Part shown: positions 1 through 64,000 of the stretch, piece by piece
How positions within the stretch are numbered: position 1 is the first letter of the stretch
How the letters are laid out: each line of letters starts with the position of its first letter
Program-made: the position numbers and the translations under genes
Origin: a bacterium
Lineage (GTDB): Bacteria > Moduliflexota > Moduliflexia > Moduliflexales > JAUQPW01
DNA: 64,000 nt
NCBI GenBank assembly: GCA_030550175.1
Contig: JAUQPW010000001.1
Location: 10,898-74,897 of the forward strand
Direction of reading: 5' to 3'
The notes under the pieces: generated by a model
What the model was told of the DNA's origin: nothing
Seen by the model: the letters and a program-made list of their open reading frames with translations, nothing else
Databases searched by the model: none

Positions 1-2
1 TT

Positions 3-281
3 CTTCTACAGATCAAAAAAGGAAATACGCAACGGTTTAAGCCGGTTCTGAAACCGATTGAATCTCAGGGTATCTTATGGATCGGTCAACACGCCGCTAC
101 CCAAACCTTTGGAAAAATTACCCGGGGGGTCTTTAAAAAAAGATGGGAAGAAGGACTTCAGATTCTCCTTCCCTGTGAGGTACTTCAGAGGACTCTCTGT
201 TTAACCTTTACCGGAAATTGTTCCCGCGAGGTCTTACAAGAAATCTTGAAGGTCATCCCCTACGCCGAATGTCACACCTGA
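3..281 (+). CDS. Partial CDS, 3' end of an unidentified protein whose start lies upstream of the window
   Basis: Frame 3 is open from the window edge to a TGA at 279-281 (93 codons). No recognisable motif. Confidence 0.25.
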   Translation, partial: LLQIKKGNTQRFKPVLKPIESQGILWIGQHAATQTFGKITRGVFKKRWEEGLQILLPCEVLQRTLCLTFTGNCSREVLQEILKVIPYAECHT

Positions 282-334
282 TCCCCTTTTTGTGCGAAAG
301 AACTCAACAAATTTATTTTATCTTTTCCCTTTCC

Positions 335-982
335 CTACTCCTGTACCAGCCCCCCAAGCTCCTTTAGAAAACTAAAGAGATCTTCGGCTTTCTTCTTTTT
401 CAATTCAGAAAGAGAAAAGCTGGCCAGCAGGTGGGGAAAGTTCTTTCGGATAGAAATACGGAGAAGATGAGGAACCCAGGGTTGAAAGATTGAAGAAAGT
501 CTATGAAGCCGTTCCTGATGATTCCCCTGCTGGAAGGCTAATACGAAAGAAGTATTTTCCAATTCTTGAGAGAGCCAGTTTTCTTGGGTTACGGTTTGTA
601 GAGCTTCTTTTCCGATCCGATTTTGAGGATCAAAAACTTCAAATTCTAAATTCGGCTCCCTGAGAAGGTTTCCTCGAATGCTGAGTAAGCCTTTTCGCCC
701 CATCAACCGATGAAAGAGCCAGGCCAACAACATACTCCTCGGCTCCAGGATCACCATAAAGGCCATACCTTTAAAAGGGGGAAGAGGGCCTTCCACCAGA
801 ATTTGAAAACCGGAAATGCTCAACCAGCGGACCGATATTCCCTCACCGAGGATACCCAATCCTCCCTGAATCCATCGGATAATTTGATGGCTTTGCCTTT
901 GGTTTAAATAAGATCCAATAAAGTACCAGATTAAAAACAGAAAAGATAAATATACAACGACCTGGAAAGCGGTGATATTCAT
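335..982 (-). CDS. Hypothetical protein with an N-terminal membrane anchor
   Basis: 215-aa ORF. The N-terminal ~25 residues are hydrophobic (VVVYLSFLFLIWYFIGSYL). No recognisable catalytic motif. Confidence 0.45.
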   Translation of the reverse strand: MNITAFQVVVYLSFLFLIWYFIGSYLNQRQSHQIIRWIQGGLGILGEGISVRWLSISGFQILVEGPLPPFKGMAFMVILEPRSMLLAWLFHRLMGRKGLLSIRGNLLREPNLEFEVFDPQNRIGKEALQTVTQENWLSQELENTSFVLAFQQGNHQERLHRLSSIFQPWVPHLLRISIRKNFPHLLASFSLSELKKKKAEDLFSFLKELGGLVQE

Positions 983-994
983 GGGGGTTTTATC

Positions 995-1264
995 TTAATG
1001 GACCTCTGGAACGAACTCGGTAATATCCTTTTCTCGAAGCTGATTTTGTTTCCACTTTTTCAATTTTGGAAATAAATAGGGTAACAACCGAAGCGTCACC
1101 GTGGAATTCATAAGGGGAATTCCCAACAATTCCCCCAGAAGAACAATATTCATTACCTCTTCATATTTAACTTTTTCTTCAAGAGTGGCCCGGTAGAGAT
1201 CAAAGATAAAAAGACCCCAGAAGAAATCTTTGAAGTTTTTCCACCACTTTTTGATCCATTGCAT
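995..1264 (-). CDS. Small hypothetical membrane protein; likely start is the internal Met MQWIKKWW
   Basis: The 995..1369 ORF overlaps the upstream ORF for 89 nt in another frame. Starting at 1264 gives an 89-aa protein with a hydrophobic core (FFWGLFIFDLY) and a basic C-terminus. Confidence 0.35.
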   Translation of the reverse strand: MQWIKKWWKNFKDFFWGLFIFDLYRATLEEKVKYEEVMNIVLLGELLGIPLMNSTVTLRLLPYLFPKLKKWKQNQLREKDITEFVPEVH

Positions 1265-1280
1265 TTCTTCACTCCTTGTA

Positions 1281-1661
1281 TCATACCCTCCACATAGCCA
1301 GCTCTTCCTGGATGGCATATTTAAGGGTTGGATAGTCAAAGGGCTCTTTGAGTATTCGTTTGTTATCAATGATAACGGCCAGATCTCCTCCTAATCGATG
1401 CTTTAAAGTAAGCCAGAAGCCCCGGAGTGAAACGGAACCCGTTACCAGAGGCTTAACCTCCTCACCGAAGTCACGGAGAAGTTGATGGGATAGGGCAGCA
1501 ACCTTTTCCTGGTTCTTTATAACTTCCGGTGGGTAATCCTGGAGTTGATCTATGTCGGTATTGATACCACAGGCTTTAAAGTAGTCTGTGGAACAACAAT
1601 GGGCAGTTGTGCGATAAAAGGTTGGGAGTAGCCCAACGAATTCGACCTGGATTTGATGCAT
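1281..1661 (-). CDS. Hypothetical protein with weak resemblance to a minimal nucleotidyltransferase G-S...D motif
   Basis: 126-aa ORF. Contains TGSVSLRG...GGDLAVIID, reminiscent of NTase GSxxRG...D[IL]D, but the second acidic residue is absent. Cys-rich N-terminus. Confidence 0.4.
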   Translation of the reverse strand: MHQIQVEFVGLLPTFYRTTAHCCSTDYFKACGINTDIDQLQDYPPEVIKNQEKVAALSHQLLRDFGEEVKPLVTGSVSLRGFWLTLKHRLGGDLAVIIDNKRILKEPFDYPTLKYAIQEELAMWRV

Positions 1662-1765
1662 ACGCTAACCTCCCTGGGTTTAAAGAAACTTTGAAAGGTT
1701 TTTTCTGATAAAACTAATTTGTCCCTCGTAGGGAGTCAATAGGATAAACATTTAGATTTACAGAA

Positions 1766-2629
1766 CTATCCTCGGGTCCAGAATCCAGCCGGATCATACG
1801 CCCGGATAAAATTCAGTTCTTCCCGGGTCGGGGGTGGGGTTTCCTTCAGATCGGAAGCCACCTTAAGGTCCCATCCGGTGTTAGCTAAAATTTCTTCCAC
1901 CGGGATACCCGGATGGTTTGAAGCCAGGTACATTTCTTTGGTAACCGGATCGAATCTAAGAATTCCTTGGGTAGTGATGACTGCACCGGGACCTCCCCAG
2001 GGTAGTCCAACCGTTTCTCGCCAGTTTCTTCCTGTTCCATAGCCGGGTGAGGTGATATAATCCACCCGATCTTTGAACCGCCGTTTTTCATGGGGCATGA
2101 TGACAAGTAAACGCCGGGCTAAGGCTGCAATATCGCAAGCTCCTCCACTACCTGGGAGACGGATGAAGCCGGGATTCGGATGGTTGGGAGGGGGTTTACC
2201 GCTGATATAAGAGGTATTTAGATTTCCATACTTATCTATTTCGGCTCCCCCTATAAATCCCGCATCGACCCAACCCTGTTGCATCATCCCCATGAGATCC
2301 AGCGTACTCCCGCATTGTATGGCTCCTAAAATATTAGGAGAATCTCCCATTGTGTACAAGACTTCCTGAGCCGGCGTATCTCGAATAATTCCGCTCTCGA
2401 AAAATCCTATGGCACGAGGAGCATGGGTTTTTTTAGCCAGGGCAAAGGCCAACAAGGGAAGCCTTGTACCCACAAAAATAATCTCTCCATCTCTAATCTC
2501 CCGAGCGGCTGCCGCAACCATAAGTTCTGGTAAAGTATAATTCATGTATTGTACCTGAAAATGGAAAATTGCAACCGGCAGATTTAAAGGTTTCAACTTT
2601 CCATTTTCAATTCCCCTCTCAATATCCAA
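1766..2629 (-). CDS. CoA-transferase subunit B (glutaconate / 3-oxoacid CoA-transferase family)
   Basis: 287 aa with the GSGGACDIA-type signature and conserved E/G-rich core of family I CoA-transferase beta subunits. Its end overlaps the start of the subunit A gene by 11 nt (operon). Confidence 0.85.
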   Translation of the reverse strand: MDIERGIENGKLKPLNLPVAIFHFQVQYMNYTLPELMVAAAAREIRDGEIIFVGTRLPLLAFALAKKTHAPRAIGFFESGIIRDTPAQEVLYTMGDSPNILGAIQCGSTLDLMGMMQQGWVDAGFIGGAEIDKYGNLNTSYISGKPPPNHPNPGFIRLPGSGGACDIAALARRLLVIMPHEKRRFKDRVDYITSPGYGTGRNWRETVGLPWGGPGAVITTQGILRFDPVTKEMYLASNHPGIPVEEILANTGWDLKVASDLKETPPPTREELNFIRAYDPAGFWTRG

Positions 2630-3536
2630 AGTTGGCTGGTGCCGATAAGGCCTCCTTTTTAACCTTTAACTCCTGAATGCGATCTTCCCCCAGCAATTGC
2701 AAATAAGAATGCCGGGTTTTTATACCTTTAACCCATCGATTTAACCATTTTTGAAAGCCTTCCAAGGTTTTAGTTTCTTCATGATAGTCTCTATAGAACC
2801 CATGATCCCGGTTGTAATAACCCTGTACCGGAGAAGGATGGGCGCCCCAGGGTTCTTCAACTACAGCCGAGACCAGAAAACCTGGAATGAGAGTACGGTT
2901 CGGGTCACTCCGGATAACGTCGGGAGACACAATTTCTTCTGTAACTAAAATAAGGGATCGACTGGCCCGGGCTGCATCTCCGGTAATTCCCGTATTTCCC
3001 CAAATATGGGCGTTACCTTCCGGGTCGCAACGCTGGACCTGGATAATGGCGATATCAGGATGAATCGCCTGAACGGCCAGAAGCTTCTCACCGGTAAAGG
3101 GGCAACATATTTCCTTCATCCCGGGATGATTTACAGGAAGATCAGACCCCAGAGCTGTTTTAGTGGGTAGATAAGGGACTCCCAAGGCAGCGGCATGGAG
3201 AGCCAGGGCTATGGTAAAATTAGAATGATCTTCCACGTCTATAGGATGAGGAATCCCTTCTTCAACCGCCCGACGAAAATTATAACCGGATCCCATCATG
3301 ACATTTCCCACCCAGGCGGCTACAACTTTTCGTACACATCCTGCACCTATAAGCAAGTCGAAGAGAATATCGGAGATAGGTCCGATGAGGGTAAGATCCC
3401 TCCGACCCTGACGGATTATCTCATGCCCTGCTGAAAACGGAATCAGGGATTCCAAAGCCGTTCCTGCAACAATACTCATTCCATCACGGACAAATTGTGC
3501 AATAGCCTCTTGCATGGATAAAATTTTACGGTTCAT
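2619..3536 (-). CDS. CoA-transferase subunit A (glutaconate / 3-oxoacid CoA-transferase family)
   Basis: 305 aa. Family I CoA-transferase alpha-subunit pattern (IVAGTALESLIP..., GPISDILFDLLIGAG), paired with subunit B. Confidence 0.85.
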   Translation of the reverse strand: MNRKILSMQEAIAQFVRDGMSIVAGTALESLIPFSAGHEIIRQGRRDLTLIGPISDILFDLLIGAGCVRKVVAAWVGNVMMGSGYNFRRAVEEGIPHPIDVEDHSNFTIALALHAAALGVPYLPTKTALGSDLPVNHPGMKEICCPFTGEKLLAVQAIHPDIAIIQVQRCDPEGNAHIWGNTGITGDAARASRSLILVTEEIVSPDVIRSDPNRTLIPGFLVSAVVEEPWGAHPSPVQGYYNRDHGFYRDYHEETKTLEGFQKWLNRWVKGIKTRHSYLQLLGEDRIQELKVKKEALSAPANFGY

Positions 3537-3959
3537 AACTTATCTTTAGTAACTACGGTTATAGGACCTGTGCTTATCACCGATTCTTTGGATTTTTCCT
3601 CCTACTATAAAATAGATTGACGACCAGATCTCTTTCAGTTTAACCGATGTGGGGGTTAAAAATCAAATACGAAGTGTGAAAAGAAAAAATTTTTAAAGTC
3701 CCGGTTTGCGGTTTATACTAACTTGTAGTTAAATGAGTTGGGAATTACTTTAAGTCGGAGCCATTTCCATTAGTAGATGGGACTTTCCCAGACCTTTAGG
3801 TTATTAAAAAAGTTTAAGTAGAAAACCTCTTTTTTATAAGATCATCAGGATTGCTACAATTAAAAATTGACTTTATCCTGGAAGGTTAGATATAAATAAA
3901 ACTGAAAATCTGAATCTCAGGGTATAATAGCTTCTACGTTGAAACATCGCATAAACTAT

Positions 3960-4320
3960 AGGGGCAGTCCATAGGCATCAAGTTAAGGATTAGACCTGGG
4001 TCTAGATCCCCCTTGTTCCCCCTGGAGGGGGGAAAGGGGGCATAGGCGCCAGGATAAGAGAGAGATTCATCCCCCTTCCTGACCTCCCCCCGCTTTGCAG
4101 GGGAAGGAACTTTGAAGTGAAGTTCCCTCTCCTGTGAAACGGGGGAGGAACAGGGTAGGGGCGCCTTAACCTGGCGCGTATGGGGACAAGGGGAGTATTC
4201 GGGCTGAAAAAATAAGGCTTTTCCCTTCTTAGCTTGATGCGTATGGGGGTGGCCCTTTGTAGCTGTCCTGTTTAAGGGCAACCCTGGGTGATGGCCCTGC
4301 AGGTTATACGACATTTCTAT
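3960..4320. repeat. GC-rich interspersed repeat cluster (scrambled copies of repeat family A)
   Basis: Contains ttaacctggcgcgtatgggg (4166-4185), which recurs in inverted orientation at 46537-46557. Contains gcgccaggataagag (4046-4060), which shares gccaggataaga with the copy at 8677-8690. Also holds ccccc...ggggg hairpins. The 126-aa minus-strand ORF here is a repeat translation artefact. Confidence 0.6.
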
Positions 4321-4378
4321 TCAGTGGTAGAAGGTTCTTTAAGAATACCATAACGCTTCTTTTTGAAAAATTTAGTGT

Positions 4379-5386
4379 ATGGAATCGGGTCAGAAATTGG
4401 TTCAGGAATTACTTAATCTTGCGGCAGGAGAAAGGAACAAAGCTGCCTTTGCTTTAGAAGTTGCACTTTTACTAAAAAAAGTTGATCCCGCAGAAATAGA
4501 GCCTGTTGTCGTTAAACTATTGGAAGATCCTGACAGTTCGGTACGATGGTTTGTAACGCACATCCTCGGGGAGATAAAGACCGGTATGGCTCTGAAGTAT
4601 CTGGCCAAAATGTTAAAGGATCCGAGCAAAGAAGTCCGGGCTGAAGCTGCCGAAGTTCTGGAGGAATTACATCCTGAAGAAGTTATCCCTGAGTTGGTGG
4701 AAGCCCTTAGTGATGAAGATTATTTAGTCCGCTCACGGGCAGCCTCCGCCTTGAAAAGGATAGACCCGGTCAGTGTCCTTCCCCATCTTATAGCCGGATT
4801 ACATCACAAAGACCGATATATTCGACGACAGGTGGTGAGTCTACTGGGTGAAATCAAGCCTCCAGAAGCTGTTCCTCTGCTTATAGAGGCTTTAAAGGAT
4901 CCAGACCATATTGTTCGAAGTGCAGCTATTTCTGCTTTGGGTAGCCTGAAGGCCGTGGAGAGCCTGGATTATCTTATTGAAGCCTTACAAGATGATAACA
5001 GTTGGGTCCAAATTGCAGCATCGAAAGCTTTGGGAGAAATGGGGAATCGTAAGATTGCCGAAAAACTTCAGCCTCTCCTAAAGGCTGAAAGGCTGGAAGT
5101 TCGAGAGGCCGCTTATACGGCACTCACTGAAATTAACCGGCGAGAAGACAAAAACTTTGTTCGTAAAATGAAGGTATCGGATCTCCTCAACGATATAGCT
5201 GCTAATCTGGGAGTGACCCCTCAAGTTTTGTTAAACCTTACTGCCAAGGGGGATGAAGAATTCCGAGAAATGGTAAAGGAAATTTTAAAGGTCCTCCCTA
5301 AGGAGGACCTTCATCAAATCGCCGATAATCCAGGCATGCATCCTCAGCTTCAACAATTTGTACAAACTTTACTTAAAGAGTTTTGA
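4379..5386 (+). CDS. HEAT-repeat (PBS-lyase-type) protein
   Basis: 335 aa with about 8 tandem ~31-aa HEAT-like repeats (VRxxAxxALGxIGxxxAVPxLIxxLxDxD). Confidence 0.8.
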   Translation: MESGQKLVQELLNLAAGERNKAAFALEVALLLKKVDPAEIEPVVVKLLEDPDSSVRWFVTHILGEIKTGMALKYLAKMLKDPSKEVRAEAAEVLEELHPEEVIPELVEALSDEDYLVRSRAASALKRIDPVSVLPHLIAGLHHKDRYIRRQVVSLLGEIKPPEAVPLLIEALKDPDHIVRSAAISALGSLKAVESLDYLIEALQDDNSWVQIAASKALGEMGNRKIAEKLQPLLKAERLEVREAAYTALTEINRREDKNFVRKMKVSDLLNDIAANLGVTPQVLLNLTAKGDEEFREMVKEILKVLPKEDLHQIADNPGMHPQLQQFVQTLLKEF

Positions 5387-5406
5387 GGATAAAATTTTGT
5401 CTCTTT

Positions 5407-5847
5407 TTAGAACTCCCCACAACAATCTTTAAGCTTCAACCCACTTCCACAGGGACATAAATCGTTTCTTGTGACACTTTTCCGACTTTTACTAATTTTT
5501 CTCAAAAACTCATTAAGATCCTTTTCGTCATCATAGATGTCATCATCCTCGTTGTATTCTTCGTAATCCTCTCCTTCGGTTTCTTCAGAATCCTCCAGTT
5601 GCAGTACCGAGAAATGCTCGATGGTCTTTTTTAAATTTCTTGCCAGAAAAACGATGGAAAGTGTTAATCCGGAAAAGCAAGTAATCATTAAAGAGACGAT
5701 AACTCCCTGGAAAAGAGAGAGCGAAAAGAGGGTATGTAATCCATAACCAAGTCCTACTACACCCAGGGAAACCAGAAGTATACTTGCACAGATAGCTGAC
5801 CCAATCAACAGTCCCGGATAAATGAAGGATCTAAAGTCTTTATACAT
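5407..5847 (-). CDS. Membrane protein with an acidic region and a C-terminal SEC-C metal-binding motif
   Basis: Three hydrophobic segments at the N-terminus, a D/E/Y-rich acidic stretch, and a C-terminal CPCGSGLKLKDCCG (SEC-C motif, as in the SecA C-terminus and YchJ). Confidence 0.55.
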   Translation of the reverse strand: MYKDFRSFIYPGLLIGSAICASILLVSLGVVGLGYGLHTLFSLSLFQGVIVSLMITCFSGLTLSIVFLARNLKKTIEHFSVLQLEDSEETEGEDYEEYNEDDDIYDDEKDLNEFLRKISKSRKSVTRNDLCPCGSGLKLKDCCGEF

Positions 5848-5950
5848 ACCTGAAATCTCCTTTTAAAGATCGGTTAGTGACTAAGTTAGGTTACTTGAAG
5901 TTTCAATGAGCAATATTTAACCCTTAAACCTTTTCCATCCCCTCACGTCG

Positions 5951-6433
5951 TTAATGTTCCTGGGATCCTGAAGGGGAAGGCTCTGAAGTCCCTTTACTTT
6001 CCGTACCGGTAGGGGTTGATCCACTACTTTCCTGAGAAGTAGAGGGTTGGGCAACAGGTTTCTCCTCAACAGGAGCCGCCTTATTGGAAGGATTTTCCAG
6101 AGGCGGCTGTTCTTCTTGAGTACTGGATTGAGGTGGAGTTGAAGGTTGTTCCTGAACCGGACTCTGCTGCGTTTGCCTTGCCTTGTCAACAATAGAAGAA
6201 GTCGCTCTGTGGGTCGAAAGCAGGGTAAGTCCAAGGGAAGTCAACATAAAAATCACAGCCGCTATGGTTGTTACCCGATTTAAAAAATTGGCAGGGCCGG
6301 CACCACCAAATAAGGTTTGACTGGCTCCACCAAAAGCAGCTCCGATATCCGCTCCTTTACCTGTTTGTAACAATACAATAGCTATCAAAATGATACTCAT
6401 CAATACATGAATAATGGTAATAAACGTAATCAT
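5951..6433 (-). CDS. secG: Preprotein translocase subunit SecG with a long low-complexity C-terminal tail
   Basis: N-terminal 75 aa match the SecG pattern (two TMs, LLQTGKGADIGAAFGG...FL.R.T...A..F...SL). Location immediately downstream of tpiA is the conserved tpiA-secG order. The C-terminal ~80 aa are P/S/T/Q/E-rich. Confidence 0.7.
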   Translation of the reverse strand: MITFITIIHVLMSIILIAIVLLQTGKGADIGAAFGGASQTLFGGAGPANFLNRVTTIAAVIFMLTSLGLTLLSTHRATSSIVDKARQTQQSPVQEQPSTPPQSSTQEEQPPLENPSNKAAPVEEKPVAQPSTSQESSGSTPTGTESKGTSEPSPSGSQEH

Positions 6434-6438
6434 AAAAT

Positions 6439-7197
6439 TTATTCCTTAAACTTTACAATTTTGGTGAATGAATCGGCATCCAAACTGGCTCCTCCTACCA
6501 AAACCCCGTCGATATCTTTTTGACTCATAAGAGATTTAATATTATCCGGCCTTACACTTCCGCCATATTGAATTCGGATCTCAGAGGCCACGGTTTCATT
6601 AAAATTCTTAGCCAGCAAGTAACGTATAAACGTATGAACTTCATTGGCTTGTTCAGGGGTAGCCGTTTTACCCGTACCAATGGCCCATACCGGCTCATAA
6701 GCAATGATAAGCCGCAGAGCTTGCGAATGGGTTAATCCAACCAACCCCTCTCTTATTTGACGTTCAATAATCTCAAAGGTTTGATTCTTTTCTCGCTCTT
6801 CAAGGGTTTCACCTACACAAACAATAGGGATAAGCCCCTGGTCCAGGGCTGCAAAAATTTTTTTATTAACCGTTGAGTTGGTTTCGCAAAAGTAGGTACG
6901 GCGTTCCGAGTGTCCTATAATAACATAACTACATCCTACATCTTTCAACATCAAGGCAGAAATTTCACCAGTGAAGGCACCACTTTTTTCCCAATGAAGA
7001 TTTTGTGCACCCAGCTTGATAGGACTGGATTTGATAACCTCAAACACGACTTTCAATCCGGTAAAAGGGGGGCAAAGAACTACTTCTCTATCATCGGTAA
7101 GGTCTGTGAGATGGTTGACGAGAGCTTTTGCAAGTTCTTCGGCTTCGGTAGAAGTTTTATGCATTTTCCAATTTCCAACAATGACGGGTCTTCGCAT
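6439..7197 (-). CDS. tpiA: Triosephosphate isomerase (start probably at the internal Met 7197; the ORF extends to 7242)
   Basis: Canonical TIM motifs [19 protein letters not shown] and [11 protein letters not shown]. An AGGGA Shine-Dalgarno sits 5 nt upstream of ATG 7197. Confidence 0.9.
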
Positions 7198-7387
7198 GTA
7201 TTTCCCTGGTGAATCACTTCTTATCTTTTTCTTGTTATACAACTTACAGTGTATTCGAAAATAAATTAAAAATCAAGAAAAAAATATTCAAAATATTCTG
7301 ACACAAATTTTTCTTGCAGGTTCTTTCCTCTCCTGATTAAAATAATAAAAATAAGTTGAGAAGAACAGATAAGCAGGAGCGTGGGGA

Positions 7388-7594
7388 ATGGGTTTATTTA
7401 TAACGGTTCATCTTGATAACACAAAATGTCCCTCGGGTTGTAAGAAATGTGTTACGATCTGCCCGGTAGATATCTTTCAGATGAAATCGGGTAAAGTTTT
7501 CAGTGATGAGATGGCAGAGGATGAGTGTACGCTGTGTGATCTCTGCCTGGAGGTTTGTCCGATAGATAATATTGAGATTCAGAAGCATTATTAA
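7388..7594 (+). CDS. 2x[4Fe-4S] ferredoxin
   Basis: 68 aa with two cysteine clusters: CPSGCKKCVTICP and CTLCDLCLEVCP. Confidence 0.8.
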   Translation: MGLFITVHLDNTKCPSGCKKCVTICPVDIFQMKSGKVFSDEMAEDECTLCDLCLEVCPIDNIEIQKHY

Positions 7595-7729
7595 ATCAAA
7601 TAAAACGTAACCCTGAAGAACACAGAGTTATCCCCTCCACGAATATAGATAACCACTGGTTCGATGTATATTTATCCATTTATCTACGCTTACAGCTTTG
7701 GAGGCTTCGGGGTTGTTGAGGCTAAAGCT

Positions 7730-8542
7730 ATGAATTTACAAAATCCCCTTGCTGATCATTGGGCCCTTATTTTAGGAGCTTCTAGCGGATTTGGAGAAGC
7801 TACCAGTTTGGAACTTGCCAGGAACGGTATGCATATTTTTGGGGTTCACCTGGATAGAAAAGCGACTTTACCTAATGTGGAGCGGATTATCGGTCAAATT
7901 AAAGAAATGGGGCGTGAGGCCATATTCTTTAATGTAAATGCCGCAGATGCAGAGAAACGAAAAGAGGTTCTCGACCAGATCCAGGAGAAACTCAAGGAAA
8001 GTGGCGGGTCTGCCACCATTAAGGTTCTCCTTCATTCCCTGGCGTTTGGAACCCTGAAAGCCTTTATTGCTCCTTCCCCTCAAGATACAGTAACCCAGGC
8101 CCAGATGGATATGACCCTGGACGTGATGGCCCATAGCCTGGTTTATTGGGTTCAAGATTTGATTGCCCGGAAACTTATGACCCAAGGTGGGCGGATTTTT
8201 GCCATGACCAGTGCAGGGGGTCACCGGGTTTGGCGCACCTATGGACCTGTTTCTGCTGCCAAGGCCGCGTTAGAATCTCATATCCGTCAATTGGCACTGG
8301 AGCTGGCTCCGATGGGAATTACGGCTAATGCCATCCAGGCAGGGGTTACCGATACGCCTGCCTTACGAAAAATTCCAGGTAACGAAGAAATGATCAAAAT
8401 CGCCCAGGAACGAAATCCCGGGGGACGATTGACAACCCCTGCCGATGTCGCAGCCGCGATTGCGGTCCTTAGCCAGCCGGGTACCTACTGGATGACCGGA
8501 AACGTGATTCGGGTGGATGGAGGGGAGGACATTGTCGGCTAG
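7730..8542 (+). CDS. fabL: Enoyl-[ACP] reductase, FabL-like SDR (the ORF opens at 7664; likely start MNLQNP at 7730)
   Basis: GASSGFGEA Rossmann motif. Y-x6-K catalytic spacing (YGPVSAAK), typical of FabI/FabL rather than classical SDR Y-x3-K. The C-terminal half matches the B. subtilis FabL pattern (…NA..GG..DT.AL+.FPN.E........N.P.GR.....D…VDGG). Confidence 0.7.
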   Translation: MNLQNPLADHWALILGASSGFGEATSLELARNGMHIFGVHLDRKATLPNVERIIGQIKEMGREAIFFNVNAADAEKRKEVLDQIQEKLKESGGSATIKVLLHSLAFGTLKAFIAPSPQDTVTQAQMDMTLDVMAHSLVYWVQDLIARKLMTQGGRIFAMTSAGGHRVWRTYGPVSAAKAALESHIRQLALELAPMGITANAIQAGVTDTPALRKIPGNEEMIKIAQERNPGGRLTTPADVAAAIAVLSQPGTYWMTGNVIRVDGGEDIVG

Positions 8543-8639
8543 TCGTTCTATGAACGGTGGACCCTAGACTATAAGGATTTGTAACCCCGGTATTTATCCT
8601 CCCTGCCGATCCAGGTATAAAAATCCGGGATATGCGGTT

Positions 8640-9106
8640 CGTAACTCTAAGAGGTTTTTCTTAACCCCCTAACCTCCCGCCAGGATAAGAAGGTTAGCCC
8701 CAGCGGGGCGACCTATGGATAGCTCTTAGGCGGATAACAGATTCTTCTTTCCCTCACCCCAGACCCTTCTCCCACGCTATGGGAGAGGGGAACCGGCACA
8801 TCTCCAGGTCAATTTCCCAAGCTTTATTCCGGCACCTATGCCCTCACTCCCCCTCTTCTGAAGCTTCAGGAGAGGGGAAAGGGAAGTGACAAGACCCTTG
8901 CGCTCCCAGGGTCAAGTTTTTCTACCTTTATCCCGGTACCTATACCTCCTAACCCTCTTTCCGCATCGGGAAGGGGGAACCCGGAGATGACCTGGATCCT
9001 GACTTTCCCTTTCCCTGGGAGGGAAGGGGAGTCGCAGGAGTTAGAAAGCTTGAAGGGGCAGAGAACTTAAATCCGCGCCCCTGTTGCCCTTGTAAAGTTT
9101 AACAGT
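8640..9106. repeat. Intergenic repeat block: family-A 32-bp core plus two degenerate ~100-bp tandem units carrying four CT-rich/GA-rich hairpins
   Basis: 8683-8714 ggataagaaggttagccccagcggggcgacct is identical to the reverse complement of 46662-46693. The unit ccaggtcaatttcccaagctttattccggcacctatgccctcactcc is repeated as cagggtcaagtttttctacctttatcccggtacctatacctcctaaccc. Hairpins include ctcccacgctatgggagagggg and cctcttctgaagcttcaggagagggg. Confidence 0.6.
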
Positions 9107-10750
9107 TTATTTAACAAAATTTAATCCGTGGGGAACCAGTTGTGGAAAAACGTAAGCATACATCATAACGATAAGTCCTACAATAGCCCCTAAAACAACA
9201 CTATGCCATAGGACGAATCGAAAGATTTTACCCTCATTTCCGACCTGATTGGTCGCGGCGGTGGATACTACAATACTTTGAGCATCGATCATCTTGCCCA
9301 TAACACCCCCGGCGCTGTTAGAAGCGGCCATCAGGATGGGATCCATGCCGAGTCGCTCGGCGGTAATCCTTTGAAGACTCCCAAAGAGCGCATTGGAGGC
9401 CGTATCACTTCCGGTCAGAGCTACACCTAACCATCCCAGCATGGCACTGAAGAAGGGAAATAGCCAGCCGGTCCGGGTAAAAGCGAGACCCAGTACAGCA
9501 TCCAGTCCGGAGTATCGTGTCACAAATCCCAGTCCTAACATAGAGGAAATGGCAATCAAGGGCATTTTCATACGCCTCGCCGTCTTTTTAAAGATCCTCC
9601 CCAGTTGAGCCGGAGAACAGCCTGACACAAATCCGGATATAATAGCCGCGATAAAGCATCCGGTTCCGGTGGCAGATAGCCAGTTGAAATCATAGATTGC
9701 CTTTTCTTTAGTTAACTTAGGGACTACCGGTGTGGTTCTGGCTACCGCCTCGTTAAGCCCTGGCCAGGGAAAGGTGTAGGTCACTTTATTGAGTTGTGCC
9801 TTGATAGAGGGAAGCCCCCAAATCAACACCATAATAGATAAAATGAAAAAGGGGAGCCAGGCCACCAGAACTTCTCCGGTAGTATATTTATGCGGAGATA
9901 CTTCCATATGCCTTTCATGTTCGAAACGCCAGAGGGTTCTCGGCTGCCAAAACCGGAGAAAAATAATCATGGCAACCAGAGAAACAATAGCTCCTATAAT
10001 ATCTACCAGGTTGCTGTCTACATAATTAGACCAGTAGAACTGGGTCGCTGCAAAGGAGACGCTGGTTACAAAAATAGCAGGGAAAACTTCAAAGGTCTCT
10101 TGCCAGGATACCATGGTCTTTACAAGCCAGAAAGGGACGATGAGTCCGGTGATGGGAAGAATTCGACCGATCATAGCGTTCAGGTCGGACTCTGGAAGTC
10201 CGGAGACGGCCGCCAAGGTATGAACTGGAGTTCCAATGGCTCCCCAGGCTACTGGAGCAGTATTGGCGATGAGGCAGAGGGCCGCTGCATAAAAAGGTTC
10301 AAAACCAAGACCTACCATAAAGGCTGCCGAAATAGCTACCGGAGCTCCAAATCCGGCAGCCCCTTCAATAAAAGCTCCAAAGGAATAAGCTACCAAGAGA
10401 GCCTGTAGCCTTCGATCTGCAGAAATACCTCCTACAGATTCCTTCATAATTTCAAACTTACCTGTTTCTACCGAAATATCGTAAAGATAAACCGCTGCAA
10501 AGACAATCCAGGCAATTTTGACTAAACCGAAAGCAGCACCGTAAAAAAACGTAGAGATGGATAAATGCCAGGGCATCCCAAAGGCTACGCTAGCCGCTAA
10601 AATGGCTGTGATGGCGCCACCAAAAGCAGCCAGAGCGGCTGAAGTCCTTATTACAGCCAGTAAAAAAAATAAAACAACGACCGGTAAAGCCGCGACAATG
10701 GTGGATAAAATCCAATTATTAAAAGGATCGTAATTTTGTATCCAGGGCAT
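9107..10750 (-). CDS. lldP: L-lactate permease (LctP family)
   Basis: 547 aa with about 12-14 TM segments. The N-terminus MPWIQNYDPF.NW.LS..VAALP and overall hydrophobic pattern are characteristic of LctP/LldP. Confidence 0.8.
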   Translation of the reverse strand: MPWIQNYDPFNNWILSTIVAALPVVVLFFLLAVIRTSAALAAFGGAITAILAASVAFGMPWHLSISTFFYGAAFGLVKIAWIVFAAVYLYDISVETGKFEIMKESVGGISADRRLQALLVAYSFGAFIEGAAGFGAPVAISAAFMVGLGFEPFYAAALCLIANTAPVAWGAIGTPVHTLAAVSGLPESDLNAMIGRILPITGLIVPFWLVKTMVSWQETFEVFPAIFVTSVSFAATQFYWSNYVDSNLVDIIGAIVSLVAMIIFLRFWQPRTLWRFEHERHMEVSPHKYTTGEVLVAWLPFFILSIMVLIWGLPSIKAQLNKVTYTFPWPGLNEAVARTTPVVPKLTKEKAIYDFNWLSATGTGCFIAAIISGFVSGCSPAQLGRIFKKTARRMKMPLIAISSMLGLGFVTRYSGLDAVLGLAFTRTGWLFPFFSAMLGWLGVALTGSDTASNALFGSLQRITAERLGMDPILMAASNSAGGVMGKMIDAQSIVVSTAATNQVGNEGKIFRFVLWHSVVLGAIVGLIVMMYAYVFPQLVPHGLNFVK

Positions 10751-10952
10751 AGCAGGACCTCTTCGTGATCAATCCCAGGTTCCATAAGTTCATATCGGTT
10801 TCTTCTGAGCAAGGGCCAGGACTCTGCCTGCTACAGAAAGACTGTAGAACGCTATGCTACTGATTCTCAGATATGAACTTTTGAAACGGGTTGACGGTTA
10901 ATTGAACTATTAAGAGACAAAGTGAAGGAAGATAAAGACCTTATTTTAAGTT

Positions 10953-11387
10953 TTAAGAAATGTTTTCAGGAGAAGGAATTTTACGGATAATGCTACAAGT
11001 ATTAGAACTTAAAGAGGAAATAACCAATCGGGGAGGTAGAAAAGGAGGGATGTTTAAGCTGATAGATAAAATAATCGTTGGAACAGACAACCCAACCAGG
11101 TTTGTGAAAGCCATGAGTTTCTTTTGTAAGGAAGGTTGGCAGATGGGATTTCTTTTCTCTTTCCATAATGACAGGAGTAATTCATGATCTTCTATGGAAG
11201 ACATGTAGTAAAATAAGCTTTGGGGGAAAAAGAGAATATTCTTTTCAAAGGATAATTTGAAATAAAAATCAGTAAAAGGGTCTGACGGGTCTTCTATTCT
11301 TTCTATAAAGATAGTGAAAAAGTTTCCCAGGGCAAGCAAGGATACGATTAATGGGATGATAAGAAAGTTGGCTCTTCTATCCCTCAT
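10953..11387 (-). CDS. Doubtful ORF in an AT-rich spacer (hypothetical)
   Basis: 144 aa, low-complexity, I/L/S/F-rich, no motif, in a 1.1-kb AT-rich intergenic region. Confidence 0.15.
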   Translation of the reverse strand: MRDRRANFLIIPLIVSLLALGNFFTIFIERIEDPSDPFTDFYFKLSFEKNILFFPQSLFYYMSSIEDHELLLSLWKEKRNPICQPSLQKKLMAFTNLVGLSVPTIILSISLNIPPFLPPRLVISSLSSNTCSIIRKIPSPENIS

Positions 11388-11870
11388 TTTAAATAATCAG
11401 GAATCGATTTTCCCCTCTTACATAAAAAAACTGACCTCTACAGGTCTATCAACGAATATAAAGTAAAGTCTCCCCCTCCATGCAAGCAAGGGAGACAAAG
11501 AAATTTGTTGACAAAAATTCTATCAGCCAACTAAAGTCAGTTTATACTTCCAAGATCACCATTACAATAACCGAATAAAGTAAATACTATACTTTTGCCG
11601 TTTTTAACTCTTAATCCCTGAAGGACTAAGAAGAACTATGAAAAGCATGAGAGTATAGGAGTTTGGGAGTATGGGAGGGTTTAAATCTATACGCCCTTAT
11701 CTTCCTGATTCCATACTCTTCGTGGACAAACCAAATCCACAGTTTAGAAAAAATGCGAAGGTATAGGAACTATACCGATAACTAAAAAAGAAGTCCTTAA
11801 AAGTAACGGGAACTTATAGAGCCAAAAAGGCTGGAGTTCTCGGTTTATTTGATAGGGCAAAACTTCTATT

Positions 11871-13349
11871 ATGGCTAAAGAAGATAAGGGAATTACTGAA
11901 CAAATCAGACCGGTTAAAGCCGGAGAATTGCCATCTTATGAAGTAGCCGAATTACCCACGCCTCCTCCCTTTGGTTTGAAGGGTATTCTAGAGGTTATAG
12001 GACCGGGGGCTATTATTTTAGGAGCTTCCATTGGAAGTGGAGAGTGGCTGGTAGGTCCTGCTGCTACCGTAAAATACGGGGTAGAACTTATCTGGATCAC
12101 AACGGTCGCTGCTATCTTACAAGGGCTTTTCAATATGGAAGCTATACGGTATACTTTGTACACCGGGGAACCTATTTACAGTGGTTTCATGCGACTAAAA
12201 CCGGGTAAATTTTGGGGAGTTTTTTACACTATCTTAGGCTTTTTCCAAATTGGGTGGCCGGGATGGGCTTTGTCTGCGGCAACAGCACTGGCAGCCATTG
12301 CATTGGGTAGAGCGCCAGGGAAAGAAGATAGTGGAACGGTTCTATTTTGGGGCTACATAACCTTTTTTATTGTTATTATTACCTTAGCCGTAGGAGGAAA
12401 AATAGAAAAGACCCTTGAAAAAGTCTCCTGGTTTTTTCTGTTCATGATTTTTGCCTTTTTGCTTGCGGTCAATGTCCTCGTTGCAGCACCACGTGCCCAG
12501 TTGGGAGAGACCTTTTTATCCCTATTCAAATTCGGGACGATTCCACCTGGTGCAGATTGGGCTTTATTGGGGGCTTTCGCGGCTTACTCTGCGGCAGGAG
12601 GTGTTATAAACTGTGCTATCACCAACTGGTTTCGGGATAAGGGTTTTGGAATGGGGGGTGTTGTCGGTTTTATCCCGGGGGCCGTAGGGGGAAGAAGGAT
12701 TAATCTTTCTCCCTTTGGTAAAATCTTTAGAATCACCCCTGAAAATCTCCGCAAATGGAACGATTGGTGGAAATATGCCACTACCGATCAAGGGGTTGTC
12801 TTCGTCGGAGGTTCCTTAATGGGAATGTTTTTAACCATCAATATGGCTACTGCTTTAATTCCTAAAGGTACTGAAATAGGAGGCTGGTCGGTCGCCAACT
12901 TCCAGGCCGTAGAACTGGCAAAGATCGGTGGAAAAATCCTTTGGATTCTAACGGCTTTGAACGGGTTCTGGATTCTCTTCAGTACTCAACTATCGGTTTC
13001 CGATGGCTATATCCGCCAATCCACAGATGCGCTTTGGGTAAGTGATCGCGTTAGAAAATGGTGCCGGGAAGATGTTCGGATTTTGTACTATGCCCTCCTC
13101 GCTATTTTCACCCTTTGGGGATGTATTGCCATCAATTTAGCCCAACCTTTCATTTTAATTTTGATCGGAGCGAACACGGCCGGACTTGTATTTGTTATTG
13201 CTTCGATCCATATCATTCTCGTTAATAGAAAGCTCTTACCTAAAGAGCTTAGACCCCCCCTGTGGCGGGAAATAGGGGTTTTACTCTGTGCTCTTTTTTA
13301 TGGCTTTTTCGTAGCGATGTTGGCAGGTAGACAGGTCGGATTATGGTAA
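11871..13349 (+). CDS. NRAMP-related family membrane transporter (divergent; GPG in place of DPGN)
   Basis: 492 aa with about 11 TMs. The N-terminal region LEVIGPGAIILGASIGSGEWLVGPAA...LIWITTVAAILQ parallels the NRAMP/MntH motif-1 region (DPGN...G...G..LLW). Confidence 0.45.
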   Translation: MAKEDKGITEQIRPVKAGELPSYEVAELPTPPPFGLKGILEVIGPGAIILGASIGSGEWLVGPAATVKYGVELIWITTVAAILQGLFNMEAIRYTLYTGEPIYSGFMRLKPGKFWGVFYTILGFFQIGWPGWALSAATALAAIALGRAPGKEDSGTVLFWGYITFFIVIITLAVGGKIEKTLEKVSWFFLFMIFAFLLAVNVLVAAPRAQLGETFLSLFKFGTIPPGADWALLGAFAAYSAAGGVINCAITNWFRDKGFGMGGVVGFIPGAVGGRRINLSPFGKIFRITPENLRKWNDWWKYATTDQGVVFVGGSLMGMFLTINMATALIPKGTEIGGWSVANFQAVELAKIGGKILWILTALNGFWILFSTQLSVSDGYIRQSTDALWVSDRVRKWCREDVRILYYALLAIFTLWGCIAINLAQPFILILIGANTAGLVFVIASIHIILVNRKLLPKELRPPLWREIGVLLCALFYGFFVAMLAGRQVGLW

Positions 13350-13431
13350 ATGAAGGGAGTAAAAGGTAACAGGCATAGGCAGCAGAGAGCAAATGATGGG
13401 CCACTGCTTTTTGTCTTTTGCCTTCTGATCC

Positions 13432-15300
13432 ATGGAATCCCCGATTTTTATACGAACCTCCCATGAAGATTTAGTTCCCTGGGACCGGGAACAGATCGCC
13501 TACGTACTCATTCGAGAAACTTATACAGACCCGGATACTGCCGCAAGAATCAGTAAAGAGATCGAAGAGTTAATCATCCGATCTAAAATAAAAGTTTTAA
13601 CCAGCGCACTGGTTCGGGAATTGGTGGATGCCAAACTGGTCGAGCTGGGTTTGGAGAGGGCCCATAAAATGCATACCCGTTTGGGAGTCCCTCTCTATGA
13701 TGTCGATCGAATGATTCTACACCAGTATTATGGGGAAAACGATCATCCACCCCTTGGACCTGAAGCAACGAACCTAGCTCTGGCCCAGAGCATCAAGCGT
13801 AATTATGCCCTCCTAAATGTCTTTACACAACAAGTGACCGATGCCCATTTAAGCGGCGAGATCCATCTACAGGGTTTAGGGTTCATTGATCGACTTTATG
13901 CTTCGGGCCAATCGGTAGAGTATGTAAAAAAATTCGGTCTTAAACTTCCCGGAGAGACCATCTCGGCACGACCTGCCAAACATGCAACAGCCTTACTTTC
14001 TCAGTTGGTTGGTTTTACAGAAGCCCTACGTGGACACTTTTCGAGCTCGGTGGAATGGGATGCAGTCAATGTCTTGTTTGCTCCTTACCTCACCGGACTT
14101 TCAGACCATGAAGTTAAACAACTCGCCCAGGCCCTCGCCTTCGAGTTATCTCGACAATCCATTATCCATGGAGGCCTTACGGTCTCCACGGATCTGAATC
14201 TGTACTGGGATATCCCTGTTCACCTGAAAGATACTCCAGCCATAGGACCAGGTGGAGAATACACAGGTAAAATGTATCTGGATTACCTGGACCAATCCCA
14301 AAGATTTCTTCGGGCCATTCTGGAAGTACTTATAGAAGGCGAGGGCCTGGGTAGAACCTTTCCACTGCCAATCCCCATTCTCCACCTTACCGAAGAACTT
14401 TTTCATACTCCTCAGTCTAGGGAATTCTTAGAGCTTGCCGGTATCCTGGCCATTCAAAGGGGTAAAGTTCGTTTTGTATTTGACCGCAAGAAATCCCGAA
14501 GAATCTATGCAGGCTATAAAGAGCAAGAAGTGAAGGGATATCCGCATCCCTGGAAAAGTAGGTACTTTGCCATCCAAAATGTGACCCTTAACCTACCACG
14601 AACTGCCTACCGGGCCCGAGGAAGTGATCTCCACCTTTTTACAGGACTTACAGAAGCCATGGAAGTGGTGGCAGCCGCCCATATGCAGAAACGGGTCTTT
14701 ATTGAAAAGCTCCTGGCAGCCGGAGAAAAGGGTTCGTTGGGAATTCTCATGATGAAACAGGATGGGCAAAGCTATCTGCGACTGGGAGAAGCCCTCTCCC
14801 TGATTAGTGTTGCAGGACTAAATGAAATGGTTCAGATTCACAAGGGGGCCGAACTCCATGAATCCAAAGAAACCCTGGAATTGGGATTAAAGATCATGTC
14901 CCACCTCAAGATGATCACCGAAAAACTCTCCAAACAGCATCATATGCCCTTTGTGGTTACCGGATTATCCCAAGAACCGGTTGCTCAACGTTTTGCCAGG
15001 CTCGACCTCCGACATGCTTCTCCAGAATCCGGACATTTTGTGAAAGGGGATATTGCCCGGGGAGAAGTTTATTACACGAACTCAACCCTTCTGAATCCGG
15101 TAGCTCCCATTTCTCAGTTTGAGAAAATTCGGATAGAAGGCCTCTTTCACAGCCTCACTCCCGCCGAAGCCTGCTCCTTCCTTAAATTAGAGCCGGAAAT
15201 GGAAATTAAAGAAAACTTCCTGAAATTTTTATGGGAGGTTTTTGAAAAAACAGAAAATGAACAGATCGTCCTCCGGGCTTCAACATCTTCCCTTTCCTGA
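13432..15300 (+). CDS. NrdD-like protein: ATP-cone plus class III RNR core homolog lacking the glycyl-radical domain and catalytic cysteines
   Basis: N-terminal ATP-cone (FIRTSHEDLVPWDREQIAYVL...ALVRELVDAKLVELG). AHLSGEIHLQGLGF aligns to E. coli NrdD HERGDIHYHDLDY. NVTLNLPRTAYRA aligns to ISLNLPRIALEA. GEVYYTNSTLL aligns to KGYYTNSFHL. The protein ends ~60 aa later, with no Zn-ribbon and no RVCGY glycine-radical motif. Only one Cys in 622 aa. Confidence 0.6.
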   Translation: MESPIFIRTSHEDLVPWDREQIAYVLIRETYTDPDTAARISKEIEELIIRSKIKVLTSALVRELVDAKLVELGLERAHKMHTRLGVPLYDVDRMILHQYYGENDHPPLGPEATNLALAQSIKRNYALLNVFTQQVTDAHLSGEIHLQGLGFIDRLYASGQSVEYVKKFGLKLPGETISARPAKHATALLSQLVGFTEALRGHFSSSVEWDAVNVLFAPYLTGLSDHEVKQLAQALAFELSRQSIIHGGLTVSTDLNLYWDIPVHLKDTPAIGPGGEYTGKMYLDYLDQSQRFLRAILEVLIEGEGLGRTFPLPIPILHLTEELFHTPQSREFLELAGILAIQRGKVRFVFDRKKSRRIYAGYKEQEVKGYPHPWKSRYFAIQNVTLNLPRTAYRARGSDLHLFTGLTEAMEVVAAAHMQKRVFIEKLLAAGEKGSLGILMMKQDGQSYLRLGEALSLISVAGLNEMVQIHKGAELHESKETLELGLKIMSHLKMITEKLSKQHHMPFVVTGLSQEPVAQRFARLDLRHASPESGHFVKGDIARGEVYYTNSTLLNPVAPISQFEKIRIEGLFHSLTPAEACSFLKLEPEMEIKENFLKFLWEVFEKTENEQIVLRASTSSLS

Positions 15301-15469
15301 GAAGAAGAACTGAAAGCCTTATCCGGCCCAATTAAAAAATCGCCCATTTCCTCCTCGGCCCTCTTCAGCTTCTCGTGAGAGTTTAATGTGCTTATACCAA
15401 TTCTTTATGAACATAAAGAATTAACAGAATGCAAAAAACAATACCACTTCTGATCGAATAGGTTGCATC

Positions 15470-15610
15470 CTGTCAATCCCCTCTCAAGGGGCTGCATCCT
15501 GGATAGAGGCGATCCTGTGGGGTCCTCAAGCCTCAAGCAGGCAGCCCCTTCCCTCCCCGCACGCGGGGAGGGCCAGGGTGGGGGCAGTCTTTATCCTTAT
15601 ATACCTCATT
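15470..15610. repeat. GC-rich hairpin repeat (family B: ccctccccgcaYgcggggagg) with flanking 10-bp inverted repeat
   Basis: 15551-15572 ccctccccgcacgcggggaggg, compare 35701-35721 ccctccccgcatgcggggagg. Inverted repeat aaggggctgc (15493-15502) / gcagcccctt (15542-15551). Confidence 0.55.
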
Positions 15611-15749
15611 TCCATCATGGGGCCTGGGGTCTTACCCCTTGACTCTCAGGTAAGGTCGTTATCCCGACTTCTCTAAAAAGAAAAGTTTTTTCCTTTTTAA
15701 CTTGACAAACTCCTTCTTATTAGAATATGTTGATATACCAACATTTAAG

Positions 15750-15767
15750 TATACTATATATAGTATA
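15750..15767. promoter_or_regulatory. Candidate NrdR box (perfect 18-bp palindrome tatactatatatagtata) upstream of nrdR-nrdJ, next to a second 16-bp near-palindrome (15728-15743) and a TTGACA -35 hexamer (15702-15707)
   Basis: Central 16-mer atactatatatagtat matches the NrdR-box consensus acaCwAtATaTwGtgt at 14 of 16 positions. It lies 23 nt upstream of the nrdR start. Confidence 0.45.
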
Positions 15768-15790
15768 TTTTCTCTTTTTTTTTATCCGAT

Positions 15791-16321
15791 ATGAGATGTC
15801 CTATTTGTGAAAAAGATGAAGATAAGGTCATCGACTCACGTTCGGCCAGGGGGGGCAGTGTCATTCGGCGACGGAGGGAGTGCCTGAGTTGTGGTCATCG
15901 TTTTACCACCTATGAGACCATTGAACAGGCCCCTGTTTATGTGATCAAAAAAGACGGACGCCGGGAGCCTTTTAATAGGGACAAACTGTTAAATGGAATT
16001 TTGATGGCCTGTAAGAAGCGTCCGATTCCCATGGAAACTTTAGAAACCATTGTCCAGGAGATTGAGACCAAAATTCATAATAACTTTCCTATTGAAGTAC
16101 CCAGTCGCGTTATTGGAGAAATGGTCATGGACAAGCTACAAGAGCTGGATGAAGTCGCCTATGTCCGATTTGCTTCTGTCTACCGACAGTTCAAGAATGT
16201 CCAGGAATTCATGGAAGAATCAGAGGCGGTACAAAAACGGCGAATACAAAAGGAAATAGATAAGTCCCAATTATGGATATTTACTCAGAAGCCAGAAATC
16301 GGAAGTCAGAAGTCCTTTTGA
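15791..16321 (+). CDS. nrdR: Transcriptional repressor NrdR
   Basis: N-terminal Zn-ribbon ([15 protein letters not shown]...[12 protein letters not shown]) followed by an ATP-cone ([24 protein letters not shown]). It carries a ~20-aa C-terminal extension relative to typical ~150-aa NrdR. Confidence 0.9.
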
Positions 16322-16363
16322 ATTCTGACGCCTGAGGTCTGGCACTTGTGAGAAGGGGGTATC

Positions 16364-19141
16364 ATGGAGCCATTCAACAACGGTCTTAAAGGAAACCTAG
16401 AGATTCTGAATCGTTCTATCACCGGGTCTGTTGGGAAGGGTTTAAAAATCGAACGATTTTTTACCAAACCTGGCATTCACCCCTTTGATGAACTGGAATG
16501 GGAACTTCGGACGGCTCTCATTACCAATGAAAGGGGAGAAAAAATCTTTGAACAAAAAGATGTTGAAGTTCCCAAAACCTGGTCTCAGACGGCTACCAAC
16601 GTTGTGGTCCAGAAGTATTTCCATGGTACCCTGGGGACCCCCCAGCGGGAACGAAGTGTGAAGACTTTGATCAACCGGGTAGCTCGTACCATTACCGGCT
16701 GGGGAATCCGGGATGGATATTTCGCCTCCGACGAAGATGCAGAGGCCTTTTACCAGGAACTCTGTCATATTCTGGTCAATCAGAAAGCGGCCTTTAACAG
16801 CCCGGTATGGTTTAATGTGGGGATTGAACCCAAACCCCAGTGCTCGGCATGTTTTATAAATTCGGTGGAAGATACCATGGAATCCATTCTGGATCTGGCC
16901 AAGACCGAAGGGATGCTTTTCAAGTACGGTTCAGGAACCGGTACGAATTTCTCGACCCTCCGTTCTTCAAAGGAAAGGCTTTCGGGGGGTGGGATACCCA
17001 GTGGGCCTGTCTCCTTTATGCGCGGATACGATGCCTTCGCGGGGGTCATCAAAAGTGGAGGAAAAACCCGAAGGGCGGCCAAAATGGTGATCCTTAACAT
17101 CGACCACCCAGATATCGTAGGATTTATTAACTGTAAGGCCAACGAAGAAAAAAAGGCCTGGGCGCTTATCGAAGCGGGATACAGTGGAGATTTCAATGTT
17201 CCGGGAGGGGCGTACGATAGCGTTGCTTTCCAGAATGCCAATCACAGTGTTCGGGTTACCGATGAGTTCATGTGGGCGGTTTTAGAAGATAAAGAATGGA
17301 AGACCCGAGCAGTAACTACAGGCCAGATCATGGATACTTATAAGGCTCGGGATCTTATGCGGATGATTGTAGAATCGGCATATATTTGCGGGGATCCGGG
17401 TTTACAATTTGATACGACCATCAATGACTGGCATACCTGCCCGAACACAGGTCGGATTAATGCCAGTAACCCCTGCTCAGAGTATATGCACCTAGATGAT
17501 AGCGCCTGCAATCTCTCTTCCCTGAATCTCATGAAGTTCCGAAAGGACAATGGAGAATTCGATATCGAAGCTTTTCGCCATGCCGTAGATATCATGATCC
17601 TGGCCCAGGACATCATTGTAGATAATGCCAGTTATCCTACTCCGAAAATTGATAAAAACGCCAAAGCTTACCGGCAGTTAGGATTAGGGTATGCGAATTT
17701 GGGAGCGCTACTGATGGCCCGCGGACTGCCCTACGATAGCGATGAGGGAAGGGCTTATGCTGCGACTATTACAGCGCTTATGTGTGGGGAAGCCTATCGG
17801 ATGTCGTCGATCCTTGCAAGTCGAATAGGTCCCTTTGAAGGGTATGCCAAAAATCGGGAACCCATGCTTCGAGTTATCCAAAAACACCGGGAACATGTAG
17901 ACAAAATCAACCGATCTTTGGTACCCCATGAGTTATGGACGGCCGCAAAGGAGGTCTGGGATGAGGCTTATCTCCTGGGAAGTGAGTATGGGTATAGAAA
18001 TTCCCAGGTTACCGTACTGGCCCCTACGGGAACTATTGCGTTCCTTATGGATTGTGACACTACCGGTATAGAACCGGATATCAGCCTGGTTAAGTATAAA
18101 AGGTTGGTAGGTGGAGGACTCCTTAAAATCGTCAATCGAACGGTTCCAGAAGCTTTGAAAAAACTCGGCTACTCTGCAAACCAGATCCAGGCTATTTTAC
18201 AATACATTGACCAGAACGATACCATTGAAGGAGCTCCAGAGCTAAAACCGGAACATCTACCGGTTTTCGATTGTGCTTTCAAACCCTTAAAAGGAACCCG
18301 ATCCATCCACTATAATGGGCATATTAAAATGATGGCTGCCGTTCAGCCTTTCATCAGTGGGGCTATCAGCAAAACGGTTAATATGCCCCATGAAGCAACT
18401 CCCGAAGACATCTGGCAGGTATACATGGATGCCTGGAAGTTAGGATTAAAAGCTATTGCTATTTATCGTGACGGATGTAAGCGGACACAGCCTTTAAGTA
18501 CTTCCAAGGAAAGTCCTGGGGTTAAAACCCTGGGTCCTGAGCCAAAATTAAGCTCACACTCAGTCGATTTCAAGCCGGTCCGTAGACGACTCCCGGATGA
18601 AAGGAAGGCGATCACCCATAAGTTCAGTGTTGCAGGTCATGAGGGGTATATTACGGTGGGTATGTATGAAGACGGGAAACCCGGTGAAATCTTTATTGTT
18701 ATGTCCAAGGAAGGATCTACCATCTCAGGACTCATGGATGCCTTTGCTACCGCTATCTCCATAGCTCTCCAGTATGGGGTCCCCTTAGAAGTTTTGGTGA
18801 ACAAATTCAGTCATATGCGGTTCGAACCTTCTGGATATACGGGGAATAAGCAGATTCCCTTCGCTAAATCCATCATGGATTACATTTTCCGATGGCTGGC
18901 GTTAAAGTTCTTACCGGAAAAGGCAGAAACCCACGTGCTAGAACCTTCTATTCCTAAATCCCTGAGTAACGGCACCCCCGGTTCTGAGGCTCCAGATGAA
19001 GAACGTCTGGGTATATTGGAAAAACAAATCTTCCAAACTCAGGCCGATGCACCCCTTTGCAGTGATTGTGGTTGCTTGATGGTGAGAAATGGTTCTTGCT
19101 ACAAATGCCTGAATTGTGGAGCTACCAGCGGCTGTTCATAA
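16364..19141 (+). CDS. nrdJ: Class II ribonucleotide reductase, adenosylcobalamin-dependent (NrdJ)
   Basis: 925 aa. Active-site loop SNPCSEYMHLDDSACNLSSLNL (thiyl-radical Cys). The C-terminal tail has a CxxC...CxxC cluster (CSDCGCLMVRNGSCYKCLNCG), as in monomeric NrdJ. Sits 43 nt downstream of nrdR. Confidence 0.9.
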   Translation: MEPFNNGLKGNLEILNRSITGSVGKGLKIERFFTKPGIHPFDELEWELRTALITNERGEKIFEQKDVEVPKTWSQTATNVVVQKYFHGTLGTPQRERSVKTLINRVARTITGWGIRDGYFASDEDAEAFYQELCHILVNQKAAFNSPVWFNVGIEPKPQCSACFINSVEDTMESILDLAKTEGMLFKYGSGTGTNFSTLRSSKERLSGGGIPSGPVSFMRGYDAFAGVIKSGGKTRRAAKMVILNIDHPDIVGFINCKANEEKKAWALIEAGYSGDFNVPGGAYDSVAFQNANHSVRVTDEFMWAVLEDKEWKTRAVTTGQIMDTYKARDLMRMIVESAYICGDPGLQFDTTINDWHTCPNTGRINASNPCSEYMHLDDSACNLSSLNLMKFRKDNGEFDIEAFRHAVDIMILAQDIIVDNASYPTPKIDKNAKAYRQLGLGYANLGALLMARGLPYDSDEGRAYAATITALMCGEAYRMSSILASRIGPFEGYAKNREPMLRVIQKHREHVDKINRSLVPHELWTAAKEVWDEAYLLGSEYGYRNSQVTVLAPTGTIAFLMDCDTTGIEPDISLVKYKRLVGGGLLKIVNRTVPEALKKLGYSANQIQAILQYIDQNDTIEGAPELKPEHLPVFDCAFKPLKGTRSIHYNGHIKMMAAVQPFISGAISKTVNMPHEATPEDIWQVYMDAWKLGLKAIAIYRDGCKRTQPLSTSKESPGVKTLGPEPKLSSHSVDFKPVRRRLPDERKAITHKFSVAGHEGYITVGMYEDGKPGEIFIVMSKEGSTISGLMDAFATAISIALQYGVPLEVLVNKFSHMRFEPSGYTGNKQIPFAKSIMDYIFRWLALKFLPEKAETHVLEPSIPKSLSNGTPGSEAPDEERLGILEKQIFQTQADAPLCSDCGCLMVRNGSCYKCLNCGATSGCS

Positions 19142-19194
19142 CTATTGACCTTATTTATCCAGGAAGGACTATCTCTGAGACACAGGAACTTGGG

Positions 19195-19250
19195 GGACGC
19201 AGGGAAATATCTCCACATCTCCGCGTCTCCCTATCTCCGTGTCTCAATAG
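19195..19250. repeat. Short repeat (atctccacatctccgcgtctccctatctcc) bounded by the inverted repeat gagacac/gtgtctc; a near-copy lies inside the sucB linker
   Basis: Compare 23158-23225 atctccacctctccgcgtctcc[gcgtctccgcatctccgcgtc]cctctatctcc. Confidence 0.5.
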
Positions 19251-20017
19251 GATGGGTAGCCCAAAACCAGAATCTCTGTACTTGCCGGTAAAGTGGCCTT
19301 GCGGACCTCGAGGGTTGAACTTTCGACTTTACGTACGGGATACTTATCTCCTACAAAAGAAAGAAAGTTGTCGATCATACCTTTAAAATCATACTGCATC
19401 GGAATAACCACCCGGGGTTTCAATTGTTCAATCACAGTTAAGACATCCCTATGACTCATCGTCCAGCTTCCATCTACCGAAATAAGAACAATATCTACTT
19501 TCCCCAAGGTTTTAATCTGTTCTTCACTGAGAGGATGCCCTAAATTACCCAGGTGGGCAATACATAACTCGCCTACTTCAAAGACAAAAATTGAGTTAAC
19601 CCCCAGTCCCCCACCGGTCCGAGTATAAACATTAAAGATTCTTATATCTTTAATTTTCTCATCGATTTTATTCCACTCCCCCCGGGGATTTACCCCTAAG
19701 AGTTGAATGGGATTCCCTTTAACCGCTTTAGTATTATCGTGGGCATGATGAAGATTGCTCACCGTAACAATATCCGGAGGGGTATCTGGAATATAGGGTA
19801 GAAAAGGATCTGTCAAAACGGTTGTACCCTCTGGCGAGGTAATCAAAAAGCTAGAATGCCCCAGTCGTTGAATAAGCACAGAGTTTGTGTTTACCAGCAT
19901 ATAGTTAACTGGAACTACCCAGTGACGGACCATTTCTAAATCACAACCTGCAAACGCCTGGGGCAGAAAAGTAAGGGTGAAAATCAAAGAAATAAAAAAG
20001 GACAAGATCTTTTCCAT
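19244..20017 (-). CDS. Secreted MBL-fold metallo-hydrolase
   Basis: Signal peptide (MEKILSFFISLIFTLTFLPQAFA). HHAHDN metal-binding motif and a later H/D pattern of the metallo-beta-lactamase fold. Confidence 0.65.
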   Translation of the reverse strand: MEKILSFFISLIFTLTFLPQAFAGCDLEMVRHWVVPVNYMLVNTNSVLIQRLGHSSFLITSPEGTTVLTDPFLPYIPDTPPDIVTVSNLHHAHDNTKAVKGNPIQLLGVNPRGEWNKIDEKIKDIRIFNVYTRTGGGLGVNSIFVFEVGELCIAHLGNLGHPLSEEQIKTLGKVDIVLISVDGSWTMSHRDVLTVIEQLKPRVVIPMQYDFKGMIDNFLSFVGDKYPVRKVESSTLEVRKATLPASTEILVLGYPSY

Positions 20018-20703
20018 GAAAACTTACCTCCCACCTGTTTAACTAAACTTGTTCTAAAAATCTGACGATATTTTCTATAAAGAAATCCTTCTCAGTTGAG
20101 ATTGTCAAGGTTGTAAAGGAACTTCTTCGAGTTCAAAGCGAGGAAAAGGGGGGTAAAGAAAGACGTTTCTACCGAATCCTATCCAATCGGACTGATCTAT
20201 CCTTTAATGAATTTGAACATCCCCTCGACCCGTCTAGAAGGACCGGGAAGGGGTTAAATAAAACCCCACAAAATGCCGTATCCTACCAAAGAAACCTCAA
20301 TGGAGATACCTTATGGAGATTTAACCCTCTTAATAAATTCTACTGAAGATACAGGTTCCAGCCTTCCGGTACCCTGTTAATCCGGGTTTTCCACCTTTTT
20401 TATTCAGGCGAGCTTTCCCCATTCCGGCCCCTTGTATTTTTTTCATTCTTTCCAGGCACAGAACTTGCTCCCTTAATCTTTAGAGTTTGTAGTGGATAGA
20501 GCGGTTTTAAGCCTGATATTCGGGTTATTGTAAGCCGAAGGACTTCCTTCAAGAACTTCGGAGCCTTGATCCTGAAAATGATGAAGAGGTCATAGACTAT
20601 CTCCAGAAGCATTATCCAGGTCTGTACCACGAAGAAGCTTTTCGCGTGAATATGAACGTGGTCGGGCTCGACTCACAAGACTTAAGGGAAAAGTATCAAA
20701 GCA

Positions 20704-21210
20704 ATGAGTAATCTTTTGTACAATGAGCAGCCCCTGAAAGCCAAAACGAGTAATATCAACGTTGGCGATACCGAACGTTGGGCCTCTGTAGTAGGAGGAG
20801 CTCTACTGGCGCGTTCCGGTTTAAGACGGAGTTCTTTAAAGGGTCTATTTCTGACACTTTTAGGCGGGACTCTTATTTATCGAGGTGTAACAGGGCATTG
20901 CGATGTTTATGAAGTCTTAGGGATTAGCACAGGTAGGCGAACCCAAAGTCCTGTGGCCAGTGTGTTTCACAAGGAAGGCATTAAGGTTGAAAAAAGCATA
21001 ACCGTCAATAGATCGCCGGAAGAATTATATCGCTTTTGGCGTAACTTTGAGAACTTACCCCACTTCATGGAACATCTTGAATCTGTGAGGAGGATAGATG
21101 ATAAACGTTCCCACTGGATAGCCAGGGCACCTATGGGTAGAACGGTGGAATGGGAGGCAGAGGTTTATATCGAATACACGCCCATTGCTGGAACGAATCG
21201 AACATGGTGA
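20704..21210 (+). pseudogene. DUF2892 (YgaP-like TM) + SRPBCC (cyclase/dehydrase-like) protein, C-terminally truncated
   Basis: N-terminus GDTERWASVVGGALL...LLGGTLIYRGVTGHCDVYEVLGIST is the DUF2892 pattern. The SRPBCC domain starts at ITVNRSPEELYRFW but stops after ~80 residues (about half a domain), where a foreign gene tail begins. Confidence 0.45.
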
Positions 21211-21340
21211 TATTGATCCCTCGTTTGTCATTACTCACCGGATGAGGCTGGAAGATGCGCCTTATAGTTACAAGATTTTTAGGGAATTAATGGATAATTG
21301 CATTAAGATAGTACTTAAGCCATAATGTAATAAAGAAGGA
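21182..21340 (+). pseudogene. Remnant of a Zn-dependent alcohol/formaldehyde dehydrogenase gene (C-terminal ~50 codons only)
   Basis: The frame starting 21212 translates to ...IEHGDIDPSFVITHRMRLEDAPYSYKIFRELMDNCIKIVLKP*, the conserved MDR/Zn-ADH C-terminus (THR..LEDAP.AY..F.....IKVVLKP). The frame has no start and is under 60 codons. It overlaps the 3' end of the SRPBCC ORF in another frame. Confidence 0.55.
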
Positions 21341-21432
21341 TCTTGTATAAAGTCTTACGTGGAATACAAAGATCTTTAGTAGGGGTGCCTGATTCCGCGC
21401 CCTTACGGGATGTAGGATCTTTATTATTAAGT

Positions 21433-22113
21433 ATGGAGATACGATTCCGAGATCGAAGGGAAGCGGGTCGTATATTAGGTCAGAGGCTGGCAACTTATGC
21501 GAATCGCTCAGATGTACTGATACTTGCACTCCCACGGGGAGGTGTACCTGTAGCATTTGAAGTGGCTAAAGCCCTTAAGGCTCCAGTAGATGTATTCATC
21601 GTACGCAAACTTGGCGTACCCGGTGATGAGGAACTGGCAATGGGAGCCGTTGCCACAGGGGGTATACGCGTGCTTAATGAAAATGTGATTCGGGCTTTAG
21701 AGATACCCGAGACGGTCATTGAAACGGTTACAGAAAAAGAAAAGCAAGAACTTGAACGGCGCGAGTTTATTTATCGGGGGGATCGTCCCCCGCTGGATGT
21801 ACGTGCACGTACTGTTATTCTTGTAGATGATGGCCTTGCGACAGGCTCTACCATGCGAGCTGCAGTTGCTGCACTTAAGCAGCAGCAGCCTGCTCGAATT
21901 ATTATTGCTGTTCCCGTTGCCTCACCCTCAACCTGTGAAGAGCTCAGGTCTGAGGTAAATGAAATCGTATGCCTGGCAACTCCGGAACCCCTCTTCGCCA
22001 TCAGCCTGTGGTATGAGGATTTCTCACAAACAAGCGATGAAGAAGTACGTGACCTGCTCGAACAGACCATGAAGGGATCTTCTGTAAGCTCTACGAATTC
22101 ATCCCCACCATAA
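21433..22113 (+). CDS. Predicted phosphoribosyltransferase (type I PRTase fold, COG1926-like); the ORF opens at 21343
   Basis: PRPP-binding loop [18 protein letters not shown]. The N-terminal [12 protein letters not shown] pattern is typical for this family. A ~30-aa S/T-rich C-terminal tail follows. Confidence 0.7.
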
Positions 22114-22166
22114 CCCCTATACTTCCGGTAAGGCAAGAAGGAACCCGTAAGGTACAAAATAGATAC

Positions 22167-23474
22167 TTAATAGTCCAGCTCCATGGTTTCTAAGTTTCGG
22201 GTAAACGCCTGCAGAAATTGCGCCGCAGTACTTCCATCCACCACGCGATAATCATAGGATAAAGAAGCGTACATCATCCAACGGATGCCGATCATATCTT
22301 CAATTACCACAGGCCGCTTCTTAACTGCACCAATTCCTAAAATCGCAATCTGGGGAGGTTGAATAAGGGGAGTATCTACTACAACCCCGAAAGCCCCGGA
22401 ATTGCTAACGGTAAAGGTTCCTCCCTGGAGTTCTTCAGGCTCGAGTTTTCTAGTTTGAGCTCGATAAATCAGATCCTCAATGGCTTTGGACATTCCCAAT
22501 AAATTTAAGCCTTGAGCCTCTTTAATAATAGGTACAACGACCTTATCTTCCAGAGGTACTGTAAAACCAATATGGATAAATTCCTTTAAAGCAACCGTCC
22601 CATCCTCTATAAGACCGTTTAAAGTAGGAAATTGCTTGAGGGCCTTAACCGTGGCCACCAGGATAAAAGGTAGAAATACCCACTCAGACGACCTTATGAC
22701 CCTCTCTCCCTGGGTTTTTTCCAGGTGCCGGACGATCCGCGTCATATCTACTTCTATCAAAGCGGTTGCATGGGGTACGAGCTGGGGGCCTAAGACCCGG
22801 AGACGTGGGATCGCAGAGATACTAGGTTGCCTGAACATTATTTCCCTTTCCTTACCTTGTGGTTTCTGCACTTCCTCTTCCAGAACTTGAGAGGGAGGAG
22901 GAATCGGCTCGGGTTTCGTTTCTTGAATCCTTTTTTTCGTTTTCAGGTCTGCCAGAATATCCTGCTTCATGATCCTACCACTCGGGCCGCTTCCCTGTTT
23001 CTGCTCAATTTCTTCCAGAGGAATCCCTTCCTTTTCGGCAATAGCCCGGGCCAGGGGAGAAATACGGGGACGTGGGGACGTAGGGACGCCGGGATGCGGG
23101 GGTACCCTTTCGGCCTCCCTATCTTCCTGTCTTTGCGCCTCCATTTCCCCCCGTCCCTCCATCTCCACCTCTCCGCGTCTCCGCGTCTCCGCATCTCCGC
23201 GTCCCTCTATCTCCACCTCCCCCCGTCCCTCCTCTACCTCTGTTTCAATCGAGGCGACTTCTGCCCCCACAGGGACCGTCTCTCCCTCGGCAAACAAGAT
23301 TCGACTGAGTTTTCCTGTGGCCGGAGCCGGCACTTCCGCATTTACTTTATCCGTACTCAGGACCAGAAGGACTTCATCCTTTTTTACAAAATCTCCTTCC
23401 TTTTTGTGCCACTCCAGAATCGTCCCTTCGACTACACTTTCTCCCAATTGGGGTATTGTAACGCTGACTTTCAT
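22167..23474 (-). CDS. sucB: Dihydrolipoamide acyltransferase E2 (2-oxoglutarate dehydrogenase complex), with an unusual E/R/G repeat linker
   Basis: N-terminal lipoyl domain (LSTDKVNAEVPAPATG, lipoyl-Lys). E3-binding domain (SPLARAIAEKEGIPLEEI). Catalytic domain with DYRVVDG (DHR..DG-type). The linker EVEIEGRGDAETRRRGEVEMEGRGEME is encoded by 8-bp tandem repeats. Confidence 0.85.
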   Translation of the reverse strand: MKVSVTIPQLGESVVEGTILEWHKKEGDFVKKDEVLLVLSTDKVNAEVPAPATGKLSRILFAEGETVPVGAEVASIETEVEEGRGEVEIEGRGDAETRRRGEVEMEGRGEMEAQRQEDREAERVPPHPGVPTSPRPRISPLARAIAEKEGIPLEEIEQKQGSGPSGRIMKQDILADLKTKKRIQETKPEPIPPPSQVLEEEVQKPQGKEREIMFRQPSISAIPRLRVLGPQLVPHATALIEVDMTRIVRHLEKTQGERVIRSSEWVFLPFILVATVKALKQFPTLNGLIEDGTVALKEFIHIGFTVPLEDKVVVPIIKEAQGLNLLGMSKAIEDLIYRAQTRKLEPEELQGGTFTVSNSGAFGVVVDTPLIQPPQIAILGIGAVKKRPVVIEDMIGIRWMMYASLSYDYRVVDGSTAAQFLQAFTRNLETMELDY

Positions 23475-23550
23475 TACACACCGGAAGCCAAAAATCAGAG
23501 GTTATTCTAAATTCCCCACTCCGACCTCTGGCTTTTGATTCTTGATTTCC

Positions 23551-26500
23551 CTATCCTTTAAGGGCCGTTTCAATAATTTGTCTTTGTTCCTCCTGATGAA
23601 TCCTTAGAGAGCCTGTTGCAGGGCTGGCACTTTCTGGACGGCCCACATAGATGGGTTCTGCATCTCTGAGTTTAGGGAAGAAGGATAAATCTCTCCGGAG
23701 TAATTTACGCAGGCGCGGACTTATATAACCCCAGGCACCCATGTTTTGAGGCTCTTCCTGTACCCAGAAAAGCTCTTGCAGATTGGGATACGTTCGTAAG
23801 AGTTCTTGAAGCCGGGCTTCATGGAAAGGATAGAGTTGCTCCAGACGTAATAGGGCTATGTGACGGATCTGACGTTTTTCCCGCTCTTGCAAGAGCTCAT
23901 AATAAATTTTGCCACTACACAGAATAACTCGAGTTATCGGGTCTTTAGAATTCAATAGGGTATCATCCAGAATTTCCTGAAAATGACCTTTTATCATCTC
24001 CTCAAGGGTTGAAACTGCCCGTGGATGTCGCAACAGACTCTTTGGGGTGGCTACAACGAGGGGTTTACAGGTTCCATCATAGACCTGACGACGCAGGAGG
24101 TGGAAATACTGGGCCGGGGTTGTACAATTGCAGACCTGAATATTATCCTCCGCGCAGAGTTGTAAAAATCGTTCAAGTCGAGCAGAGGAATGTTCCGGTC
24201 CCTGTCCTTCATAGCCATGGGGGAGTAACAGGACAATATCACTGGACTGACTCCATTTTTCTTCGGAACTGGCCAGAAATTGATCGATAATGACCTGAGC
24301 TCCGTTGGCAAAATCACCAAATTGGGCTTCCCAAAGCACCAGAGTGGAAGGATCCGCAACGCTATATCCGTATTCAAAACCGAGTACGGCTGCTTCAGAA
24401 AGAAGGCTATCAAACACATCAAACTTTGCCTGGGTAGGTTCAAGATGGTTCAAGGGTACATATTCCTGTTCGGTTTCATAGTCATAGAGGATGGCATGGC
24501 GCTGGCTAAAAGTACCCCGCGCGCTATCTTCTCCGCTCAACCTTACGTGGATTCCTTCGGTTAGCAAACTACCAAACGCCAGGGCTTCGGCAAAGGCCCA
24601 ATCTATAGGAGCCTGGGGATTGGTGAGGACGGCTCTCCGTTTTTCCAGGAACGAGCTAAGTTTGGGATGTAGCTTAAAATCTGAGGGAAGTGTGGTCATT
24701 CGTTCTGTAATCAGGATTAATCGATCTTTCTCGACGCCTGTATCTGAAAGTTCTTTAGGCTTTGGTTTTGCTTCGTCTATTAAAGGATTCTTGGATAGAC
24801 GAGGGGTCGTTGTGGGCTTGAGGGACTTGACCACTTCCAGGGCCTGTTCAAAGCGTTTGTGAAAATCTGCCGCCATTTCTTCAGCTTCCTCCGGCTTCAA
24901 TTCGTTATCTCGAAGTAACTGCTCGGTATAAATCTGCCGGACCGAGGGATGTTCCTGGATTTTCTTATAAAGCACGGGGTGGGTATAACTGGGTTCATCT
25001 ACTTCGCTGTGACCGTGGCGACGATAGCAAATAAGGTCAATAACTACATCGGTTGCAAACTTTTGCCGATAGGCAAATGCCAACTTTACCACATGGACTG
25101 TTGCTTCCGGATCGTCCCCGTTAACGTGGAATATGGGTACCTGCAACATCTTAGCAATGTCGGTTGCATAGAGCGTAGAACGAGCCTGCTCCGGAGAGGT
25201 GGTAAAACCTATTTGATTATTGATGACAATATGAACGGTACCCCCCGTACGATATCCTCGAAGCTGAGAGAGGTTAAGCGTTTCGGCCACAATGCCCTGA
25301 CCGGCAAAGGCAGCATCTCCATGGATTAAGACCGGGATGACCTTTTTCCTGTTGGTGTCGCCGATCCGCTCCTGTTTAGCCCGGGTCATTCCTTCTACGA
25401 CCGGATTGACGGCTTCCAGATGACTTGGATTTGAGGCCAACGAAAGGTTGATTTTCTTACCGGTGGGGGTTTCGTAGAATCCGGTAGCTCCCAGGTGATA
25501 CTTGACATCTCCAGAACCTTGAGGTGCGGTCGGGTCTATATATTCTTCGAACTCCGAAAAGATTTTTTCATAGGATTTACCGATAATATTGGCCAATACA
25601 TTTAATCGTCCCCGATGGGCCATCCCCATCACGACTTCCACCACTCCCTGTTCTGTGGCTTCGTCTAATAAGGCATCGAGCATAGGAATCAGGGTCTCAG
25701 CCCCTTCGAGGGAAAAGCGCTTATAGCCCACATATCGGGTATGGAGGAATTTCTCAAAGGCCTCGGCGGCATTCAATCTTAAGAGGATTCGGCGCTTGGC
25801 TTCACGGGAAAGTTGGGTTTTATTACGGCAACTCTCCATCCGCTCCTGAAGCCATAATTTTTGCTCCGGGTTTTGGATATTTCTATACTCTACACCGATT
25901 TTCCCACAGTAAGTTTCCCGCAAGGTATCCAAAATATCCCGCAGGGTAGCAACCGACTGGCCTCCCAATCCTCCCGTAATAAACTTTCGATCAAGATCCC
26001 AAATGGTCAATCCATACTGGGCCGGATCCAACTCAGGATGATAGTGAGGTTCATAACCTAAAGGATTGAGATCTGCAAGTAAATGCCCTCGGACCCGATA
26101 AGCATTGATAAGCTGTAACACCCGGGCCTGTTTTTCTATAGCTTCAAGGCTACGGGTTAAATCCAGGAGCTCTTTATTCTCATCCCGTTCCCAGTGGACA
26201 GGTTCATGGGGTAGCTTAAGATCCGTAAAGATTTGCTCATAGAATCCATCTTCTCCCTGGAGCAATTGATGAATTCGAGCCAGGTAGGAACCCGATTCGG
26301 CCCCTTGAATGATCCGGTGGTCATAGGTGCTGGTTAGGGTCATTACTTTACTGACCCCCAATTGAGAGAGGGTTTCCTCGGACATCCCTTGATACTCTGC
26401 CGGATAATCAATCGCACCCGTTGCGATAATGGCTCCTTGTCCCGGCATAAGCCTTGGGACCGAAGCTACCGTACCTATCATTCCAGGATTGGTTAAACTA

Positions 26501-27219
26501 ATAGTCGTGTCCTGAAAATCCTGGAGTGTCAACTTACCCGAGCGAGCCCGCTGAACCACATCGTTATACGCCTTCAGAAATTCAAGGAAGTTCAGTTTAT
26601 GAGCGTTCTTGATATTAGGTACCAGTAAAACCCTGGAGCCATCTTTTTGCTCAACATCTATTGCCAGCCCCAGATTGACCTCGGTCCTCTGAACCTTATG
26701 GGGTTCTCCGTTTAAGACCATAAAGGCCGAGTTCATATTAGGGTAATCCTTCAGGGCTTTAACCATCGCCCAGGCAATAATATGGGTATAAGAAGCCTTC
26801 CCCTGCCCCATCAAACTTAGGTGATGATTGATGATCCGTCTATTTTCTTCCAGTACCTTAACCGGTATAACACGCACAGAAGTAGCCGTCGGCAGGGTTA
26901 AACTGGCCTCCATATTCTCTGCAATCTTTGCCATAACCCCGCGAAGGGCCTTGATTTCTCCCGTAGGTAACGGACGATGGGCTGTGGATAGTTCTTCTTT
27001 TTCCGGCTTCCAGCTTTTAACCTCCGGTCTTTTGCCCTCTCCAGGGGCTCCTCCATTACCTGCCTGAAAATCCCGTTCATAACCCGCAAAAAACCGCCGC
27101 CAACTCTCACTTACCGTTGAAGGGTCCTTCAAGTACTGCTCATAAAGATCCTGGACAAAGTCGGAGTTAAATCCAAACTGCACTATTTTCAAGTCCTTAT
27201 CCGACATTTTCTCTTTCAT
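23551..27219 (-). CDS. sucA: 2-oxoglutarate dehydrogenase E1 component of the OdhA/Kgd type (N-terminal E2-like succinyltransferase domain fused to E1o)
   Basis: 1222 aa, against ~930 for classical SucA. The N-terminal ~350 aa contain the E2 catalytic signature LTSTYDHRIIQGAESGSYL. The remainder is E1o (ThDP-binding GDAAFAGQG region, transketolase-like C-terminus). Sits immediately upstream of the E2 gene. Confidence 0.85.
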   Translation of the reverse strand: MKEKMSDKDLKIVQFGFNSDFVQDLYEQYLKDPSTVSESWRRFFAGYERDFQAGNGGAPGEGKRPEVKSWKPEKEELSTAHRPLPTGEIKALRGVMAKIAENMEASLTLPTATSVRVIPVKVLEENRRIINHHLSLMGQGKASYTHIIAWAMVKALKDYPNMNSAFMVLNGEPHKVQRTEVNLGLAIDVEQKDGSRVLLVPNIKNAHKLNFLEFLKAYNDVVQRARSGKLTLQDFQDTTISLTNPGMIGTVASVPRLMPGQGAIIATGAIDYPAEYQGMSEETLSQLGVSKVMTLTSTYDHRIIQGAESGSYLARIHQLLQGEDGFYEQIFTDLKLPHEPVHWERDENKELLDLTRSLEAIEKQARVLQLINAYRVRGHLLADLNPLGYEPHYHPELDPAQYGLTIWDLDRKFITGGLGGQSVATLRDILDTLRETYCGKIGVEYRNIQNPEQKLWLQERMESCRNKTQLSREAKRRILLRLNAAEAFEKFLHTRYVGYKRFSLEGAETLIPMLDALLDEATEQGVVEVVMGMAHRGRLNVLANIIGKSYEKIFSEFEEYIDPTAPQGSGDVKYHLGATGFYETPTGKKINLSLASNPSHLEAVNPVVEGMTRAKQERIGDTNRKKVIPVLIHGDAAFAGQGIVAETLNLSQLRGYRTGGTVHIVINNQIGFTTSPEQARSTLYATDIAKMLQVPIFHVNGDDPEATVHVVKLAFAYRQKFATDVVIDLICYRRHGHSEVDEPSYTHPVLYKKIQEHPSVRQIYTEQLLRDNELKPEEAEEMAADFHKRFEQALEVVKSLKPTTTPRLSKNPLIDEAKPKPKELSDTGVEKDRLILITERMTTLPSDFKLHPKLSSFLEKRRAVLTNPQAPIDWAFAEALAFGSLLTEGIHVRLSGEDSARGTFSQRHAILYDYETEQEYVPLNHLEPTQAKFDVFDSLLSEAAVLGFEYGYSVADPSTLVLWEAQFGDFANGAQVIIDQFLASSEEKWSQSSDIVLLLPHGYEGQGPEHSSARLERFLQLCAEDNIQVCNCTTPAQYFHLLRRQVYDGTCKPLVVATPKSLLRHPRAVSTLEEMIKGHFQEILDDTLLNSKDPITRVILCSGKIYYELLQEREKRQIRHIALLRLEQLYPFHEARLQELLRTYPNLQELFWVQEEPQNMGAWGYISPRLRKLLRRDLSFFPKLRDAEPIYVGRPESASPATGSLRIHQEEQRQIIETALKG

Positions 27220-27679
27220 ACCTCCTGATTATTAATTTAAGGTTAAACAATCCCCTGAGGCCAGAGTAAATCTCGGATTTCTTTCGTAGTCAACCAAACT
27301 CAAAGTGAGTACTCCTTAACTCCCTCAGGATAATCTTTCCATGAAGAAAAAGAATAAACCTTTTGATCCCATGGAGGTGAATCTCTGCCGAAGCTGCAGA
27401 GGATACTCTGAGAAACACCCCTTGTCTTTTACATCTAACGATTTTTCCCTGACCCTTTAACCTGCCTTTTATACTATTTTTTTACTCTTTCTAAATGGAA
27501 ATCTCTGATTTTCACCTTATTTTCCCTTAAAAATAGGAGGTTAACATAAAAACAATCAGCCGGTTAAAGGAGCACCTGTTCGTCAGGTGCAGGAGGATCA
27601 ACAAAATATTTCAACCGGCCGCCAGGTTAAGGGTTAAGCTTGATCAATCCTTGATTTCAAGGTCATATATCTTTGAACT

Positions 27680-29095
27680 TCATGAGGAAGCAGTCTTCCA
27701 CAGATTTCCTGCTAGACAGAGAACAGCTAACCATCCGATGATTCCTGAAAATGCAAAGGCAGTTTTAGCGACCCACACGCTCGCGGGAACTGCTCCAAAT
27801 ATAGCTGAAGGGAGAAGCAAAGGAAATATACGGCAGATGGTGGCTACAGTGCCCAACCAGAAGGTAAAATCTACCAGTTGTGTGCAGGCTACTCGCTTCT
27901 TCTTAATAAAGCCCGGAATCATGCGTACAGACATACCGAAAATCAGGTGGGTAATGAAGCCTAACAAATACAGATGTCGTATAACATCATTCCCGATGCT
28001 AACCGGGCGTCCCCACAGGGTAGCAATCCCCAAAAGTATCTCAAAGAAAGCCCCCACGACAAGCCATACGTAAGCGGCATAGACCGGTCTCTCAAAACGA
28101 CCAAATTCCCCGTAATCCGGCATACCCGGTCGGGTGGGTCGGCGGTCTGAGGCTGGTTGTAAAGTACGTTGACCTGTCCAGGGTTCTCGAAAGCGGGTGA
28201 GAATATCCAGCTTCCAAACAAACCACAAGATAACTCCCCCCTTTAGAAGCATCCCTATCTGGGATAGGTAGAAAGACGCCTGGGGTATCAGATCTGAAAG
28301 GGGAGGAAAAGCAGGTGCAGTTTGTAAGCAAAAGGCAAAAAGGTAAGCATAAGCGACCCTACGAACAGGCCAATCGATAGGAGCAAGGCGGAAATAAAGC
28401 GGAAACGTACGAATCGAAAAGGCAAAGGCGACCGGGAGAAGAACCAGACCAACAAATATCTGGATGGAAAATTCGTTCCAGGCCGGACTTATCATACTCC
28501 CTTTGCTCAAAACCATCTGGATAAGCAAAATAAGGTTGAGGCTGGCATAAAAAAGCCAGCCCACCAGCATCATACTAAAGTAGGGCTTTACCGATGTCAA
28601 GGCCGGACGTTGGTCAATCCCCTTTACTCCGTAAAGGGTTTTACTTAACAAAAATAAATAGGCAAAAATACCCGACCATTCTATCAGTCCTGAGCCGACA
28701 ACCATTCCGCCGAAAAGAACAAACAACGTGCTTCTGGTTATATAGGGTAAAACTACATGGCCGACGCTCCGAAGCAAAAGCCCAACTCCCATCAGCCAGA
28801 GGATGCGGTGGATCCACCGGGGTTGAGAAACGGGGATTCCGGCCAGCCGGGGAATAAAATGAAGGCTAATTCCGATGATGAATAACCCGGCCCAGCCAAC
28901 CAACTGGAGATGGCCATGAGTTTGAATAAAACTGTGATAGCCTTTTCCCAGTGGAAAGTCATAACCGATGACAAAAGTTAAATGGGCACCGATATCAAAT
29001 CCTGCAAATAAAGCAGCAGACAGCGCCACCCAGATATAGCCCATTTGAAACTCTGCTTGTTTACTTCTCGATTCAGGAATAGACTCGTTTAACAC
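27680..29095 (-). CDS. NnrS-family-like polytopic membrane protein (putative haem-Cu protein; assignment tentative)
   Basis: 471 aa with about 12 TMs. The conserved His-containing segment QTHGHLQLVGWAGLFIIGISLHFIPRLAG resembles the NnrS H.H.M.FGF...FI.GFL motif. Confidence 0.4.
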   Translation of the reverse strand: MLNESIPESRSKQAEFQMGYIWVALSAALFAGFDIGAHLTFVIGYDFPLGKGYHSFIQTHGHLQLVGWAGLFIIGISLHFIPRLAGIPVSQPRWIHRILWLMGVGLLLRSVGHVVLPYITRSTLFVLFGGMVVGSGLIEWSGIFAYLFLLSKTLYGVKGIDQRPALTSVKPYFSMMLVGWLFYASLNLILLIQMVLSKGSMISPAWNEFSIQIFVGLVLLPVAFAFSIRTFPLYFRLAPIDWPVRRVAYAYLFAFCLQTAPAFPPLSDLIPQASFYLSQIGMLLKGGVILWFVWKLDILTRFREPWTGQRTLQPASDRRPTRPGMPDYGEFGRFERPVYAAYVWLVVGAFFEILLGIATLWGRPVSIGNDVIRHLYLLGFITHLIFGMSVRMIPGFIKKKRVACTQLVDFTFWLGTVATICRIFPLLLPSAIFGAVPASVWVAKTAFAFSGIIGWLAVLCLAGNLWKTASS

Positions 29096-29321
29096 CGTCC
29101 CTGAGAGGAATCAAAAACTGAAATCATCTGAGAACCCAAAATCGATTTAAATATAAACCGACTATCTATGGTATCAAGGAAAAATTTGAACTTTTCAACG
29201 GGCCTGGAGAATCCAGTCCCATGATCGGATATTTGGCCGGATTAAGAGGGTTAAAAGGGGAATCCTTCCAAAATTTTGAATCTTTATCTTGACAGCGAAA
29301 GGGATCAGCCTCTTTTTATAA

Positions 29322-29951
29322 GTGAAGGTAGATTCACAAAAAGGAGAGGATGTGGGTATAGAAAAACTGAGGACAGAAATCAGGAGGGAGCAAATCGTTC
29401 AGGCGGCCCTGAACCTGATTGCCAGCCATGGCATGAGGAAGCTAAGCATAGCCGGAGTAGCTCGCCGGGTTGGTCTGGTTCCCTCTGCCATCTACCGCCA
29501 CTTTAAGAATAAGGACGAGGTGTTGGATGCAGCTCTGGAATTTATCCGAAATAGGCTCCTGGACAACGTCAAGGAAGTCTTTGAAGAGACAATAGACCCG
29601 CTGGAGCGTCTTAGGCGATTGTTGATGCGCCATGCCAAGCTGATTCGAGAAAACCAGGCCATCCCGCTGGTTATCTTTTCCGAAGAGGTTTACCACGGTT
29701 CCCCGGAGAGAAAAGCCAGAGTTCGTGGAATTATGCAGGGATATCTGGATAGGGTGAGTGACATTGTTCGCCAGGGTCAGCAGGAAGGGCGAATACGCTC
29801 TGAGATCGATCCGAAAACAATCTCTCTGATGTTTATAGGCCTGTTCCAACCGGCAGCGATCTTCTGGCATATGAGTGATGGGGAGTTCGACGTAACAAAG
29901 CATACTGAGAAAGCCTGGAAGGTTTTCAGTAAGGCGATTCAGGCAAACTAA
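29322..29951 (+). CDS. TetR-family transcriptional regulator (probable start GTG 29352, after an AAGGAGAGGA Shine-Dalgarno)
   Basis: N-terminal HTH REQIVQAALNLIASHGMRKLSIAGVARRVGLVPSAIYRHFKNKDEVL. All-helical C-terminal ligand domain. Lies upstream of the HlyD-ABC operon. Confidence 0.85.
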   Translation: MKVDSQKGEDVGIEKLRTEIRREQIVQAALNLIASHGMRKLSIAGVARRVGLVPSAIYRHFKNKDEVLDAALEFIRNRLLDNVKEVFEETIDPLERLRRLLMRHAKLIRENQAIPLVIFSEEVYHGSPERKARVRGIMQGYLDRVSDIVRQGQQEGRIRSEIDPKTISLMFIGLFQPAAIFWHMSDGEFDVTKHTEKAWKVFSKAIQAN

Positions 29952-29965
29952 TTTTTTGTCATTTC

Positions 29966-29983
29966 TGTGAATCTTTATTCACA
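29966..29983. promoter_or_regulatory. Candidate TetR operator: 7-4-7 palindrome TGTGAATctttATTCACA between tetR and the hlyD-ABC operon; half-sites recur in the tetR promoter region (29277-29287 tgaatctttat; 29330-29338 agattcaca)
   Basis: Perfect inverted repeat tgtgaat/attcaca. The motif gaatctttat appears both here and next to the TTGACA (29289-29294) upstream of tetR. Confidence 0.5.
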
Positions 29984-30087
29984 TAAAATGGGTAGGAAAG
30001 GTTAGGATCCCTTTTTAAGGAAACCCTTCAGGCAGAACAAATTTTTAGCTCTGGATACCCATCGGTATTTGCAGAGGAGGGACAGCC

Positions 30088-31263
30088 ATGAAGAATAAGA
30101 AAAAGCTGATCATCTTGTTCTCCATCCTGATAATCGCTGTCATGCTGATCTATGAATACATCCAGGGTAGATCCAGCAAGGAGCCGAACATCCTTCGCGT
30201 CTCCGGTAATATTGAAATTACAGACGCCGAAATAAGTTTCAAGATTGCAGGTCGGGTGGAAGAGCGTCTGGTTTCAGAGGGGGAGAGGGTCCAGGCGGGT
30301 CAGATCGTGGCCCGATTGGATCCTACGGAGCTGGTTCATCAGGTTGCTTTGCGTAAAGCAGAAGCTGAAGTAGCCCGCGCAGCCCTCGCCGAACTCGAAG
30401 CAGGACCTCGACCGGAAGAAATTGCTCAGGCCGAGGCTGCAGTCCGGAAGGCGCAGGCACAACTCGACGAACTGCTTGCCGGATCAAGGCCCCAGGATAT
30501 AGCCGTTGCAGAAGCGGTGGTACAACGGGCGAAGGTTGAGGTAAACCGTTTGAAAGCAGATTATGAACGGCGTTACAAACTTTACAAAGAGGGAGTCTTA
30601 TCCACCAACGAATATGAAGCGGCACAAACGGCTTATAAAGTGGCTACTGCCCAGCTAAAAGAAGCAGAAGAGCGTTTGAAACTCATCAAAGAGGGCCCCC
30701 GAAAAGAGCAGATTGAGCAAGCCCGCGCAGCGTTGATGCAGGCCAAAGAGACGCTTACTCTCATCAAAAAAGGCCCCCGTAAAGAGACCATCGACCAAGC
30801 CCGTGCCCGCCTGGATCAGGCTAACCAGGCCCTGGCAATGGCAGAAACCCAGTTAGGCTATGCAACCCTGGTCTCGCCCATCTCTGGGGTTGTTCTGTCG
30901 AAAAACGTCGAGCCGGGAGAATATGTTGCTCCCGGAACACCGGTTGTTACAGTCGGTAATCTGGATAATGTGTGGTTACGGGCCTATATCAACGAAACCG
31001 ACCTGGGTCGCGTGAAAGTAGGTCAACGGGTACGGGTGACCACAGATACCTATCCAGGGAAGGTGTATGAAGGACGCATTTCCTTCATTGCTTCGCAAGC
31101 AGAGTTTACACCCAAGAATGTGCAGACCGAGAAGGAGCGTGTGAAGCTTGTTTATCGCATTAAAATCGATATCCCCAATCCCAATATGGAGCTGAAGCCT
31201 GGAATGCCCGCCGATGCAGATATTCTGGTCTCCGGCACTGAAATGAAAGAGGCTTCAAGATGA
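30088..31263 (+). CDS. HlyD-family membrane fusion (periplasmic adaptor) protein of an ABC-2 exporter
   Basis: N-terminal TM anchor. A coiled-coil region has four internal repeats (GPRPEEIAQAEAAVRKAQAQL, SRPQDIAVAEAVVQRAKVEV, GPRKEQIEQARAALMQAKETL, GPRKETIDQARARLDQANQAL). C-terminal beta-barrel/lipoyl-like domains. Confidence 0.85.
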   Translation: MKNKKKLIILFSILIIAVMLIYEYIQGRSSKEPNILRVSGNIEITDAEISFKIAGRVEERLVSEGERVQAGQIVARLDPTELVHQVALRKAEAEVARAALAELEAGPRPEEIAQAEAAVRKAQAQLDELLAGSRPQDIAVAEAVVQRAKVEVNRLKADYERRYKLYKEGVLSTNEYEAAQTAYKVATAQLKEAEERLKLIKEGPRKEQIEQARAALMQAKETLTLIKKGPRKETIDQARARLDQANQALAMAETQLGYATLVSPISGVVLSKNVEPGEYVAPGTPVVTVGNLDNVWLRAYINETDLGRVKVGQRVRVTTDTYPGKVYEGRISFIASQAEFTPKNVQTEKERVKLVYRIKIDIPNPNMELKPGMPADADILVSGTEMKEASR

Positions 31264-31397
31264 ACAGGTTTGAACTACCTGATATTCAGAAGCTAAAGAA
31301 CAGATGATTGCATGGGTACGGCCTTTGGTTATTACTGTTCAGGTTTACGTAATCTGCTCCTCAGAATGTCTAAGTCGATGGGGATCGGAGGCATATC

Positions 31398-32324
31398 ATG
31401 GAAGCCATTAAAATCAGCCATCTTACAAAGACCTTTGGGGACTTACGAGCGGTTGACGACCTTACTCTTAGTGTATCTCAAGGAGAGATCTTCGGACTCG
31501 TGGGCCCGGACGGGGCCGGGAAGACCACAACCCTGCGGCTCCTCACGGCGATTCTGAATCCTACTTCAGGAGATGCCTGGATAATGAACAAACATATTGT
31601 TCGGGAAGCAGAAGCTCTTAAGGAAGAGATCGGTTACCTGAGCCAACGCTCTGGACTCTACCCGGACCTGACAGTAATGGAAAATATCCATTTCTACGCA
31701 GATATCTATGGCGTACCGCGCAGGAGCCGAGATCCAAAGATTGATGAATTACTCTCTTTCAGTAATTTGACCCCTTTCAAAAATCGCCTGGCAGGAAATT
31801 TATCAGGTGGGATGAAGCAAAAACTTGGCCTGGTTTGTGCGCTGATCCATACTCCAAAGGTACTCTTCCTGGATGAGCCGACCAACGGTGTGGATCCCAT
31901 TTCACGCAGGGACTTCTGGCGCATCCTGTATCAACTACTCCGTGAGAAAGTTACCATCTTTATTTCCACCGCTTATCTCGATGAAGCCGAGCGCTGCAAT
32001 CGGGTGGGTCTCATCCATAAAGGCAGACTTCTTGCCTATGGAACTCCCCTGGAGGTGAAGAAGTTGATGCAGGGAACCATCCTCGAGGTTTGCCCATCAG
32101 AGCCACGTAAAGCTACAACCCTCTTGCGCCAACGGTTTGGAGCCGGCCTGGTAAGCCTTTTCGGCGATCGTATTCACGTTGTAACCCAAGAACCAGACCG
32201 GACCATGGTTCAGGTGAAAGGAGTCCTCACCGGAGCCGGCCTTAAAGTCTTCGATATCCGGTCTATCGAACCGACGCTTGAGGATGTGTTTATCTCGGTC
32301 CTCGCTAGGGAAAAAGGACCATGA
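31398..32324 (+). CDS. ABC transporter ATP-binding protein (ABC-2 subfamily)
   Basis: Walker A GPDGAGKTT, signature LSGGMKQKL, Walker B LFLDEPT. Confidence 0.9.
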   Translation: MEAIKISHLTKTFGDLRAVDDLTLSVSQGEIFGLVGPDGAGKTTTLRLLTAILNPTSGDAWIMNKHIVREAEALKEEIGYLSQRSGLYPDLTVMENIHFYADIYGVPRRSRDPKIDELLSFSNLTPFKNRLAGNLSGGMKQKLGLVCALIHTPKVLFLDEPTNGVDPISRRDFWRILYQLLREKVTIFISTAYLDEAERCNRVGLIHKGRLLAYGTPLEVKKLMQGTILEVCPSEPRKATTLLRQRFGAGLVSLFGDRIHVVTQEPDRTMVQVKGVLTGAGLKVFDIRSIEPTLEDVFISVLAREKGP

Positions 32325-34483
32325 ACACCAGTAAAAATGAAAAGGCTGTGATCGTAAAGGACCTGGAAAAGCGGTTTGGTAGCTTCATTGCCGTGAATCG
32401 CATCAGTTTCGAGGTTGCTAAAGGAGAGATTTTCGGTTTCCTGGGTCCCAACGGTTCGGGCAAATCCACAACAATTCGTATGCTGTGTGGTATTCTGGCT
32501 CCTACTGCTGGGACAGGAACGGTTGCCGGATTTGATCTTCGTACCGAAGCGGAGAAGATCAAGGCCCATATTGGTTACATGAGCCAGAAGTTCTCGCTCT
32601 ATGAGGATCTCACCGTCGAGGAGAATATAACCTTTTACAGCGGCATCTACCGCATCCCTCCGGAAAAAAAGAAGGAGCGTAAGGAATGGGTCATGGAGAT
32701 GGCCGGTCTCAAGGAGCATCGACATTCTCAAACAGCCATTCTGTCAGGTGGCTGGAAGCAGCGATTGGCCCTGGGGTGTGCCATTCTCCACGAGCCGCCG
32801 ATTCTCTTCCTGGACGAACCGACGTCGGGTGTGGACCCTATCAGTCGTCGCCAGTTCTGGGATCTGATCTATGAGCTTTCCGGCAAAGGAGTGACGGTCT
32901 TCGTCACCACCCACTACCTGGATGAGGCTGAATATTGCGACCGTATCGGCTTTATCCACCAAGGTAAGTTGATCGCCGTAGGATCCCCTCAGGTGCTCAA
33001 GGCCGAATTCATACAAGAAGATATCCTAGAAGTCTTGTGTGAACGGCCTCAGGACGTAATAGATGAGATCGAGAAGGTGGCAGGTGTCAAGGAAGTCACT
33101 CTGTTCGGTCAGGGATTGCATATCACGACCGGGGAGAGCCATAAGGTTTCAGCAACTGTTCAGAACCTCCTCAACGTGCGAGGTTATCCGGCCGACCATA
33201 TCAAGAAAATAACCCCTTCCCTGGAGGATGTATTTGTTTCACTCCTTTCGACCCGGGATCGAGACCTCACTCCTTTTCCCCATCCTCACCCTTTCATACC
33301 TCCTCTCTCCCAAATTGGAAAAGGGGGAAGGGAGGTGAGAGAAGGTTCGACAAAGTTATTGCGAATTTGGGCAATTGCCCGTAAGGAGTTTACTCATATC
33401 ATCCGCGATCCCCGAAGCCTCGGAATGGCCGTTGCCATTCCGATACTCATGTTGGTACTCTTTGGTTACGCACTGACGTTAGACGTGGATAATGTGCCGA
33501 TGGTTATCTGGGATCAGAACAACTCCCGGATAAGTCAGGAGTTTATCAGTCACTTCGACGGTTCTCGCTATTTCTCAATTCGGGGGTATGCCCGTAACTA
33601 TCAGGAAGTTGAGCGGGCCATTGATTCCGGACAGGCCCTTCTAGCCCTCGTTATTCCGACAGATTTCGCCCAGCGTATCGAGTCCGGGCGGTCGGTTTCG
33701 GTTCAATTGATTGTGGACGGGAGTGATTCCAACACAGCGATTATCGCCATAGGCTATGTCGAGGCGGTAACTTTGACCTATTCCCGAAGTATGGCCATTG
33801 AGGAGATCCAGAGAGTCGGCGGGCGTACACCTTATCTACCGCTGGAGTTGCGACCCCGGGTTTGGTTTAATACTGACATGGAATCCAAAAATTACATCAT
33901 CCCCGGCCTCATCGCCGTGATTACCATGGTGATCGCAGCACTTTTGACTTCTCTAACCGTGGCCCGCGAATGGGAACGCGGCACCATGGAGCAGTTAATT
34001 TCTACACCCGTCAAGGGCCAGGAACTGATCCTTGGGAAGCTTCTACCTTACCTTGCCATCGGTATGTTTAACGTGCTGCTGGCCGTGCTTATGGGCCAGT
34101 TCGTATTTCAGGTTCCCCTACATGGTAATGTGGCTTTACTCTTTGGGGTAGCTTTCATATTTGTAACAGGGGCTTTATCTCTGGGCATGCTGATTAGTAT
34201 CGTGACCAAGAACCAGCTTTTGGCTAACCAATTGGCTATGGTACTGACCTTTCTGCCCTCGTTTCTGCTATCCGGATTTGTGTACGCCATTAGCAATATG
34301 CCCCTGGTACTTCAACTGATCACGTACCTGATCCCTGCCAGGTATTTCATGACCCTCCTCAAGGGTATCTACCTGAAAGGTATAGGGTTAGAGATCCTTG
34401 CCATGGAGACAGGCCTCCTGACCCTCTTCAGTGCGGCCATGGTAACTCTGGCCAATCTAAAGTTCAAGAAGAAGCTGGAGTAG
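32321..34483 (+). CDS. Fused ABC ATP-binding domain + ABC-2 permease; linker contains a repeat-derived hairpin
   Basis: N-terminus has GPNGSGKST, LSGGWKQRL and LFLDEPTSGVDP. C-terminal 6-TM ABC-2 permease. The linker ...TRDRDLTPFPHPHPFIPPLSQIGKGGREVREGSTK is encoded by a CT-rich/GA-rich hairpin (33268-33345). Confidence 0.85.
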   Translation: MNTSKNEKAVIVKDLEKRFGSFIAVNRISFEVAKGEIFGFLGPNGSGKSTTIRMLCGILAPTAGTGTVAGFDLRTEAEKIKAHIGYMSQKFSLYEDLTVEENITFYSGIYRIPPEKKKERKEWVMEMAGLKEHRHSQTAILSGGWKQRLALGCAILHEPPILFLDEPTSGVDPISRRQFWDLIYELSGKGVTVFVTTHYLDEAEYCDRIGFIHQGKLIAVGSPQVLKAEFIQEDILEVLCERPQDVIDEIEKVAGVKEVTLFGQGLHITTGESHKVSATVQNLLNVRGYPADHIKKITPSLEDVFVSLLSTRDRDLTPFPHPHPFIPPLSQIGKGGREVREGSTKLLRIWAIARKEFTHIIRDPRSLGMAVAIPILMLVLFGYALTLDVDNVPMVIWDQNNSRISQEFISHFDGSRYFSIRGYARNYQEVERAIDSGQALLALVIPTDFAQRIESGRSVSVQLIVDGSDSNTAIIAIGYVEAVTLTYSRSMAIEEIQRVGGRTPYLPLELRPRVWFNTDMESKNYIIPGLIAVITMVIAALLTSLTVAREWERGTMEQLISTPVKGQELILGKLLPYLAIGMFNVLLAVLMGQFVFQVPLHGNVALLFGVAFIFVTGALSLGMLISIVTKNQLLANQLAMVLTFLPSFLLSGFVYAISNMPLVLQLITYLIPARYFMTLLKGIYLKGIGLEILAMETGLLTLFSAAMVTLANLKFKKKLE

Positions 34484-34485
34484 AT

Positions 34486-35616
34486 ATGTTTGAACGTATG
34501 AAATATATGCTTTTCAAGGAGTTCATCCAGATCTTTCGAGATCCGCGGATGAAGTTTGTTATATTCGTGTCGCCTGTGGTTCAGGTCCTCGTGTTTGGAT
34601 ATGCTGCAACAAACGATGTACGACAAGTTCCCATTGCGGTTTACGATCTTGACAATAGCGTAACCAGTCGAGAACTCGTGGTCCGTTTTGTGAGATCGGG
34701 TTATTTTAATATTGTGACGTTCGTCCAGGACGAGCGTCATGCCATTGAGTTGATAGACCGTGATAAGGTCCGGGCTGTGCTTCGTATGAACAAAGGTTTC
34801 GAGAGTGATGTGGGAGCCGGAAGGACGGCCCAACTTCAAGTGATCGTAGATGGGACGGATTCCAATATGGCAGGAATCGTGCTCAATTACAGTACCAGGA
34901 TTGCCGAGGAGTTCTCACGGGAGATTTTAACCACGAGGCTCATGCGGCTTCAGGGCCTGGTCCGAATTCCCGGGCAAATAGAGGTGCAAACCCGGGCCTG
35001 GTTCAATGAAAACCTTGAGAGTCGTAATTTTTACGTGCCTGCTATCATCGCCAACCTCGTCTTACTCACGACCATGTTGTTGACAAGTATGGCTGTTGTG
35101 CGGGAGAAGGAGATCGGTACCCTGGAGCAGATTCTTGTCACTCCCATCACACCGGTGGAGTTCATTCTGGGTAAAACCATTCCTTTCATCCTCATTGGTT
35201 TCGCCAATGTAAGTTTAATTACAGGGGTGGGGGTGTTCTGGTTTAAGGTACCTATCCGGGGAAGTTTGATATTGCTTTTCCTTGCCACAGTCCTTTACTT
35301 GATGACGACGTTAGGGGTGGGACTTTTGATTTCGACCATCAGTCAGACTCAGCAACAGGCTATGATGAGTTCTTTTTTCTTTACTTTTCCGGCGATGCTC
35401 TTGTCAGGATTCACGTTTCCAATTACCAGTATGCCTCAAGTCATTCAGTGGTTAACTTATCTAAACCCTCTGAGGTATTTCCTGGTCATTATTCGGGGTA
35501 TCTTCCTTAAAGGGGTAGGAGTGAGCATTCTTTGGCCTCAAATGGTCGCATTGGCCCTAATAGGCCTTACCGTACTAGGATTGGCATCGCGAAGATTCCA
35601 GAAAACCCTTACCTGA
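34486..35616 (+). CDS. ABC-2 type transporter permease
   Basis: 376 aa, 6 TMs, paralogous to the C-terminal half of the upstream fusion protein (KEFIQIFRDPR... similar starts). Confidence 0.85.
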   Translation: MFERMKYMLFKEFIQIFRDPRMKFVIFVSPVVQVLVFGYAATNDVRQVPIAVYDLDNSVTSRELVVRFVRSGYFNIVTFVQDERHAIELIDRDKVRAVLRMNKGFESDVGAGRTAQLQVIVDGTDSNMAGIVLNYSTRIAEEFSREILTTRLMRLQGLVRIPGQIEVQTRAWFNENLESRNFYVPAIIANLVLLTTMLLTSMAVVREKEIGTLEQILVTPITPVEFILGKTIPFILIGFANVSLITGVGVFWFKVPIRGSLILLFLATVLYLMTTLGVGLLISTISQTQQQAMMSSFFFTFPAMLLSGFTFPITSMPQVIQWLTYLNPLRYFLVIIRGIFLKGVGVSILWPQMVALALIGLTVLGLASRRFQKTLT

Positions 35617-35689
35617 TGGCTAAAGAAATTGCTAAAGAGGGTTAATAATACCAAGTCGGTATTGAAATGTGGTGGGTAAAGTAGGGACA

Positions 35690-35900
35690 GCCCCGCCCAG
35701 CCCTCCCCGCATGCGGGGAGGAAAGGAGGTTAGGTTAGAAAAAACCTACCTCAGAAAAGGGGAAGGGGCTACCTGCTTGAGAGCGACTGACAGGGGTAGC
35801 TCCAGATGGTTGTCCTGTTGGAAGGGTAGATAGTTGCCGCCCGGCCCTTTAGGCAACATTTTTATTGTGAAGGGGAGGAAATAGTAACGAAATAATCCCC
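35690..35900. repeat. GC-rich hairpin repeat cluster (family B copy ccctccccgcatgcggggagg 35701-35721, plus further hairpins)
   Basis: Near-identical to 15551-15572. Additional hairpins include aggttagaaaaaacctacct and ggctacc...ggtagc. Confidence 0.55.
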
Positions 35901-35961
35901 TTAAAGAGGAAGGGAGAAGAATGGAAAAGTCCATTCTTCTTTCCTGCTACAGAGTAAACCT

Positions 35962-38754
35962 ATGAAAAATCCTGTTACGCCAACTACGGATCCCGTCCAT
36001 GATGTTCTGCGTTATGAACGTCAACCTCTGGATGCGATCTTCGCACCGCGGAATGTTGCTGTAATCGGTGCGACCGAAAAGACTGGCAGTGTCGGACGTA
36101 CCGTTTTGTGGAACCTCATCCATAATCCCTTTGGTGGAGCCGTTTTTCCTGTCAATCCGAACCGACATAGTGTATTGGGGATCAAAGCCTATCCCCATAT
36201 TGGAGCGGTACCCGATCCGGTGGACCTTGCTGTTATTATCACACCGGCACCTACGGTCCCTGGGATCATAGGAGAGTGTGTCGATGCCGGTGTAAAAGGA
36301 GCGATTATCATCTCCGCCGGTTTCAAGGAGTGTGGGCCGGAAGGGGCTGAGTTAGAGCAACAAATCCTTGAGCAGGCACGTCGCGGGAAGATACGCATTA
36401 TCGGACCCAATTGCCTGGGTGTGATGAACCCGCTTACCGGTCTTAACGCCACCTTCGCCAGGACTATGGCACGACCCGGGAATGTCGGCTTTATCAGCCA
36501 GAGTGGTGCGCTGTGTACAGCTATCCTGGATTGGAGTTTACAAGAGAATGTAGGATTCAGTGCCTTCATCTCCATTGGCTCTATGCTTGACGTCAGTTGG
36601 GGGGATCTCATTTATTACCTAGGTGACAATCCCCACACCCACAGTATCGTCATTTATATGGAATCTATAGGGGATGCCCGGTCGTTCCTCTCTGCTGCTC
36701 GGGAAGTAGCCCTCACTAAACCCATCATTGTCATCAAGGCCGGTCGTACAGAGGCTGCTGCGAAGGCTGCAGCTTCCCATACTGGGGCTCTCACCGGTAG
36801 CTATGAAGTCCTGGAGGCAGCTTTTCGTCGTTGCGGTGTGCTTCACGTCAATAATATTGCCTATCTTTTCTATATGGCCGAAGTACTCGCCAAGCAACCA
36901 CGTCCACAAGGTCCACGGTTAACGATTCTCACCAACGCCGGTGGTCCCGGCGTGCTTGCCACCGATGCCCTGATCGCAGAGGGGGGAGAACTGGCGGAAT
37001 TATCCCCGGAAACCCTGGAATCCCTTAACCGGCTTCTCCCGGTTTACTGGAGCCATAACAACCCTATCGATATTTTAGGAGATGCCGACCCTCAGCGATA
37101 TGCAAAAGCCCTGGAGATTGCCGCGAAGGATCCGAATAGTGATGGTCTATTGGTCATTTTGACTCCCCAGGCGATGACCGATCCGACCCAAACGGCAGAG
37201 CAGTTGAAAGCTTACGCCCGGAATAGCCACAAACCTATCCTCGCCAGCTGGATGGGTGGGGCCGATGTTGCAGCGGGAACAGCGATTCTTAACCAGGCTG
37301 GTATTCCTACTTTTCCTTACCCGGACACAGCTGCCCGGGTGTTCAATTACATGTGGCGGTATAGCTATAACCTGCGGGGTCTATACGAAACTCCGGTCCT
37401 CCCGGCAGGGGTAGGGGGATATGAGAGTATCAACACCTCTACTCCCACACCCCCACACTCCCATACTCCTGTATCCCCATTCCAGCGGGCCGAGGAGATT
37501 ATTCAAACTGCCCGCAAGGCCGGTCGAACCCTTCTCACCGAGCCCGAATCCAAGCAGCTCCTCGCCGCCTATGGCATCCCAACGGTGGAAACCCGGGTTG
37601 CTACCCATGAAACCGAGGCGGTCAGACTTGCAGAGGAAATCGGCTACCCAGTTGTCCTCAAGCTCTTTTCTGAAACCATTACCCACAAGACCGACGTGGG
37701 CGGTGTTCAGTTGAATCTGATCAACGCCGAGGCTGTCATACAGGCTTATCGTGCCATCGAATCTTCCGTGCGTGAAAAGCAAGGGGCCAAACATTTCTTA
37801 GGTGTGACCGTCCAGCCCATGATCAAATGGGAAGGTTATGAAATCATCCTCGGCAGTAGTGTTGATCCTCAGTTCGGTCCGGTATTGCTTTTCGGCTCCG
37901 GAGGTCAATGGGTGGAAGTATTTAAAGACCGCGCCCTGGCACTCCCACCCCTTAATACCGTCCTGGCACGGCGAATGATGGAGCAGACCCGTATCTATAC
38001 CGCCCTCAAAGGTATCCGAGGACGTAAATCAGTGGATCTGGCTGCCCTTGAACAACTCCTGGTCCAATTCAGCCAACTGGTCGTCGAACAACTTTGGATC
38101 AAGGAAATTGATGTTAACCCCTTACTGGTCTCTCCTGAACGATTAATTGCGCTGGATGCGCGGGTGATTTTGCACGAACCCCATATCCCGGAAGATAAAC
38201 TACCCAGGCCGGCCATCCGCCCGTACCCAACCCAATATGTATCACCCTGGACCTTGAAGGATGGTACTCCCATCATTATCCGCCCGATCCGCCCTGAAGA
38301 CGAGCCCCTGATGATCAACTTCCACAAAACCCTCTCCGAACGCAGCGTATATTTCCGCTACTTTTATCCCATGCAGTTGAGTCAGCGTATTGCCCATGAA
38401 CGGTTGACACATATGTGCTTCATCGACTACGACCGCGAAATGGCCCTCGTCGCAGACTATACGGATCCTAACACCGGTACCCACGAGATTATAGCCGTTG
38501 GCCGTTTAAGAAAATTGCACGGTACCCCGGAAGCCGAGTTTGCCCTCCTCGTCAGCGATCGATATCAACATCAGGGATTGGGTACCGAGTTGTTACGCAG
38601 ACTCCTGCAGGTCGGTCGTGACGAAAAACTTCAGCGTATCGTCGCCGATATTCTTCCCGAGAATCGAGATATGCAACGGGTCTGTGAGAAACTAGGTTTC
38701 CGCCTCCGCTGGGTAGCCACTGAAGGGGTAATAAAGGCAGAAATCGATCTCTGA
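35962..38754 (+). CDS. pat: Pat-like protein lysine acetyltransferase: ADP-forming acyl-CoA synthetase (alpha+beta) fused to a C-terminal GNAT domain
   Basis: N-terminal CoA-binding/succinyl-CoA-synthetase-like domains ([17 protein letters not shown]-grasp). C-terminal GNAT ([14 protein letters not shown]...[17 protein letters not shown]). A linker [14 protein letters not shown] is encoded by the cacactcccatac repeat. Confidence 0.8.
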
Positions 38755-38880
38755 AACAGAAGGTAATTGATAGTATAAGATAAAAAAATCTTGACTACCA
38801 ACATCATAACTTGAGTATACTTTGATAAAGCTAAAGAAGAGAGTAAATTCTTTATTTAACCTTCAACCAGGAAATCAAAA

Positions 38881-39511
38881 ATGGCTATTTTAAGCTTTGC
38901 CTGGACCAAAGATGAATTTCTCAGTGGCAAAAAGACGGTTAGCCGACGGTGTTGGAAAGAACGTCAGTTAAAAATGTGGCAAAGGCTATGGGATAGTGGG
39001 CGGCTTGTACATGAAACATGGGATAAAGCTCCCTTTGCAGGCGGTAAGTGGACCCATCCGAAGACCCGCCGAATGGGCAATTCTCAAAATAGAACCGTTT
39101 ACCGACGTCCAGTTATGGTTTGAAGCTCGCTGCGATGCTCTCTTAGAACAAAAGGGCCGAGATATTATTCTTATCTTTGGCTATCAGTCCCCAACTTTCT
39201 ATTATGCCCATTTATCCAATCAAACCGACCGGGTTCATAATGGGATTTTCCTTGTCAACGATGCAGATCGGCAACGAATTGATAATGGAAAGGGAATCGC
39301 CCGGCTGATAGATAATAACTGGTACGCCATCCATCTCATACGAAATGTCCAGACAGGTGCTATTCAGGTTTATGTCTCCGATATGCAAACACCGGCACTT
39401 TCTGCTAACGACACCACCTTACAGTGGGGTCGTGTGGGTGTTGGATCCTTTGACGATACAGGAGCATTTAAAAACATTCGCGTGGCCGGTAAGTTAATGT
39501 CTTCAGAATAA
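38881..39511 (+). pseudogene. DUF1080 (LamG-like, 3-keto-disaccharide-hydrolase fold) gene split by a frameshift near 39050
   Basis: Two overlapping ORFs in frames 1 and 2. The frame-2 part carries the DUF1080 pattern (FTDVQLWFEAR..., DNNWYAIHL..., C-terminal GRVGVGSFDDTGAFKNIRV). Confidence 0.4.
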
Positions 39512-39768
39512 AGACAGGAAGTGAGAGGAGCCCTCTCTTACCTTCCCTGTGGGTGGGGAGGGTGGAGAGGTGCATCTATTGAACCAATACAGACTCAAAT
39601 TCCAATAATAGGGTTGACACTTTAGATCCCCGGATATAAAGTCAAATCATATTTTAAAAATCCCAAGGTAAGACCTGTTTGGGAAAAATCGGAATTCTGA
39701 GCAGGTTTATACCGATAATTACGTTCAGGTAATTAAATCCTCACAATCTGGAAAGGAGTGAAGAAACC

Positions 39769-40149
39769 ATGGGACAGAGCCAGATACGGGAGTATACAGT
39801 ACAGGCTCGCTCCACCGATACATTCGGAAGAGTGTTATGCAGTTGTCGTCAACACCATTTTATAGTTGATGGACCCATTCAAAATGGCTGCCCCGGTGAG
39901 GCCATAACCCCTGCCGAGCTGTTTTTGTCCGGAGTTGCTTCGTGCGGGGTTGAGTTGCTCCAGGTGGTGGCCAAAGAGCAAAATGTACCCCTGGAAGGCG
40001 TTAAGGTCAATATTTGGGGAATCATCGATCGGGACCATCCCGTTCGTTCCGATGTTACTTTGTTCAATAAGGTCCGATTAAGTTTTCAACTTAAAGGGGT
40101 CAACGAAGGAGAGGGAGTCAAACTCATTGAGACCTTCAAGGGCAGATGA
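39769..40149 (+). CDS. OsmC/Ohr-family peroxiredoxin-like protein
   Basis: 126 aa. HHFIVDGP...GCPGEAITPAELFLSGVASC, with the two conserved Cys of OsmC. Confidence 0.7.
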   Translation: MGQSQIREYTVQARSTDTFGRVLCSCRQHHFIVDGPIQNGCPGEAITPAELFLSGVASCGVELLQVVAKEQNVPLEGVKVNIWGIIDRDHPVRSDVTLFNKVRLSFQLKGVNEGEGVKLIETFKGR

Positions 40150-40402
40150 CCGCTCTATGGAACGGTCGCAGTTGCGACCCCCGAGGTCCAGGTAGAGTTC
40201 CATATAGAGCATTAACGAATAAATACCTGGATGTAAAGCCCGATAACTCGATTATCCGATAAAGCTGACCGGTTTTCGATTCTATACGAGTTAGTGGGCA
40301 CTCCAATGGATCTGATAAACAGATTAATGACTATAGAATTCAAAACTATTACCTGTTGCCATAGAAGGTAAGTGCTGTTCCTTCTATAAGGAGGTAAACA
40401 CC

Positions 40403-40696
40403 ATGGGTACAACTGTTTTAGTCGAGTTCCAGGCTAAACCTGAAGTCGTCCAGGATTTGAAAACATTTTTTAAAGAAATTCTTCCAGATACCCGTAAATA
40501 CCAGGGTTGTCGAAGTGTATATCTTTGCTGTAACCAGGAGAATGCAAACAATTTTCTTCTAGTAGAACAATGGGATTCCCGTGATCATTATGAAAAATAC
40601 CCGGCATGGCGTAAAGAGACGGGGGTGATAGACCGTTTAGGTGGAATGTTGGTCGGTCCACCTACTATTCGATACTTCGAGTATGTCAATGCTTGA
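40403..40696 (+). CDS. Antibiotic-biosynthesis-monooxygenase (ABM/Dabb) domain protein
   Basis: 97 aa ferredoxin-like ABM pattern (VLVEFQAKPE...GCRSVYL...LVEQWDSRDHYEKY). Confidence 0.65.
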   Translation: MGTTVLVEFQAKPEVVQDLKTFFKEILPDTRKYQGCRSVYLCCNQENANNFLLVEQWDSRDHYEKYPAWRKETGVIDRLGGMLVGPPTIRYFEYVNA

Positions 40697-40986
40697 GTTT
40701 CCTTGATTTAAACGAGCCAAAGCCTTTTAACAACCGGTTAGAGGAAAGATATAATTCACCTCGTTTAAAAGGGATACAAAGCGTTACAGAACCGGATTAT
40801 AGAAAAAAGTGATACCATCAGCCGAGCTAAACTGGAAAGATTCGCACGAATGGCTGGAGTCTATGGGGAAGGCAATTTCCCGCAGGAGGATCATAAGCCT
40901 AACCGACATTCACTATATGCATCTTGTAAGGTGAAGTGGTGGCAGGCAGTGAACATATCTACCTGGAACTTGAAAGGAGCACTGGT

Positions 40987-41823
40987 ATGCAAAGAATCCT
41001 TCTGATCATTTTAATACTTGGCCTGGCCTTATTTAAGGAGGTAATAGGTGTGCAGGCAGCCGAGCTACCCATCTTCGATGCGCATATCCATTATAGCCAG
41101 GATACCTGGGAGGTGGTATCACCGAAAGAGGCGATTGCAATCTTACGAAAGGCTGGCGTGATACAGGCGCTTGTGTCAAGTTCGAACGATGAGGGTACCC
41201 AAAAGCTCTATGCAGAAGCACCTGACTTGATTATTCCGGAGTTACGGCCTTACCGCAAGCGCGGAGAAATCTCCAGCTGGATCCACGATGAGTCGATCCT
41301 TACCTACCTGGAGGAGCGGTTGAAAAAATATTCGTACGTTGCCATCGGAGAGTTCCATGTAAGTGGGGCGGATGCAGATCTGCCGGTGGTACGTCGCACG
41401 GTTCAGCTTGCAAAGCAACACGGCCTCATGTTGCATGCACATTCAGATGCAGATGCGGTGGAACGGATGTTCCGCCAGGATCCGGAGGCAAGGATTCTAT
41501 GGGCACATGCTGGATTTGAGCGACCCTCTCGCGTGGGTGAGATGATGCGCCGCTACAAGAATTTGTGGGCTGATCTGGCAGTTCGCCGTGATGTGGCTCC
41601 AAACGACCAGGTCACACCCGAATGGCGGGAGATCTTTCTCGAATTTCCCGATCGTTTCATGATCGGTACAGATACCTATGTGCCCGATCGCTGGAATGTG
41701 GTGGTTTCAAATGCCAACTGGGCCCGCAAGTGGCTAGCCGGACTACCTCCGGAAGTTGCTGAGCGGATCGCTTACAAAAATGGTGAAACGGTGCTTACAG
41801 CCGCATTCTCGAAGCGACGTTAG
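40987..41823 (+). CDS. Secreted amidohydrolase-2 (TIM-barrel metal-dependent hydrolase) family protein (the ORF opens at 40936; start MQRILL at 40987 after an AAAGGAG Shine-Dalgarno)
   Basis: Signal peptide. IFDAHIHY metal-binding start and later His (LMLHAHSD) and Asp (IGTDTYV) ligands. Confidence 0.7.
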   Translation: MQRILLIILILGLALFKEVIGVQAAELPIFDAHIHYSQDTWEVVSPKEAIAILRKAGVIQALVSSSNDEGTQKLYAEAPDLIIPELRPYRKRGEISSWIHDESILTYLEERLKKYSYVAIGEFHVSGADADLPVVRRTVQLAKQHGLMLHAHSDADAVERMFRQDPEARILWAHAGFERPSRVGEMMRRYKNLWADLAVRRDVAPNDQVTPEWREIFLEFPDRFMIGTDTYVPDRWNVVVSNANWARKWLAGLPPEVAERIAYKNGETVLTAAFSKRR

Positions 41824-41943
41824 GGTTTTGAAGATTCCGAGTATTGCACACCTTGTAATTACTGCAAGCAACCTGCAAGGGAAAAACTCCTGTTTATGAG
41901 GGAGTCGGGAGTAAAAAAATATACAAGGAAAAGTGATAACCTT

Positions 41944-42984
41944 ATGTACCCTGAAATTTCCCTTATCCAACGCTTAGAATTGCTTAAGCCACCTCAAAAT
42001 AAAGTATCCATGGTCCTCGATACCGATCCCTACAATGAAATGGATGATCAATTTGCCATCGTCTACTCATTGCTGGCGCCGGAACGCCTGGAAGTGAAGG
42101 CCATTTATGCAGCACCATTTGCCAATGCCAGATCGGGAAACGATGAAAAACGCGGTATGGAAAAGAGTTACGAAGTTGTAAAGGAAATATTGGATAAGCT
42201 GCAAGGACCCGAATTACCCCATATTCCTCCGGTATTTCGAGGATCTGACCGATGGATTTCCGAGGATAATGCAGGATTTAAGGGTACGGCCATTCGGAGT
42301 GAAGCGGCAGAGCATCTGATTCATCTGGTCGAAGCCCAACCAGAAGGTAAATTCCTCTACGTGGTCGGTATTGCGGCTATCACGAATATTGCCTCGGCCA
42401 TTCTACTCAAGCCGGAAATTATCCGAAAAATGGTAGTGGTCTGGCTTGCCGGTCATCCCTATAATTATTACGACACCGACGAGTTCAATCTACGACAGGA
42501 TATTTATGCTTCGCGTGTGATACTGGATTGCGGGGTCCCGCTTGTACGGATACCCTGTCGTAATGTGGCTGAACACTTACTCCTAACCGTGGAAGAGGTA
42601 GAGAATCGCATTAAAGGGCGAGGTGAAATCGGAAATTATCTCTATAAAGCGTACCATGAATATCTCGAAGAGAAGAAGTTCATTTCCAGGCCTATCTGGG
42701 ACATGGCTCCTATTGCCTGGCTTGTTAATCCTACGTGGGTCGAGACGGTAATTATTCCCACTCCGCTCCTCGCAGTCAGCCCGCTGCAAACCGAAGGCTA
42801 CTCCACCCCCTTCCTGACCCAAAAACTAACGTTTGAGAAAAACAGAAAAGCTTACTGTACCTGGAACAATGATCCACGTCGTCATTTGACCCGAGAAGCT
42901 TACAGGTTGAACCGGGATGCTATCTTCCAGGACTTTTACCATCGATTAGATAAATATAGGGGGGTTGGAAAAATTGAAAATTAA
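41944..42984 (+). CDS. Inosine-uridine-preferring nucleoside hydrolase family protein (the ORF opens at 41896)
   Basis: DTDPYNEMDDQFAIVYSLL matches the IUNH aspartate cluster DTD.G.DD..A. Confidence 0.75.
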   Translation: MYPEISLIQRLELLKPPQNKVSMVLDTDPYNEMDDQFAIVYSLLAPERLEVKAIYAAPFANARSGNDEKRGMEKSYEVVKEILDKLQGPELPHIPPVFRGSDRWISEDNAGFKGTAIRSEAAEHLIHLVEAQPEGKFLYVVGIAAITNIASAILLKPEIIRKMVVVWLAGHPYNYYDTDEFNLRQDIYASRVILDCGVPLVRIPCRNVAEHLLLTVEEVENRIKGRGEIGNYLYKAYHEYLEEKKFISRPIWDMAPIAWLVNPTWVETVIIPTPLLAVSPLQTEGYSTPFLTQKLTFEKNRKAYCTWNNDPRRHLTREAYRLNRDAIFQDFYHRLDKYRGVGKIEN

Positions 42985-43004
42985 ATCGGCAAAATGAAAA
43001 TGAA

Positions 43005-43418
43005 ATGGTAAAACCTTTAATCGTTCTTGATACCAATGTCTTCGTCGCGGCAGGTTTTAACCCGGAAAGTTCATCGGCGCAGATCCTCGAACAGATAAGG
43101 AGTGGACAGATCCGAATGGTCTGGAATGAACAGATCCGACAGGAAATTCAGCATATTCTTCGGAAGATCCCCCATCTCTCCTGGGAACAGGTATCCAGCT
43201 TATTCAAAGAAGAAGATTACTACACGGGTGAAACCCATTTTGAGAAATTTAACTTTATCGCCGATCCGGACGATCGAAAGTTTGTAGCCCTTTCGGAGGC
43301 TAGCGGAGCGGTCCTGATTACCATGGATTACGACCTTTTGAGTATTCGTAATGAGGTATCGATACCCATTCTGACACCTGGTGAGTTCTTGAGTAATTCG
43401 ACTCGATTCATCAGGTAG
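43005..43418 (+). CDS. PIN-domain protein (VapC-like toxin fold, COG1569-type)
   Basis: LIVLDTNVFVAA N-terminal acidic motif plus distal D residues (FIADPDDRKFVALSEA...ITMDYD). Confidence 0.7.
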   Translation: MVKPLIVLDTNVFVAAGFNPESSSAQILEQIRSGQIRMVWNEQIRQEIQHILRKIPHLSWEQVSSLFKEEDYYTGETHFEKFNFIADPDDRKFVALSEASGAVLITMDYDLLSIRNEVSIPILTPGEFLSNSTRFIR

Positions 43419-43426
43419 AAATAAGT

Positions 43427-43810
43427 ATGAATCCATTCAGTCATATCGATGTTCGTGTTAAAAGCCTTGAGAGAGCTTTACCGTTTTACTCGGTTGTTTT
43501 ATCTGCTCTGGGATTCAAGCGAACATTTCACAGTGGAGGATGGAATGTGTTTGCCGGTGACGGGGACTTACCGAGTGTACCTTACTTTGCAATAACCGAA
43601 GATCCCGAGCATCAGCCAAACAAGAATCGAATTGCGTTTTGGCTGCCCAGTCGTGAAGAAGTCGATCGACTCAGTATTCTGATCCGTGGGGCCGGTGGAA
43701 ATATCACCGCCGGACCCAAGCTGTTTCCGGAAATCAGTTCCAGTTATTATGCACTTTATTTTGAAGACCCCAGTGGTAACCGGCTCGAGTTAGTTCATAG
43801 AACTGATTAG
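43427..43810 (+). CDS. VOC-family (glyoxalase/bleomycin-resistance fold) protein
   Basis: 127 aa. HIDVRVKSLERALPFY...FEDPSGNRLELV. Confidence 0.7.
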   Translation: MNPFSHIDVRVKSLERALPFYSVVLSALGFKRTFHSGGWNVFAGDGDLPSVPYFAITEDPEHQPNKNRIAFWLPSREEVDRLSILIRGAGGNITAGPKLFPEISSSYYALYFEDPSGNRLELVHRTD

Positions 43811-43851
43811 GACTATCTTGTTAGAGCCGCCCGGGGAAAGGAGCGAACAAT

Positions 43852-44493
43852 ATGAAAATAGGTATTCTTGGAACAGGGGATGTAGGCCAGGTATTAGGAT
43901 CTGGATTTGTGAAACTAGGCCACTCGGTTAAAATGGGATCTCGAAATCCTAACCAGGAAAAAATCAAGGCCTGGCTTGCCAAGACGGGAGCCAACGCTTC
44001 GGCAGGCACCTTTGCAGAAGCTGCAGCCTTTGGGGATCTTGCGGTATTGGCAACGCTGTGGGCCGGAACGGAAAATGCAATTCGTCTGGCGGATCCTAAA
44101 AACCTGGCCGGGAAAGTCGTGATCGATGCAACCAATCCTCTGGATTTCTCCTCCATGCCCCCTAAACTGGCAGTAGGCCACACAGATTCCGGTGGGGAGC
44201 AGGTACAACGCTGGCTTCCAAACTCCCATGTGGTAAAGGCGTTCAACAGTGTGGGTAGCCCACATATGGTCCGTCCGGATTTTCCAGGAGGTCCCCCCGA
44301 TATGTTTATCTGTGGTAATGATACCAAGGCCAAGGAAACCGTAACGGATTTGCTAAAAGCATTTGGGTGGTCTGTGGTCGATATCGGTGGGATCGAAGGA
44401 TCCCGATACCTCGAACCCCTGGCCATGATTTGGATTCTCCAGTTCTTCAGAACCCGAAGCGGGAACCATGCCTTTAAGCTTCTGCGGAAATAA
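43852..44493 (+). CDS. NADP oxidoreductase, coenzyme-F420-dependent family (Npd-like dinucleotide-binding protein)
   Basis: MKIGILGTGDVGQVLGSGFVKLGHSV Rossmann start and F420_oxidored-type C-terminus. Confidence 0.7.
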   Translation: MKIGILGTGDVGQVLGSGFVKLGHSVKMGSRNPNQEKIKAWLAKTGANASAGTFAEAAAFGDLAVLATLWAGTENAIRLADPKNLAGKVVIDATNPLDFSSMPPKLAVGHTDSGGEQVQRWLPNSHVVKAFNSVGSPHMVRPDFPGGPPDMFICGNDTKAKETVTDLLKAFGWSVVDIGGIEGSRYLEPLAMIWILQFFRTRSGNHAFKLLRK

Positions 44494-44505
44494 TCTAATG
44501 AATAG

Positions 44506-45135
44506 GTGAGGAACATGATAATTCAGGATGTGGGACAGCAACATTTGACCAGGATTCAGCCAACAACGGAAGGTATCCGTACCTGGAGAACCTATCTCAA
44601 GGAGTATCAATTTAATAAAAAATATCCGGACGATGCCTATGTGTGGCTTACCTGTATTCTGGCATTGGAGGCCGTTGGGGTCGGCAACTTTGGGGTTGGG
44701 TGTATTTTGATTAATAATCAAGGTGACATATTAGCTCAAGGGCATAACAAAATATTCCATCCTTACTTTCGGAGTGATCGACATGCTGAAATGGTTGTCA
44801 TGGATGACTTTGAGGATGCCCATCCAGAACCTAGCGGGTTGGGTGCTTACTCTTTATATACCTCTCTGGAGCCCTGCCCCATGTGCCTGGTACGATTGAG
44901 TACCTCGGGGATAAACAAAATACTATTTGCTGCCCCGGATGTGTCAGGGGGTATGGTTCATCGAATGAATAACTTACCACCCTTCTGGTTTGAGTTGGCC
45001 CAAGGGAAAATATTTAGCCAGGCACAGTGCTCGCCGGATTTGGTTCATGCGGCTACGCAGATCCTACTTCTTAATTTAAATGAACTAACAACTGAAGTCA
45101 AAGTCAGACAGCGTAAAGTATCCGTATCAATTTAG
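44506..45135 (+). CDS. Cytidine/deoxycytidylate-deaminase-fold (CDA) nucleoside/nucleotide deaminase
   Basis: Zinc-binding H-A-E (RHAEMVV) and PCxxC (LEPCPMCLVRL) motifs. Confidence 0.7.
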   Translation: MRNMIIQDVGQQHLTRIQPTTEGIRTWRTYLKEYQFNKKYPDDAYVWLTCILALEAVGVGNFGVGCILINNQGDILAQGHNKIFHPYFRSDRHAEMVVMDDFEDAHPEPSGLGAYSLYTSLEPCPMCLVRLSTSGINKILFAAPDVSGGMVHRMNNLPPFWFELAQGKIFSQAQCSPDLVHAATQILLLNLNELTTEVKVRQRKVSVSI

Positions 45136-45151
45136 TAGGTGGAAAAAGAAA

Positions 45152-45214
45152 CACCCCCCTGGCCTCCCCCCTCTAATTCCCCCGTATACGGGGGAGGGGG
45201 GGCCAGGGGGGTGT
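45152..45214. repeat. Perfect nested GC palindrome (possible REP-like element or terminator) downstream of the deaminase gene
   Basis: acacccccctggcc tcccccct ctaatt cccccgtatacggggg agggggg ggccaggggggtgt. No T-tract follows. Confidence 0.55.
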
Positions 45215-45315
45215 GTTCAGACAGAAAAGGTGACACCTACTAAATTGTTCCAGTTACCAGCGTAAAATGAGGTAAAACGATTCTATTTGGTATCGAAAAT
45301 GGAGGTCATATAACC

Positions 45316-46128
45316 ATGATAGAGAGAAAACCGCGGCTGGCCGGGAAGGTTGCCATTGTTACAGGAGCCGGCTCCAGGGGACCAGGCATTGGTAATGGCA
45401 AAGCCACGGCCATTCTCTTTGCCCGAGAAGGGGCCAAAGTTCTGTTGGTGGATAAATTTGCCGACCGCGCTGAAGAAACCCATCGGATCATCCAGGAGGA
45501 AGGAGGAGAAAGCACCGTGTTTGAGGCCGATGTGACCCAGGAAAACCGGGTGCGGGATATGGTAGAATATACCCTAGAGCGATATGGAAGATTGGACATC
45601 TTGCATAATAACGTTGGAGTAGGGATGCCCGGGTCTGTCCTGGATGTGACCGAGAGGGATTGGGACCGAACCATGGCCATCAACTTAAAAAGCATGCTGT
45701 TTTGTAGCAAACATGCCATCCCCAAGATGATCCAGGGGGGTGGTGGCTCTATTATTAATATCTCTTCTGTGGCCGGGATGCGAGGCCACGGCCTCGTTGC
45801 TTATGCTGTCTCTAAAGGCGGTGTCATTGCCCTCACACGTACCATGGCGGTCCAACATGCCAGGGACAACATTCGGGTAAATTGTATTGCTCCCGGCCCC
45901 GTTTATACCCCCATGGTTGCCGAGAGTCTGACCGAAGAAGAGCGTATCCTCCGTAAGAACGCTGTACCGTTGGGTATTGAAGGTACGGCATGGGATGTTG
46001 CCTGGGCGGCCGTCTATCTGGCCAGTGATGAGGCACGGTGGGTGACCGGTGTGGTGTTACCGGTTGATGGGGGTTTAACAGCCACCACTCACCCTATCGT
46101 TACCCGGATAAAATTCTCCGAACAGTAA
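45316..46128 (+). CDS. SDR-family oxidoreductase (3-oxoacyl-ACP-reductase-like)
   Basis: GKVAIVTGAGSRGPGIG, NNVG, catalytic YAVSKGGV (Y-x3-K) and IRVNCIAPGPVYTPM. Confidence 0.85.
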   Translation: MIERKPRLAGKVAIVTGAGSRGPGIGNGKATAILFAREGAKVLLVDKFADRAEETHRIIQEEGGESTVFEADVTQENRVRDMVEYTLERYGRLDILHNNVGVGMPGSVLDVTERDWDRTMAINLKSMLFCSKHAIPKMIQGGGGSIINISSVAGMRGHGLVAYAVSKGGVIALTRTMAVQHARDNIRVNCIAPGPVYTPMVAESLTEEERILRKNAVPLGIEGTAWDVAWAAVYLASDEARWVTGVVLPVDGGLTATTHPIVTRIKFSEQ

Positions 46129-46261
46129 TCAAAACCTAAAGAAAGCCCCCAGAGGGAATAGTATTAGGTTGTGTTTTATTAAAATAGAGGCAGGTTTCAA
46201 TCCTGCCTCTAGGAAAGAACCTTTATGACCATCTAAAAGGTAAAGGGTTATTAACTATAAA

Positions 46262-46440
46262 ATTACCTTCAGGATCTTATAAGTTTTAAAAAAACCGTTG
46301 TCCCCGCATTCAATTCGTTTTGAATTTCTATAGTTCCTCCATGGGCTTCCATAATTTTCTTACATAAACTGAGTCCCAGACCATAACCTCCGGTATCTTT
46401 GGACTGCTCTGAGGATAAGCCTGAGAGATAAACAAATTAT
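46262..46440 (-). pseudogene. Remnant of a sensor histidine kinase gene (C-terminal HATPase_c G2-box fragment only)
   Basis: Minus-strand translation VYLSGLSSEQSKDTGGYGLGLSLCKKIMEAHGGTIEIQNELNAGTTVFFLKLIRS*. The upstream DNA is AT-rich with no continuation. Under 60 codons. Confidence 0.5.
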
Positions 46441-46529
46441 TTCCGAGTTGTATTAAAAATTGTAACAGAAACAGACGGAGTACATTGTTACTTTAATTTT
46501 GCTTATGCTTAACGTTTAAGTGGCTCTCA

Positions 46530-46745
46530 CCCCCGGCCCCCATACGCGCCAGGTTAAGCTGAAAAGCCCCGTCAGGGGCGAACGGTTGGTAGCCCTGACG
46601 AAAGTCGGGGGATTCAGAAATTCAGAATTTTTTCAAGCCCCCTAGCCGCGTCTTGTTAAACAGGTCGCCCCGCTGGGGCTAACCTTCTTATCCCGAAGCC
46701 TGGGTCCCTCGGCCCCTCTCCCATGCAGAATGGTTATTCAAATTT
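46530..46745. repeat. Repeat family A composite copy (contains both the 20-bp and the 32-bp cores seen at 4166-4185 and 8683-8714, in inverted orientation)
   Basis: 46537-46557 ccccatacgcgccaggttaa. 46662-46693 aggtcgccccgctggggctaaccttcttatcc. Confidence 0.65.
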
Positions 46746-46896
46746 AACTTTACAAGATAGGGTTAAAATGTGAGGTAACGGTTTCATAAAACAGATGAAG
46801 AACTTCCCCTAAGGGATTATTTTATAGAGGGAATATAAGGGCAGACTTTAAAGTAGAATCTAAGGAAAATTTCCAAGCGAAAGGAGGGTAGTAAGG

Positions 46897-47889
46897 ATGG
46901 TTCGATTTAAATATCTTATGGGGCTTATAAGCTTAATTTTAGCTGTTCAGTTTTTACTTCCTTATCAGGTCGAGGGTGGGGATAAAAAATTAAAAGTAGC
47001 CATGATTCTTCCCGGTCGAATCAACGATGTATCCTGGAACCAGGCAGCCTATGAAGGACTCAAGCAGGCTGAAAAGGAGTTGGGGGTTGAGATAGCCTAT
47101 ACCGAGAATGTCAGTGTGGCCGATGTGGAAAGGGTTTTGAGAGAATATGCTACGGCGGGATACGATCTCATTTTAGCCCACAGTTTCAACTATGGAGATG
47201 CGGTATTTAAAGTCGCTCAGGACTTTCCAAAAATTAAATTTGGATGGGCTACCGGTTTTAAGTCGGCTCCCAACGTAGCTTTCTATGACTGGCCCGCCCA
47301 TGAAGTAGGATACCTGGTAGGAATGCTGGCAGCTTCCATGAGCAAAACCGGAAAAATCGGTGCTCTGGGGGGATTCGATGTGCCGGATGTTGTCCGGGCC
47401 ATAGAGGGTTTTAAATTGGGAGCTAAAGCGGTAAATCCTGAGATTAAGGTTTTTACAACCTACATTGGGGATTGGGAGGATGCTGCAAAAGCTAAAGAAG
47501 CTGCTCTGGCCCATATCGAAAACGGAGCAGATGTCGTTTATATTAATGGGGATGGAATTAGTTACGGAGTTATCGAAGCTGCCAAGGAAAAGGGGGTATA
47601 TGCCATCGGTGGTATTGCAGATCAGTATTCTCTCGCTCCGGAAACCGTTCTCAGCAGTACCGTACTGAATGTAGGATTTACAATCAAAAAAATGATCGAG
47701 GACGTTCAGGCCGGTAAATTTAAAGAAAGTTATCTGTATAGCTTAAAAGAAGGTGGAGTGGATATTGCACCTTATCACGAACTGGAAAAAGTGATCCCCC
47801 AGGAAGTAAAAGATAAAATTGCCAAAGCTAAAAAGGATATTCTGGAGGGAAAGCTCCAGGTGCCGGATATTGTTAAACCAACGGAGTAA
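46897..47889 (+). CDS. BMP-family ABC transporter substrate-binding lipoprotein (PnrA/TmpC-like nucleoside-binding)
   Basis: Signal/lipobox region, then KVAMILPGRINDVSWNQAAYEGL, typical of the Bmp/Med family. Followed by its ATPase and two permeases. Confidence 0.85.
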   Translation: MVRFKYLMGLISLILAVQFLLPYQVEGGDKKLKVAMILPGRINDVSWNQAAYEGLKQAEKELGVEIAYTENVSVADVERVLREYATAGYDLILAHSFNYGDAVFKVAQDFPKIKFGWATGFKSAPNVAFYDWPAHEVGYLVGMLAASMSKTGKIGALGGFDVPDVVRAIEGFKLGAKAVNPEIKVFTTYIGDWEDAAKAKEAALAHIENGADVVYINGDGISYGVIEAAKEKGVYAIGGIADQYSLAPETVLSSTVLNVGFTIKKMIEDVQAGKFKESYLYSLKEGGVDIAPYHELEKVIPQEVKDKIAKAKKDILEGKLQVPDIVKPTE

Positions 47890-48066
47890 GTATGGGAGTG
47901 GGAAGTATGGAAGTGGAAAAGTATGGAAGTATGGGAGTGGGGAAGTGGAGACTCGTCCACACTCTCACACCCCCATACTTCCATACCCCTATACCCACTC
48001 CCATACCCCCACACTCCCATACTTCCATACCCCCATACTTCTCCACTCTCATACCTCCATACTTTC
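47890..48066. repeat. Long imperfect hairpin built from tandem gtatggRagtgg units and their complement (ccacactcccatac...)
   Basis: 47890-47950 holds four direct units. 47960-48066 is approximately their reverse complement. The motif acccccacactcccatact also occurs in frame inside the pat linker (37455-37475). Confidence 0.65.
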
Positions 48067-49617
48067 ATTCTTTTAAGGATAGATAAAATCACTAAACGGT
48101 TCCCAGGGGTTCTTGCCAATGATCAAATTTCATTGGAAATCGAGGCAGGGGAGGTGCATGCGTTGTTAGGTCAGAATGGGGCCGGTAAGACTACGTTGAT
48201 GAATATTCTCTATGGTCTTTATCAACCGGACTCCGGTCAAATTTATTTTAAAGATCGAAAGGTTAAAATAAGCTCTCCTCGAAAAGCTATTGAATTGGGA
48301 ATTGGAATGGTTCACCAGCATTTCATGCTAATTCCCGACTTTACAGTTGCCGAGAATATCCTGATCGGCTTTAAGCAGAGGGGCCCCTTTTTAAATCTTA
48401 AAAGAGTCGAACAGGCTGTAGCCGAACTTTCTCACCGTTATAGACTTCAAGTAGACCCGACGGCCAGAGTTCAGCACTTATCTGTCGGAAGTCGACAAAG
48501 GGTTGAGATTATCAAAGCCCTTTATCGCGGAGCCGAGCTTTTGATTCTCGATGAGCCTACATCGGTTCTAACTCCCCAGGAAACCCATGAACTTTTCCAG
48601 ATCTTGCGGACCCTCACAGCTCAAGGGAAGTCCGTTATTTTCATCACGCACAAATTGAACGAGGTAATGCAGGTATGTGATCGGGCGACAGTTTTAAGAA
48701 ATGGAAGGAAAGTGGGAACGGTTAAAATCCAGCAGGAAGGACCTGAAAAAGAAGTAATTAAAGAGAATCTGGCTCGAATGATGATCGGTAAAGAGGTTTC
48801 CCTGGAAACCGAAAGAACAGCACTTAAAAAGAAGCCTGTTCAGTTCGGTAAGGAGGTTTTAAAAGTCGAGGAGTTGGAAGCCGTAAACGATCAAAATCGG
48901 CTCGTTTTAAAAAAAATTTCCTTTTCTGTCCGGGCGGGTGAAATTTTGGGGATTGCCGGTGTAGCCGGCAATGGTCAGAGCGAACTGGTAGAAGTCCTGG
49001 CCGGGTTACGTAAAGCCGTGGGTGGAAGGGTCTTCCTGAACGGTCAAGAGGTTTTGAATGAGCCCCCACGTAAGCTTTTGGAGGGAGGGATTGCCCACAT
49101 TCCGGAGGATAGGTTAAGAATGGGTCTTGTACTGGATTTACCTTTACCGGAAAATGCCATCCTGGGTTCTTTTCATAAAGCTCCTTTTTCCTTCAAAATA
49201 GGAAACGCTCTTCCTGGGCCTCGTTGGTTAAATTATACCGAGATTCGAAAGTTTACAGAACGCCTTATCATTTCCTATGATATCAAAACCCCCCATCCAG
49301 AAGCCACCATGCGAATGCTTTCAGGGGGAAATCAGCAAAAATTCATAGTAGGTCGCGAACTCACCCGGTCTCCGAAAGTACTGCTGACCGTTCAACCCAC
49401 CATGGGTCTCGATATAAAAGCTACCGAGTTTGTTCATCAGAAATTCTTAGAACAACGAGAAAATCAGGTGGCCATTCTCTTAATTTCCACTGAACTGGAT
49501 GAAATATTAGCCCTCAGTGATCGCGTGGCCGTCCTCTATGAAGGGCAAATTGTCGGACTCCTTCCTGCCGATCAGGCTGATAGAGAAATCCTGGGACGCT
49601 GGATGAGTGGATTATGA
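47923..49617 (+). CDS. ABC transporter ATP-binding protein with duplicated NBDs (nucleoside/sugar importer type); 5' end buried in the repeat, true start uncertain
   Basis: Two NBDs (GQNGAGKTT and second-domain signatures). The conserved N-terminus begins about LRIDKITKRFPGV (~48073). There is no ATG/GTG/TTG in frame between 47923 and 48100, so initiation would be inside the repeat. Confidence 0.8.
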   Translation: MEVWEWGSGDSSTLSHPHTSIPLYPLPYPHTPILPYPHTSPLSYLHTFILLRIDKITKRFPGVLANDQISLEIEAGEVHALLGQNGAGKTTLMNILYGLYQPDSGQIYFKDRKVKISSPRKAIELGIGMVHQHFMLIPDFTVAENILIGFKQRGPFLNLKRVEQAVAELSHRYRLQVDPTARVQHLSVGSRQRVEIIKALYRGAELLILDEPTSVLTPQETHELFQILRTLTAQGKSVIFITHKLNEVMQVCDRATVLRNGRKVGTVKIQQEGPEKEVIKENLARMMIGKEVSLETERTALKKKPVQFGKEVLKVEELEAVNDQNRLVLKKISFSVRAGEILGIAGVAGNGQSELVEVLAGLRKAVGGRVFLNGQEVLNEPPRKLLEGGIAHIPEDRLRMGLVLDLPLPENAILGSFHKAPFSFKIGNALPGPRWLNYTEIRKFTERLIISYDIKTPHPEATMRMLSGGNQQKFIVGRELTRSPKVLLTVQPTMGLDIKATEFVHQKFLEQRENQVAILLISTELDEILALSDRVAVLYEGQIVGLLPADQADREILGRWMSGL

Positions 49618-50759
49618 AAAAGCCGGTAGAGAAAAATACAGAGAAAAACAGGAAAGTCCAGGAATGGAGAAGGGGGAGATCTTTTCTGTTCCTCTATTCC
49701 CCCCTTCTCTCATTTTTTCTTGCGATTCTACTGGCCTTCCTGCTGAGTAGCCTTCTCATAAGTTGGATAGGCGCCAGCCCCCTGTTAGCCTTTAAAGCCC
49801 TTATTTTGGGGGCTTTTGGGAGCTTAAACGGTTTTACGGAAACCCTTGTTAAGGCAACTCCGTTGATGTTAACGGGACTTGGGTTATGTGTGGCTTTTAG
49901 AAGTAAGGTTTGGAATATAGGAGCCGAAGGTCAGATTCATCTGGGCGCTTTAGCAACCACCTTAATGGGAGTTTACCTGCCCCATTTTCCTTCTTTCATT
50001 TCCTTAACTCTTACGGGATTGGCCAGCTTTTTTGCCGGAGGCTTCTGGGCAGCCATACCCGGATGGCTCAAGATACGATGGGGAGTTAATGAGATTATTA
50101 CCACCTTAATGATGAACTATATTGCCATCCTCGGAATTAATTATGCCGTTCACGTTCCCTTGAAAGAACCCGGTGGATTTTTACCCCAGTCGGCCTTGAT
50201 TCAACCATCTGTGGAACTTCCGATTTTAGTTGAACGAACCCGACTCCATGCCGGTATTCTTCTAGGAATTGCCGGAGCCGGAGTCCTCCATATCCTCCTG
50301 GCACGGACTACGCTGGGTTATCAAATTCAGGTTGTCGGTTTAAATCCCGATGCCGGTCGATGTAGTGGAATTCCTGTAGGAAAAATTATCCTCATCGCCA
50401 TGGTACTCAGCGGAGGATTTGCCGGTTTAGCCGGTATGGGTGAAATTGCCGGGGTTCATCATCGCCTTCTGGAAAATTTCTCACCGGGATACGGATATAC
50501 TGCCATTGTAGTTGCTTTACTTGCAGATTTAAAACCTCTGGCTGTAATCTTAGTTAGTATCCTATTTGCGGCTCTTATTGTTGGAGCAGATACCATGCAA
50601 CGGGTTGCAGGAGTTCCTAACTCTTTAGTATTGATTATCGAAAGCCTCATCGTTCTCTTTGTATTGGGAAGTCGTGCGTTGTCCTATGTTCGTCATCCGT
50701 TGTTTTTCGTAAAGGATAACGGACAAAGAACAACGGAGGGAAAGCTACGGATATCTTAA
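49614..50759 (+). CDS. ABC transporter permease (BMP/nucleoside system, first permease)
   Basis: 381 aa, multi-TM. Start overlaps the ATPase stop (ATGA). Confidence 0.85.
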   Translation: MKKPVEKNTEKNRKVQEWRRGRSFLFLYSPLLSFFLAILLAFLLSSLLISWIGASPLLAFKALILGAFGSLNGFTETLVKATPLMLTGLGLCVAFRSKVWNIGAEGQIHLGALATTLMGVYLPHFPSFISLTLTGLASFFAGGFWAAIPGWLKIRWGVNEIITTLMMNYIAILGINYAVHVPLKEPGGFLPQSALIQPSVELPILVERTRLHAGILLGIAGAGVLHILLARTTLGYQIQVVGLNPDAGRCSGIPVGKIILIAMVLSGGFAGLAGMGEIAGVHHRLLENFSPGYGYTAIVVALLADLKPLAVILVSILFAALIVGADTMQRVAGVPNSLVLIIESLIVLFVLGSRALSYVRHPLFFVKDNGQRTTEGKLRIS

Positions 50760-51682
50760 CCCAGGCTTTTATTGTCGGAGTCCTGGCATCGGGAGTACGG
50801 CTGGCCGTTCCTATTCTACTGGCAGCTTTGGGCGAAATCTTTTCAGAAAGGGCCGGCATCCTCAATATTGGGATCGAAGGGGAGATGCTGGTAGGAGCTC
50901 TGGCCGGATTCCTGGGAACTTTCTATACCCATCATGTGGGATTAGGGTTCCTGATCGGAATGGCGGCAAGTGGAGTTTTTAGCCTGATTATGGGCTTTAT
51001 AACTATTACCTTAAAAAGAGATCAGGTCATTACCGGAATTATCCTTAATATATTGGCCCTTGGATTAACGAGTTTCGTCTACAGGGCCTTATTCGGTACC
51101 TCCCGAACGCCTCCCAGTATAAAGCCGTTAACTCCCCTTAAAGTCCCGATCTTAGGGGATATCCCTTATATAGGAACTATCCTTTTTCATCAGAATCTTT
51201 TGGTTTACCTGGCCTTTTTATTGGTTCCTGTGAGTGCCTGGATTCTTTTTAAGACCCAATTTGGATTAAATTTAAGAGCCGTTGGTGAACATCCTCGGGC
51301 CGCAGATACATTGGGAGTCCCTGTGGAGAGAATGAGATATATCGCAGTGATTCTGGGAGGGATCTTCTCCGGTTTGGGGGGTTGTTTTTTGACCCTGGCC
51401 CAGCTAAATCGATTTACCGACAATATAACTGCCGGACGTGGGTTTATTGCCATTGCAGCGGTTATATTTGGAAAATGGAATCCCTACGGTGTCGCCCTTG
51501 CAACACTTCTTTTCGGAATCGCCGATGGACTTCAATTAAGACTTCAAGCCCTGGGTACCAAGCTTCCATATCAGTTCCTCTTGATGCTCCCGTATATCTT
51601 AACCATTGTAGCCTTGGTTGGAATCGTGGGAAAATCAAAACCCCCGGCAGCCCTAGCGGTTCCCTATCAAAAGGATAATTAA
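50720..51682 (+). CDS. ABC transporter permease (second permease); annotated ORF starts at TTG 50828 but the conserved N-terminus is encoded from ~50720 without a canonical start
   Basis: Upstream in frame: TDILTQAFIVGVLASGVRLAVPILLAALGEIF, the typical first TM of this permease family. A frame-2 stop sits at 50717-50719. Confidence 0.7.
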   Translation, partial: RTKNNGGKATDILTQAFIVGVLASGVRLAVPILLAALGEIFSERAGILNIGIEGEMLVGALAGFLGTFYTHHVGLGFLIGMAASGVFSLIMGFITITLKRDQVITGIILNILALGLTSFVYRALFGTSRTPPSIKPLTPLKVPILGDIPYIGTILFHQNLLVYLAFLLVPVSAWILFKTQFGLNLRAVGEHPRAADTLGVPVERMRYIAVILGGIFSGLGGCFLTLAQLNRFTDNITAGRGFIAIAAVIFGKWNPYGVALATLLFGIADGLQLRLQALGTKLPYQFLLMLPYILTIVALVGIVGKSKPPAALAVPYQKDN

Positions 51683-51762
51683 CCATCAGCCATCAACAAT
51701 TAACAATCAGCAATTAACAAATTTTTGTTTATTGCTCTTTGTTCATTGTTCCTTGAGTAAAG

Positions 51763-53274
51763 ATGCGTCTTAATATCGTCATCTTTGTTTGTGGAGGCGT
51801 ACTTATGGCTTTAGAGATCGTAGGAAGCCGAGTACTGTCGCCACATTTTGGAAGCTCGATCTATGTTTGGGGAAGCTTAATCTCCGTGTTTCTGGCCGCT
51901 TTGACGACCGGATACTTTTTAGGTGGAAAGGTAGCGGATCGGAGTCCACGCTTACAAAGCCTGGGGCGGATCATCTTCCTTACCAGCTTTGTCATCTGGG
52001 CTATTCCCCTCTTTTCAGTTCAAATCATCACTTTTTTAATCAATATGGGATTGGGAGTTCGATTTGCCCCTTTGATGACTTGCCTTCTCCTCTTTTTTTT
52101 ACCCAGTATGTTGTTGGGCATGGTTTCCCCTTATGGAATCCGGTTGGCAGCCGTAGAAGTTGCAACCGTGGGAAATGTATCCGGAACTCTCTACGCCATC
52201 TCCACGGCGGGAAGTATTGCAGGAACGCTGCTGACCACTTTCGTTTTAATTCCTCTCATACAGGTTCGAACCATTTTTTATAGCTTAGGAGCTGTTCTGA
52301 TCCTCATTTCACTCCTTACCTTGAAACGAATTACCTCCGTCCAGGCTATGGTACGTGCAGCTATTCTGGTTATAACCTGGTTTTTCTTCCAGGAGCTACC
52401 AGAACCCAGTATTATTTCACCGGATTTTGGCGAGGTTATTTATCAACGGGATACGGCCTATCATCGGGTTTTTGTAACTCAAAACGATCACTATCGTTTC
52501 TTGCGATTTGATCGTACCTGGCAGAGCAGTATGGATATCCAGGATCCTTATCAGTCAAAGTTTACCTACCCCGATTATTTTCAACTTGCTTGGATTTTTA
52601 AACCGGACATTCAAAAAGTTCTGATTATCGGTATGGGAGGTGGGGCTGCTTCCAAAAAATTTTATAAAGACTACCCTCACGTGAGGGTGGAAAATGTGGA
52701 AATCGATCCGGTGGTAGCAGAAGTTGGAAAGAAGTATTTTTATATTCCTCAAGACGCCAGATCCCAAATCTTTATAGAAGATGGTCGGGTTTACGTGGTA
52801 CGAAACCCAGGTCCTTACGATTTAATCATTCTGGACGCTTTCTTTGGTGAAACGATGCCTTTTCATCTGATGACCATCGAATTCTTTCAAATGGTCAAAG
52901 AGCGGTTGACCCCTCAGGGGGTCGTCGCCGTTAACTTTTTGGGAGCGTTAGGGGGTAAAAAAAGCCAGCTTTTTCGATCCTTTTATAAAACCCTCAGCAC
53001 GGTTTACCCCCAGGTTCTGGTCTTCCCAGAGGACTGGGAACCCGGAGACGATATGGAATTAGAGGGAAATTTGATTATTTTTGCCACCCTAAGACCCGAT
53101 CATCTCTCCAAAGATCAGATCGTTCAGACGGCAAAGAAGTTAAAATCTGGATTTGTTAAGGTGCCTCGACTGGATGAATTTGCTGAGAAGCTTTATACAG
53201 CAAGGATTGAAACGAAGGACGTCCCCATCCTCACAGATCAATACGCCCCGGTAGAGGCCCTTCGACAGTTATAA
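51763..53274 (+). CDS. Spermidine-synthase-like (aminopropyltransferase fold) protein fused to an N-terminal polytopic membrane domain
   Basis: N-terminal ~200 aa with about 7 TMs. The C-terminal half has the SpeE-type methyltransferase-fold motifs (VLIIGMGGG, LIILDAF). Confidence 0.7.
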   Translation: MRLNIVIFVCGGVLMALEIVGSRVLSPHFGSSIYVWGSLISVFLAALTTGYFLGGKVADRSPRLQSLGRIIFLTSFVIWAIPLFSVQIITFLINMGLGVRFAPLMTCLLLFFLPSMLLGMVSPYGIRLAAVEVATVGNVSGTLYAISTAGSIAGTLLTTFVLIPLIQVRTIFYSLGAVLILISLLTLKRITSVQAMVRAAILVITWFFFQELPEPSIISPDFGEVIYQRDTAYHRVFVTQNDHYRFLRFDRTWQSSMDIQDPYQSKFTYPDYFQLAWIFKPDIQKVLIIGMGGGAASKKFYKDYPHVRVENVEIDPVVAEVGKKYFYIPQDARSQIFIEDGRVYVVRNPGPYDLIILDAFFGETMPFHLMTIEFFQMVKERLTPQGVVAVNFLGALGGKKSQLFRSFYKTLSTVYPQVLVFPEDWEPGDDMELEGNLIIFATLRPDHLSKDQIVQTAKKLKSGFVKVPRLDEFAEKLYTARIETKDVPILTDQYAPVEALRQL

Positions 53275-53358
53275 GAAAATAACTCTTAAAAGATCCGAGA
53301 AAGATCTCCCAAAACCGGTACAGAGGTAAGGGAGGAGGGTCATAAAAAAGAAGGTGGG

Positions 53359-53655
53359 GTGGTTTCCACACTTAAAAACATCGGAACTACCATTAAAGAA
53401 GGAGCTGTAACAGGTGGAAAAGCAGTCAAGGGGGTAGGAGAGGAAATTTCCGATGCAACCATCACTTCGGCCATCAAGACCAAGTTTGCCAGCGATGACC
53501 AGATAAAAGCTTTGGATATCGATGTAGATACCGAAAACAGCGTCGTAACCCTCACCCCCCATGTTCCGGAAGTAAATATGGATAGAGCCGTAGAAATCGC
53601 AAGAAACCTTCCCGGAGTTAAAGAAGTTCGAGTTAAACCCGTCGAGAGACGATAA
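53359..53655 (+). CDS. BON-domain protein (OsmY-like)
   Basis: ITSAIKTKFASDDQIKALDIDVDTENSVVTLTPHV...LPGVKEVRVKP. GTG start after an AAGGTGG Shine-Dalgarno. Confidence 0.65.
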   Translation: MVSTLKNIGTTIKEGAVTGGKAVKGVGEEISDATITSAIKTKFASDDQIKALDIDVDTENSVVTLTPHVPEVNMDRAVEIARNLPGVKEVRVKPVERR

Positions 53656-53808
53656 GAATAACTATGGAATACCATTTCTCCGTGGAACCACTGCATAAGC
53701 CGTAAAAGTAGATCCCTGCAGTTGCCTTGTTTAAGGGTAGTCCAGGAATTGCCCTCAGGGGTAATCCGGTAATATTTTCATAGTGAATGGATAGATAGGT
53801 TTCTTTTT

Positions 53809-55572
53809 ATGGGTAGAGCCGATTTTCATTCAATCTGGAAATACAAATTGGGACCGGTATTAGGTTTCGCCCTTCTCAGTTGTGGGTTCTTTTGGTTTAA
53901 GGCGGGAGAGAAAAGTATTTGGGCCAAAGATATCGAAGGTATGCGGGCGGAGGTCGTGCGGGAGATGGTAACTTCGGGATACTGGCTTATTCCCCATCTT
54001 AACGGAGAAATCCTGGTTACCAAACCCCCCTTCTATTTTTGGCTGGCCGGTTTTTGCTCTCTTCTTGCAGGAGAGGTCACCGAATATACCCTGAGTCTTC
54101 CTTCTGTCATCGGTGGATTTTTGGGTCTGGTATGGACTTTCCTCATCGGGCTCCAACTTTTTAATTATCGCATTGCCTGGTTATCCACTCTTATATTGGC
54201 CACCAGCCCTTTGTATATCCTTATGTCACGCACCATCAATCTGGATATGACCCTGGCCTGGCTAACAACGGCTACCATAGGGTGTTTTCTACTAGGATTT
54301 CAAAGCCAGGGAAAATCCAGCAGCAGATATTATCTTTGGGCCTTCACGTTTATGGGATTAGCCACCATGACCAAAGGACCTATCGGAGTCATGATTCCCG
54401 GGATTCCCATTCTGGGTTATTTAGGATGGAAGTTAATTTGGAGACAGGAAGTAGCAGATAGTAAATCAGAGGAAGAAGGTAAAAAGCAAAGGGTCGAAGA
54501 GAGTTTGTTGCGGAAACGACTCTTTACCCTTTGCCCCTGGCGGACTATTTTAATAGGAATCGGGATTTTCCTGCTTATAACCTTACCCTGGGCCATCCTG
54601 GTCTATTTCCGAGTACCTAACCTCGGAGAAATCCTTTATCTAGAAACCCTCTTCCGCTATGAACGGCCCAATTATCAGAATGCCAAGCCCTTTTATTTTT
54701 ATTTTATAGCCTTACTGGAAGCCCTGGCTCCCTGGTCTTTATTTTTGCCAGGTGGATTCCTGGCCGTTGTGGAGAAATACAAAGCCAAATCTTACCACTC
54801 TACCTCCTTACTTTCTGCCCTTGTTTTCCTTTTCCTTTGGATCTGGCCTAGCTTTTTTATATTTTCTATAACCAGCACAAAACGAGATTACTACCTTCTT
54901 CCCCTCTGTCCGGCCCTGGCTTTATGGGTTGCATGGATCTGGGATAACTATCTGACCGGTCAGGCTTCTGAGGGACAACAAAAACTTTTCTCTTTCGCAA
55001 TCCTCAGTATTGCAGGTATTTTTCTCTTAGGACCTCTGGGCATCCTCATCTTTGTTTATCTCTTTTTCCCAGATCTGATCAAGATAGCCCTTGTTCTATG
55101 CCTTATATATGCCATTTTGAGTAGTTTCCTCCTTATTCTGTTTCTTAAATCAAAAAATTCAAAAACCTCTTTTCTTCGATCTCGAGGGTCCCTTGTCTTC
55201 CTGGTAATTATACTGGCCCTTGCCGTTGGTTGGGGGACCTGGTTTACCGTAGGCCTTCCAAAAATGGATTCTTTGAGAACCCGTAAGGAGTTCTTTCGTG
55301 AGGCGGCCTCCCTGGTTGGTTCTCACCGTCTGGTCAACTATAGATACAATGGATACGATCTCCAGTTCTATGTCAAACGAATAGTTCCTATTATTCAAGA
55401 GCCCGCTCAACTTTATGAACTTCTAAAATCATCCGATCCGGTTTACATTCTTATGGAAGATACCCATTTTGATTCTCTTAAACTAGAAGGATTCAAAACG
55501 ATTCTGATCCGTGACCGAAGGGATCCGATTAATCCTCAAAAGGTCAGACGAATGATTTTAATATCCAATTAG
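53809..55572 (+). CDS. GT39/ArnT-like lipid-carrier-dependent glycosyltransferase (PMT_2 family)
   Basis: 587 aa polytopic. The N-terminal region REMVTSGYWLIPHLNGEILVTKPPFYFWL matches the ArnT/PMT signature (…SGDW..P.LNG..Y..KPPL.YW). Confidence 0.75.
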   Translation: MGRADFHSIWKYKLGPVLGFALLSCGFFWFKAGEKSIWAKDIEGMRAEVVREMVTSGYWLIPHLNGEILVTKPPFYFWLAGFCSLLAGEVTEYTLSLPSVIGGFLGLVWTFLIGLQLFNYRIAWLSTLILATSPLYILMSRTINLDMTLAWLTTATIGCFLLGFQSQGKSSSRYYLWAFTFMGLATMTKGPIGVMIPGIPILGYLGWKLIWRQEVADSKSEEEGKKQRVEESLLRKRLFTLCPWRTILIGIGIFLLITLPWAILVYFRVPNLGEILYLETLFRYERPNYQNAKPFYFYFIALLEALAPWSLFLPGGFLAVVEKYKAKSYHSTSLLSALVFLFLWIWPSFFIFSITSTKRDYYLLPLCPALALWVAWIWDNYLTGQASEGQQKLFSFAILSIAGIFLLGPLGILIFVYLFFPDLIKIALVLCLIYAILSSFLLILFLKSKNSKTSFLRSRGSLVFLVIILALAVGWGTWFTVGLPKMDSLRTRKEFFREAASLVGSHRLVNYRYNGYDLQFYVKRIVPIIQEPAQLYELLKSSDPVYILMEDTHFDSLKLEGFKTILIRDRRDPINPQKVRRMILISN

Positions 55573-55717
55573 CCCATGGTTTATTGTCCGTTGCTTGCTG
55601 TTTCAAAGTCGTAACCTTTGGACAGGCCTGATCCGGCTTTGATTACTCCACACAGGTTACGGCAGTCGTTATAACGAGCTGCTCTAGACGACGGACAATG
55701 GACAAAGGGAAATCCTT

Positions 55718-56668
55718 ATGTATAAAATTCCCTGCGATATCGTAACCGGTTTTTTAGGAAGTGGAAAGACGACACTTCTGAAATATATACTACAACACGG
55801 CCTCAACAACCGCCGGGTGGCCATTGTCATGAACGAATTGGGGGATCTAGGGGTGGATGGAAAAGTAATCAAAGATCTGGAAGCAGTTGAAAAGCTGGTA
55901 GAGCTGGATAACGGCTGTATTTGCTGCTCTATTGGATTTCGCTTTGCCCTGGCTATACAGGAAATTATTGAAACGACAAATCCGGAACTGATTATCATCG
56001 AAACCACCGGCGTCGCCGAACCCCAACCCCTCCTTCAAGAGTTGGGGGTTGCCGGTCTTACTCTAGATGCGGTTATCACGGTTGTAGACGCAGAAAATCT
56101 GTTGGGGATTCATTCCCAAAGTGTGGTTACGGAAAAACAGATTGAAGCAGCAGACTTTATCGTTCTCAACAAGATCGACCTGGTCGATGAAAAACGCCTA
56201 CGTAAAGTTGAAAAGTATCTTCATAAATTGAATGACCGTGCGCTTCTTCTACCTACCTCCTATGGTCAGGTTAAAACCGATCTTTTATTCGGTACAAGCG
56301 TACGGAATTATCGGGAAAAACTTCGTACCTCTCCATCAGATTCCCATGCGGAAGGCCACTCCCATCTGGAACAGGACGAAATCTCCGCTTTCATTTATAA
56401 GGGTGAGAACCTGCTGGAACGTAAAAAGTTCGAGCGTTTTCTCTCAGAGTTACCTTCCCATGTCTACCGGGCTAAGGGATTCATGAAATTCATCAACGAA
56501 AGCATGCCGTCCTTGTTTAACTACACCTGCGGACGGTTTGATTTTAATTGGTATACTTTGAAAGACGGGGATCAGATCAAACCTCAAGCTGTATTCATCG
56601 GGAAGAATATCCATCTCGTTAAGGAAAAAATACTTAAAAACTTGGAAAAGTGTGAGATCAGAATCTGA
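55718..56668 (+). CDS. CobW/COG0523-family GTPase (putative metal chaperone)
   Basis: P-loop GFLGSGKTT, CxCC motif GCICCS, C-terminal CobW_C-like domain with a His-rich segment SDSHAEGHSH. Confidence 0.85.
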   Translation: MYKIPCDIVTGFLGSGKTTLLKYILQHGLNNRRVAIVMNELGDLGVDGKVIKDLEAVEKLVELDNGCICCSIGFRFALAIQEIIETTNPELIIIETTGVAEPQPLLQELGVAGLTLDAVITVVDAENLLGIHSQSVVTEKQIEAADFIVLNKIDLVDEKRLRKVEKYLHKLNDRALLLPTSYGQVKTDLLFGTSVRNYREKLRTSPSDSHAEGHSHLEQDEISAFIYKGENLLERKKFERFLSELPSHVYRAKGFMKFINESMPSLFNYTCGRFDFNWYTLKDGDQIKPQAVFIGKNIHLVKEKILKNLEKCEIRI

Positions 56669-56886
56669 GTTGCCTGGAAATTTTTTCTTGATAAAATTTT
56701 TTCTTCCCGGGGTTTTGACACTATCCTAAGCTTCATCTATACAAAATATAAGATGGTCTTGGAGGGGTGTGGTAACTACGCCCCTTACCAGGTAAGGTTG
56801 AATAGCTACATTATCTTGAAAAAGGAGTAGGAGACCGCATCGTTTGGGATGCAAACTCCTGCCTTCTCTGAAAAGTATAAACCCAT

Positions 56887-56950
56887 TGAGATTTATGGTT
56901 GATGGTGGTTAGATCGGATGAGATTTATGGTTGATGGTGGTTAGATCGGA
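56887..56950. repeat. Perfect 32-bp tandem duplication (tgagatttatggttgatggtggttagatcgga x2) within a 1.1-kb non-coding leader
   Basis: Copy 1 is 56887-56918 and copy 2 is 56919-56950, identical. Each contains a mini-ORF ATG GTT GAT GGT GGT TAG (MVDGG*). Confidence 0.8.
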
Positions 56951-57765
56951 AAAACAAGAGTCTAAAAATTAGACGTTTCTTCCTAAAAGGATATTCTCTT
57001 CTAAAAAAGAAACTTCTCTACAAAGGAAAGTAAAAAATTGTCAGATTATAGGTCTGAAAGTTAGACCTTCTCCCTATCAGGCCTTCCGTTACGGAAATAT
57101 ATTCCGGTTCTGCCTACCCTCCGGATTGTTCAAACTTCTGGTTCCCATTTTATAAAGTGGTACTTGAATTGCAGAAGAAAATGGTCACATAGCTTACTTA
57201 CAAGAGTTTAATCATAACCCCTGTAAGGCATCTTTATCCCCGTCCATTCAGATACTTTTCCATGCCTTACCGTGAGAAGGCGTATGCCATTTCACAGAAC
57301 GGAAGGGATCATCCAGCAGATTCGCAAGCCGAACGAAGTATCAATTTGAAGTGAAACCTCTTCGGGGACGGGGAAATTTGGAGAGGAGTACGACGGATAA
57401 AACTATACTTATACCCGAAAACGCCTCCTGGCAGGTATATCCCATCAGAAATTTACTGTAGAAATTTTAACCTTGAAATTTTTCTTGAAAAGATTCAGAT
57501 AGAATCATTTATCTAAACCTATGAGAGGTAGCCAGGTAAGGTATCTGTTTCAGTGAAAATCTCAAAGCAATTTCCCCATGAAATCCACGTTGTTGACACC
57601 ATCGGATCCTATGATTAAAGAACAACAAAATCATAAAGAAGTGGCGTCTGACTACAAGGATGTGAAGAAACCGTCCCCTGCTGGTTAAAAGCCGAGATAT
57701 TTTAGTGAGAATTGATAAGGAATATACAGAACCAACCCAATTTTTAATCAAGAAAGGAATAAACC

Positions 57766-58794
57766 ATGAGAGTATTAGTCACAGGGCATAAAGGTTATAT
57801 TGGAATGGTGATGGTTCCTATGCTTCTAAAGGCAGGGCATAGCGTAATAGGGTTAGATACGAATTTTTATGAAGGGTGCACGTTTGGAGACGGGGTTGAC
57901 ACGGTTCCAGAAATAAGAAAGGACCTTCGGGATGTAGAAGCATCTGATCTGAGAGGTTTTGACGCGATTATTCATTTAGCTGCGTTATCCAATGATCCGT
58001 TGGGAGATTTAAACCCGGACTTAACTTACGATATCAATCATAAAGCAACGGTTCGTTTGGCTGAGATAGCCAAACAAGTTGGGATTTCCCGTTTTCTTTT
58101 TTCCTCATCCTGTAGTAATTATGGGGCTGCTGGGGATGCTTTGCTGAATGAGGAAGCCCCTTTTCATCCGGTTACTGCGTATGGAATTTCAAAAGTACGT
58201 GCTGAACAAGACCTGGTAAAGCTGGCCGACGATAATTTCTCCCCTATCCTTCTCCGTAGTGCAACGGCTTATGGGGTATCCCCTCGTTTACGCCTTGATG
58301 TGGTTCTCAACAATCTGACCGCTTCCGCTTTCACAACCGGTAAAATCTTTTTGAAAAGTGATGGGACTCCCTGGCGACCTATTGTGCATATTGAGGATAT
58401 TTCTCGTGCCTTCCTGGCTGTACTCCAGGCCCCCCGTGAACTTGTACATAATCAAGCATTTAATGTCGGCAGACCAGAAGAAAATTATCGTATCCGCGAG
58501 ATAGCAGAGATAGTTAAGCAAACGATTCCCAATTGTTGCATTGAATTTGCAAAGGATGCAGGCCCGGATAAACGATGCTACCGGGTAGATTCCAGTAAAC
58601 TGATCCGTACCCTACCTGAGTATAAACCCCAGTGGAATGTCAGACAAGGAGCCGAACAACTTTATAAAGCTTACCAACAAGTCGGACTGACGATCACAGA
58701 CTTTGAAGGTCCAAAATACAAACGGATTGATCAGATTAAGAAACTGATCCGTGAGGGCCGATTAGACGAGAATCTGCGCTGGCGTGATAAATAG
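57766..58794 (+). CDS. NAD-dependent sugar epimerase/dehydratase (extended SDR)
   Basis: MRVLVTGHKGYIGMVMVPMLLKAGHSVIGLD, the catalytic YGISKVRAEQ (Y-x3-K) and the SxS motif upstream (SSSCSNYG). Confidence 0.8.
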   Translation: MRVLVTGHKGYIGMVMVPMLLKAGHSVIGLDTNFYEGCTFGDGVDTVPEIRKDLRDVEASDLRGFDAIIHLAALSNDPLGDLNPDLTYDINHKATVRLAEIAKQVGISRFLFSSSCSNYGAAGDALLNEEAPFHPVTAYGISKVRAEQDLVKLADDNFSPILLRSATAYGVSPRLRLDVVLNNLTASAFTTGKIFLKSDGTPWRPIVHIEDISRAFLAVLQAPRELVHNQAFNVGRPEENYRIREIAEIVKQTIPNCCIEFAKDAGPDKRCYRVDSSKLIRTLPEYKPQWNVRQGAEQLYKAYQQVGLTITDFEGPKYKRIDQIKKLIREGRLDENLRWRDK

Positions 58795-58807
58795 GAGGAA
58801 TTTGGTG

Positions 58808-60046
58808 ATGATAAATATTCCGAGTTGCAGATTTTGTGGTTTCGGTTTACGTCACATTTTTGTGGATTTGGGAATGCTCCCTCTTTGTGAAAGTTATATA
58901 AGCGAGGATCAGCTCAACCGAATGGAGCCGTTCTATCCCCTTCATCCCTACGTCTGCGAGCGTTGTTTTCTGGTTCAACTGGAGGTCTATGTAGCTCCTG
59001 AAGAAATATTTTCGGAATATGCCTATTTCTCATCCTATTCGGATAGCTGGGTACAGCACGCCAAACAATATGTAGAAATGATTACGAAACGGCTCAGGCT
59101 GAATGACCGGAGTTTAGTCATAGAGTCGGCCAGTAACGATGGCTACCTGCTTCAACACTTTGTGGCTATGGGAATACCTGTTCTGGGAGTCGAACCTGCA
59201 GCTAATGTCGCCAAAGTCGCCATAGCTAAAGGAGTTCCAACGCTAGTTAAGTTCTTCGGGGAGGAATTAGCCCGGGAATTGCTCGCTGAAGGTAAACAAG
59301 CCGATCTTTTAGTAGGTAATAACGTATTAGCCCAGGTACCCGATTTGAATGATTTCGTGAAGGGGTTGAAAGTACTCCTTAAACCCCAAGGTGTGATTAC
59401 CCTGGAGTTCCCACATCTCATGCGCTTGGTGGAGGAAAATCAATTCGATACGATTTATCATGAGCATTTTTCCTACTTCTCCTGGTTTACCACCGAAAAG
59501 ATATTTGCAGAACACGGGTTAAAGCTTTTTGATGTGGAAGAACTCCCTACCCATGGAGGTTCGTTAAGAATCTATGCCTGTCATGCAGAGAACACTTCTC
59601 AATCTGTAAGTGAGAGGGCCCGGGAACTCAAATCCAGAGAAGAAGCTGCCGGGATTACCCATCTGACCTACTACGCTTCCTTTGCCGAAAAAGTAAAGGA
59701 AACCAAGCGTAAACTCTTAGAACTCCTGATCGGTATCAAACGGGCAGGAAAATCTATTGTCGGATATGGCGCTCCGGGTAAAGGAAATATTTTATTGAAC
59801 TACTGTGGTATCCGATCTGATTTTCTGGATTATACCGTGGATCGCAATCCTTATAAACAAGGTAAGTTTTTACCGGGAACCCATATTCCCATATTTCCAC
59901 CGGATAAAATCAAGGAGACTCAGCCGGATTATGTGATGATCCTACCCTGGAATTTCAAAGACGAAATTATGGAACAGATGGCGTACATACGGAATTGGGG
60001 GGGTCGATTCATCGTACCCATCCCCGAGCCAAGGATTTATCCATGA
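58808..60046 (+). CDS. Sugar C-methyltransferase family protein (TylCIII/NovU-like class I SAM MTase with an N-terminal Zn-ribbon); the ORF opens at 58784
   Basis: N-terminal CRFCGF...CERCFLVQ Zn-ribbon. The SAM-binding fold (VIESASNDGYLLQHF) and C-terminal domain are typical of NDP-hexose C-methyltransferases. AGGAGG lies 9 nt upstream of ATG 58808. Confidence 0.7.
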   Translation: MINIPSCRFCGFGLRHIFVDLGMLPLCESYISEDQLNRMEPFYPLHPYVCERCFLVQLEVYVAPEEIFSEYAYFSSYSDSWVQHAKQYVEMITKRLRLNDRSLVIESASNDGYLLQHFVAMGIPVLGVEPAANVAKVAIAKGVPTLVKFFGEELARELLAEGKQADLLVGNNVLAQVPDLNDFVKGLKVLLKPQGVITLEFPHLMRLVEENQFDTIYHEHFSYFSWFTTEKIFAEHGLKLFDVEELPTHGGSLRIYACHAENTSQSVSERARELKSREEAAGITHLTYYASFAEKVKETKRKLLELLIGIKRAGKSIVGYGAPGKGNILLNYCGIRSDFLDYTVDRNPYKQGKFLPGTHIPIFPPDKIKETQPDYVMILPWNFKDEIMEQMAYIRNWGGRFIVPIPEPRIYP

Positions 60047-60582
60047 TTTTTAACCCAACAAAACTGAAAGGCGCTTACCTTATCGAACTCGAAAAACGAG
60101 AGGACGAACGTGGTTTTTTTGCCCGTTCCTGGTGCCAGCGGGAGTTTGAAGCACATGGGCTCAATCCAAGATTGGTACAATGTAACATATCCTTTAACAA
60201 GAAAAAGGGTACCTTGCGGGGAATGCACTACCAAGCTCCCCCCTACCAGGAAGCTAAATTGATTCGATGTACCGCCGGAGCTATCTATGATGTGATTATC
60301 GATTTACGTCAGAACTCCGAAACCTATAAGGAATGGATTGCTGTGGAACTCACGGCCGAGAATCGTAAAATGTTATACGTACCGGAAGGTTTTGCCCATG
60401 GATTTCAGACTTTAATGGACAATACCGAAGTGTTTTATCAGATGTCTGAATTTTACATACCGCCATACAGCCGGGGGATACGTTGGAATGATCCGCAGTT
60501 TAAGATTATCTGGCCTGAAGCCGAGGAGCGTGTCATCTCGTTAAAGGATCAAACTTATCCAGATTTTGAAGGGATCAGGTAA
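60043..60582 (+). CDS. rfbC: dTDP-4-dehydrorhamnose 3,5-epimerase-family (RmlC-like cupin) sugar epimerase
   Basis: LIELEKREDERGFFARSW...GTLRGMHYQAPPYQEAKLIRCTAGAIYDVIIDLR...VPEGFAHGFQTL is the RmlC signature. ATGA overlap with the upstream stop. Confidence 0.8.
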   Translation: MIFNPTKLKGAYLIELEKREDERGFFARSWCQREFEAHGLNPRLVQCNISFNKKKGTLRGMHYQAPPYQEAKLIRCTAGAIYDVIIDLRQNSETYKEWIAVELTAENRKMLYVPEGFAHGFQTLMDNTEVFYQMSEFYIPPYSRGIRWNDPQFKIIWPEAEERVISLKDQTYPDFEGIR

Positions 60583-60732
60583 AGTGAACCTATCGGGCTA
60601 CAGATAGAATACCTTACAGATTCGTCTCAGGTAAAACCCTGTTGGGAATGAGGCTGAAGGAAACATTTCATATTTCTAACCTTATGCCGGTTCCATCAGA
60701 GTAAAGCCTGGGAACCAAATCTTTTAGAAAAA

Positions 60733-62049
60733 ATGGATATAACTCAACTTAACGCGGTTTTAAAACCTGACGAAATCGGTCAAGAGATGTATCACCTCAT
60801 CTCCGAGTTGTATCCTATTTGCCGGAGTATTACGGGAAATGGTTTCAGGGAGACCCTCCAGATAATTAAAAATTACATTCCCTTAAACATTTATGAAGTT
60901 CCAACCGGAACCCAGGTATTCGACTGGACGGTTCCCAAAGAATGGAATATCCGAGATGCCTATGTAAAAAATTCAAAGGGTGAGAGGATTATAGATTTCA
61001 AGAAATCTAACCTGCACGTGGTAAATTATAGCATACCCATCAAGACCAAAGTCTCCCTAACCGAGTTACGGGAACATCTTTTCACCTTACCGGAATATCC
61101 AGATTGGATTCCCTATAGAACGTCCTACTACAAGGAAAACTGGGGTTTCTGTCTAAGTCACAGGCAATTATTGGAGTTAGAGGAAGATGAATATGAAGTG
61201 TGTATTGATGCTTCCCTGGAAAAAGGTCATCTAACCTATGGAGAATATTACCTTCCGGGAAAAGGTTCAGAGGAGATACTCCTGACCTGTCATACCTGTC
61301 ATCCTTCACTTTGTAATGATAATCTTTCCGGCATTTCTCTGGTAACTCATCTGGCCAAACAGCTAGGTTCTCTTTCACTCCGATACTCCTACAGATTTCT
61401 TTTCATTCCTGGAACCATCGGTTCTATTACTTGGCTCTGTTTAAATGAAACTCATGTTTCCAGGATCAGGCATGGCCTGGTAGTAGCCAACGTGGGAGAT
61501 TCAGGTAAGTCCACTTACAAGAAAAGTCGCCGGGGAGATGCAGAAATAGATAAAGCAGTCAGTCACATCTTAAAGCATTCGGGTCAAGATTATGAGATTC
61601 TAGACTTCTCCCCCTATGGCTATGACGAAAGGCAGTTTTGTTCGCCCGGGTTCAATCTCCCTGTGGGATGTTTAATGAGGACCCCCTATGGTTGTTTTCC
61701 TGAGTATCATACCTCGGCAGATAATCTAGATTTCGTTCGACCGGAGTATCTGGCAGATTCCTTTTCAAAATACCTGGCCGTTTTAAATGTTTTGGAGAAT
61801 AACAAGAAATATTTGAACAAAAATCCCAAGTGTGAGCCCCAGTTAGGTAGAAGAGGATTGTACCGGGCAATGGGAGGGCAAAAAGACGTAGGAACTTTTG
61901 AGCTGGCCCTACTTTGGGTTCTGAATCTGTCCGACGGTAAACACACACTGTTGGATATTGCAGATAGATCTGGTTTAAAGTTTGATTTAATTAAAAATGT
62001 GGCAGACGCTCTCAAGGAGCATGATTTGCTGGAGGAGTTTTCAGATTAA
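60733..62049 (+). CDS. DUF2172/DUF4910-type aminopeptidase-like protein with a C-terminal winged-helix, embedded in the sugar cluster
   Basis: 438 aa. M28-like fold hints (H/D/E residues, EYHTSADN). C-terminal HTH-like LLWVLNLSDGKHTLLDIADRSGLKFDLI. Function unknown. Confidence 0.5.
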   Translation: MDITQLNAVLKPDEIGQEMYHLISELYPICRSITGNGFRETLQIIKNYIPLNIYEVPTGTQVFDWTVPKEWNIRDAYVKNSKGERIIDFKKSNLHVVNYSIPIKTKVSLTELREHLFTLPEYPDWIPYRTSYYKENWGFCLSHRQLLELEEDEYEVCIDASLEKGHLTYGEYYLPGKGSEEILLTCHTCHPSLCNDNLSGISLVTHLAKQLGSLSLRYSYRFLFIPGTIGSITWLCLNETHVSRIRHGLVVANVGDSGKSTYKKSRRGDAEIDKAVSHILKHSGQDYEILDFSPYGYDERQFCSPGFNLPVGCLMRTPYGCFPEYHTSADNLDFVRPEYLADSFSKYLAVLNVLENNKKYLNKNPKCEPQLGRRGLYRAMGGQKDVGTFELALLWVLNLSDGKHTLLDIADRSGLKFDLIKNVADALKEHDLLEEFSD

Positions 62050-62106
62050 GCACCTTCAATTATCCCTAATTCAGGGCAAATCATTAAGGCCAAAGGAGAG
62101 GTTTAG

Positions 62107-62949
62107 ATGAAAGTTGTTTTATTTTGTGGCGGCCTGGGAATGCGGTTAAAAGAGTATTCTGAAACCATTCCTAAGCCCATGGTACATATCGGATATCGAC
62201 CCATATTGTGGTACGTGATGAAGTATTATGCCCATTATGGATATAAAGATTTTATCCTCTGCCTGGGTTATAAGGCAGATATCATCAAGAACTATTTCCT
62301 GGATTACAAGGAGTATCTTTCCAATGATTTTATTCTCTCCAATGGAGGCAGAGAGCTCCAACTCTTCAATCGGGATATTCAAGACTGGAAAGTTACTTTT
62401 GTAGATACCGGTCTAAATTCAAACATCGGTCAGAGGTTGAAAGCCGTTGAAGAATATTTAGAAGGAGAAGAGATATTTCTGGCTAATTACACCGATGGTC
62501 TCACCGATTTTTATCTTCCGAACTTGATAGATTATTTTCATAAAAATGATAAGATAGCGTGTTTTCTCTCTGTGAGACCGAATCATAGCTTTCATATTGT
62601 TTTAGCCCAAGAGGATGGAACAGTAACCCGTATACAAAGTTTAGCTGAGTCGGATATCTGGATAAACGGGGGATTTTTCGTCTTTAAAAGGGAAATTTTC
62701 GACCACATAAATCCGGGAGAAGACCTAGTTCAAGAACCTTTCTTGCGACTTATTGAGAAGAAAGAACTCATCACCTGGAAGTACGAGGGATTCTGGATGT
62801 GTATGGATACCTTTAAAGATAAGCAAATTCTAGATGAGATGTATGCCCGGGGAGATACTCCCTGGGAGGTATGGAAATCTTCTAAGACCTATCTCAATAC
62901 CCATATAAAGATTAAAAAAACTGACCCTGTTCAGGTTAAACTTCGCTAA
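62107..62949 (+). CDS. rfbF: Glucose-1-phosphate cytidylyltransferase (CDP-glucose pyrophosphorylase)
   Basis: MKVVLFCGGLGMRLKEYSETIPKPMV...FLANYTDGLTD...GFWMCMDTFKDK matches the RfbF/DdhA pattern. Confidence 0.85.
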   Translation: MKVVLFCGGLGMRLKEYSETIPKPMVHIGYRPILWYVMKYYAHYGYKDFILCLGYKADIIKNYFLDYKEYLSNDFILSNGGRELQLFNRDIQDWKVTFVDTGLNSNIGQRLKAVEEYLEGEEIFLANYTDGLTDFYLPNLIDYFHKNDKIACFLSVRPNHSFHIVLAQEDGTVTRIQSLAESDIWINGGFFVFKREIFDHINPGEDLVQEPFLRLIEKKELITWKYEGFWMCMDTFKDKQILDEMYARGDTPWEVWKSSKTYLNTHIKIKKTDPVQVKLR

Positions 62950-62985
62950 TAAAGGAAATCTGTTTAGTAGAAGAGACGATTGTAA

Positions 62986-63933
62986 ATGGAGACTAAATCA
63001 GGAAGATCCCTTTATCAACTTTCGGGCCAAAGGGTGCTCATTACCGGTGCCAGTGGGTTTATCGGATCGCACTTATGTTTCCGCCTATGTAAGAGTGGCG
63101 TGGAAGTGCATGCTATTTCCAGGATAAACCGCTCCGGAGAGAAGGGCGGTCCTTATTGGTGGCAAGGAGATTTAGCGGAAATAGAACAGGTTCGGAATCT
63201 TTTAAGGAATATTAAGCCCGATTTGATTTTTCATCTGGCAAGCTATGTAGCAGGAGCCCGGGATGCAAGCTCTGTCATGACTACCTTTCGTAACAACTTG
63301 GTCAGTACTGTGAACCTTTTAACGGTGGTAAATGAAATCGGCTGTAAACGAATGATCCTGGCCGGTTCCCTGGAAGAACCAGAACAGAGGAATCTATTGG
63401 CTATTCCCTGTTCACCCTATGCTGTGGCCAAGTGGGCGGGAAGTGCTTATGCCCGTATGTTTCACGCGCTTTATCAACTTCCTGTCGTTATTCTACGTAT
63501 CTTTATGGTTTATGGGCCTGCCCAACAGGATCTACAGAAGCTTATCCCGTATACGATACTTTCTTTACTCCGAGGAGAAGTTCCAAAGCTCACCAGTGGC
63601 CAAAGACCGGTTGACTGGATCTATGTTGAAGATGTAGTAGAGGGATTTCTTGCTGCAGCCCAGGCAGCCGACATAGAAGGTAACACCATTGACATTGGGT
63701 CAGGAAATTTGGTTTCCATTCGTGCTATTGTAGAGAACCTGGTTCGTTTGATCAATCCACAAATTCAACCTCTATTCGGGGCTTTAAGTGAAAGACCTTT
63801 TGAACAAATACGAGTCGCCGATACAGCAAGGTCTTATGCTCTGATAGGATGGAAGGCTACAACTGCCTTAGAAGAAGGATTAAAACGAACGGTCGATTGG
63901 TATAGACAACAATTAAAAGGGAAGTCTCTATAA
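62986..63933 (+). CDS. NAD(P)-dependent epimerase/dehydratase/reductase (extended SDR; candidate CDP-sugar reductase/epimerase)
   Basis: RVLITGASGFIGSHLCFRL, catalytic YAVAKWAGS (Y-x3-K). Confidence 0.75.
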   Translation: METKSGRSLYQLSGQRVLITGASGFIGSHLCFRLCKSGVEVHAISRINRSGEKGGPYWWQGDLAEIEQVRNLLRNIKPDLIFHLASYVAGARDASSVMTTFRNNLVSTVNLLTVVNEIGCKRMILAGSLEEPEQRNLLAIPCSPYAVAKWAGSAYARMFHALYQLPVVILRIFMVYGPAQQDLQKLIPYTILSLLRGEVPKLTSGQRPVDWIYVEDVVEGFLAAAQAADIEGNTIDIGSGNLVSIRAIVENLVRLINPQIQPLFGALSERPFEQIRVADTARSYALIGWKATTALEEGLKRTVDWYRQQLKGKSL

Positions 63934-63950
63934 AGGAGAAATTATCTTAC

Positions 63951-64000
63951 ATGCCAATAAATGAATCTAAGAAAAGATATAGCTTGAATCTCCGTGCCGG
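63951..64000 (+). CDS. 5' end of a further CDS continuing beyond the window (MPINESKKRYSLNLRA...)
   Basis: ATG at 63951 after an AAAGGAG Shine-Dalgarno. Open to the window end. Confidence 0.3.
   Translation, partial: MPINESKKRYSLNLRA

What the first reader, a model, noticed from the sequence alone, without database searches (positions are those of the whole stretch)
3960..4320. Family of GC-rich interspersed hairpin repeats shared among at least five intergenic spacers
Identical cores recur in inverted orientation. The 32-mer ggataagaaggttagccccagcggggcgacct is at 8683-8714 and, reverse-complemented, at 46662-46693. The 20-mer ttaacctggcgcgtatgggg is at 4166-4185 and reverse-complemented at 46537-46557. 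gccaggataaga is at 4048-4059 and 8679-8690. A second family, ccctccccgcaYgcggggagg, is at 15551-15572 and 35701-35721. A perfect nested palindrome lies at 45152-45214. The copies sit between convergent or divergent genes and generate spurious P/G-rich ORFs. No transposase is nearby, so these behave like REP/MITE-type elements. They could act as terminators, mRNA stabilisers or recombination hot spots, and two gene remnants lie next to copies.
Basis: seen in the sequence. Interest (0 to 1): 0.5.

Follow-up and report, generated by a model that had tools for sequence, protein, structure and literature searches.

The report
Nested miniature transposons in intergenic spacers
The GC-rich hairpin repeats are real, but they are ordinary leftovers of small non-coding "jumping" DNA elements (MITEs) of several families that have piled into a few gaps between genes, built around a hairpin motif already known from many bacteria.

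Summary
All quoted repeats are at the stated coordinates (one is off by one base) and none is expected by chance.

They are not one hairpin family. They are nests of miniature inverted-repeat transposable elements (MITEs).

- **Main family.** It has 18-bp terminal inverted repeats, CATAGGCGCCAGGWTAAG, and 11-bp target-site duplications. The same termini flank IS4-family (IS421/IS186-like) DDE transposase genes in other phyla. Copies lie at 3970-4245, nested 4041-4182, and 46541-46705, with fragments at 8672-8944.
- **The "palindrome".** The 45152-45214 palindrome is the core of a 141-bp MITE (45117-45257). It has a perfect duplication, CAGCGTAA, and is precisely absent from a relative about 92% identical.
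- **Relatives.** They carry the same families at other loci.
- **The hairpins.** They fit the known G/C-rich BoxC/"triplex motif" architecture. In several cases the 11-bp duplication spans the linker between the motif's two G blocks, which would explain the nesting.

No transposase was found in about 150 kb of this lineage. No support was found for REP/RAYT, terminators or known RNAs. Whole-genome copy number could not be measured.

Verdict: new members of known kinds, of modest interest.

The parts
3970..4245 (.). Outer IS4-type MITE (276 bp) of spacer A. Its TIRs are 3970-3987 CATAGGCATCAAGTTAAG and 4228-4245 (reverse complement CATACGCATCAAGCTAAG).
   Evidence: The mismatch-tolerant TIR scan gave 4 sites with at most 3 mismatches, against 0.03 in shuffles. 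The two arms are 16/18 identical to each other. Its target duplication is unclear.
4041..4182 (.). Inner IS4-type MITE (142 bp) nested in the outer one. Its TIRs are 4041-4058 CATAGGCGCCAGGATAAG and 4165-4182. It carries two internal triplex-motif-like hairpins.
   Evidence: TIRs. The element folds as one long hairpin (z -6.15). Its interior is 79% identical to L082 11750-11843, which lies in a different spacer of the relative.
4030..4040 (.). Left copy of the 11-bp target duplication of the inner MITE (GGGAAAGGGGG). The right copy is 4183-4193 (GGGACAAGGGG).
   Evidence: The two copies match at 9 of 11 positions. The reconstructed target is a triplex motif whose second loop lies inside the duplication.
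4246..4361 (.). Extra module to the right of the outer MITE. It is part of the 436-nt block (3926-4361) that the relative lacks.
   Evidence: Window 3926-4361 corresponds to only 42 nt in L082. By eye the module resembles L089 about 17690-17790.
8616..9065 (.). Spacer B nest. It holds a degenerate TIR plus the 32-mer (8672-8714), right-end TIR variants at 8823-8840 and 8927-8944 (minus strand), triplex-motif hairpins at 8752-8789 and 8851-8879, and a partial double-hairpin MITE at 8948-9044.
   Evidence: The spacer is 564 nt here, 530 nt with different content in L082, and 62 nt in L086.
15532..15615 (+). Element D: a triplex-motif hairpin (15544-15584) with flanks, related to E in inverted orientation.
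   Evidence: It is present at the orthologous site in L082 at 90% identity, so the insertion is old.
35661..35781 (-). Element E: a copy of D in the opposite orientation. It contains a 33-nt insert that matches the TIR of the double-hairpin MITE family (35723-35757).
45117..45257 (.). F-type MITE (141 bp). Its 23-bp TIRs are 45118-45140 and 45235-45257 (19/23 identical). Its core is the 45152-45214 palindrome. The 8-bp duplication CAGCGTAA lies at 45109-45116 and 45258-45265.
   Evidence: The relative has an exact empty site with a single CAGCGTAA at L089 8657-8664. Other copies are at L082 16444-16548 and L089 18386-18447.
46473..46763 (.). 291-nt insertion block of spacer C, which the relative lacks. 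It consists of an outer element of about 113 nt with the C-type MITE nested inside.
   Evidence: Window 46473-46763 corresponds to 8 nt in L089 (9863-9870).
46541..46705 (.). C-type IS4-type MITE (165 bp). The left TIR is 46541-46558 CATACGCGCCAGGTTAAG. The right TIR, 46687-46704, is degenerate. The element contains the 32-mer at 46662-46693. The duplication is CCCCCGGCCCC (46530-46540) and CCCTCGGCCCC (46706-46716).
   Evidence: A homologous copy (81% over 144 nt) lies at the non-orthologous site L089 17516-17659.

Best explanation
The repeats are decayed and nested copies of several families of miniature inverted-repeat transposable elements (MITEs). MITEs are short, non-coding derivatives of DDE-transposase insertion sequences.

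**Main family.** It ends in the 18-bp inverted repeat CATAGGCGCCAGGWTAAG. It is bracketed by 11-bp target-site duplications that begin and end in G/C runs. These are the termini and duplication length of IS4-family elements, whose ends carry a 5'-CAT tip. The nearest annotated transposase relative is IS421/IS186.

**Inferred mechanism.** The copies were moved by cut-and-paste, in trans, by an IS4-family transposase encoded elsewhere in the genome or now lost.

**Second family.** The element at 45117-45257 has 23-bp inverted repeats and an 8/9-bp duplication. It inserted into the last codons of a gene after this lineage split from a relative about 92% identical.

**The hairpins.** They lie inside some of these MITEs and next to others.

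**Inferred cause of nesting.** The IS4-type elements prefer G/C-run targets such as the linker between the two G blocks. Resident copies therefore attract new insertions, which produces nests in a few spacers.
For: **Shown**
- TIR motif: 4 sites in the window with at most 3 mismatches, against 0.03 in shuffles.
- Outside the window, the same 21-mer pattern occurs in 73 loci from many phyla.
- It flanks a 434-aa DDE_Tnp_1 / IS4-family transposase in L051. The Pfam domain passes its cutoff, but the NCBIfam IS4 model does not (99.4 bits, cutoff 115).
- It also abuts homologous transposases in L053 and L054.
- These transposases are about 30% identical to IS421.
- IS421 ends in CATAAGCGCTAACTTAAGGG, inserted in a G-run/C-run target.
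- Flank identity peaks sharply at 11 bp:

| Element | Matches |
|---|---|
| L011 | 11/11 |
| L052 | 11/11 |
| L009 | 10/11 |
| L072 | 10/11 |
| window C | 10/11 |
| window A-inner | 9/11 |

- Positions -11 to -9 outside the tip are about 88% G/C in 67 non-redundant flanks.
- The published IS4-family signatures fit: ends CAT-------AA--TAA--- for the IS231 subgroup, and direct repeats of 10-12 bp (PMC2266710).
- IS186 targets GGGG(N6/7)CCCC (PMC5009759).
- F has an exact empty site in L089.
- C-type, A-inner-type, F-type and double-hairpin-type copies lie at non-orthologous loci in relatives L082, L089 and L086.
- Triplex-motif architecture: 6 sites in the window against 0 in 20 shuffles, with E. 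coli BoxC as a positive control.
- Reconstructed targets of L009, L011 and window A-inner are triplex motifs with the duplication over loop 2.

**Inferred**
- Mobilisation in trans.
- Self-nesting of new insertions into resident copies.
Against: - No IS4-type transposase was found in the roughly 150 kb of this lineage that could be read.
- Whole-genome copy number is unknown.
- Several ends are degenerate: the right end of C matches 13/18, and the left end of B 12/18.
- The outer A element and L051 have no clear duplication.
- The A and C polymorphisms against the relative are larger blocks, not clean single-element empty sites.
- Competibacteraceae copies share a different conserved flank with no triplex motif. 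The target preference is therefore not universal.
- JACRDB01 copies dominate the flank statistics.
Confidence: 0.85

Rival explanations
1. REP/REPIN elements spread by a RAYT (Y1, IS200/IS605-like) transposase.
For: The elements are short GC-rich imperfect palindromes. They are intergenic, occur in both orientations, sometimes occur in inverted pairs, and have no transposase nearby.
Against: - The units are bounded by 18-23-bp terminal inverted repeats and by 8-11-bp direct target duplications. REPs do not make these; that point is from my own knowledge.
- The termini are those of IS4-family DDE elements.
Confidence: 0.04
2. The hairpins are selected cis-acting RNA or DNA structures, such as intrinsic terminators, mRNA stabilisers or an unknown structured RNA, conserved for function rather than spread by transposition.
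For: The folds are very stable (z about -6). Several sit just downstream of genes. D is conserved at its orthologous site.
Against: - No Rfam family reaches threshold anywhere in the window.
- None of the large hairpins is followed by a T-tract, and terminator-like sites are no more frequent than in shuffles.
- The elements are present or absent between relatives about 92% identical, and occur in both orientations.
- Holder et al. found no regulatory pattern for the E. coli motif (PMC4666352).
- Secondary exaptation of individual copies is not excluded.
Confidence: 0.06
3. The repeats arose by local duplication or gene conversion among neighbouring spacers, without any transposition.
For: The B and C copies share a 32-nt block at 100% identity with abrupt ends, while the rest of the two elements differs. 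This could reflect conversion or recombination.
Against: - Target-site duplications and an exact empty site exist.
- Copies of the same families lie at other loci in relatives.
- The same TIR is found in many phyla, next to transposases.
Confidence: 0.03

Closest known systems
IS421 / IS186 (IS4 family) and MITEs derived from IS4-family elements, such as the MIC231 cassettes of IS231
   Same: - The ends start with a 5'-CAT tip and carry a ...TTAAG/ATAAG block at positions 14-18. IS421 has CATAAGCGCTAACTTAAGGG; here it is CATAGGCGCCAGGWTAAG.
- Target duplication is about one helical turn (11 bp).
- Insertion is into G-run/C-run targets.
- Full-length relatives encode DDE_Tnp_1 transposases carrying the Y(2)R(3)E(6)K motif.
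- Sources; PMC2266710; PMC5009759.
   Different: - The transposases next to this TIR are only about 30% identical to IS421.
- The hosts are environmental MAGs from many phyla, not enterobacteria or Bacillus.
- Several targets here are G-block/linker/G-block rather than GGGG(N6/7)CCCC.
- The window copies are 142-276 bp, non-coding and partly decayed.
- Subgroup assignment (IS231-like or ISH8-like) was not resolved.
BoxC / G/C-rich intrastrand triplex motif (TM_ECO) of E. coli and more than 260 other genomes (Holder et al. 2015, PMC4666352)
   Same: - The three-block architecture is the same: C block, loop, complementary G block, short loop, mirror G block.
- One example is 8752-8789: CCCTCTCC-catagcgtg-GGAGAAGG-gtctg-GGGTGAGG.
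- The L086 copies read CCCTCTCC...GGAGAGGG-gccgg-GGGTGAGG, close to E. coli type B.
- The motifs are intergenic, occur in both orientations, and lie at loci that are rearranged between relatives.
   Different: - Most window copies are sequence variants, such as CCCTCCCC/GGGGAGGG or CCTTCCCC/GGGGAAGG.
- Here the motifs lie inside or abut TIR-bounded MITEs. Holder et al. report no association with mobile elements.
- The one E. coli BoxC locus I inspected has no such TIRs.
- Triplex formation was not tested.
REP/REPIN-RAYT systems
   Same: They are also short GC-rich extragenic palindromes, clustered in some spacers and non-coding.
   Different: The elements here have TIRs and target duplications, and their termini are IS4-like. 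No RAYT has been seen.
ISDge4 (IS66 family, ISBst12 group)
   Same: This is a lead only, and concerns the F-type element. ISDge4 has an 8-bp direct repeat and a TIR tip GTAACTG... (PMC12898284). The right end of F reads GTAACTGGAACAATTTAG.
   Different: Only the first 7 bases match. No transposase partner was found. The parent family of F remains unknown.

Membership tests
MITE (non-autonomous DDE-transposon derivative) | Terminal inverted repeats at both ends | tested here: met
   A-inner arms are 16/18 identical, A-outer 16/18 and F 19/23. C has one good end and one degenerate end.
MITE (non-autonomous DDE-transposon derivative) | Direct target-site duplication flanking the element | tested here: met
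   F has a perfect CAGCGTAA duplication. C matches 10/11 and A-inner 9/11. External copies match 10-11/11. A-outer has no clear duplication.
MITE (non-autonomous DDE-transposon derivative) | Small size and no transposase gene inside | tested here: met
   The elements are 141-276 bp. tblastn with three IS4 transposases found nothing in the window.
MITE (non-autonomous DDE-transposon derivative) | Insertion polymorphism with an exact empty site | tested here: met
   F is absent from L089, which keeps a single copy of the 8-bp target. The double-hairpin element L089 3049-3214 is absent at window 39535-39542. The A and C sites differ by larger blocks.
MITE (non-autonomous DDE-transposon derivative) | Many dispersed copies in the host genome | tested here: inconclusive
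   - Copies lie in three or more spacers over 43 kb of the window.
- Copies lie at non-orthologous loci in relatives.
- Short-read contigs break inside the elements.
- The rest of the source genome could not be read.
IS4 family termini (CAT-tip subgroups IS231/ISH8; IS421/IS186-like) | End signature: CAT at positions 1-3, A at 11(-12), TAA at 15-17 (PMC2266710, Table 1) | tested here: met
   CATAGGCGCCAGGWTAAG has CAT, A at position 11 and TAA at 15-17. Position 12 is G in the main variant and A in the outer A variant.
IS4 family termini (CAT-tip subgroups IS231/ISH8; IS421/IS186-like) | Direct repeats of about 10-12 bp | tested here: met
   Flank identity peaks sharply at 11 bp in 6 elements.
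IS4 family termini (CAT-tip subgroups IS231/ISH8; IS421/IS186-like) | A full-length partner with the same TIRs encoding a DDE transposase with the YREK motif | tested here: met
   - In other genomes only.
- L051 has TIRs at 570-590 and 2037-2057 around a 434-aa DDE_Tnp_1 protein (E 9e-12).
- It scores 99 bits against NF033592, below that model's 115-bit cutoff.
- Its sequence includes YRIRWSVECFLKRCK, read from the translation.
- Homologues lie beside the TIR in L053 and L054.
IS4 family termini (CAT-tip subgroups IS231/ISH8; IS421/IS186-like) | A cognate transposase present in the same genome | not testable with these tools
   None was found in the window or in the roughly 150 kb of lineage DNA held. 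The source assembly is not in the searchable collections: its matches are missing, and searches returned nothing.
BoxC / G/C-rich intrastrand triplex motif | C block, loop, complementary G block, short loop, mirror G block | tested here: met
   My own scan used 8-nt blocks with at most 1 mismatch. It found 6 sites in the window against 0 in 20 shuffles, and it recovered both E. coli BoxC motifs.
BoxC / G/C-rich intrastrand triplex motif | Forms a stable intrastrand triplex | not testable with these tools
   This needs CD/NMR or footprinting, as in PMC4666352.
REP/REPIN-RAYT | Palindromic units without TIRs or target duplications, associated with a RAYT gene | tested here: not met
   The units are bounded by TIRs and duplications. 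A RAYT gene was not searched for genome-wide.
Intrinsic terminator | GC-rich stem-loop followed by a T-tract | tested here: not met
   None of the A, B, C, D, E or F hairpins is called, apart from a minor 5-bp stem at 8896-8911. Counts do not exceed shuffles.
Known structured RNA (Rfam) | Match to a curated covariance model at its gathering score | tested here: not met
   There were 0 matches in the whole window and no tRNA or tmRNA genes.

The most novel reading that the evidence does not exclude
[quoted passage not shown] They have been linked to unstable loci but never to a mobility function. One reading is that they spread, at least in part, as internal cargo of MITEs, and that they also serve as the preferred 11-bp target of IS4-family (IS421/IS186-like) elements, at the G-block/linker/G-block segment. 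That would make them a self-reinforcing insertion hot spot, and would account both for their cross-phylum distribution and for the rearrangements seen at such loci.
Probability: 0.25. Interest if true: 0.55.

Novelty: new member of a known kind. Interest (0 to 1): 0.3.

Why it matters
**Practical value**
- These nests explain spurious P/G-rich ORFs such as 3934-4314 on the minus strand.
- They may explain why the short-read contigs of this lineage end inside them.
- They mark where spacers differ between close relatives.
- One insertion rewrites the C-terminus of a gene.

**Wider point**
- An IS421/IS186-like terminal repeat turns up almost unchanged in MAGs from many phyla, repeatedly beside BoxC/triplex-type hairpins.
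- If that association is general, it would give a concrete mechanism for the spread and instability of a repeat whose origin the literature leaves open.
- As it stands, the finding is a well-behaved example of known element types, not a new system.

Tried and rejected
- **Rfam and tRNA scans of the window.** Nothing was found.
- **Metagenome scan with part of the 32-mer.** It returned 0 hits.
- **Metagenome scan with two blocks conserved in C-type copies.** It also returned 0 hits, even though L089, a JGI contig, contains the pattern. That collection therefore does not hold this lineage, and both negatives are uninformative.
- **Homology search with the HEAT-repeat protein next to spacer A.** It gave only repeat-driven hits and no orthologue, so the search was wasted.
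- **Extending the window with neighbouring proteins.** This returned only short Logan contigs that end in repeats.
- **Perfect-stem hairpin census.** It was too strict and found only D and E. I replaced it with a sliding fold and a triplex-motif scan.
- **Integron attC sites.** I considered these because of the RYYYAAC-like ends, then dropped the idea because there is no cassette array.
- **Terminator reading.** Rejected.
- **Literature search for the TIR sequence.** No relevant paper was found.
- **IS66 origin for the F-type element.** It remains an untested lead.
- **SaiSree et al. 2001 on IS186 targets.** The paper is not held in the library.

Full report
**1. Observation**

- The 32-mer is at 8683-8714 (+) and 46662-46693 (-).
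- The 20-mer is at 4166-4185 (+) and 46538-46557 (-), one base off the stated start.
- GCCAGGATAAGA is at 4048 and 8679.
- CCCTCCCCGCAYGCGGGGAGG is at 15551 and 35701.

Dinucleotide shuffles gave no matches for the long words. The 12-mer is only marginal.

A self-BLAST shows that similarity between spacers is limited to short blocks. That already argues against simple segmental duplication.

A sliding 60-nt fold puts the strongest local structures of the window at these sites. By minimum free energy:

| Site | kcal/mol |
|---|---|
| F | -49.5 |
| A | -38 and -39 |
| D | -33.6 |
| B | about -31 |
| E | -29.6 |
| C | -28.4 |

The window otherwise holds ordinary chromosomal genes of an anaerobe, including NrdD, NrdR, lactate permease and SDRs. 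Its proteins lie on an NCBI contig of 139,961 nt. Cluster-mates at 90% identity or more are named Candidatus Limnocylindrales.

**2. Anatomy of the finding's own coordinates (3960-4320)**

The 20-mer and the 12-mer are two ends of one element. CATAGGCGCCAGGATAAG (4041-4058) and the reverse complement of 4165-4182 (CATACGCGCCAGGTTAAG) are inverted repeats. The same 18-mer recurs at 46541. The 142-bp unit folds as one long hairpin (z -6.15).

A mismatch-tolerant scan found a second, outer pair: 3970-3987 CATAGGCATCAAGTTAAG and 4228-4245. There were 4 sites with at most 3 mismatches, against 0.03 in shuffles. Spacer A therefore holds a 142-bp element nested inside a 276-bp element of the same kind.

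Weaker variants of the end occur in spacer B (8823-8840 and 8927-8944) and at the right end of the C element (46687-46704).

**3. What the inverted repeat is**

A scan of one genome per species for SSSCATASGCGCCAGGWTAAG gave 73 loci. My own estimate of the chance expectation is roughly nine, assuming uniform base composition.
- 23 matches are in a Deltaproteobacteria MAG (JACRDB01).
- 11 are in a Competibacteraceae MAG.
- Others are in Acidobacteriota, Nitrospinota, Gemmatimonadota, Alphaproteobacteria, Bacteroidota, Chloroflexota and more.

Next to the motif the sequences differ between organisms, as expected for a transposon end.

*Link to transposases.* In L051 two inverted copies, 1,482 bp apart, enclose a 434-aa ORF. 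The ORF matches the Pfam DDE_Tnp_1 domain and is most similar to NCBIfam's IS4-family model, at 99 bits against a 115-bit cutoff. It contains a Y(2)R(3)E(6)K string. Homologous transposases lie just inside the motif in L053 and L054.

*Nearest annotated relative.* It is IS421 of E. coli plasmids, at about 32% identity. IS421 ends in CATAAGCGCTAACTTAAGGG and sits in a G7-TTG-C7 target.

*Fit to the literature.*
- The IS231 subgroup of the IS4 family has ends CAT-------AA--TAA--- and direct repeats of 10-12 bp.
- The ISH8 subgroup also has a CAT tip (PMC2266710).
- IS186 targets GGGG(N6/7)CCCC (PMC5009759).

**4. Target duplications**

Flank identity peaks sharply at 11 bp.

| Element | Matches at 11 bp |
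|---|---|
| L011 | 11/11 |
| L052 | 11/11 |
| L009 | 10/11 |
| L072 | 10/11 |
| Window C | 10/11 (46530-40 CCCCCGGCCCC; 46706-16 CCCTCGGCCCC) |
| Window A-inner | 9/11 (GGGAAAGGGGG; GGGACAAGGGG) |

In 67 non-redundant external flanks, positions -11 to -9 are about 88% G/C, although the search pattern did not constrain them.

The outer A element and the full-length L051 show no clear duplication.

**5. Comparison with relatives**

The lactate permease and Bmp proteins led to two sets of relatives.
- A JGI/ENA lineage about 92% identical in DNA (L082-L085, L089-L091).
- A more distant species (L086, L087).

The cleanest result concerns the "nested palindrome".
- 45117-45257 is a 141-bp element with 23-bp inverted repeats, flanked by CAGCGTAA on both sides.
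- The relative has one CAGCGTAA and nothing between.
- The insertion lies in the last codons of the gene 44506-45135 and changes its C-terminus.
- Copies of the same element sit elsewhere in the relative, at L082 16444-16548 and L089 18386-18447.

Other comparisons:
- Spacer C carries 291 nt that the relative lacks. The relative in turn has a C-type copy (81% over 144 nt) inside a 1.1-kb nest that the window lacks.
- The A block 3926-4361 corresponds to 42 nt in the relative. An A-inner-type interior lies in the relative's B spacer.
- Spacer B is 564 nt in the window, 530 nt with different content in the relative, and 62 nt in L086.
- Element D is conserved at its orthologous site, so it is old.
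- A further family has TIR GGTAGGTTTTTTCTAACCTAACC and two internal hairpins. It is inserted at L089 3049-3214, where the window is empty. It explains the 33-nt difference between D and E.

Short-read contigs of the source lineage end inside A, B and C. This is consistent with repeats but is not proof.

**6. The hairpins themselves**

A literature search with hairpin sequences led to Holder et al. 2015 (PMC4666352). The E. coli BoxC-type G/C-rich "intrastrand triplex motif" reads CCCTCTCCC-loop-GGGAGAGGG-(TTA/CCG)-GGGTGAGGG. It is reported in more than 260 genomes, always intergenic and at rearranged loci. The authors found no association with mobile elements.

A scan I wrote for this three-block architecture finds 6 sites in the window, in A, B, D and E, against none in 20 shuffles. 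It recovers both motifs of an E. coli BoxC locus as a control.

Reconstructed pre-insertion targets of L009, L011 and the window's A-inner element are such motifs. In each, the 11-bp duplication lies over the linker between the two G blocks. L052 abuts one.

The association is not universal. Competibacteraceae copies share a different flank. Only a few per cent of single ends have a complete motif nearby, against 0.2-0.5% of control segments.

**7. Rivals**

- *REP/RAYT.* The TIRs, the duplications and the IS4-type ends contradict it.
- *Terminators.* No T-tracts are present, and site counts do not exceed shuffles.
- *Known RNAs.* Excluded at Rfam thresholds.
- *Pure local duplication.* It does not fit the empty site, the copies at other loci in relatives, or the cross-phylum TIR. 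Conversion may still explain the abrupt 32-nt identity between B and C.

**8. Limits**

- No transposase was found in the roughly 150 kb of this lineage that could be read.
- The source genome is not in the searchable DNA collections. Copy number and the presence of an autonomous partner are therefore unknown.
- Trans-mobilisation and self-nesting are inferences.
- The parent family of the F-type element is unknown. The only lead is a 7-base match to an IS66-family end.

**9. Verdict**

What is there is a nest of several MITE families, chiefly IS4-family (IS421/IS186-like) derivatives, built around BoxC/triplex-type hairpins.

These are new members of known kinds. Interest is modest. It rests mainly on the possible general link between IS4-type elements and the widespread triplex/BoxC motif.

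Noticed in passing
window 19201-19253, 23115-23232, 37433-37488, 47890-48070: - These are tandem arrays with an 8-nt period, of the types (ATCTCCGC)n and (GTATGGGA)n.
- The 47890-48070 array is two arrays in inverted orientation that fold on each other (-31.7 kcal/mol).
- 37433-37488 lies inside the ORF 35962-38754.
- The arrays differ in length from the relative, and short-read contigs end in them.
- Their nature is unknown.
   Followed up: partly
window about 46290-46400 (minus strand): This is a remnant of a histidine-kinase C-terminus (…DTGGYGLGLSLCKKIMEAHGGTIEIQNELNAGTTVFLKL*) with no upstream gene body. It is also present in the relative at L089 about 9680-9800.
   Followed up: partly
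window 45109-45265 and gene 44506-45135: The F-type MITE inserted within the last three codons of a cytidine-deaminase-like gene. The predicted C-terminus changes from ...QRKMR* (…QRKMR* in the relative as well) to ...QRKVSVSI*. The gap to the next gene grows from 40 to 180 nt.
   Followed up: yes
window 56887-56950: A perfect 32-nt tandem duplication (TGAGATTTATGGTTGATGGTGGTTAGATCGGA x2) lies inside the largest spacer of the window (56669-57765). A Logan contig starts there.
   Followed up: no
L089 2015-2551, 16349-17032, 17398-18501: These three segments are present in the relative and absent from the window. The last is a 1.1-kb nest holding a C-type MITE, double-hairpin elements, triplex motifs and half an F-type element. 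The first two were not characterised.
   Followed up: partly
L006-L073 (Deltaproteobacteria MAG JACRDB01), e.g. L009 1654-2211, L011 4167-4724: - A 558-bp non-coding element has perfect IS4-type TIRs and 10-11/11 target duplications.
- At least 23 ends were hit in one MAG, many at contig ends.
- Where the flanks could be read, it is always inserted in a CCCCTCTCC...GGAGAGGGG-CCG-GGGGGTGAGG motif.
   Followed up: partly
window 46185-46211: A terminator-like hairpin with T-tail (TAGAGGCAGGATTGAAACCTGCCTCTA TTTT) lies downstream of the SDR gene. A similar hairpin sequence is present in the relative. It is the only convincing terminator signature in spacer C.
   Followed up: no
window 39511-39590: A strongly folding G/C-rich stretch (-32.3 kcal/mol) lies exactly where the relative carries a double-hairpin MITE insertion. 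It looks like an unoccupied target site.
   Followed up: partly
L054 about 300-1760: In this Nitrospinota contig the IS4-type transposase next to the TIR is cut off after about 188 aa. Beyond that point lie different long ORFs, which may be a second insertion. They were not identified.
   Followed up: no

Follow-up and report, generated by a model that had tools for sequence, protein, structure and literature searches.

The locus

The window analysed, a stretch of bacterial DNA of 64 kb, contains an open reading frame with an ATG start which profile, structure and selection evidence identify as a homolog of NrdD, the class III ribonucleotide reductase (RNR), radical-dead and truncated at its C-terminus, and which is called dead NrdD in this work. 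It is flanked on the same strand by a metal-transporter gene on one side and by nrdR and nrdJ on the other. The features of the locus are the following:

11508..11537, + strand: promoter-like sequence TTGACA-18-TAAAGT upstream of the Nramp-like gene (consensus match only)
11871..13349, + strand: Nramp-like divalent-metal transporter gene (NCBIfam NF037982, E=6.7e-51), 83 bp upstream of dead nrdD
13432..15300, + strand: dead nrdD, coding for 622 amino acids
15702..15766, + strand: nrdR-nrdJ control region, with TTGACA at 15702, the palindrome ATGTTGATATACCAACAT at 15727-15744 and the NrdR box ATACTATATATAGTAT at 15751-15766
15791..16321, + strand: nrdR, coding for a repressor with Zn_ribbon_NrdR and a canonical ATP-cone (Pfam)
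16364..19141, + strand: nrdJ, coding for a B12-dependent class II RNR without ATP-cone (NF005122, 1490 bits)

The Nramp-like gene and dead nrdD are likely to be co-transcribed, the site at 11508..11537 being the candidate promoter of the unit, and the promoter-like site directly upstream of dead nrdD is weak. Since the 490-bp spacer before nrdR holds a promoter-like site and NrdR boxes, dead nrdD is apparently transcribed apart from nrdR-nrdJ. No NrdR box was found upstream of dead nrdD, the boxes lying solely in that spacer; the box is conserved in two related loci, L061 and L001, and counterparts of it occur in L072 and L074. An Rfam scan of the window, aimed at riboswitches in the spacer or in the long Nramp-like leader, gave no match, and the G+C-rich segment at 15460-15650 was rejected as a structured RNA, with a z-score of only -1.9 and no conservation in L001.

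Homology and fold

The 622-residue product matches the Pfam NRDD profile (PF13597) with E=3.3e-67 and 227.9 bits over profile positions 8-499 of 562. It scores 195.5 bits against the NCBIfam NrdD model TIGR02487, under the equivalog cut-off of 326.35, and falls far under the cut-off of each of the remaining NCBIfam NrdD models, none of which was passed. An AlphaFold2 model (pLDDT 77, pTM 0.79) was compared with known structures by means of Foldseek, and PDB ranks 1-36 were all NrdD structures, with E-values down to 2.6e-22. Given these Pfam, TIGR02487 and AlphaFold2/Foldseek matches, the similarity is not fortuitous: dead NrdD is a class III RNR core with the ten-stranded alpha/beta barrel fold of the NRDD family.

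The nearest canonical relatives are NrdDs of the redoxin-associated clade with a SECCRL loop, found in metagenome-assembled genomes (MAGs) of Thermodesulfobacteriota and Margulisiibacteriota, which share 50-53% identity with dead NrdD across all 622 residues as well as the barrel fold, a divergent cone-like N-terminal domain with HTRLGxPLYD, and the NLPR, GLNE, RFAKLD and YYTNS motifs. Those relatives are full-length proteins encoded in operons of nrdD, Thioredoxin_3 and radical-SAM nrdG, whereas dead nrdD has neither a redoxin gene nor nrdG adjoining it. The parts of the protein considered below are:

13444..13707, + strand: cone-like domain (residues 5-81) and HxRLGVPLYD (residues 78-92), where conservation within the dead family as a whole is highest
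13732..13752, + strand: degenerate NxN flap, GENDHPP for KENANVP (alignment including Prevotella copri NrdD)
residues 138-151: AHLSGEIHLQGLGF
13891..13914, + strand: RLYASGQS, with Ala at the active-site Cys of RPYCSGQS (alignment)
13924..13956, + strand: VKKFGLKLPGE, which the alignment matches to the beta-hairpin of the P. copri NrdD specificity site; the window clade retains it, the dead family at large does not
14119..14187, + strand: loop 2 region (residues 230-252), first half conserved, ARGGQ replaced by IHGGL
14485..14565, + strand: what is left of the finger loop of the Cys radical; RRIYAGYK stands in place of AKISECCRLSFKL, six residues are deleted and Cys is absent
14578..14616, + strand: retained barrel motif NVTLNLPRTAYRA (residues 383-395), N387 varying in neither the dead nor the active set
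14953..15006, + strand: remodelled TPAE phosphate-binding loop, EQTPAESTAY replaced by TGLSQEPVAQ (alignment)
15061..15093, + strand: retained barrel motif GEVYYTNSTLL (residues 544-554; sequence and alignment)
15187..15300, + strand: C-terminal tail under weak constraint, and stop codon; the protein breaks off where the Zn ribbon would start in a canonical NrdD

Loss of the catalytic elements

Alignment to the canonical relatives of 50-53% identity showed that five canonical elements are missing: the NxN flap, as defined for P. copri NrdD (PMC11226230), the thiyl-radical Cys loop, the TPAE phosphate loop, the Zn ribbon and the glycyl-radical domain. The only Cys left in the whole protein is C581. 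In sister lineages, three still have Cys residues at or close to the former loop (CC in P0003) with the rest of the motif gone, and the active-site Cys of RPYCSGQS is retained in P0003, P0004 and P0249. The change from ARGGQ to IHGGL in loop 2 places a Leu where the substrate-contacting Gln stood. The specificity site was mapped by sequence alignment to P. copri NrdD, and only the hairpin and the loop-2 Gln were used, the residue numbers of the paper and those of the PDB chain not being in clean agreement.

The protein stops 71 residues after YYTNS and, by alignment to full-length relatives, lacks about 95 C-terminal residues, which include the CxxC..CxxC Zn ribbon and the RITGYF glycyl-radical motif. 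When six canonical C-termini were searched by tblastn against the window and four sister loci, the matches ended at the stop codon, and read-through translation past the stop of dead nrdD gave nothing recognisable. Neither a remnant C-terminal domain nor a separate glycyl-radical open reading frame was found in the window or the four sister loci, so that a "spare-part" glycyl-radical or Zn-ribbon reading frame, or a remnant after the stop, was ruled out there by both searches.

As regards the accessory genes, the window and the four sister loci contain neither nrdG nor a redoxin gene, the remaining genome not being covered; neither was any nrdD or nrdG found in the window, nor within 8-10 kb of the gene in twelve related loci. 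Since only 64 kb of the genome is covered, an active nrdD-nrdG pair elsewhere is not excluded. The radical elements being all lost, together with most of those which hold the substrate triphosphate, dead NrdD is therefore not expected to reduce ribonucleotides, an inference for which there is no experiment on function.

The N-terminal domain

The Pfam ATP-cone profile (PF03477) scores 19.3 bits on the N-terminus of dead NrdD, below the gathering threshold of 25.8, and the nucleotide-binding signature is absent, with I-R-T-S where canonical cones show V-K-R-D-G. Comparison of the domain with canonical cones by hhalign gave a probability of only 58.8% (E=9.4e-5), with 66 columns in register. The AlphaFold2 model places strands at residues 6-8, 14-16 and 55-57 and helices at 19-30, 34-51, 58-71 and 75-81, a predicted topology of beta-hairpin and helices which fits a cone. 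The domain is regarded as divergent and probably cone-derived; its binding of nucleotides is inferred only, and that of ATP or dATP is uncertain because the KRDG signature is missing and the score lies below the Pfam threshold. Among 65 dead representatives, conservation peaks in this cone-like domain and in HxRLGVPLYD, residues R83, L84 and G85 being conserved at 95-98%.

An initial annotation, made from sequence alone, had described the gene as a class III RNR homolog on the same strand as nrdR and the B12-dependent nrdJ, with an N-terminal ATP-cone, one Cys in 622 residues and no Zn ribbon or glycyl-radical loop. The strand and both downstream genes were confirmed, as were the homology (by the NRDD profile and Foldseek, with all three quoted motifs present and their matches not due to chance), the single Cys and, by alignment to full-length relatives, the two missing C-terminal elements. 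The approximately 60 residues given for the distance from YYTNS to the stop had to be corrected, "Cysteine-less" holds for the window protein and its closest relative only, and the ATP-cone was upheld in part, as a cone-like domain below threshold and without KRDG. A downstream reading frame supplying the glycyl-radical domain, which would have refuted the annotation, was not found nearby by tblastn either.

Selection and maintenance

Between the window and L061, its 96%-identical ortholog, dead nrdD shows a dN/dS of 0.118, to be compared with 0.09 for the Nramp-like gene, 0.19 for nrdR and 0.06 for nrdJ. Values of 0.03-0.06 were obtained in pairs with dS still estimable, and in other ortholog pairs dN was 0.12-0.15 with dS saturated. 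Intact truncated reading frames occur in five lineages at 76-96% identity and in a further sub-clade at about 50%, in all at least eight lineages across saturated synonymous divergence; within the P0249-like sub-clade, the dead NrdDs of L072 and L074 are 71% identical and their NrdJs 78%.

The constraint is specific to the region. In the comparison of the window with L061, pN was lowest in the cone-like domain (0.061) and highest in the old Cys loop (0.358), so that the loop changes at roughly six times the rate of the N-terminal domain; the tail gave 0.26. Relaxed constraint is limited to the old Cys loop and the C-terminal tail, and strong selection acts over the barrel core. Dead nrdD is therefore under purifying selection and is not a pseudogene, and with its catalytic residues lost it meets both criteria of a pseudoenzyme. 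The initial annotation's view of a maintained, non-catalytic paralog rather than a fresh pseudogene is supported by these values and by the confinement of the relaxation, and the frameshifted full-length orthologs which would have spoken against it were not seen, the intact reading frames sharing the truncation.

A family of Cys-loop-less NrdD homologs

The survey of the family comprised 137 cluster representatives of NrdD homologs, the Cys loop being absent in 68. All five elements were kept in 56 representatives and all were absent in 52, and in about 15 only the Zn ribbon was kept. Every one of the 68 Cys-loop-less representatives fell in one bipartition of a neighbour-joining (NJ) tree, recovered in 91 of 100 bootstraps; the tree is rough, and long-branch attraction may inflate the support for monophyly. 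Membership was defined by the joint absence of the NxN flap, the Cys loop and the TPAE loop, by conservation of VRTS..WDRxRI..AL.RET and HxRLGVPLYD, and by grouping with the dead representatives, all of which the window protein satisfies. That dead NrdD belongs to such a family, with hundreds of members, is new here. The literature searched agrees with the initial annotation in that the family is undescribed, the only mention found being a table entry for Chloracidobacterium, "NrdD-like paralog (no NrdG)" (PMC12816986), which records an NrdD-like gene in activase-less genomes and which may or may not concern the same family.

Named members are mostly from Candidatus Hydrogenedentota (Candidatus Hydrogenedentes). 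These homologs of about 750 residues share with dead NrdD the same five losses, the same truncation point and the same conserved cone-like module, but they are only 32-39% identical to the window protein and have an extra N-terminal canonical ATP-cone (70-106 bits) which it lacks. They are uncharacterised, and carry the annotations "hypothetical protein" or "anaerobic ribonucleoside-triphosphate reductase". Across the wider family, conservation extends neither to the specificity-site hairpin nor to loop 2, which disfavours the binding of dNTP effectors as a shared role.

As a side observation, the radical Gly is replaced by Thr, Arg, Asp or a different residue in the intermediates which keep the Zn ribbon; a published survey of curated NrdDs found only Gly at this position (PMC11528403).

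Gene context in related loci

The order dead nrdD, nrdR, nrdJ on one strand is found in six of the eight sub-clade lineages (the window, L061 and L001, together with L072, L074 and L075 at about 50% identity), with variable flanking genes. In the close lineages L003 and L006, pnp adjoins dead nrdD and nrdR-nrdJ does not. The context of the Hydrogenedentota loci is variable, nrdR adjoining the dead gene, immediately upstream, in one of five. Since only one of the five shows this adjacency, the link with nrdR-nrdJ may be an inherited gene order and not a functional coupling, canonical relatives often showing nrdR followed by nrdD.

The pairing of the Nramp-like gene with dead nrdD is present in only four of the five close lineages, with a gap of 5 bp in L003, and was rejected as a family-wide feature, being limited to close relatives. 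Tandem pairs of a dead and an active gene were also considered, but the adjacent nrdD genes of Margulisiibacteriota and Saganbacteria are both canonical and so uninformative on the dead family.

Proposed role

The loss of the radical parts, together with the adjacency to nrdR and nrdJ, suggests a non-catalytic role, and the reading preferred here is that dead NrdD is a pseudoenzyme acting in deoxyribonucleotide supply. Taken as a whole, and with no experiment on function, this reading is given a probability of about 0.55, only slightly in its favour; the missing NrdR box ahead of dead nrdD, its apparently separate transcript and the pnp neighbourhood in L003 and L006 all count against it. Homology and fold, motif loss, selection, family size and distribution, and synteny are directly supported; nucleotide binding, contact with NrdR or NrdJ and the direction of regulation are all inferred, and the regulatory or scaffolding "pseudo-RNR" role put forward in the initial annotation likewise remains an inference.

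The proposed ancestor would be a redoxin-type class III NrdD whose barrel and cone-derived N-terminal domain were kept. Without catalysis, the protein may act through its conserved cone-like module, carried on the barrel as a scaffold, either in nucleotide sensing or as a protein partner in deoxyribonucleotide supply. The likely partners in the window lineage would be NrdR, the cone-less class II NrdJ, or both, whose genes dead nrdD accompanies. NrdR, encoded next door, senses ATP and dATP by means of an ATP-cone, and the dead family likewise bears a cone or a cone-derived domain; NrdR is, however, a Zn-ribbon DNA-binding protein of 150-180 residues with no barrel, and dead NrdD has no evident DNA-binding domain.

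A bolder reading, which is no more than possible, is that a widespread, monophyletic family of radical-dead NrdDs has turned into cone-based nucleotide sensors which control deoxyribonucleotide supply in trans. By one route, dead NrdD would give ATP/dATP-dependent control of overall activity to the cone-less NrdJ; by the other, it would be a co-regulator joining NrdR oligomers through cone-cone contacts.

Precedents exist in other systems. Betaherpesviruses encode homologs of the class I RNR large subunit, MCMV M45/vIRA among them, which are inactive and kept for a non-catalytic function (bioRxiv 10.1101/324590, PMC12845177). The comparison is one of analogy only, since M45/vIRA belongs to another RNR class, is viral, is directed at the eukaryotic host (RHIM-mediated inhibition of necroptosis) and is not connected with NrdR or NrdJ. 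The AdoMetDC prozyme of trypanosomatids (PMC5201418) and the deoxyhypusine synthase paralog (PMC3663545) are also inactive paralogs under selection, each binding the active enzyme, but their folds are unrelated to that of dead NrdD, whose partner is not shown.

Alternative explanations

The alternative which survives best, though it is judged unlikely, is a neofunctionalised enzyme, in which the barrel would now serve a non-radical reaction, for instance the conversion of another nucleotide or metabolite, or would bind ligands in a function separate from RNR regulation. Many positions invariant in the canonical relatives are swapped for residues fixed in the window clade (H159L, D199G, K245G, G259E, and the whole replacement in the TPAE loop), a pattern which fits a remodelled pocket better than random decay. 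The strong selection on the barrel core and the variable gene context in Hydrogenedentota also point this way. Against it, no new cluster of potentially catalytic His, Cys, Asp or Glu is conserved in the dead family, conservation is centred on the N-terminal module and not on the surroundings of the former active site, and the old finger loop is the least constrained segment.

Also unlikely is a prozyme-like partnership, in which dead NrdD would heterodimerise with an active NrdD encoded elsewhere and modulate its activity. NrdD is a dimer, dead paralogs activate or regulate active cousins in the two systems cited above (PMC5201418, PMC3663545), the hairpin and a portion of loop 2, which lie where the subunits of the NrdD dimer meet, are preserved in the window clade, and L072 and L074 come from likely anaerobes with an [FeFe]-hydrogenase cluster. 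Nevertheless, no nrdD or nrdG lies in the window, or within 8-10 kb of the gene in the twelve related loci, the travelling companion of the dead gene is nrdJ and not nrdD, and Chloracidobacterium, whose membership of the family is uncertain, has its NrdD-like paralog without NrdG (PMC12816986).

A function tied to the Nramp-like transporter, for instance in metal sensing or chaperoning, would make the adjacency to nrdR-nrdJ incidental. It is favoured by the short gaps (83 bp in the window and 5 bp in L003), by the promoter-like site ahead of the transporter gene and by the pairing in four of five close lineages, but it is very unlikely, as the pairing is absent from L006, from the P0249-like sub-clade (L072, L074) and from all Hydrogenedentota loci, and the window protein, with its one Cys, has no evident metal-binding motif. 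A slowly decaying nrdD relic with no present function can be given still less credit: the catalytic parts are all gone and the loci examined contain neither an activase nor a redoxin gene, but intact reading frames in at least eight lineages, a dN/dS of 0.04-0.12 like that of neighbouring housekeeping genes, region-specific constraint and hundreds of members speak against it. Finally, that the protein is still an RNR which receives its radical in trans, from a glycyl-radical "spare part" like those of pyruvate formate-lyase (PMC8683613) or from another cofactor, is all but excluded, the window protein having no finger-loop Cys, the substrate-holding NxN flap and TPAE loop being gone, and the loci containing no reading frame resembling a glycyl-radical domain.

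Implications

Because dead homologs are labelled "anaerobic ribonucleoside-triphosphate reductase" in public records, metabolic reconstructions of Hydrogenedentota and related MAGs would wrongly assign to these organisms a class III RNR and the capacity to make dNTPs anaerobically. If the "NrdD-like paralog" of Chloracidobacterium (PMC12816986) belongs to the family, a cultured organism is at hand.

The control of RNR has been studied intensively as an example of allostery, with the ATP-cone as its master switch, and a large family under selection which bears cones or cone-derived domains and is dead in its chemistry points to unexplored ground: either dNTP homeostasis has a regulatory partner as yet unknown, or the RNR barrel has been put to new use. 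Should the bolder reading prove true, RNR would be subject to a further, previously unrecognised level of control, and the glycyl-radical enzyme superfamily would have its first pseudoenzyme of defined role.

Identity of the inactive NrdD homologue

The dead nrdD (a radical-dead, truncated class III RNR homologue) lies on the same strand as its three neighbours. These are listed with dN/dS between the window and L061, the closest related locus.

Genes and dN/dS, window versus L061
11871-13349, +, Nramp-like transporter gene, 0.09
13432-15300, +, dead nrdD (622 codons, ATG start), 0.118
15791-16321, +, nrdR, 0.19
16364-19141, +, nrdJ (class II, B12-dependent), 0.06

The product is a true class III RNR homologue, as shown by the Pfam NRDD match (residues 109-609 against profile positions 8-499 of 562, E=3.3e-67), by TIGR02487 NrdD as the top NCBIfam model (195.5 bits, well below the equivalog cut-off of 326) and by an AlphaFold2 model built from 64 homologues (pLDDT 77, pTM 0.79), whose 36 top PDB matches are all NrdD structures (S. 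thermophilus, P. copri, T. maritima and phage T4). The initial annotation had claimed three NrdD motifs and a single Cys, and both claims held, the sole Cys being C581; its finding is real, and its reading as a non-catalytic NrdD paralogue is supported.

The Nramp-like protein matches NCBIfam NF037982 and no Pfam family, PF01566 included. Its gene is preceded by a leader or intergenic region (11388-11870), in which no Rfam family was matched; the start codon lies about 360 nt downstream of a promoter-like TTGACA (11508).

Loss of the catalytic elements

A search of 5.8 billion proteins returned three short relatives of the same length, at 76-80% identity, followed by thousands of full-length NrdDs (about 713 aa, 50-53% identity); a 96%-identical variant, P0121, came from the cluster listing. 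Alignment of the window clade (the close dead lineages) to the full-length proteins revealed six points of difference. The NxN flap, a segment that in P. copri NrdD becomes ordered above the substrate (PMC11226230), changes from KENANVP to GENDHPP; RPYCSGQS becomes RLYASGQS; the Cys-radical loop AKISECCRLSFKL becomes RRIYAGYK with a six-residue deletion; EQTPAESTAY becomes TGLSQEPVAQ; the loop-2 motif ARGGQ becomes IHGGL, the lost Gln aligning to one that contacts the substrate in P. copri NrdD; and the C-terminus is shorter by some 95 residues, the part that holds the Zn ribbon (CxxC..CxxC) and the glycyl-radical motif (RITGYF) in the full-length proteins. A Cys at or near the former loop persists in three sister lineages (CC in P0003), but the motif around it is gone, so this residue is evidently free of constraint now.

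The operons of canonical relatives encode nrdD, Thioredoxin_3 and the radical-SAM nrdG. By tblastn, canonical C-termini, NrdG and redoxin had no match in either the window or four sister loci, and read-through translation past the stop codon gave no trace of the C-terminal domain.

Selection and the conserved module

Codon alignments were made for five orthologous lineages (window, L061, L001, L003 and L006). The dN/dS of dead nrdD was obtained at dS = 0.16; in the remaining pairs synonymous sites were saturated and dN was 0.12-0.15. Mean pN was lowest in the cone-like N-terminal domain (0.061), higher across the barrel (0.09-0.14) and in the C-terminal tail (0.26), and highest in the former Cys loop (0.358), the pattern expected if the protein has abandoned its active-site loop but needs the remainder. 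The gene is thus not a pseudogene, as dN/dS and regional constraint show, and its product is an NrdD derivative that is radical-dead yet kept by selection.

Conservation among 65 dead representatives peaks in the N-terminal module VRTS..W(D/N)RxRI..AL.RET...LTxxLxRELVxAKLxExGL...HxRLGVPLYD, with L26 invariant (100%) and R83, L84 and G85 at 95-98%; in the barrel, the motifs NLPR, GLNE and RFAxLD likewise survive. Retention of loop 2 and of the specificity-site hairpin (KKFGLKLP) is limited to the window clade, the part of the family nearest to the canonical enzymes. In profile-profile comparison, the N-terminal module and canonical ATP-cones align in register (58.8% probability, E=9.4e-5), and R-T-S stands where cones have the K-R-D-G signature; the domain therefore appears to derive from a cone, and may or may not bind nucleotides.

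A family of Cys-loop-less NrdD homologues

The case is wider than the initial annotation could see. Cluster representatives, 1.84 billion in all, were searched exhaustively with HMMER, and hits were placed on the canonical NrdD profile. The 137 well-covered representatives split sharply: 56 keep all five elements (NxN flap, Cys loop, TPAE loop, Zn ribbon and radical Gly), 52 have lost them all, and about 15 keep the Zn ribbon without the Cys loop. These last have Thr, Arg, Asp, Glu, Asn or Ile in place of the Gly, or have lost the glycyl-radical domain altogether. Such proteins (P0285, P0275, P0295, P0259, P0261, P0265, P0273 and P0326, with RVTTYY, RITRYY or RVTDYY among the variants) look, judging by their motifs, like intermediate stages in the loss of the radical machinery. 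One bipartition held all 68 Cys-loop-less representatives in 91 of 100 NJ bootstrap replicates, and the window clade grouped with P0249 in 100 of 100; the tree is rough, and long-branch attraction is not excluded as the source of the Cys-loop-less grouping.

Proteins of about 750 aa, with a canonical ATP-cone (70-106 bits, VKRDGR...) ahead of the same divergent cone-like domain, make up the biggest sub-group. A query with one member retrieved 498 clusters, the named ones almost all Candidatus Hydrogenedentes/Hydrogenedentota. No NCBIfam cut-off is reached, and public annotation reads 'hypothetical protein' or 'anaerobic ribonucleoside-triphosphate reductase'.

No account of a truncated, inactive or NrdD-like class III family was found in the full-text literature searched. 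The one passing mention is a table entry that lists an NrdD-like paralogue without NrdG for Chloracidobacterium (PMC12816986), a protein that may or may not belong to this family. A large RNR phylogeny by Burnim et al. excluded unusual lengths and did not discuss inactive members (PMC9531940). A glycyl-radical enzyme survey found the canonical Gly alone in curated NrdDs (IPR012833; PMC11528403), which is understandable because the dead proteins score under the TIGR02487 threshold.

Genomic context and control regions

The order Nramp-like gene, dead nrdD, nrdR, nrdJ is common to the window, L061 and L001. A metagenome scan added three P0249-like loci (L072, L074 and L075, about 50% identity), all with dead nrdD, nrdR and nrdJ on one strand, amid other upstream genes (an [FeFe]-hydrogenase cluster) and other downstream genes. 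The triad therefore occurs in six of eight sub-clade lineages, over deep divergence; in L003 and L006 the dead gene adjoins pnp rather than nrdR-nrdJ. The Hydrogenedentota context is variable, with nrdR directly upstream in one of five loci and guaA, guaB and dnaX nearby in another. Since nrdR also precedes nrdD in canonical relatives from Margulisiibacteriota, the nrdR adjacency may be partly inherited.

The control elements before nrdR are:

15727-15744, palindrome
15751-15766, NrdR box ATACTATATATAGTAT

A promoter-like site also lies in this spacer, and L001, L072 and L074 each have paired NrdR boxes 31-34 bp apart. No NrdR box was found upstream of the dead gene, which thus neighbours the nrdR-nrdJ operon without visibly being part of it. 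The same spacer contains a G+C-rich stretch (15460-15650) with a perfect 9-bp GC hairpin (CCCTCCCCGCACGCGGGGAGGG). Conservation of the stretch extends to L061 and not to L001, and its folding z-score is merely -1.9; a 71-aa ORF is called at its position in L063 and L064.

Several side observations were made. The [FeFe]-hydrogenase, with a NuoF-like subunit, is immediately upstream of dead nrdD (L072 3255-6984, L074 4239-7932), so carriers include likely anaerobes; in contrast, L070, a Hydrogenedentota carrier, has haem-copper oxidase assembly genes close by. Tandem canonical nrdD pairs occur in L008-L053 (Margulisiibacteriota, Saganbacteria, WOR-1) in the order nrdR, nrdD, nrdD, redoxin-like gene (e.g. 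L010 9950-12049 and 12051-14201); both copies hold every catalytic motif, and nrdG was not detected in most of these loci. The L001 nrdJ orthologue (12722-17956, 1744 aa) carries two inteins (Intein_splicing, LAGLIDADG_3, Hint_2), unlike the window nrdJ (925 aa). A few kb upstream of dead nrdD, the sister genomes L003 (3050-4495) and L006 (2801-4237) share a conserved TubZ-like tubulin with fused HEAT repeats (about 480 aa). In L078, a Hydrogenedentota contig, a Mu-like prophage (10597-18268, with Portal_Mu and a capsid gene of phage type) starts about 330 bp downstream of the dead gene.

Elsewhere in the window, a Kgd/OdhA-type fused 2-oxoglutarate dehydrogenase (23551-27219, -, E2-like domain plus E1, 1222 aa) adjoins a separate E2 (22167-23474, -); this fusion is mostly associated with Actinomycetota, and the organism here has about 46% G+C. 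A nucleoside salvage cluster (41896-51682, inosine-uridine nucleoside hydrolase, Bmp/PnrA-type binding protein, ABC ATPase and two permeases) lies some 26 kb from the nrd genes.

Interpretation

Our reading, a NrdD-derived pseudoenzyme with a non-catalytic role, in this lineage perhaps alongside NrdR and/or NrdJ, is judged somewhat more likely than not (probability about 0.55). Among the rivals, a new non-radical activity or ligand is unlikely. Less likely still is a prozyme-like partnership with an active NrdD encoded elsewhere in the genome; the tblastn result reaches no further than the window and sister loci. A role linked to the Nramp-like transporter is very improbable; a pseudogene, despite the truncation, is more so given the selection data; and a radical provided in trans to a protein without the Cys loop is all but excluded.

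The family is a branch of class III RNR made up of pseudoenzymes. Under the preferred reading, the protein would act without catalysis through its cone-derived module, the barrel serving as scaffold. The window NrdJ has no ATP-cone of its own, and there are precedents for cones acting from a different RNR subunit (PMC5794259). For the window lineage, the most economical idea is that dead NrdD may take part in dNTP homeostasis with NrdR and/or NrdJ.

Follow-up and report, generated by a model that had tools for sequence, protein, structure and literature searches.

The known class of repeats closest to the arrays described here is formed by the cyanobacterial STRRs together with the G-rich heptamers known from Xanthomonas and Nostoc. 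These heptamers, GGGAATC and GGGGA(C/T)T, are often arranged in convergent pairs close to stop codons; such SSRs keep their positions but vary in length, and ORFs contain fewer of them than expected (Rehm et al. 2015, PMC4692102). In STRRs, a 7-bp unit is repeated in tandem, and the array can form a hairpin loop between genes, for example between hupS and hupL; an effect on transcript stability or translational coupling has been suggested for them (PMC2670836). Paired inverted tandem octanucleotide repeats, which consist of three or four 8- to 9-nt units and include TCTCCGTS, have been described in Geobacter metallireducens (PMC2700814). They are present in dozens of copies, on opposite strands and at variable distance, are intergenic, and were annotated as putative global-regulator sites (PMC2700814).

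Analysis of a 64-kb window, the term used here for the whole stretch of DNA that was examined, revealed an array pair that lies within an open reading frame. The linker of the E2 protein is encoded by an in-frame convergent pair of G-rich octanucleotide arrays that probably belongs to a lineage-wide family of 7- to 8-nt repeats usually found between genes.

The E2 gene and the two arms of its linker

The E2 gene codes for a lipoyl domain, a linker, an E3-binding domain and an acyltransferase core, in that order (Pfam: Biotin_lipoyl, residues 5-76; E3_binding, 136-174; 2-oxoacid_dh, 232-432), and the translation of this minus-strand ORF includes EEGRGEVEIEGRGDAETRRRGEVEMEGRGEMEAQRQEDREAERVPPHPGVPTSPRPRIS between Biotin_lipoyl and E3_binding. 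The neighboring OdhA/Kgd-type E1o, in which the DHR motif is kept at residue 300, identifies this E2 as the 2-oxoglutarate-complex partner. In the E2 itself, DHR is replaced by DYR. The linker is hydrophilic according to its translation and occupies the swinging-arm position, leading from the lipoyl domain to the peripheral-subunit-binding domain (Pfam), and it is predicted to be flexible. An AlphaFold2 model built from a seven-sequence alignment had a mean pLDDT of 50.9 and was unconfident even in the lipoyl domain, and it is hence uninformative on linker disorder.

The linker is encoded by two octamer arrays that face each other. On the coding strand, a G-rich arm with the units GGGACGGG, GGAGGTGG, GGAGATNN and GGAGACGC is followed by ∼35 nt of unique sequence and then by a complementary C-rich arm with the units TACCCCCG, CATCCCGG, CGTCCCTA, CGTCCCCA and CGTCCCCG, which is of the GGGGACGT type when the plus strand is read. 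TRF reported a period of 8 at 23162-23203 in the G-rich arm (5.2 copies, 88% matches), as well as a 24-nt higher-order repeat at 23139-23232 (3.9 copies). Inverted repeat I3 joins the two arms over 47 nt (23053-23099 and 23189-23235) with 72% complementarity, and the linker RNA has a predicted fold of -83.9 kcal/mol (z = -3.6 versus shuffles). Over all three phases the G-rich arm encodes an E/R/G/D polyampholyte, with three units of GGAGACGC giving GDAETRRR, and the C-rich arm encodes a Pro/Ser/Thr/His stretch, with three units of CGTCCCCA giving RPHVPTSP. The two arms together encode a tether of ∼55 residues.

The four tandem units of tctccgcg that the initial annotation had placed at 23170-23201 are present, as TCTCCGCG at 23170, 23178 and 23194 and as the one-mismatch unit TCTCCGCA at 23186. 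That annotation saw one arm only, and the structure is a convergent two-arm pair; the second inverted array at 23062-23103, the 24-nt higher-order periodicity and the further arrays across the window go beyond it. Two independent assemblies, built from other sequencing runs (L044 and L045), have exactly the same linker DNA, which rules out an assembly artefact, and no within-population length variants were found.

Table 1. Features of the E2 locus and related repeat arrays in the 64-kb window
Feature	Coordinates	Strand	Evidence
Intergenic G-rich octamer array, ATGGGAGT-type, with weak complementary arm	11647..11722	+	sequence, TRF, scan
Convergent octamer pair (G-rich 19176-19208, C-rich 19209-19245) between convergent nrdJ and Lactamase_B_3 genes	19176..19245		sequence, TRF, fold
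E2 (sucB/DlaT-like) gene, 435 aa	22167..23474	-	ORF list, translation, Pfam
C-rich arm, CGTCCCCA-type, residues ~124-138 (VPPHPGVPTSPRPR)	23062..23103	-	TRF row 23066-23088, inverted repeat I3
Non-repeat spacer between arms, loop of potential hairpin, encodes AQRQEDREAER	23104..23138	-	sequence, fold
G-rich arm, GGAGACGC-type, ~12 octamer units, residues ~80-112 (EEGRGEVEIEGRGDAETRRRGEVEMEGRGEME)	23139..23235	-	TRF, autocorrelation, pattern scan, translation
OdhA/Kgd-type E1o with fused E2-like catalytic domain, upstream of E2	23551..27219	-	Pfam
In-frame convergent octamer arrays in 930-aa acetyl-CoA-synthetase/GNAT (Pat-like) gene, between Ligase_CoA_2 and ATP-grasp_5	37405..37480	+	sequence, Pfam
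Large convergent pair, GGAAGTAT/GGGAGTNN then complement	47888..48073	+	sequence, TRF, inverted repeats I1-I11, fold, Pfam
AT-rich heptamer convergent arrays, AACAATC-type then TTGTTCA, intergenic, over upstream stop codon	51677..51755	+	TRF, sequence, fold z = -4.3

Related arrays in the window

An autocorrelation scan of the 64 kb detected seven period-8 regions, compared to 0.0 in shuffles and to 0 to 3 regions for periods 6, 7, 9 and 10. Three consecutive matches to GGRGAYNN were found 16 times in the window, versus 0.34 expected; a regex for strict GGG at period 8 was too stringent to be of use. ATCTCCACNTCTCCGCG with at most two mismatches is present at five places in the 64-kb window, compared to 0.01 in shuffles. 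Extrapolation from the window suggests that period-8 arrays may be a property of the whole genome. A search of Rfam at gathering thresholds yielded no match within the 64-kb window.

Most of the arrays in the window are located at gene ends, and all of the paired octamer loci (5/5) are convergent. Intergenic members lie near stop codons, with the array at 47888 overlapping a TAA and that at 51677 overlapping a stop, whereas the sucB copy is internal to its ORF. The array at 47888 spans the region from the stop codon of a Bmp substrate-binding-protein gene to the conserved start of an ABC ATPase and has a predicted fold of -84.9 kcal/mol (z = -7.1). The linker insertion in the Pat-like protein is 8 aa longer in relative P0124 and is missing from all other aligned homologues (13 in all).

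The sequence of the unit varies by locus (GGAGACGC, GGAAGTAT, GGGATGA and AACAATC). The units GGGGACGT, GGGAGTAT and GGGGAAGT contain a G-tract followed by A, and in the dominant linker unit GGAGACGC the tract is interrupted (GGAGA), unlike that of the canonical GGGNATC. The absence of stop codons in all six frames was considered as a special property of the units and was rejected, because 46% of all 8-mers qualify and the property is therefore not meaningful for these units.

The second site that the initial annotation had placed at 19213-19250 is real, with slightly different coordinates (19209-19245), and the inverted repeat said to bracket it is present, as GAGACAC at 19177-19183 and GTGTCTC at 19239-19245. 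These two sequences are the base of a predicted hairpin of ∼70 nt downstream of nrdJ (-43.7 kcal/mol; z = -4.8). Orthologous nrdJ spacers retain an array that differs in units and copy number. Exact matches of ATCTCCACNTCTCCGCG are found at 19209 and 23161. The proposal that the linker was copied into the nrdJ spacer, or the spacer into the linker, found no support: a 17-mer of this kind was shared in 31% of trials when arrays were simulated from the linker/spacer unit profile, and extra within-genome k-mer sharing of the sucB arrays with the spacer downstream of nrdJ, examined as a sign of concerted evolution, was detected in the window only and not in the other genomes. Given these two results, direct copying is unsupported. 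As judged from their units, the sucB linker and the nrdJ spacer are members of one unit sub-type and not demonstrable copies.

Conservation and length change in relatives

A search of a genome contig collection with the E2 protein gave only matches with ≤35% identity, and no close genome. E2 orthologues with 83 to 89% identity at syntenic loci have kept both arms and the reading frame, and the six homologues that were aligned with the window E2 and the two independent assemblies are all in frame. Decayed arrays are visible in an E2 homologue with 58% identity, and in a homologue with 52% identity (P0007) the linker is of the ordinary Ala/Pro/Lys kind and free of arrays.

The expectation of the initial annotation that copy number should change in steps of three units (24 bp) was borne out in both arms. 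P0003 and P0004 differ from the window by an 8-residue (24-nt) indel in the G-rich arm, and P0002 differs from the others by an indel of the same size in the C-rich arm. A third 8-residue indel is found in the in-frame array of the Pat-like protein (P0124). Four indels were found in total, three of 24 nt and one of 6 nt. Among relatives, the E2 tether measures 46 to 58 residues.

Two ABC genes that overlap by 4 nt at 32321 in the window are separated in three relatives by 100 to 150 nt of arrays, which start directly after the TGA, and further arrays were found in the flanks of the relatives' loci. The sucB linker, the nrdJ spacer and the ABC junction are each a locus at which units and copy number vary among relatives. 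Where arrays fill a gene junction, annotated starts appear to be misplaced as a result, as for the ABC ATPase in the window and its truncated calls in relatives.

Arrays in metagenomes

Four tandem copies of GGAGANNN were found at no fewer than 120 loci (≥120) from many taxa in a metagenome scan. Complementary partners were located downstream at 26 of these loci and upstream at 1, i.e., a convergent-to-divergent ratio of 26:1, so that the convergent-orientation bias known for the Xanthomonas heptamers now reaches octamers across metagenomes. The distances from arrays to ORF ends were derived from crude stop-to-stop ORFs and are noisy and suggestive only. In-frame arrays in the metagenomes encode linkers or loops of CoaBC, CheA, UvrA, MetH, ABC, PSD1 and GNAT proteins. 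A GNAT protein in L156 contains RRGDAETRRRG, the same peptide from the same DNA units in an unrelated protein.

Origin of the linker arrays

The array pair may sit in a part of the ORF where nearly any hydrophilic, flexible peptide would be tolerated. Replication slippage would alter the arrays, and within the ORF selection would leave only in-frame variants. Slippage under such selection would be expected to yield orthologues that differ mostly by 24 nt, which corresponds to three units and 8 residues, and to produce the 24-nt higher-order periodicity of the G-rich arm. The potential to form a hairpin is a built-in consequence of convergent pairing. It has to be asked, however, whether the hairpin itself might be functional in the E2 mRNA, in ribosome pausing after the lipoyl domain, in mRNA stability or as a processing site, with the linker peptide as a by-product. 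The predicted pairing of the arms is strong in four close genomes (z = -3.6 in the window, -4.65 in L046, -7.48 in L047 and -7.49 in L050; ∼-70 kcal/mol) and missing from the distant homologues L052 and L055, and intergenic members likewise fold strongly. However, complementary arms arise automatically in any convergent repeat pair, and the consensus fold of the four orthologues was uninformative on covariation, almost all pairs being invariant, with a double change in only 2 of 39 pairs and an unfavourable covariation term of +1.94. The two differences between L047 and L050 each alter pairing singly and are non-compensatory. Furthermore, the in-frame pair of the Pat-like gene does not fold more stably than shuffled sequences (z = -1.1), and in one relative two G-rich arrays run in the same direction. 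It thus seems unlikely that a functional hairpin accounts for the linker. A role of the arrays as G-quadruplex elements, on DNA or RNA, is improbable. Motif inspection of the plus strand at 23066-23100 revealed five G3+ tracts with loops of 4 to 5 nt, and in vitro quadruplex formation has been reported for the related GGGGAYT and GGGAATC repeats (PMC4692102), but GGAGA, in which G runs are only two bases long, accounts for most units of the G-rich arm, duplex or hairpin formation competes with quadruplexes in convergent pairs, and the AT-rich heptamer arrays have the same architecture with no G-tracts. Selection at the protein level for a charged 8-residue peptide repeat in the swinging arm, with the DNA periodicity as a secondary effect, is highly improbable. 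Although there is a 24-nt, 8-residue higher-order repeat (MEGRGEVE-like) and the frame is kept in all orthologues, the primary period is 8 nt rather than 3 or 24, the unit family is shared with non-coding spacers, and the second arm, although the reverse complement of the first, encodes an unrelated peptide. Moreover, the linker peptide itself varies among orthologues, and identical units yield identical peptides in unrelated proteins of other taxa, such as GNAT in L156.

The initial annotation had raised the possibility of a domesticated mobile or slippage-prone element. A slippage-prone short-unit repeat that is also found in non-coding DNA has indeed been accommodated in frame. It is improbable that a small mobile element, such as a MITE or an RPE-like selfish DNA, became inserted in frame in the linker and at other sites. 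Filled and empty sites are found among relatives at the ABC-ABC junction and in the Pat-like linker, but these are equally well explained by deletion or de novo expansion. The copies have neither a consensus nor a terminal inverted repeat in common and lack a clear target-site duplication, AAAGG-type microhomology at the borders is limited to one site (the ABC-ABC junction), and units differ by locus. Arrays also hold orthologous positions while their units turn over, and the related G-rich heptamer repeats are not associated with mobile elements (Rehm et al., PMC4692102). It is very doubtful, but conceivable, that the arrays are what remains after an undescribed bacterial system for end processing or repair has extended both 3' ends of a break with G-rich 7- to 8-mers, by slippage-type synthesis, and then joined them. 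The G-rich strands run 5'→3' toward the centre on both sides (26:1 in the metagenome loci), as expected from end extension and joining, and the arrangement resembles head-to-head telomere fusion. If this were the case, then the E2 tether and the in-frame arrays of CoaBC, CheA, UvrA, MetH and ABC proteins would be parts of proteins that originated as remnants of such repair. In a milder version, new inter-domain linkers and loops would generally arise, across phyla, from short-unit G-rich arrays. Chance similarity, or an artefact of sequencing or assembly, for which only the general difficulty of assembling repeats could be cited, has practically no likelihood in view of the shuffle controls, the identical independent assemblies and the conservation of the arrays in four related genomes.

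An in-frame convergent octamer pair, as favored here, would show in concrete terms how slippage-prone repeats from non-coding DNA can become a functional tether in an enzyme of central metabolism. With a unit of 8 nt, selection would filter slippage to 24-nt steps, and the length of the tether would therefore change in 8-residue quanta among close relatives. The in-frame arrays in the Pat-like protein and in linkers and loops in other phyla suggest that such repeats may be a general, little-noticed source of linker and loop variation.

Comparison with known systems

Several familiar repeat classes do not fit. A phase-variable contingency SSR was rejected, because the gene is a housekeeping gene of the TCA cycle, the homologues are all in frame, and the indels are 24 or 6 nt. 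REP/BIME elements, which are imperfect palindromes of 20 to 40 bp with a GTAG/CGTC head and a link to a RAYT transposase, were also rejected on architecture, because the arms are tandem arrays of 30 to 120 nt without a conserved head. HIP1 was not found in the 64-kb window, in which 2-oxoglutarate dehydrogenase is present.

Like the Xanthomonas and Nostoc heptamers, the arrays are made up of short head-to-tail units, some of which have a G-tract followed by A, are dispersed in frequent convergent pairs, and are found at the same loci in relatives with extensive variation in length and sequence and no tie to surface or phase-variable genes. They differ from these heptamers in that the unit is 8 nt rather than 7 nt, many G-tracts are interrupted (GGAGA), and the sucB copy and at least one other are in frame within ORFs, where they supply inter-domain linkers. 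Cyanobacterial STRRs resemble the arrays as short tandem units that are hairpin-capable and lie between genes, but the arrays have an octameric unit, a translated sucB copy and a non-cyanobacterial genome as host. STRRs are also found in the gene for the RNase P RNA, inside a helix that tolerates them, and the array in a tolerant protein linker may be analogous. In-frame use such as that in the E2 linker has not been described for the Geobacter metallireducens repeats.

Rickettsia palindromic elements (RPEs) were reportedly found, by Ogata et al. in 2000, to be inserted in frame in protein genes. RPEs measure 100 to 150 bp, share a consensus across the family and are regarded as mobile. The arrays share with RPEs the tolerance of hairpin-capable repeat DNA in frame at permissive sites of housekeeping genes, but they have no consensus beyond the unit type and change by gain and loss of units. 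The E2 linker has the same position and a similar length (∼36 to 60 residues) as ordinary E2 linkers, and the half encoded by the C-rich arm is likewise hydrophilic and contains Pro; in contrast to ordinary Ala/Pro/charged linkers, the other half is an E/R/G polyampholyte, and the DNA has an 8-nt periodicity. We conclude that the E2 arrays probably belong to a known kind of repeat and differ from the published heptamers in their octamer unit and in their in-frame use as a linker.

An E2 linker encoded by two convergent octamer arrays

The linker between the lipoyl and E3-binding domains of the 2-oxoacid dehydrogenase E2 protein (435 residues) is encoded by a convergent pair of octamer arrays, a G-rich arm followed by a C-rich arm, with the units translated in three phases. 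Tandem Repeats Finder (TRF) identified a period-8 array of TCTCCGCG on the plus strand (5.2 copies, 88% matches), a segment that the initial annotation had described as a linker encoded by four copies of tctccgcg at 23170-23201. Translation of the gene gave exactly the linker peptide of that annotation, ...EEGRGEVEIEGRGDAETRRRGEVEMEGRGEME...; three of the units are exact (23170, 23178, and 23194), and the unit at 23186 carries one mismatch. The second array, in the opposite orientation, had been missed. Read in three phases, (GGAGACGC)3 yields GDAETRRR and (CGTCCCCA)3 yields RPHVPTSP, so that the odd E/R/G half of the linker is simply the G-rich arm translated, and the Pro-rich half the C-rich arm. 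A 24-nt higher-order repeat detected with TRF spans the G-rich arm. Among the inverted repeats of the window, the one formed by the arms ranks third in length (47 nt, 72% complementary), with a predicted RNA fold of -83.9 kcal/mol (z = -3.6 versus shuffles). Two assemblies made independently from other runs (L044 and L045) contain the same linker DNA, which excludes an assembly artefact.

Octamer arrays and associated features in the window
Feature	Position	Strand	Details
Octamer array	11647-11722		intergenic
Octamer array pair	19176-19245		between convergent nrdJ and Lactamase_B_3 genes; hairpin z = -4.8
E2 ORF	22167-23474	-	residues: lipoyl 5-76; E3-binding 136-174; 2-oxoacid acyltransferase core 232-432
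Plus-strand TCTCCGCG array	23162-23203	+	within E2 ORF
Linker G-rich arm	23235->23139	coding	units include GGGACGGG, GGAGGTGG, GGAGATGC, GGAGACGC
Unique spacer between arms		coding	~35 nt
Linker C-rich arm	23103->23062	coding	TACCCCCG CATCCCGG CGTCCCTA CGTCCCCA CGTCCCCG
OdhA/Kgd-type E1o	23551-27219	-	upstream of E2; fused E2-like catalytic domain
Pat-like acetyl-CoA-synthetase/GNAT gene	35962-38754	+	930 aa
Octamer arrays	37405-37480		in frame in Pat-like gene, between Ligase_CoA_2 and ATP-grasp_5 domains
MITE-like hairpin	45110-45267		intergenic gap; -82.7 kcal/mol, z = -7.8
Octamer array pair	47888-48073		from Bmp substrate-binding-protein stop codon to ABC ATPase core; z = -7.1
ABC ATPase	47923-49617	+	sole canonical start codon within G-rich array
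AT-rich heptamer convergent pair	51677-51755		architecture as octamer pairs; z = -4.3
Tandem duplication	56887-56950		perfect 32 nt x2 (TGAGATTTATGGTTGATGGTGGTTAGATCGGA)

The OdhA/Kgd type of the upstream gene makes the label sucB-type E2 reasonable. At residue 408 of E2, SYDYRVVDG replaces the catalytic DHRxxDG (His to Tyr), as it does in the homologues P0002 to P0006, and P0007 retains DHR. The adjacent E1o retains TYDHRIIQG at residue 300, in its fused E2-like domain. Judging from these motifs, the separate E2 may lack catalytic activity and serve as a lipoyl carrier or scaffold.

Linker arrays in relatives

Three homologous E2 proteins from syntenic loci (P0002, P0003, and P0004; 89, 85, and 83% BLAST identity), one from a source labelled Candidatus Limnocylindrales (Chloroflexota), all have both arms in the linker. 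Compared to the window, the G-rich arm is 24 nt shorter in P0003 and P0004, the C-rich arm is 24 nt shorter in P0002, and a further 6 nt are missing in all three. Thus, arrays differ among relatives mostly by 24-nt steps; the predicted change in three-unit steps held for three of four indels, that of the Pat-like gene included, but not for the 6-nt indel. Hairpin potential was strong at the loci of all close relatives (z = -4.65 in L046; z of about -7.5 and about -70 kcal/mol in L047 and L050), and no covariation among them indicated selected pairing. A 58%-identical homologue (L052) has a linker with decayed octamers only, and a 52%-identical homologue (L055) has an ordinary Ala/Pro/Lys linker. 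This distribution indicates that the arrays are old in the clade of the window and its close relatives but do not go back to the ancestor of the E2 family.

A family of arrays at gene ends and, occasionally, in linkers

Period-8 arrays, the two linker arms among them, occur in seven places in the 64 kb, compared to 0.0 in shuffles and 0 to 3 for neighbouring periods. Members of the family lie at the ends of genes and, in a few cases, in linkers. All paired loci in the window have the order 5'-G-rich arm ... C-rich arm-3', which is identical on either strand, and the arrangement is therefore convergent. Heptamer arrays coexist with the octamers, both in the window and in relatives, with convergent (GGGATGA)n ... 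(TCATCCC)n between the E1o and E2 genes (L052:9818-9997) and a (GGTCCGT)n run within the E1o ORF (L055:971-1034).

It had been proposed that a small mobile or slippage-prone element was domesticated in frame into the linker, or that the linker seeded a near-copy downstream of nrdJ. The shared ATCTCCACNTCTCCGCG is real (exact at 19209 and 23161), and the two arrays have one unit sub-type in common. However, simulation from that unit profile gave a shared 17-mer in 31% of trials, the arrays in orthologous nrdJ spacers differ in units and copy numbers, and comparison with relatives revealed no general within-genome excess similarity between spacer and linker. The likeness is therefore a family resemblance and not a demonstrated copy in one direction or the other.

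Gain or loss of arrays takes place at precise junctions. At 32321 in the window, ATGA is shared by two overlapping ABC genes, but octamer arrays of 100 to 150 nt lie exactly at the equivalent junction in three relatives (L046:1000-1230, L047:860-1090, and L050:2870-3120), two as convergent pairs and one as a directly oriented pair of G-rich arrays with a small palindrome between them; insertion, deletion, or growth in place may each account for the difference. The L046 gene call runs through its array, lengthening the downstream protein by 47 residues. A start at 47923 would add ~52 array-encoded N-terminal residues to the window's ABC ATPase; database calls for two relatives (P0242 and P0243) are N-terminally truncated, and a third (P0244) has an array-like extension. 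Either this N-terminus is a hotspot of mis-annotation, or it is a third case of an array absorbed in frame.

Two other repeats were noted. The very stable nested hairpin was called MITE-like because of its 24-nt outer inverted arms and flanking direct AGCGTAAA repeats; its C-rich half comes first, opposite to the octamer arrays. The 1.1-kb stretch around the tandem duplication contained no ORF of ≥120 aa and no Rfam match.

In-frame arrays in other proteins

When the Pat-like protein was aligned with 13 homologues, only P0124, from a close relative, had an array insertion, longer than that in the window by exactly 8 residues (24 nt); P0123 (83% identity) had none. Beyond the clade of the window, its nearest homologues are ~75% identical, and most organism-named ones are cyanobacterial (Nostoc, Microcoleus). 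For a putative Chloroflexota genome this identity is unusually high, a hint of horizontal transfer or of uncertain taxonomy.

Metagenome contigs scanned for (GGAGANNN)x4 yielded at least 120 loci of very diverse GC content, some of which carry HIP1 sites and are thus cyanobacterial. For full-flank arrays among the matches listed, the complementary partner was downstream in 26/98 and upstream in 1/98. The matches listed also included in-frame arrays at the junction of the two CoaBC domains, between the Hpt and dimerisation domains of CheA, between domains of UvrA, within the MetH activation domain, within the ATPase domain of an ABC protein, inside a PSD1 domain, and in a GNAT protein, encoding peptides of the same types (GDGETGRRG..., SPSPLLPFSPS...). 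Their presence in several unrelated real genes shows that in-frame tolerance of arrays in linkers and loops is recurrent. In an unrelated metagenome, a GNAT acetyltransferase (L156:202-855, plus strand) has an in-frame convergent pair encoding RRGDAETRRRGDTEMRR..., a peptide nearly equal to the E2 linker, since both are built from the DNA unit GGAGACGC.

Possible origin and relation to known repeats

The observation in the initial annotation was sound, but its interpretation was only partly right. Array length would change through slippage during replication, under selection to keep the frame, and the linker would tolerate arrays because it need only be a long, hydrophilic, flexible tether. 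The hairpin and quadruplex potential of the pair within the gene might also be put to use. Speculatively, the orientation bias might reflect selection against exposing the C-rich, Rho-loading RNA arm first, or it might be mechanistic in origin, with G-rich sequence added to 3' ends at breaks. Of greater interest than the locus itself, as leads, are how general array-derived linkers are and the still unexplained convergent bias.

The arrays lack defining features of MITE/RPE, REP, and contingency-locus repeats. The STRRs of cyanobacteria, tandem repeats of 7 bp, form intergenic hairpins of unknown function (PMC2670836). In Xanthomonas and Nostoc, Rehm et al. described G-rich repeats of heptamers that keep their positions while varying in length and sequence, have no link to mobile elements, and are under-represented in ORFs (PMC4692102), and the Geobacter metallireducens genome has paired inverted octanucleotide repeats, TCTCCGTS among them (PMC2700814). 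The window arrays have nearly all defining features of this STRR/G-rich heptamer/paired-octanucleotide class, but their unit is 8 nt, the G-tract is interrupted in many units, and translation of the E2 copy yields an enzyme linker. The E2-linker arrays are a variant of a known repeat class, at a position that is unusual in being translated.
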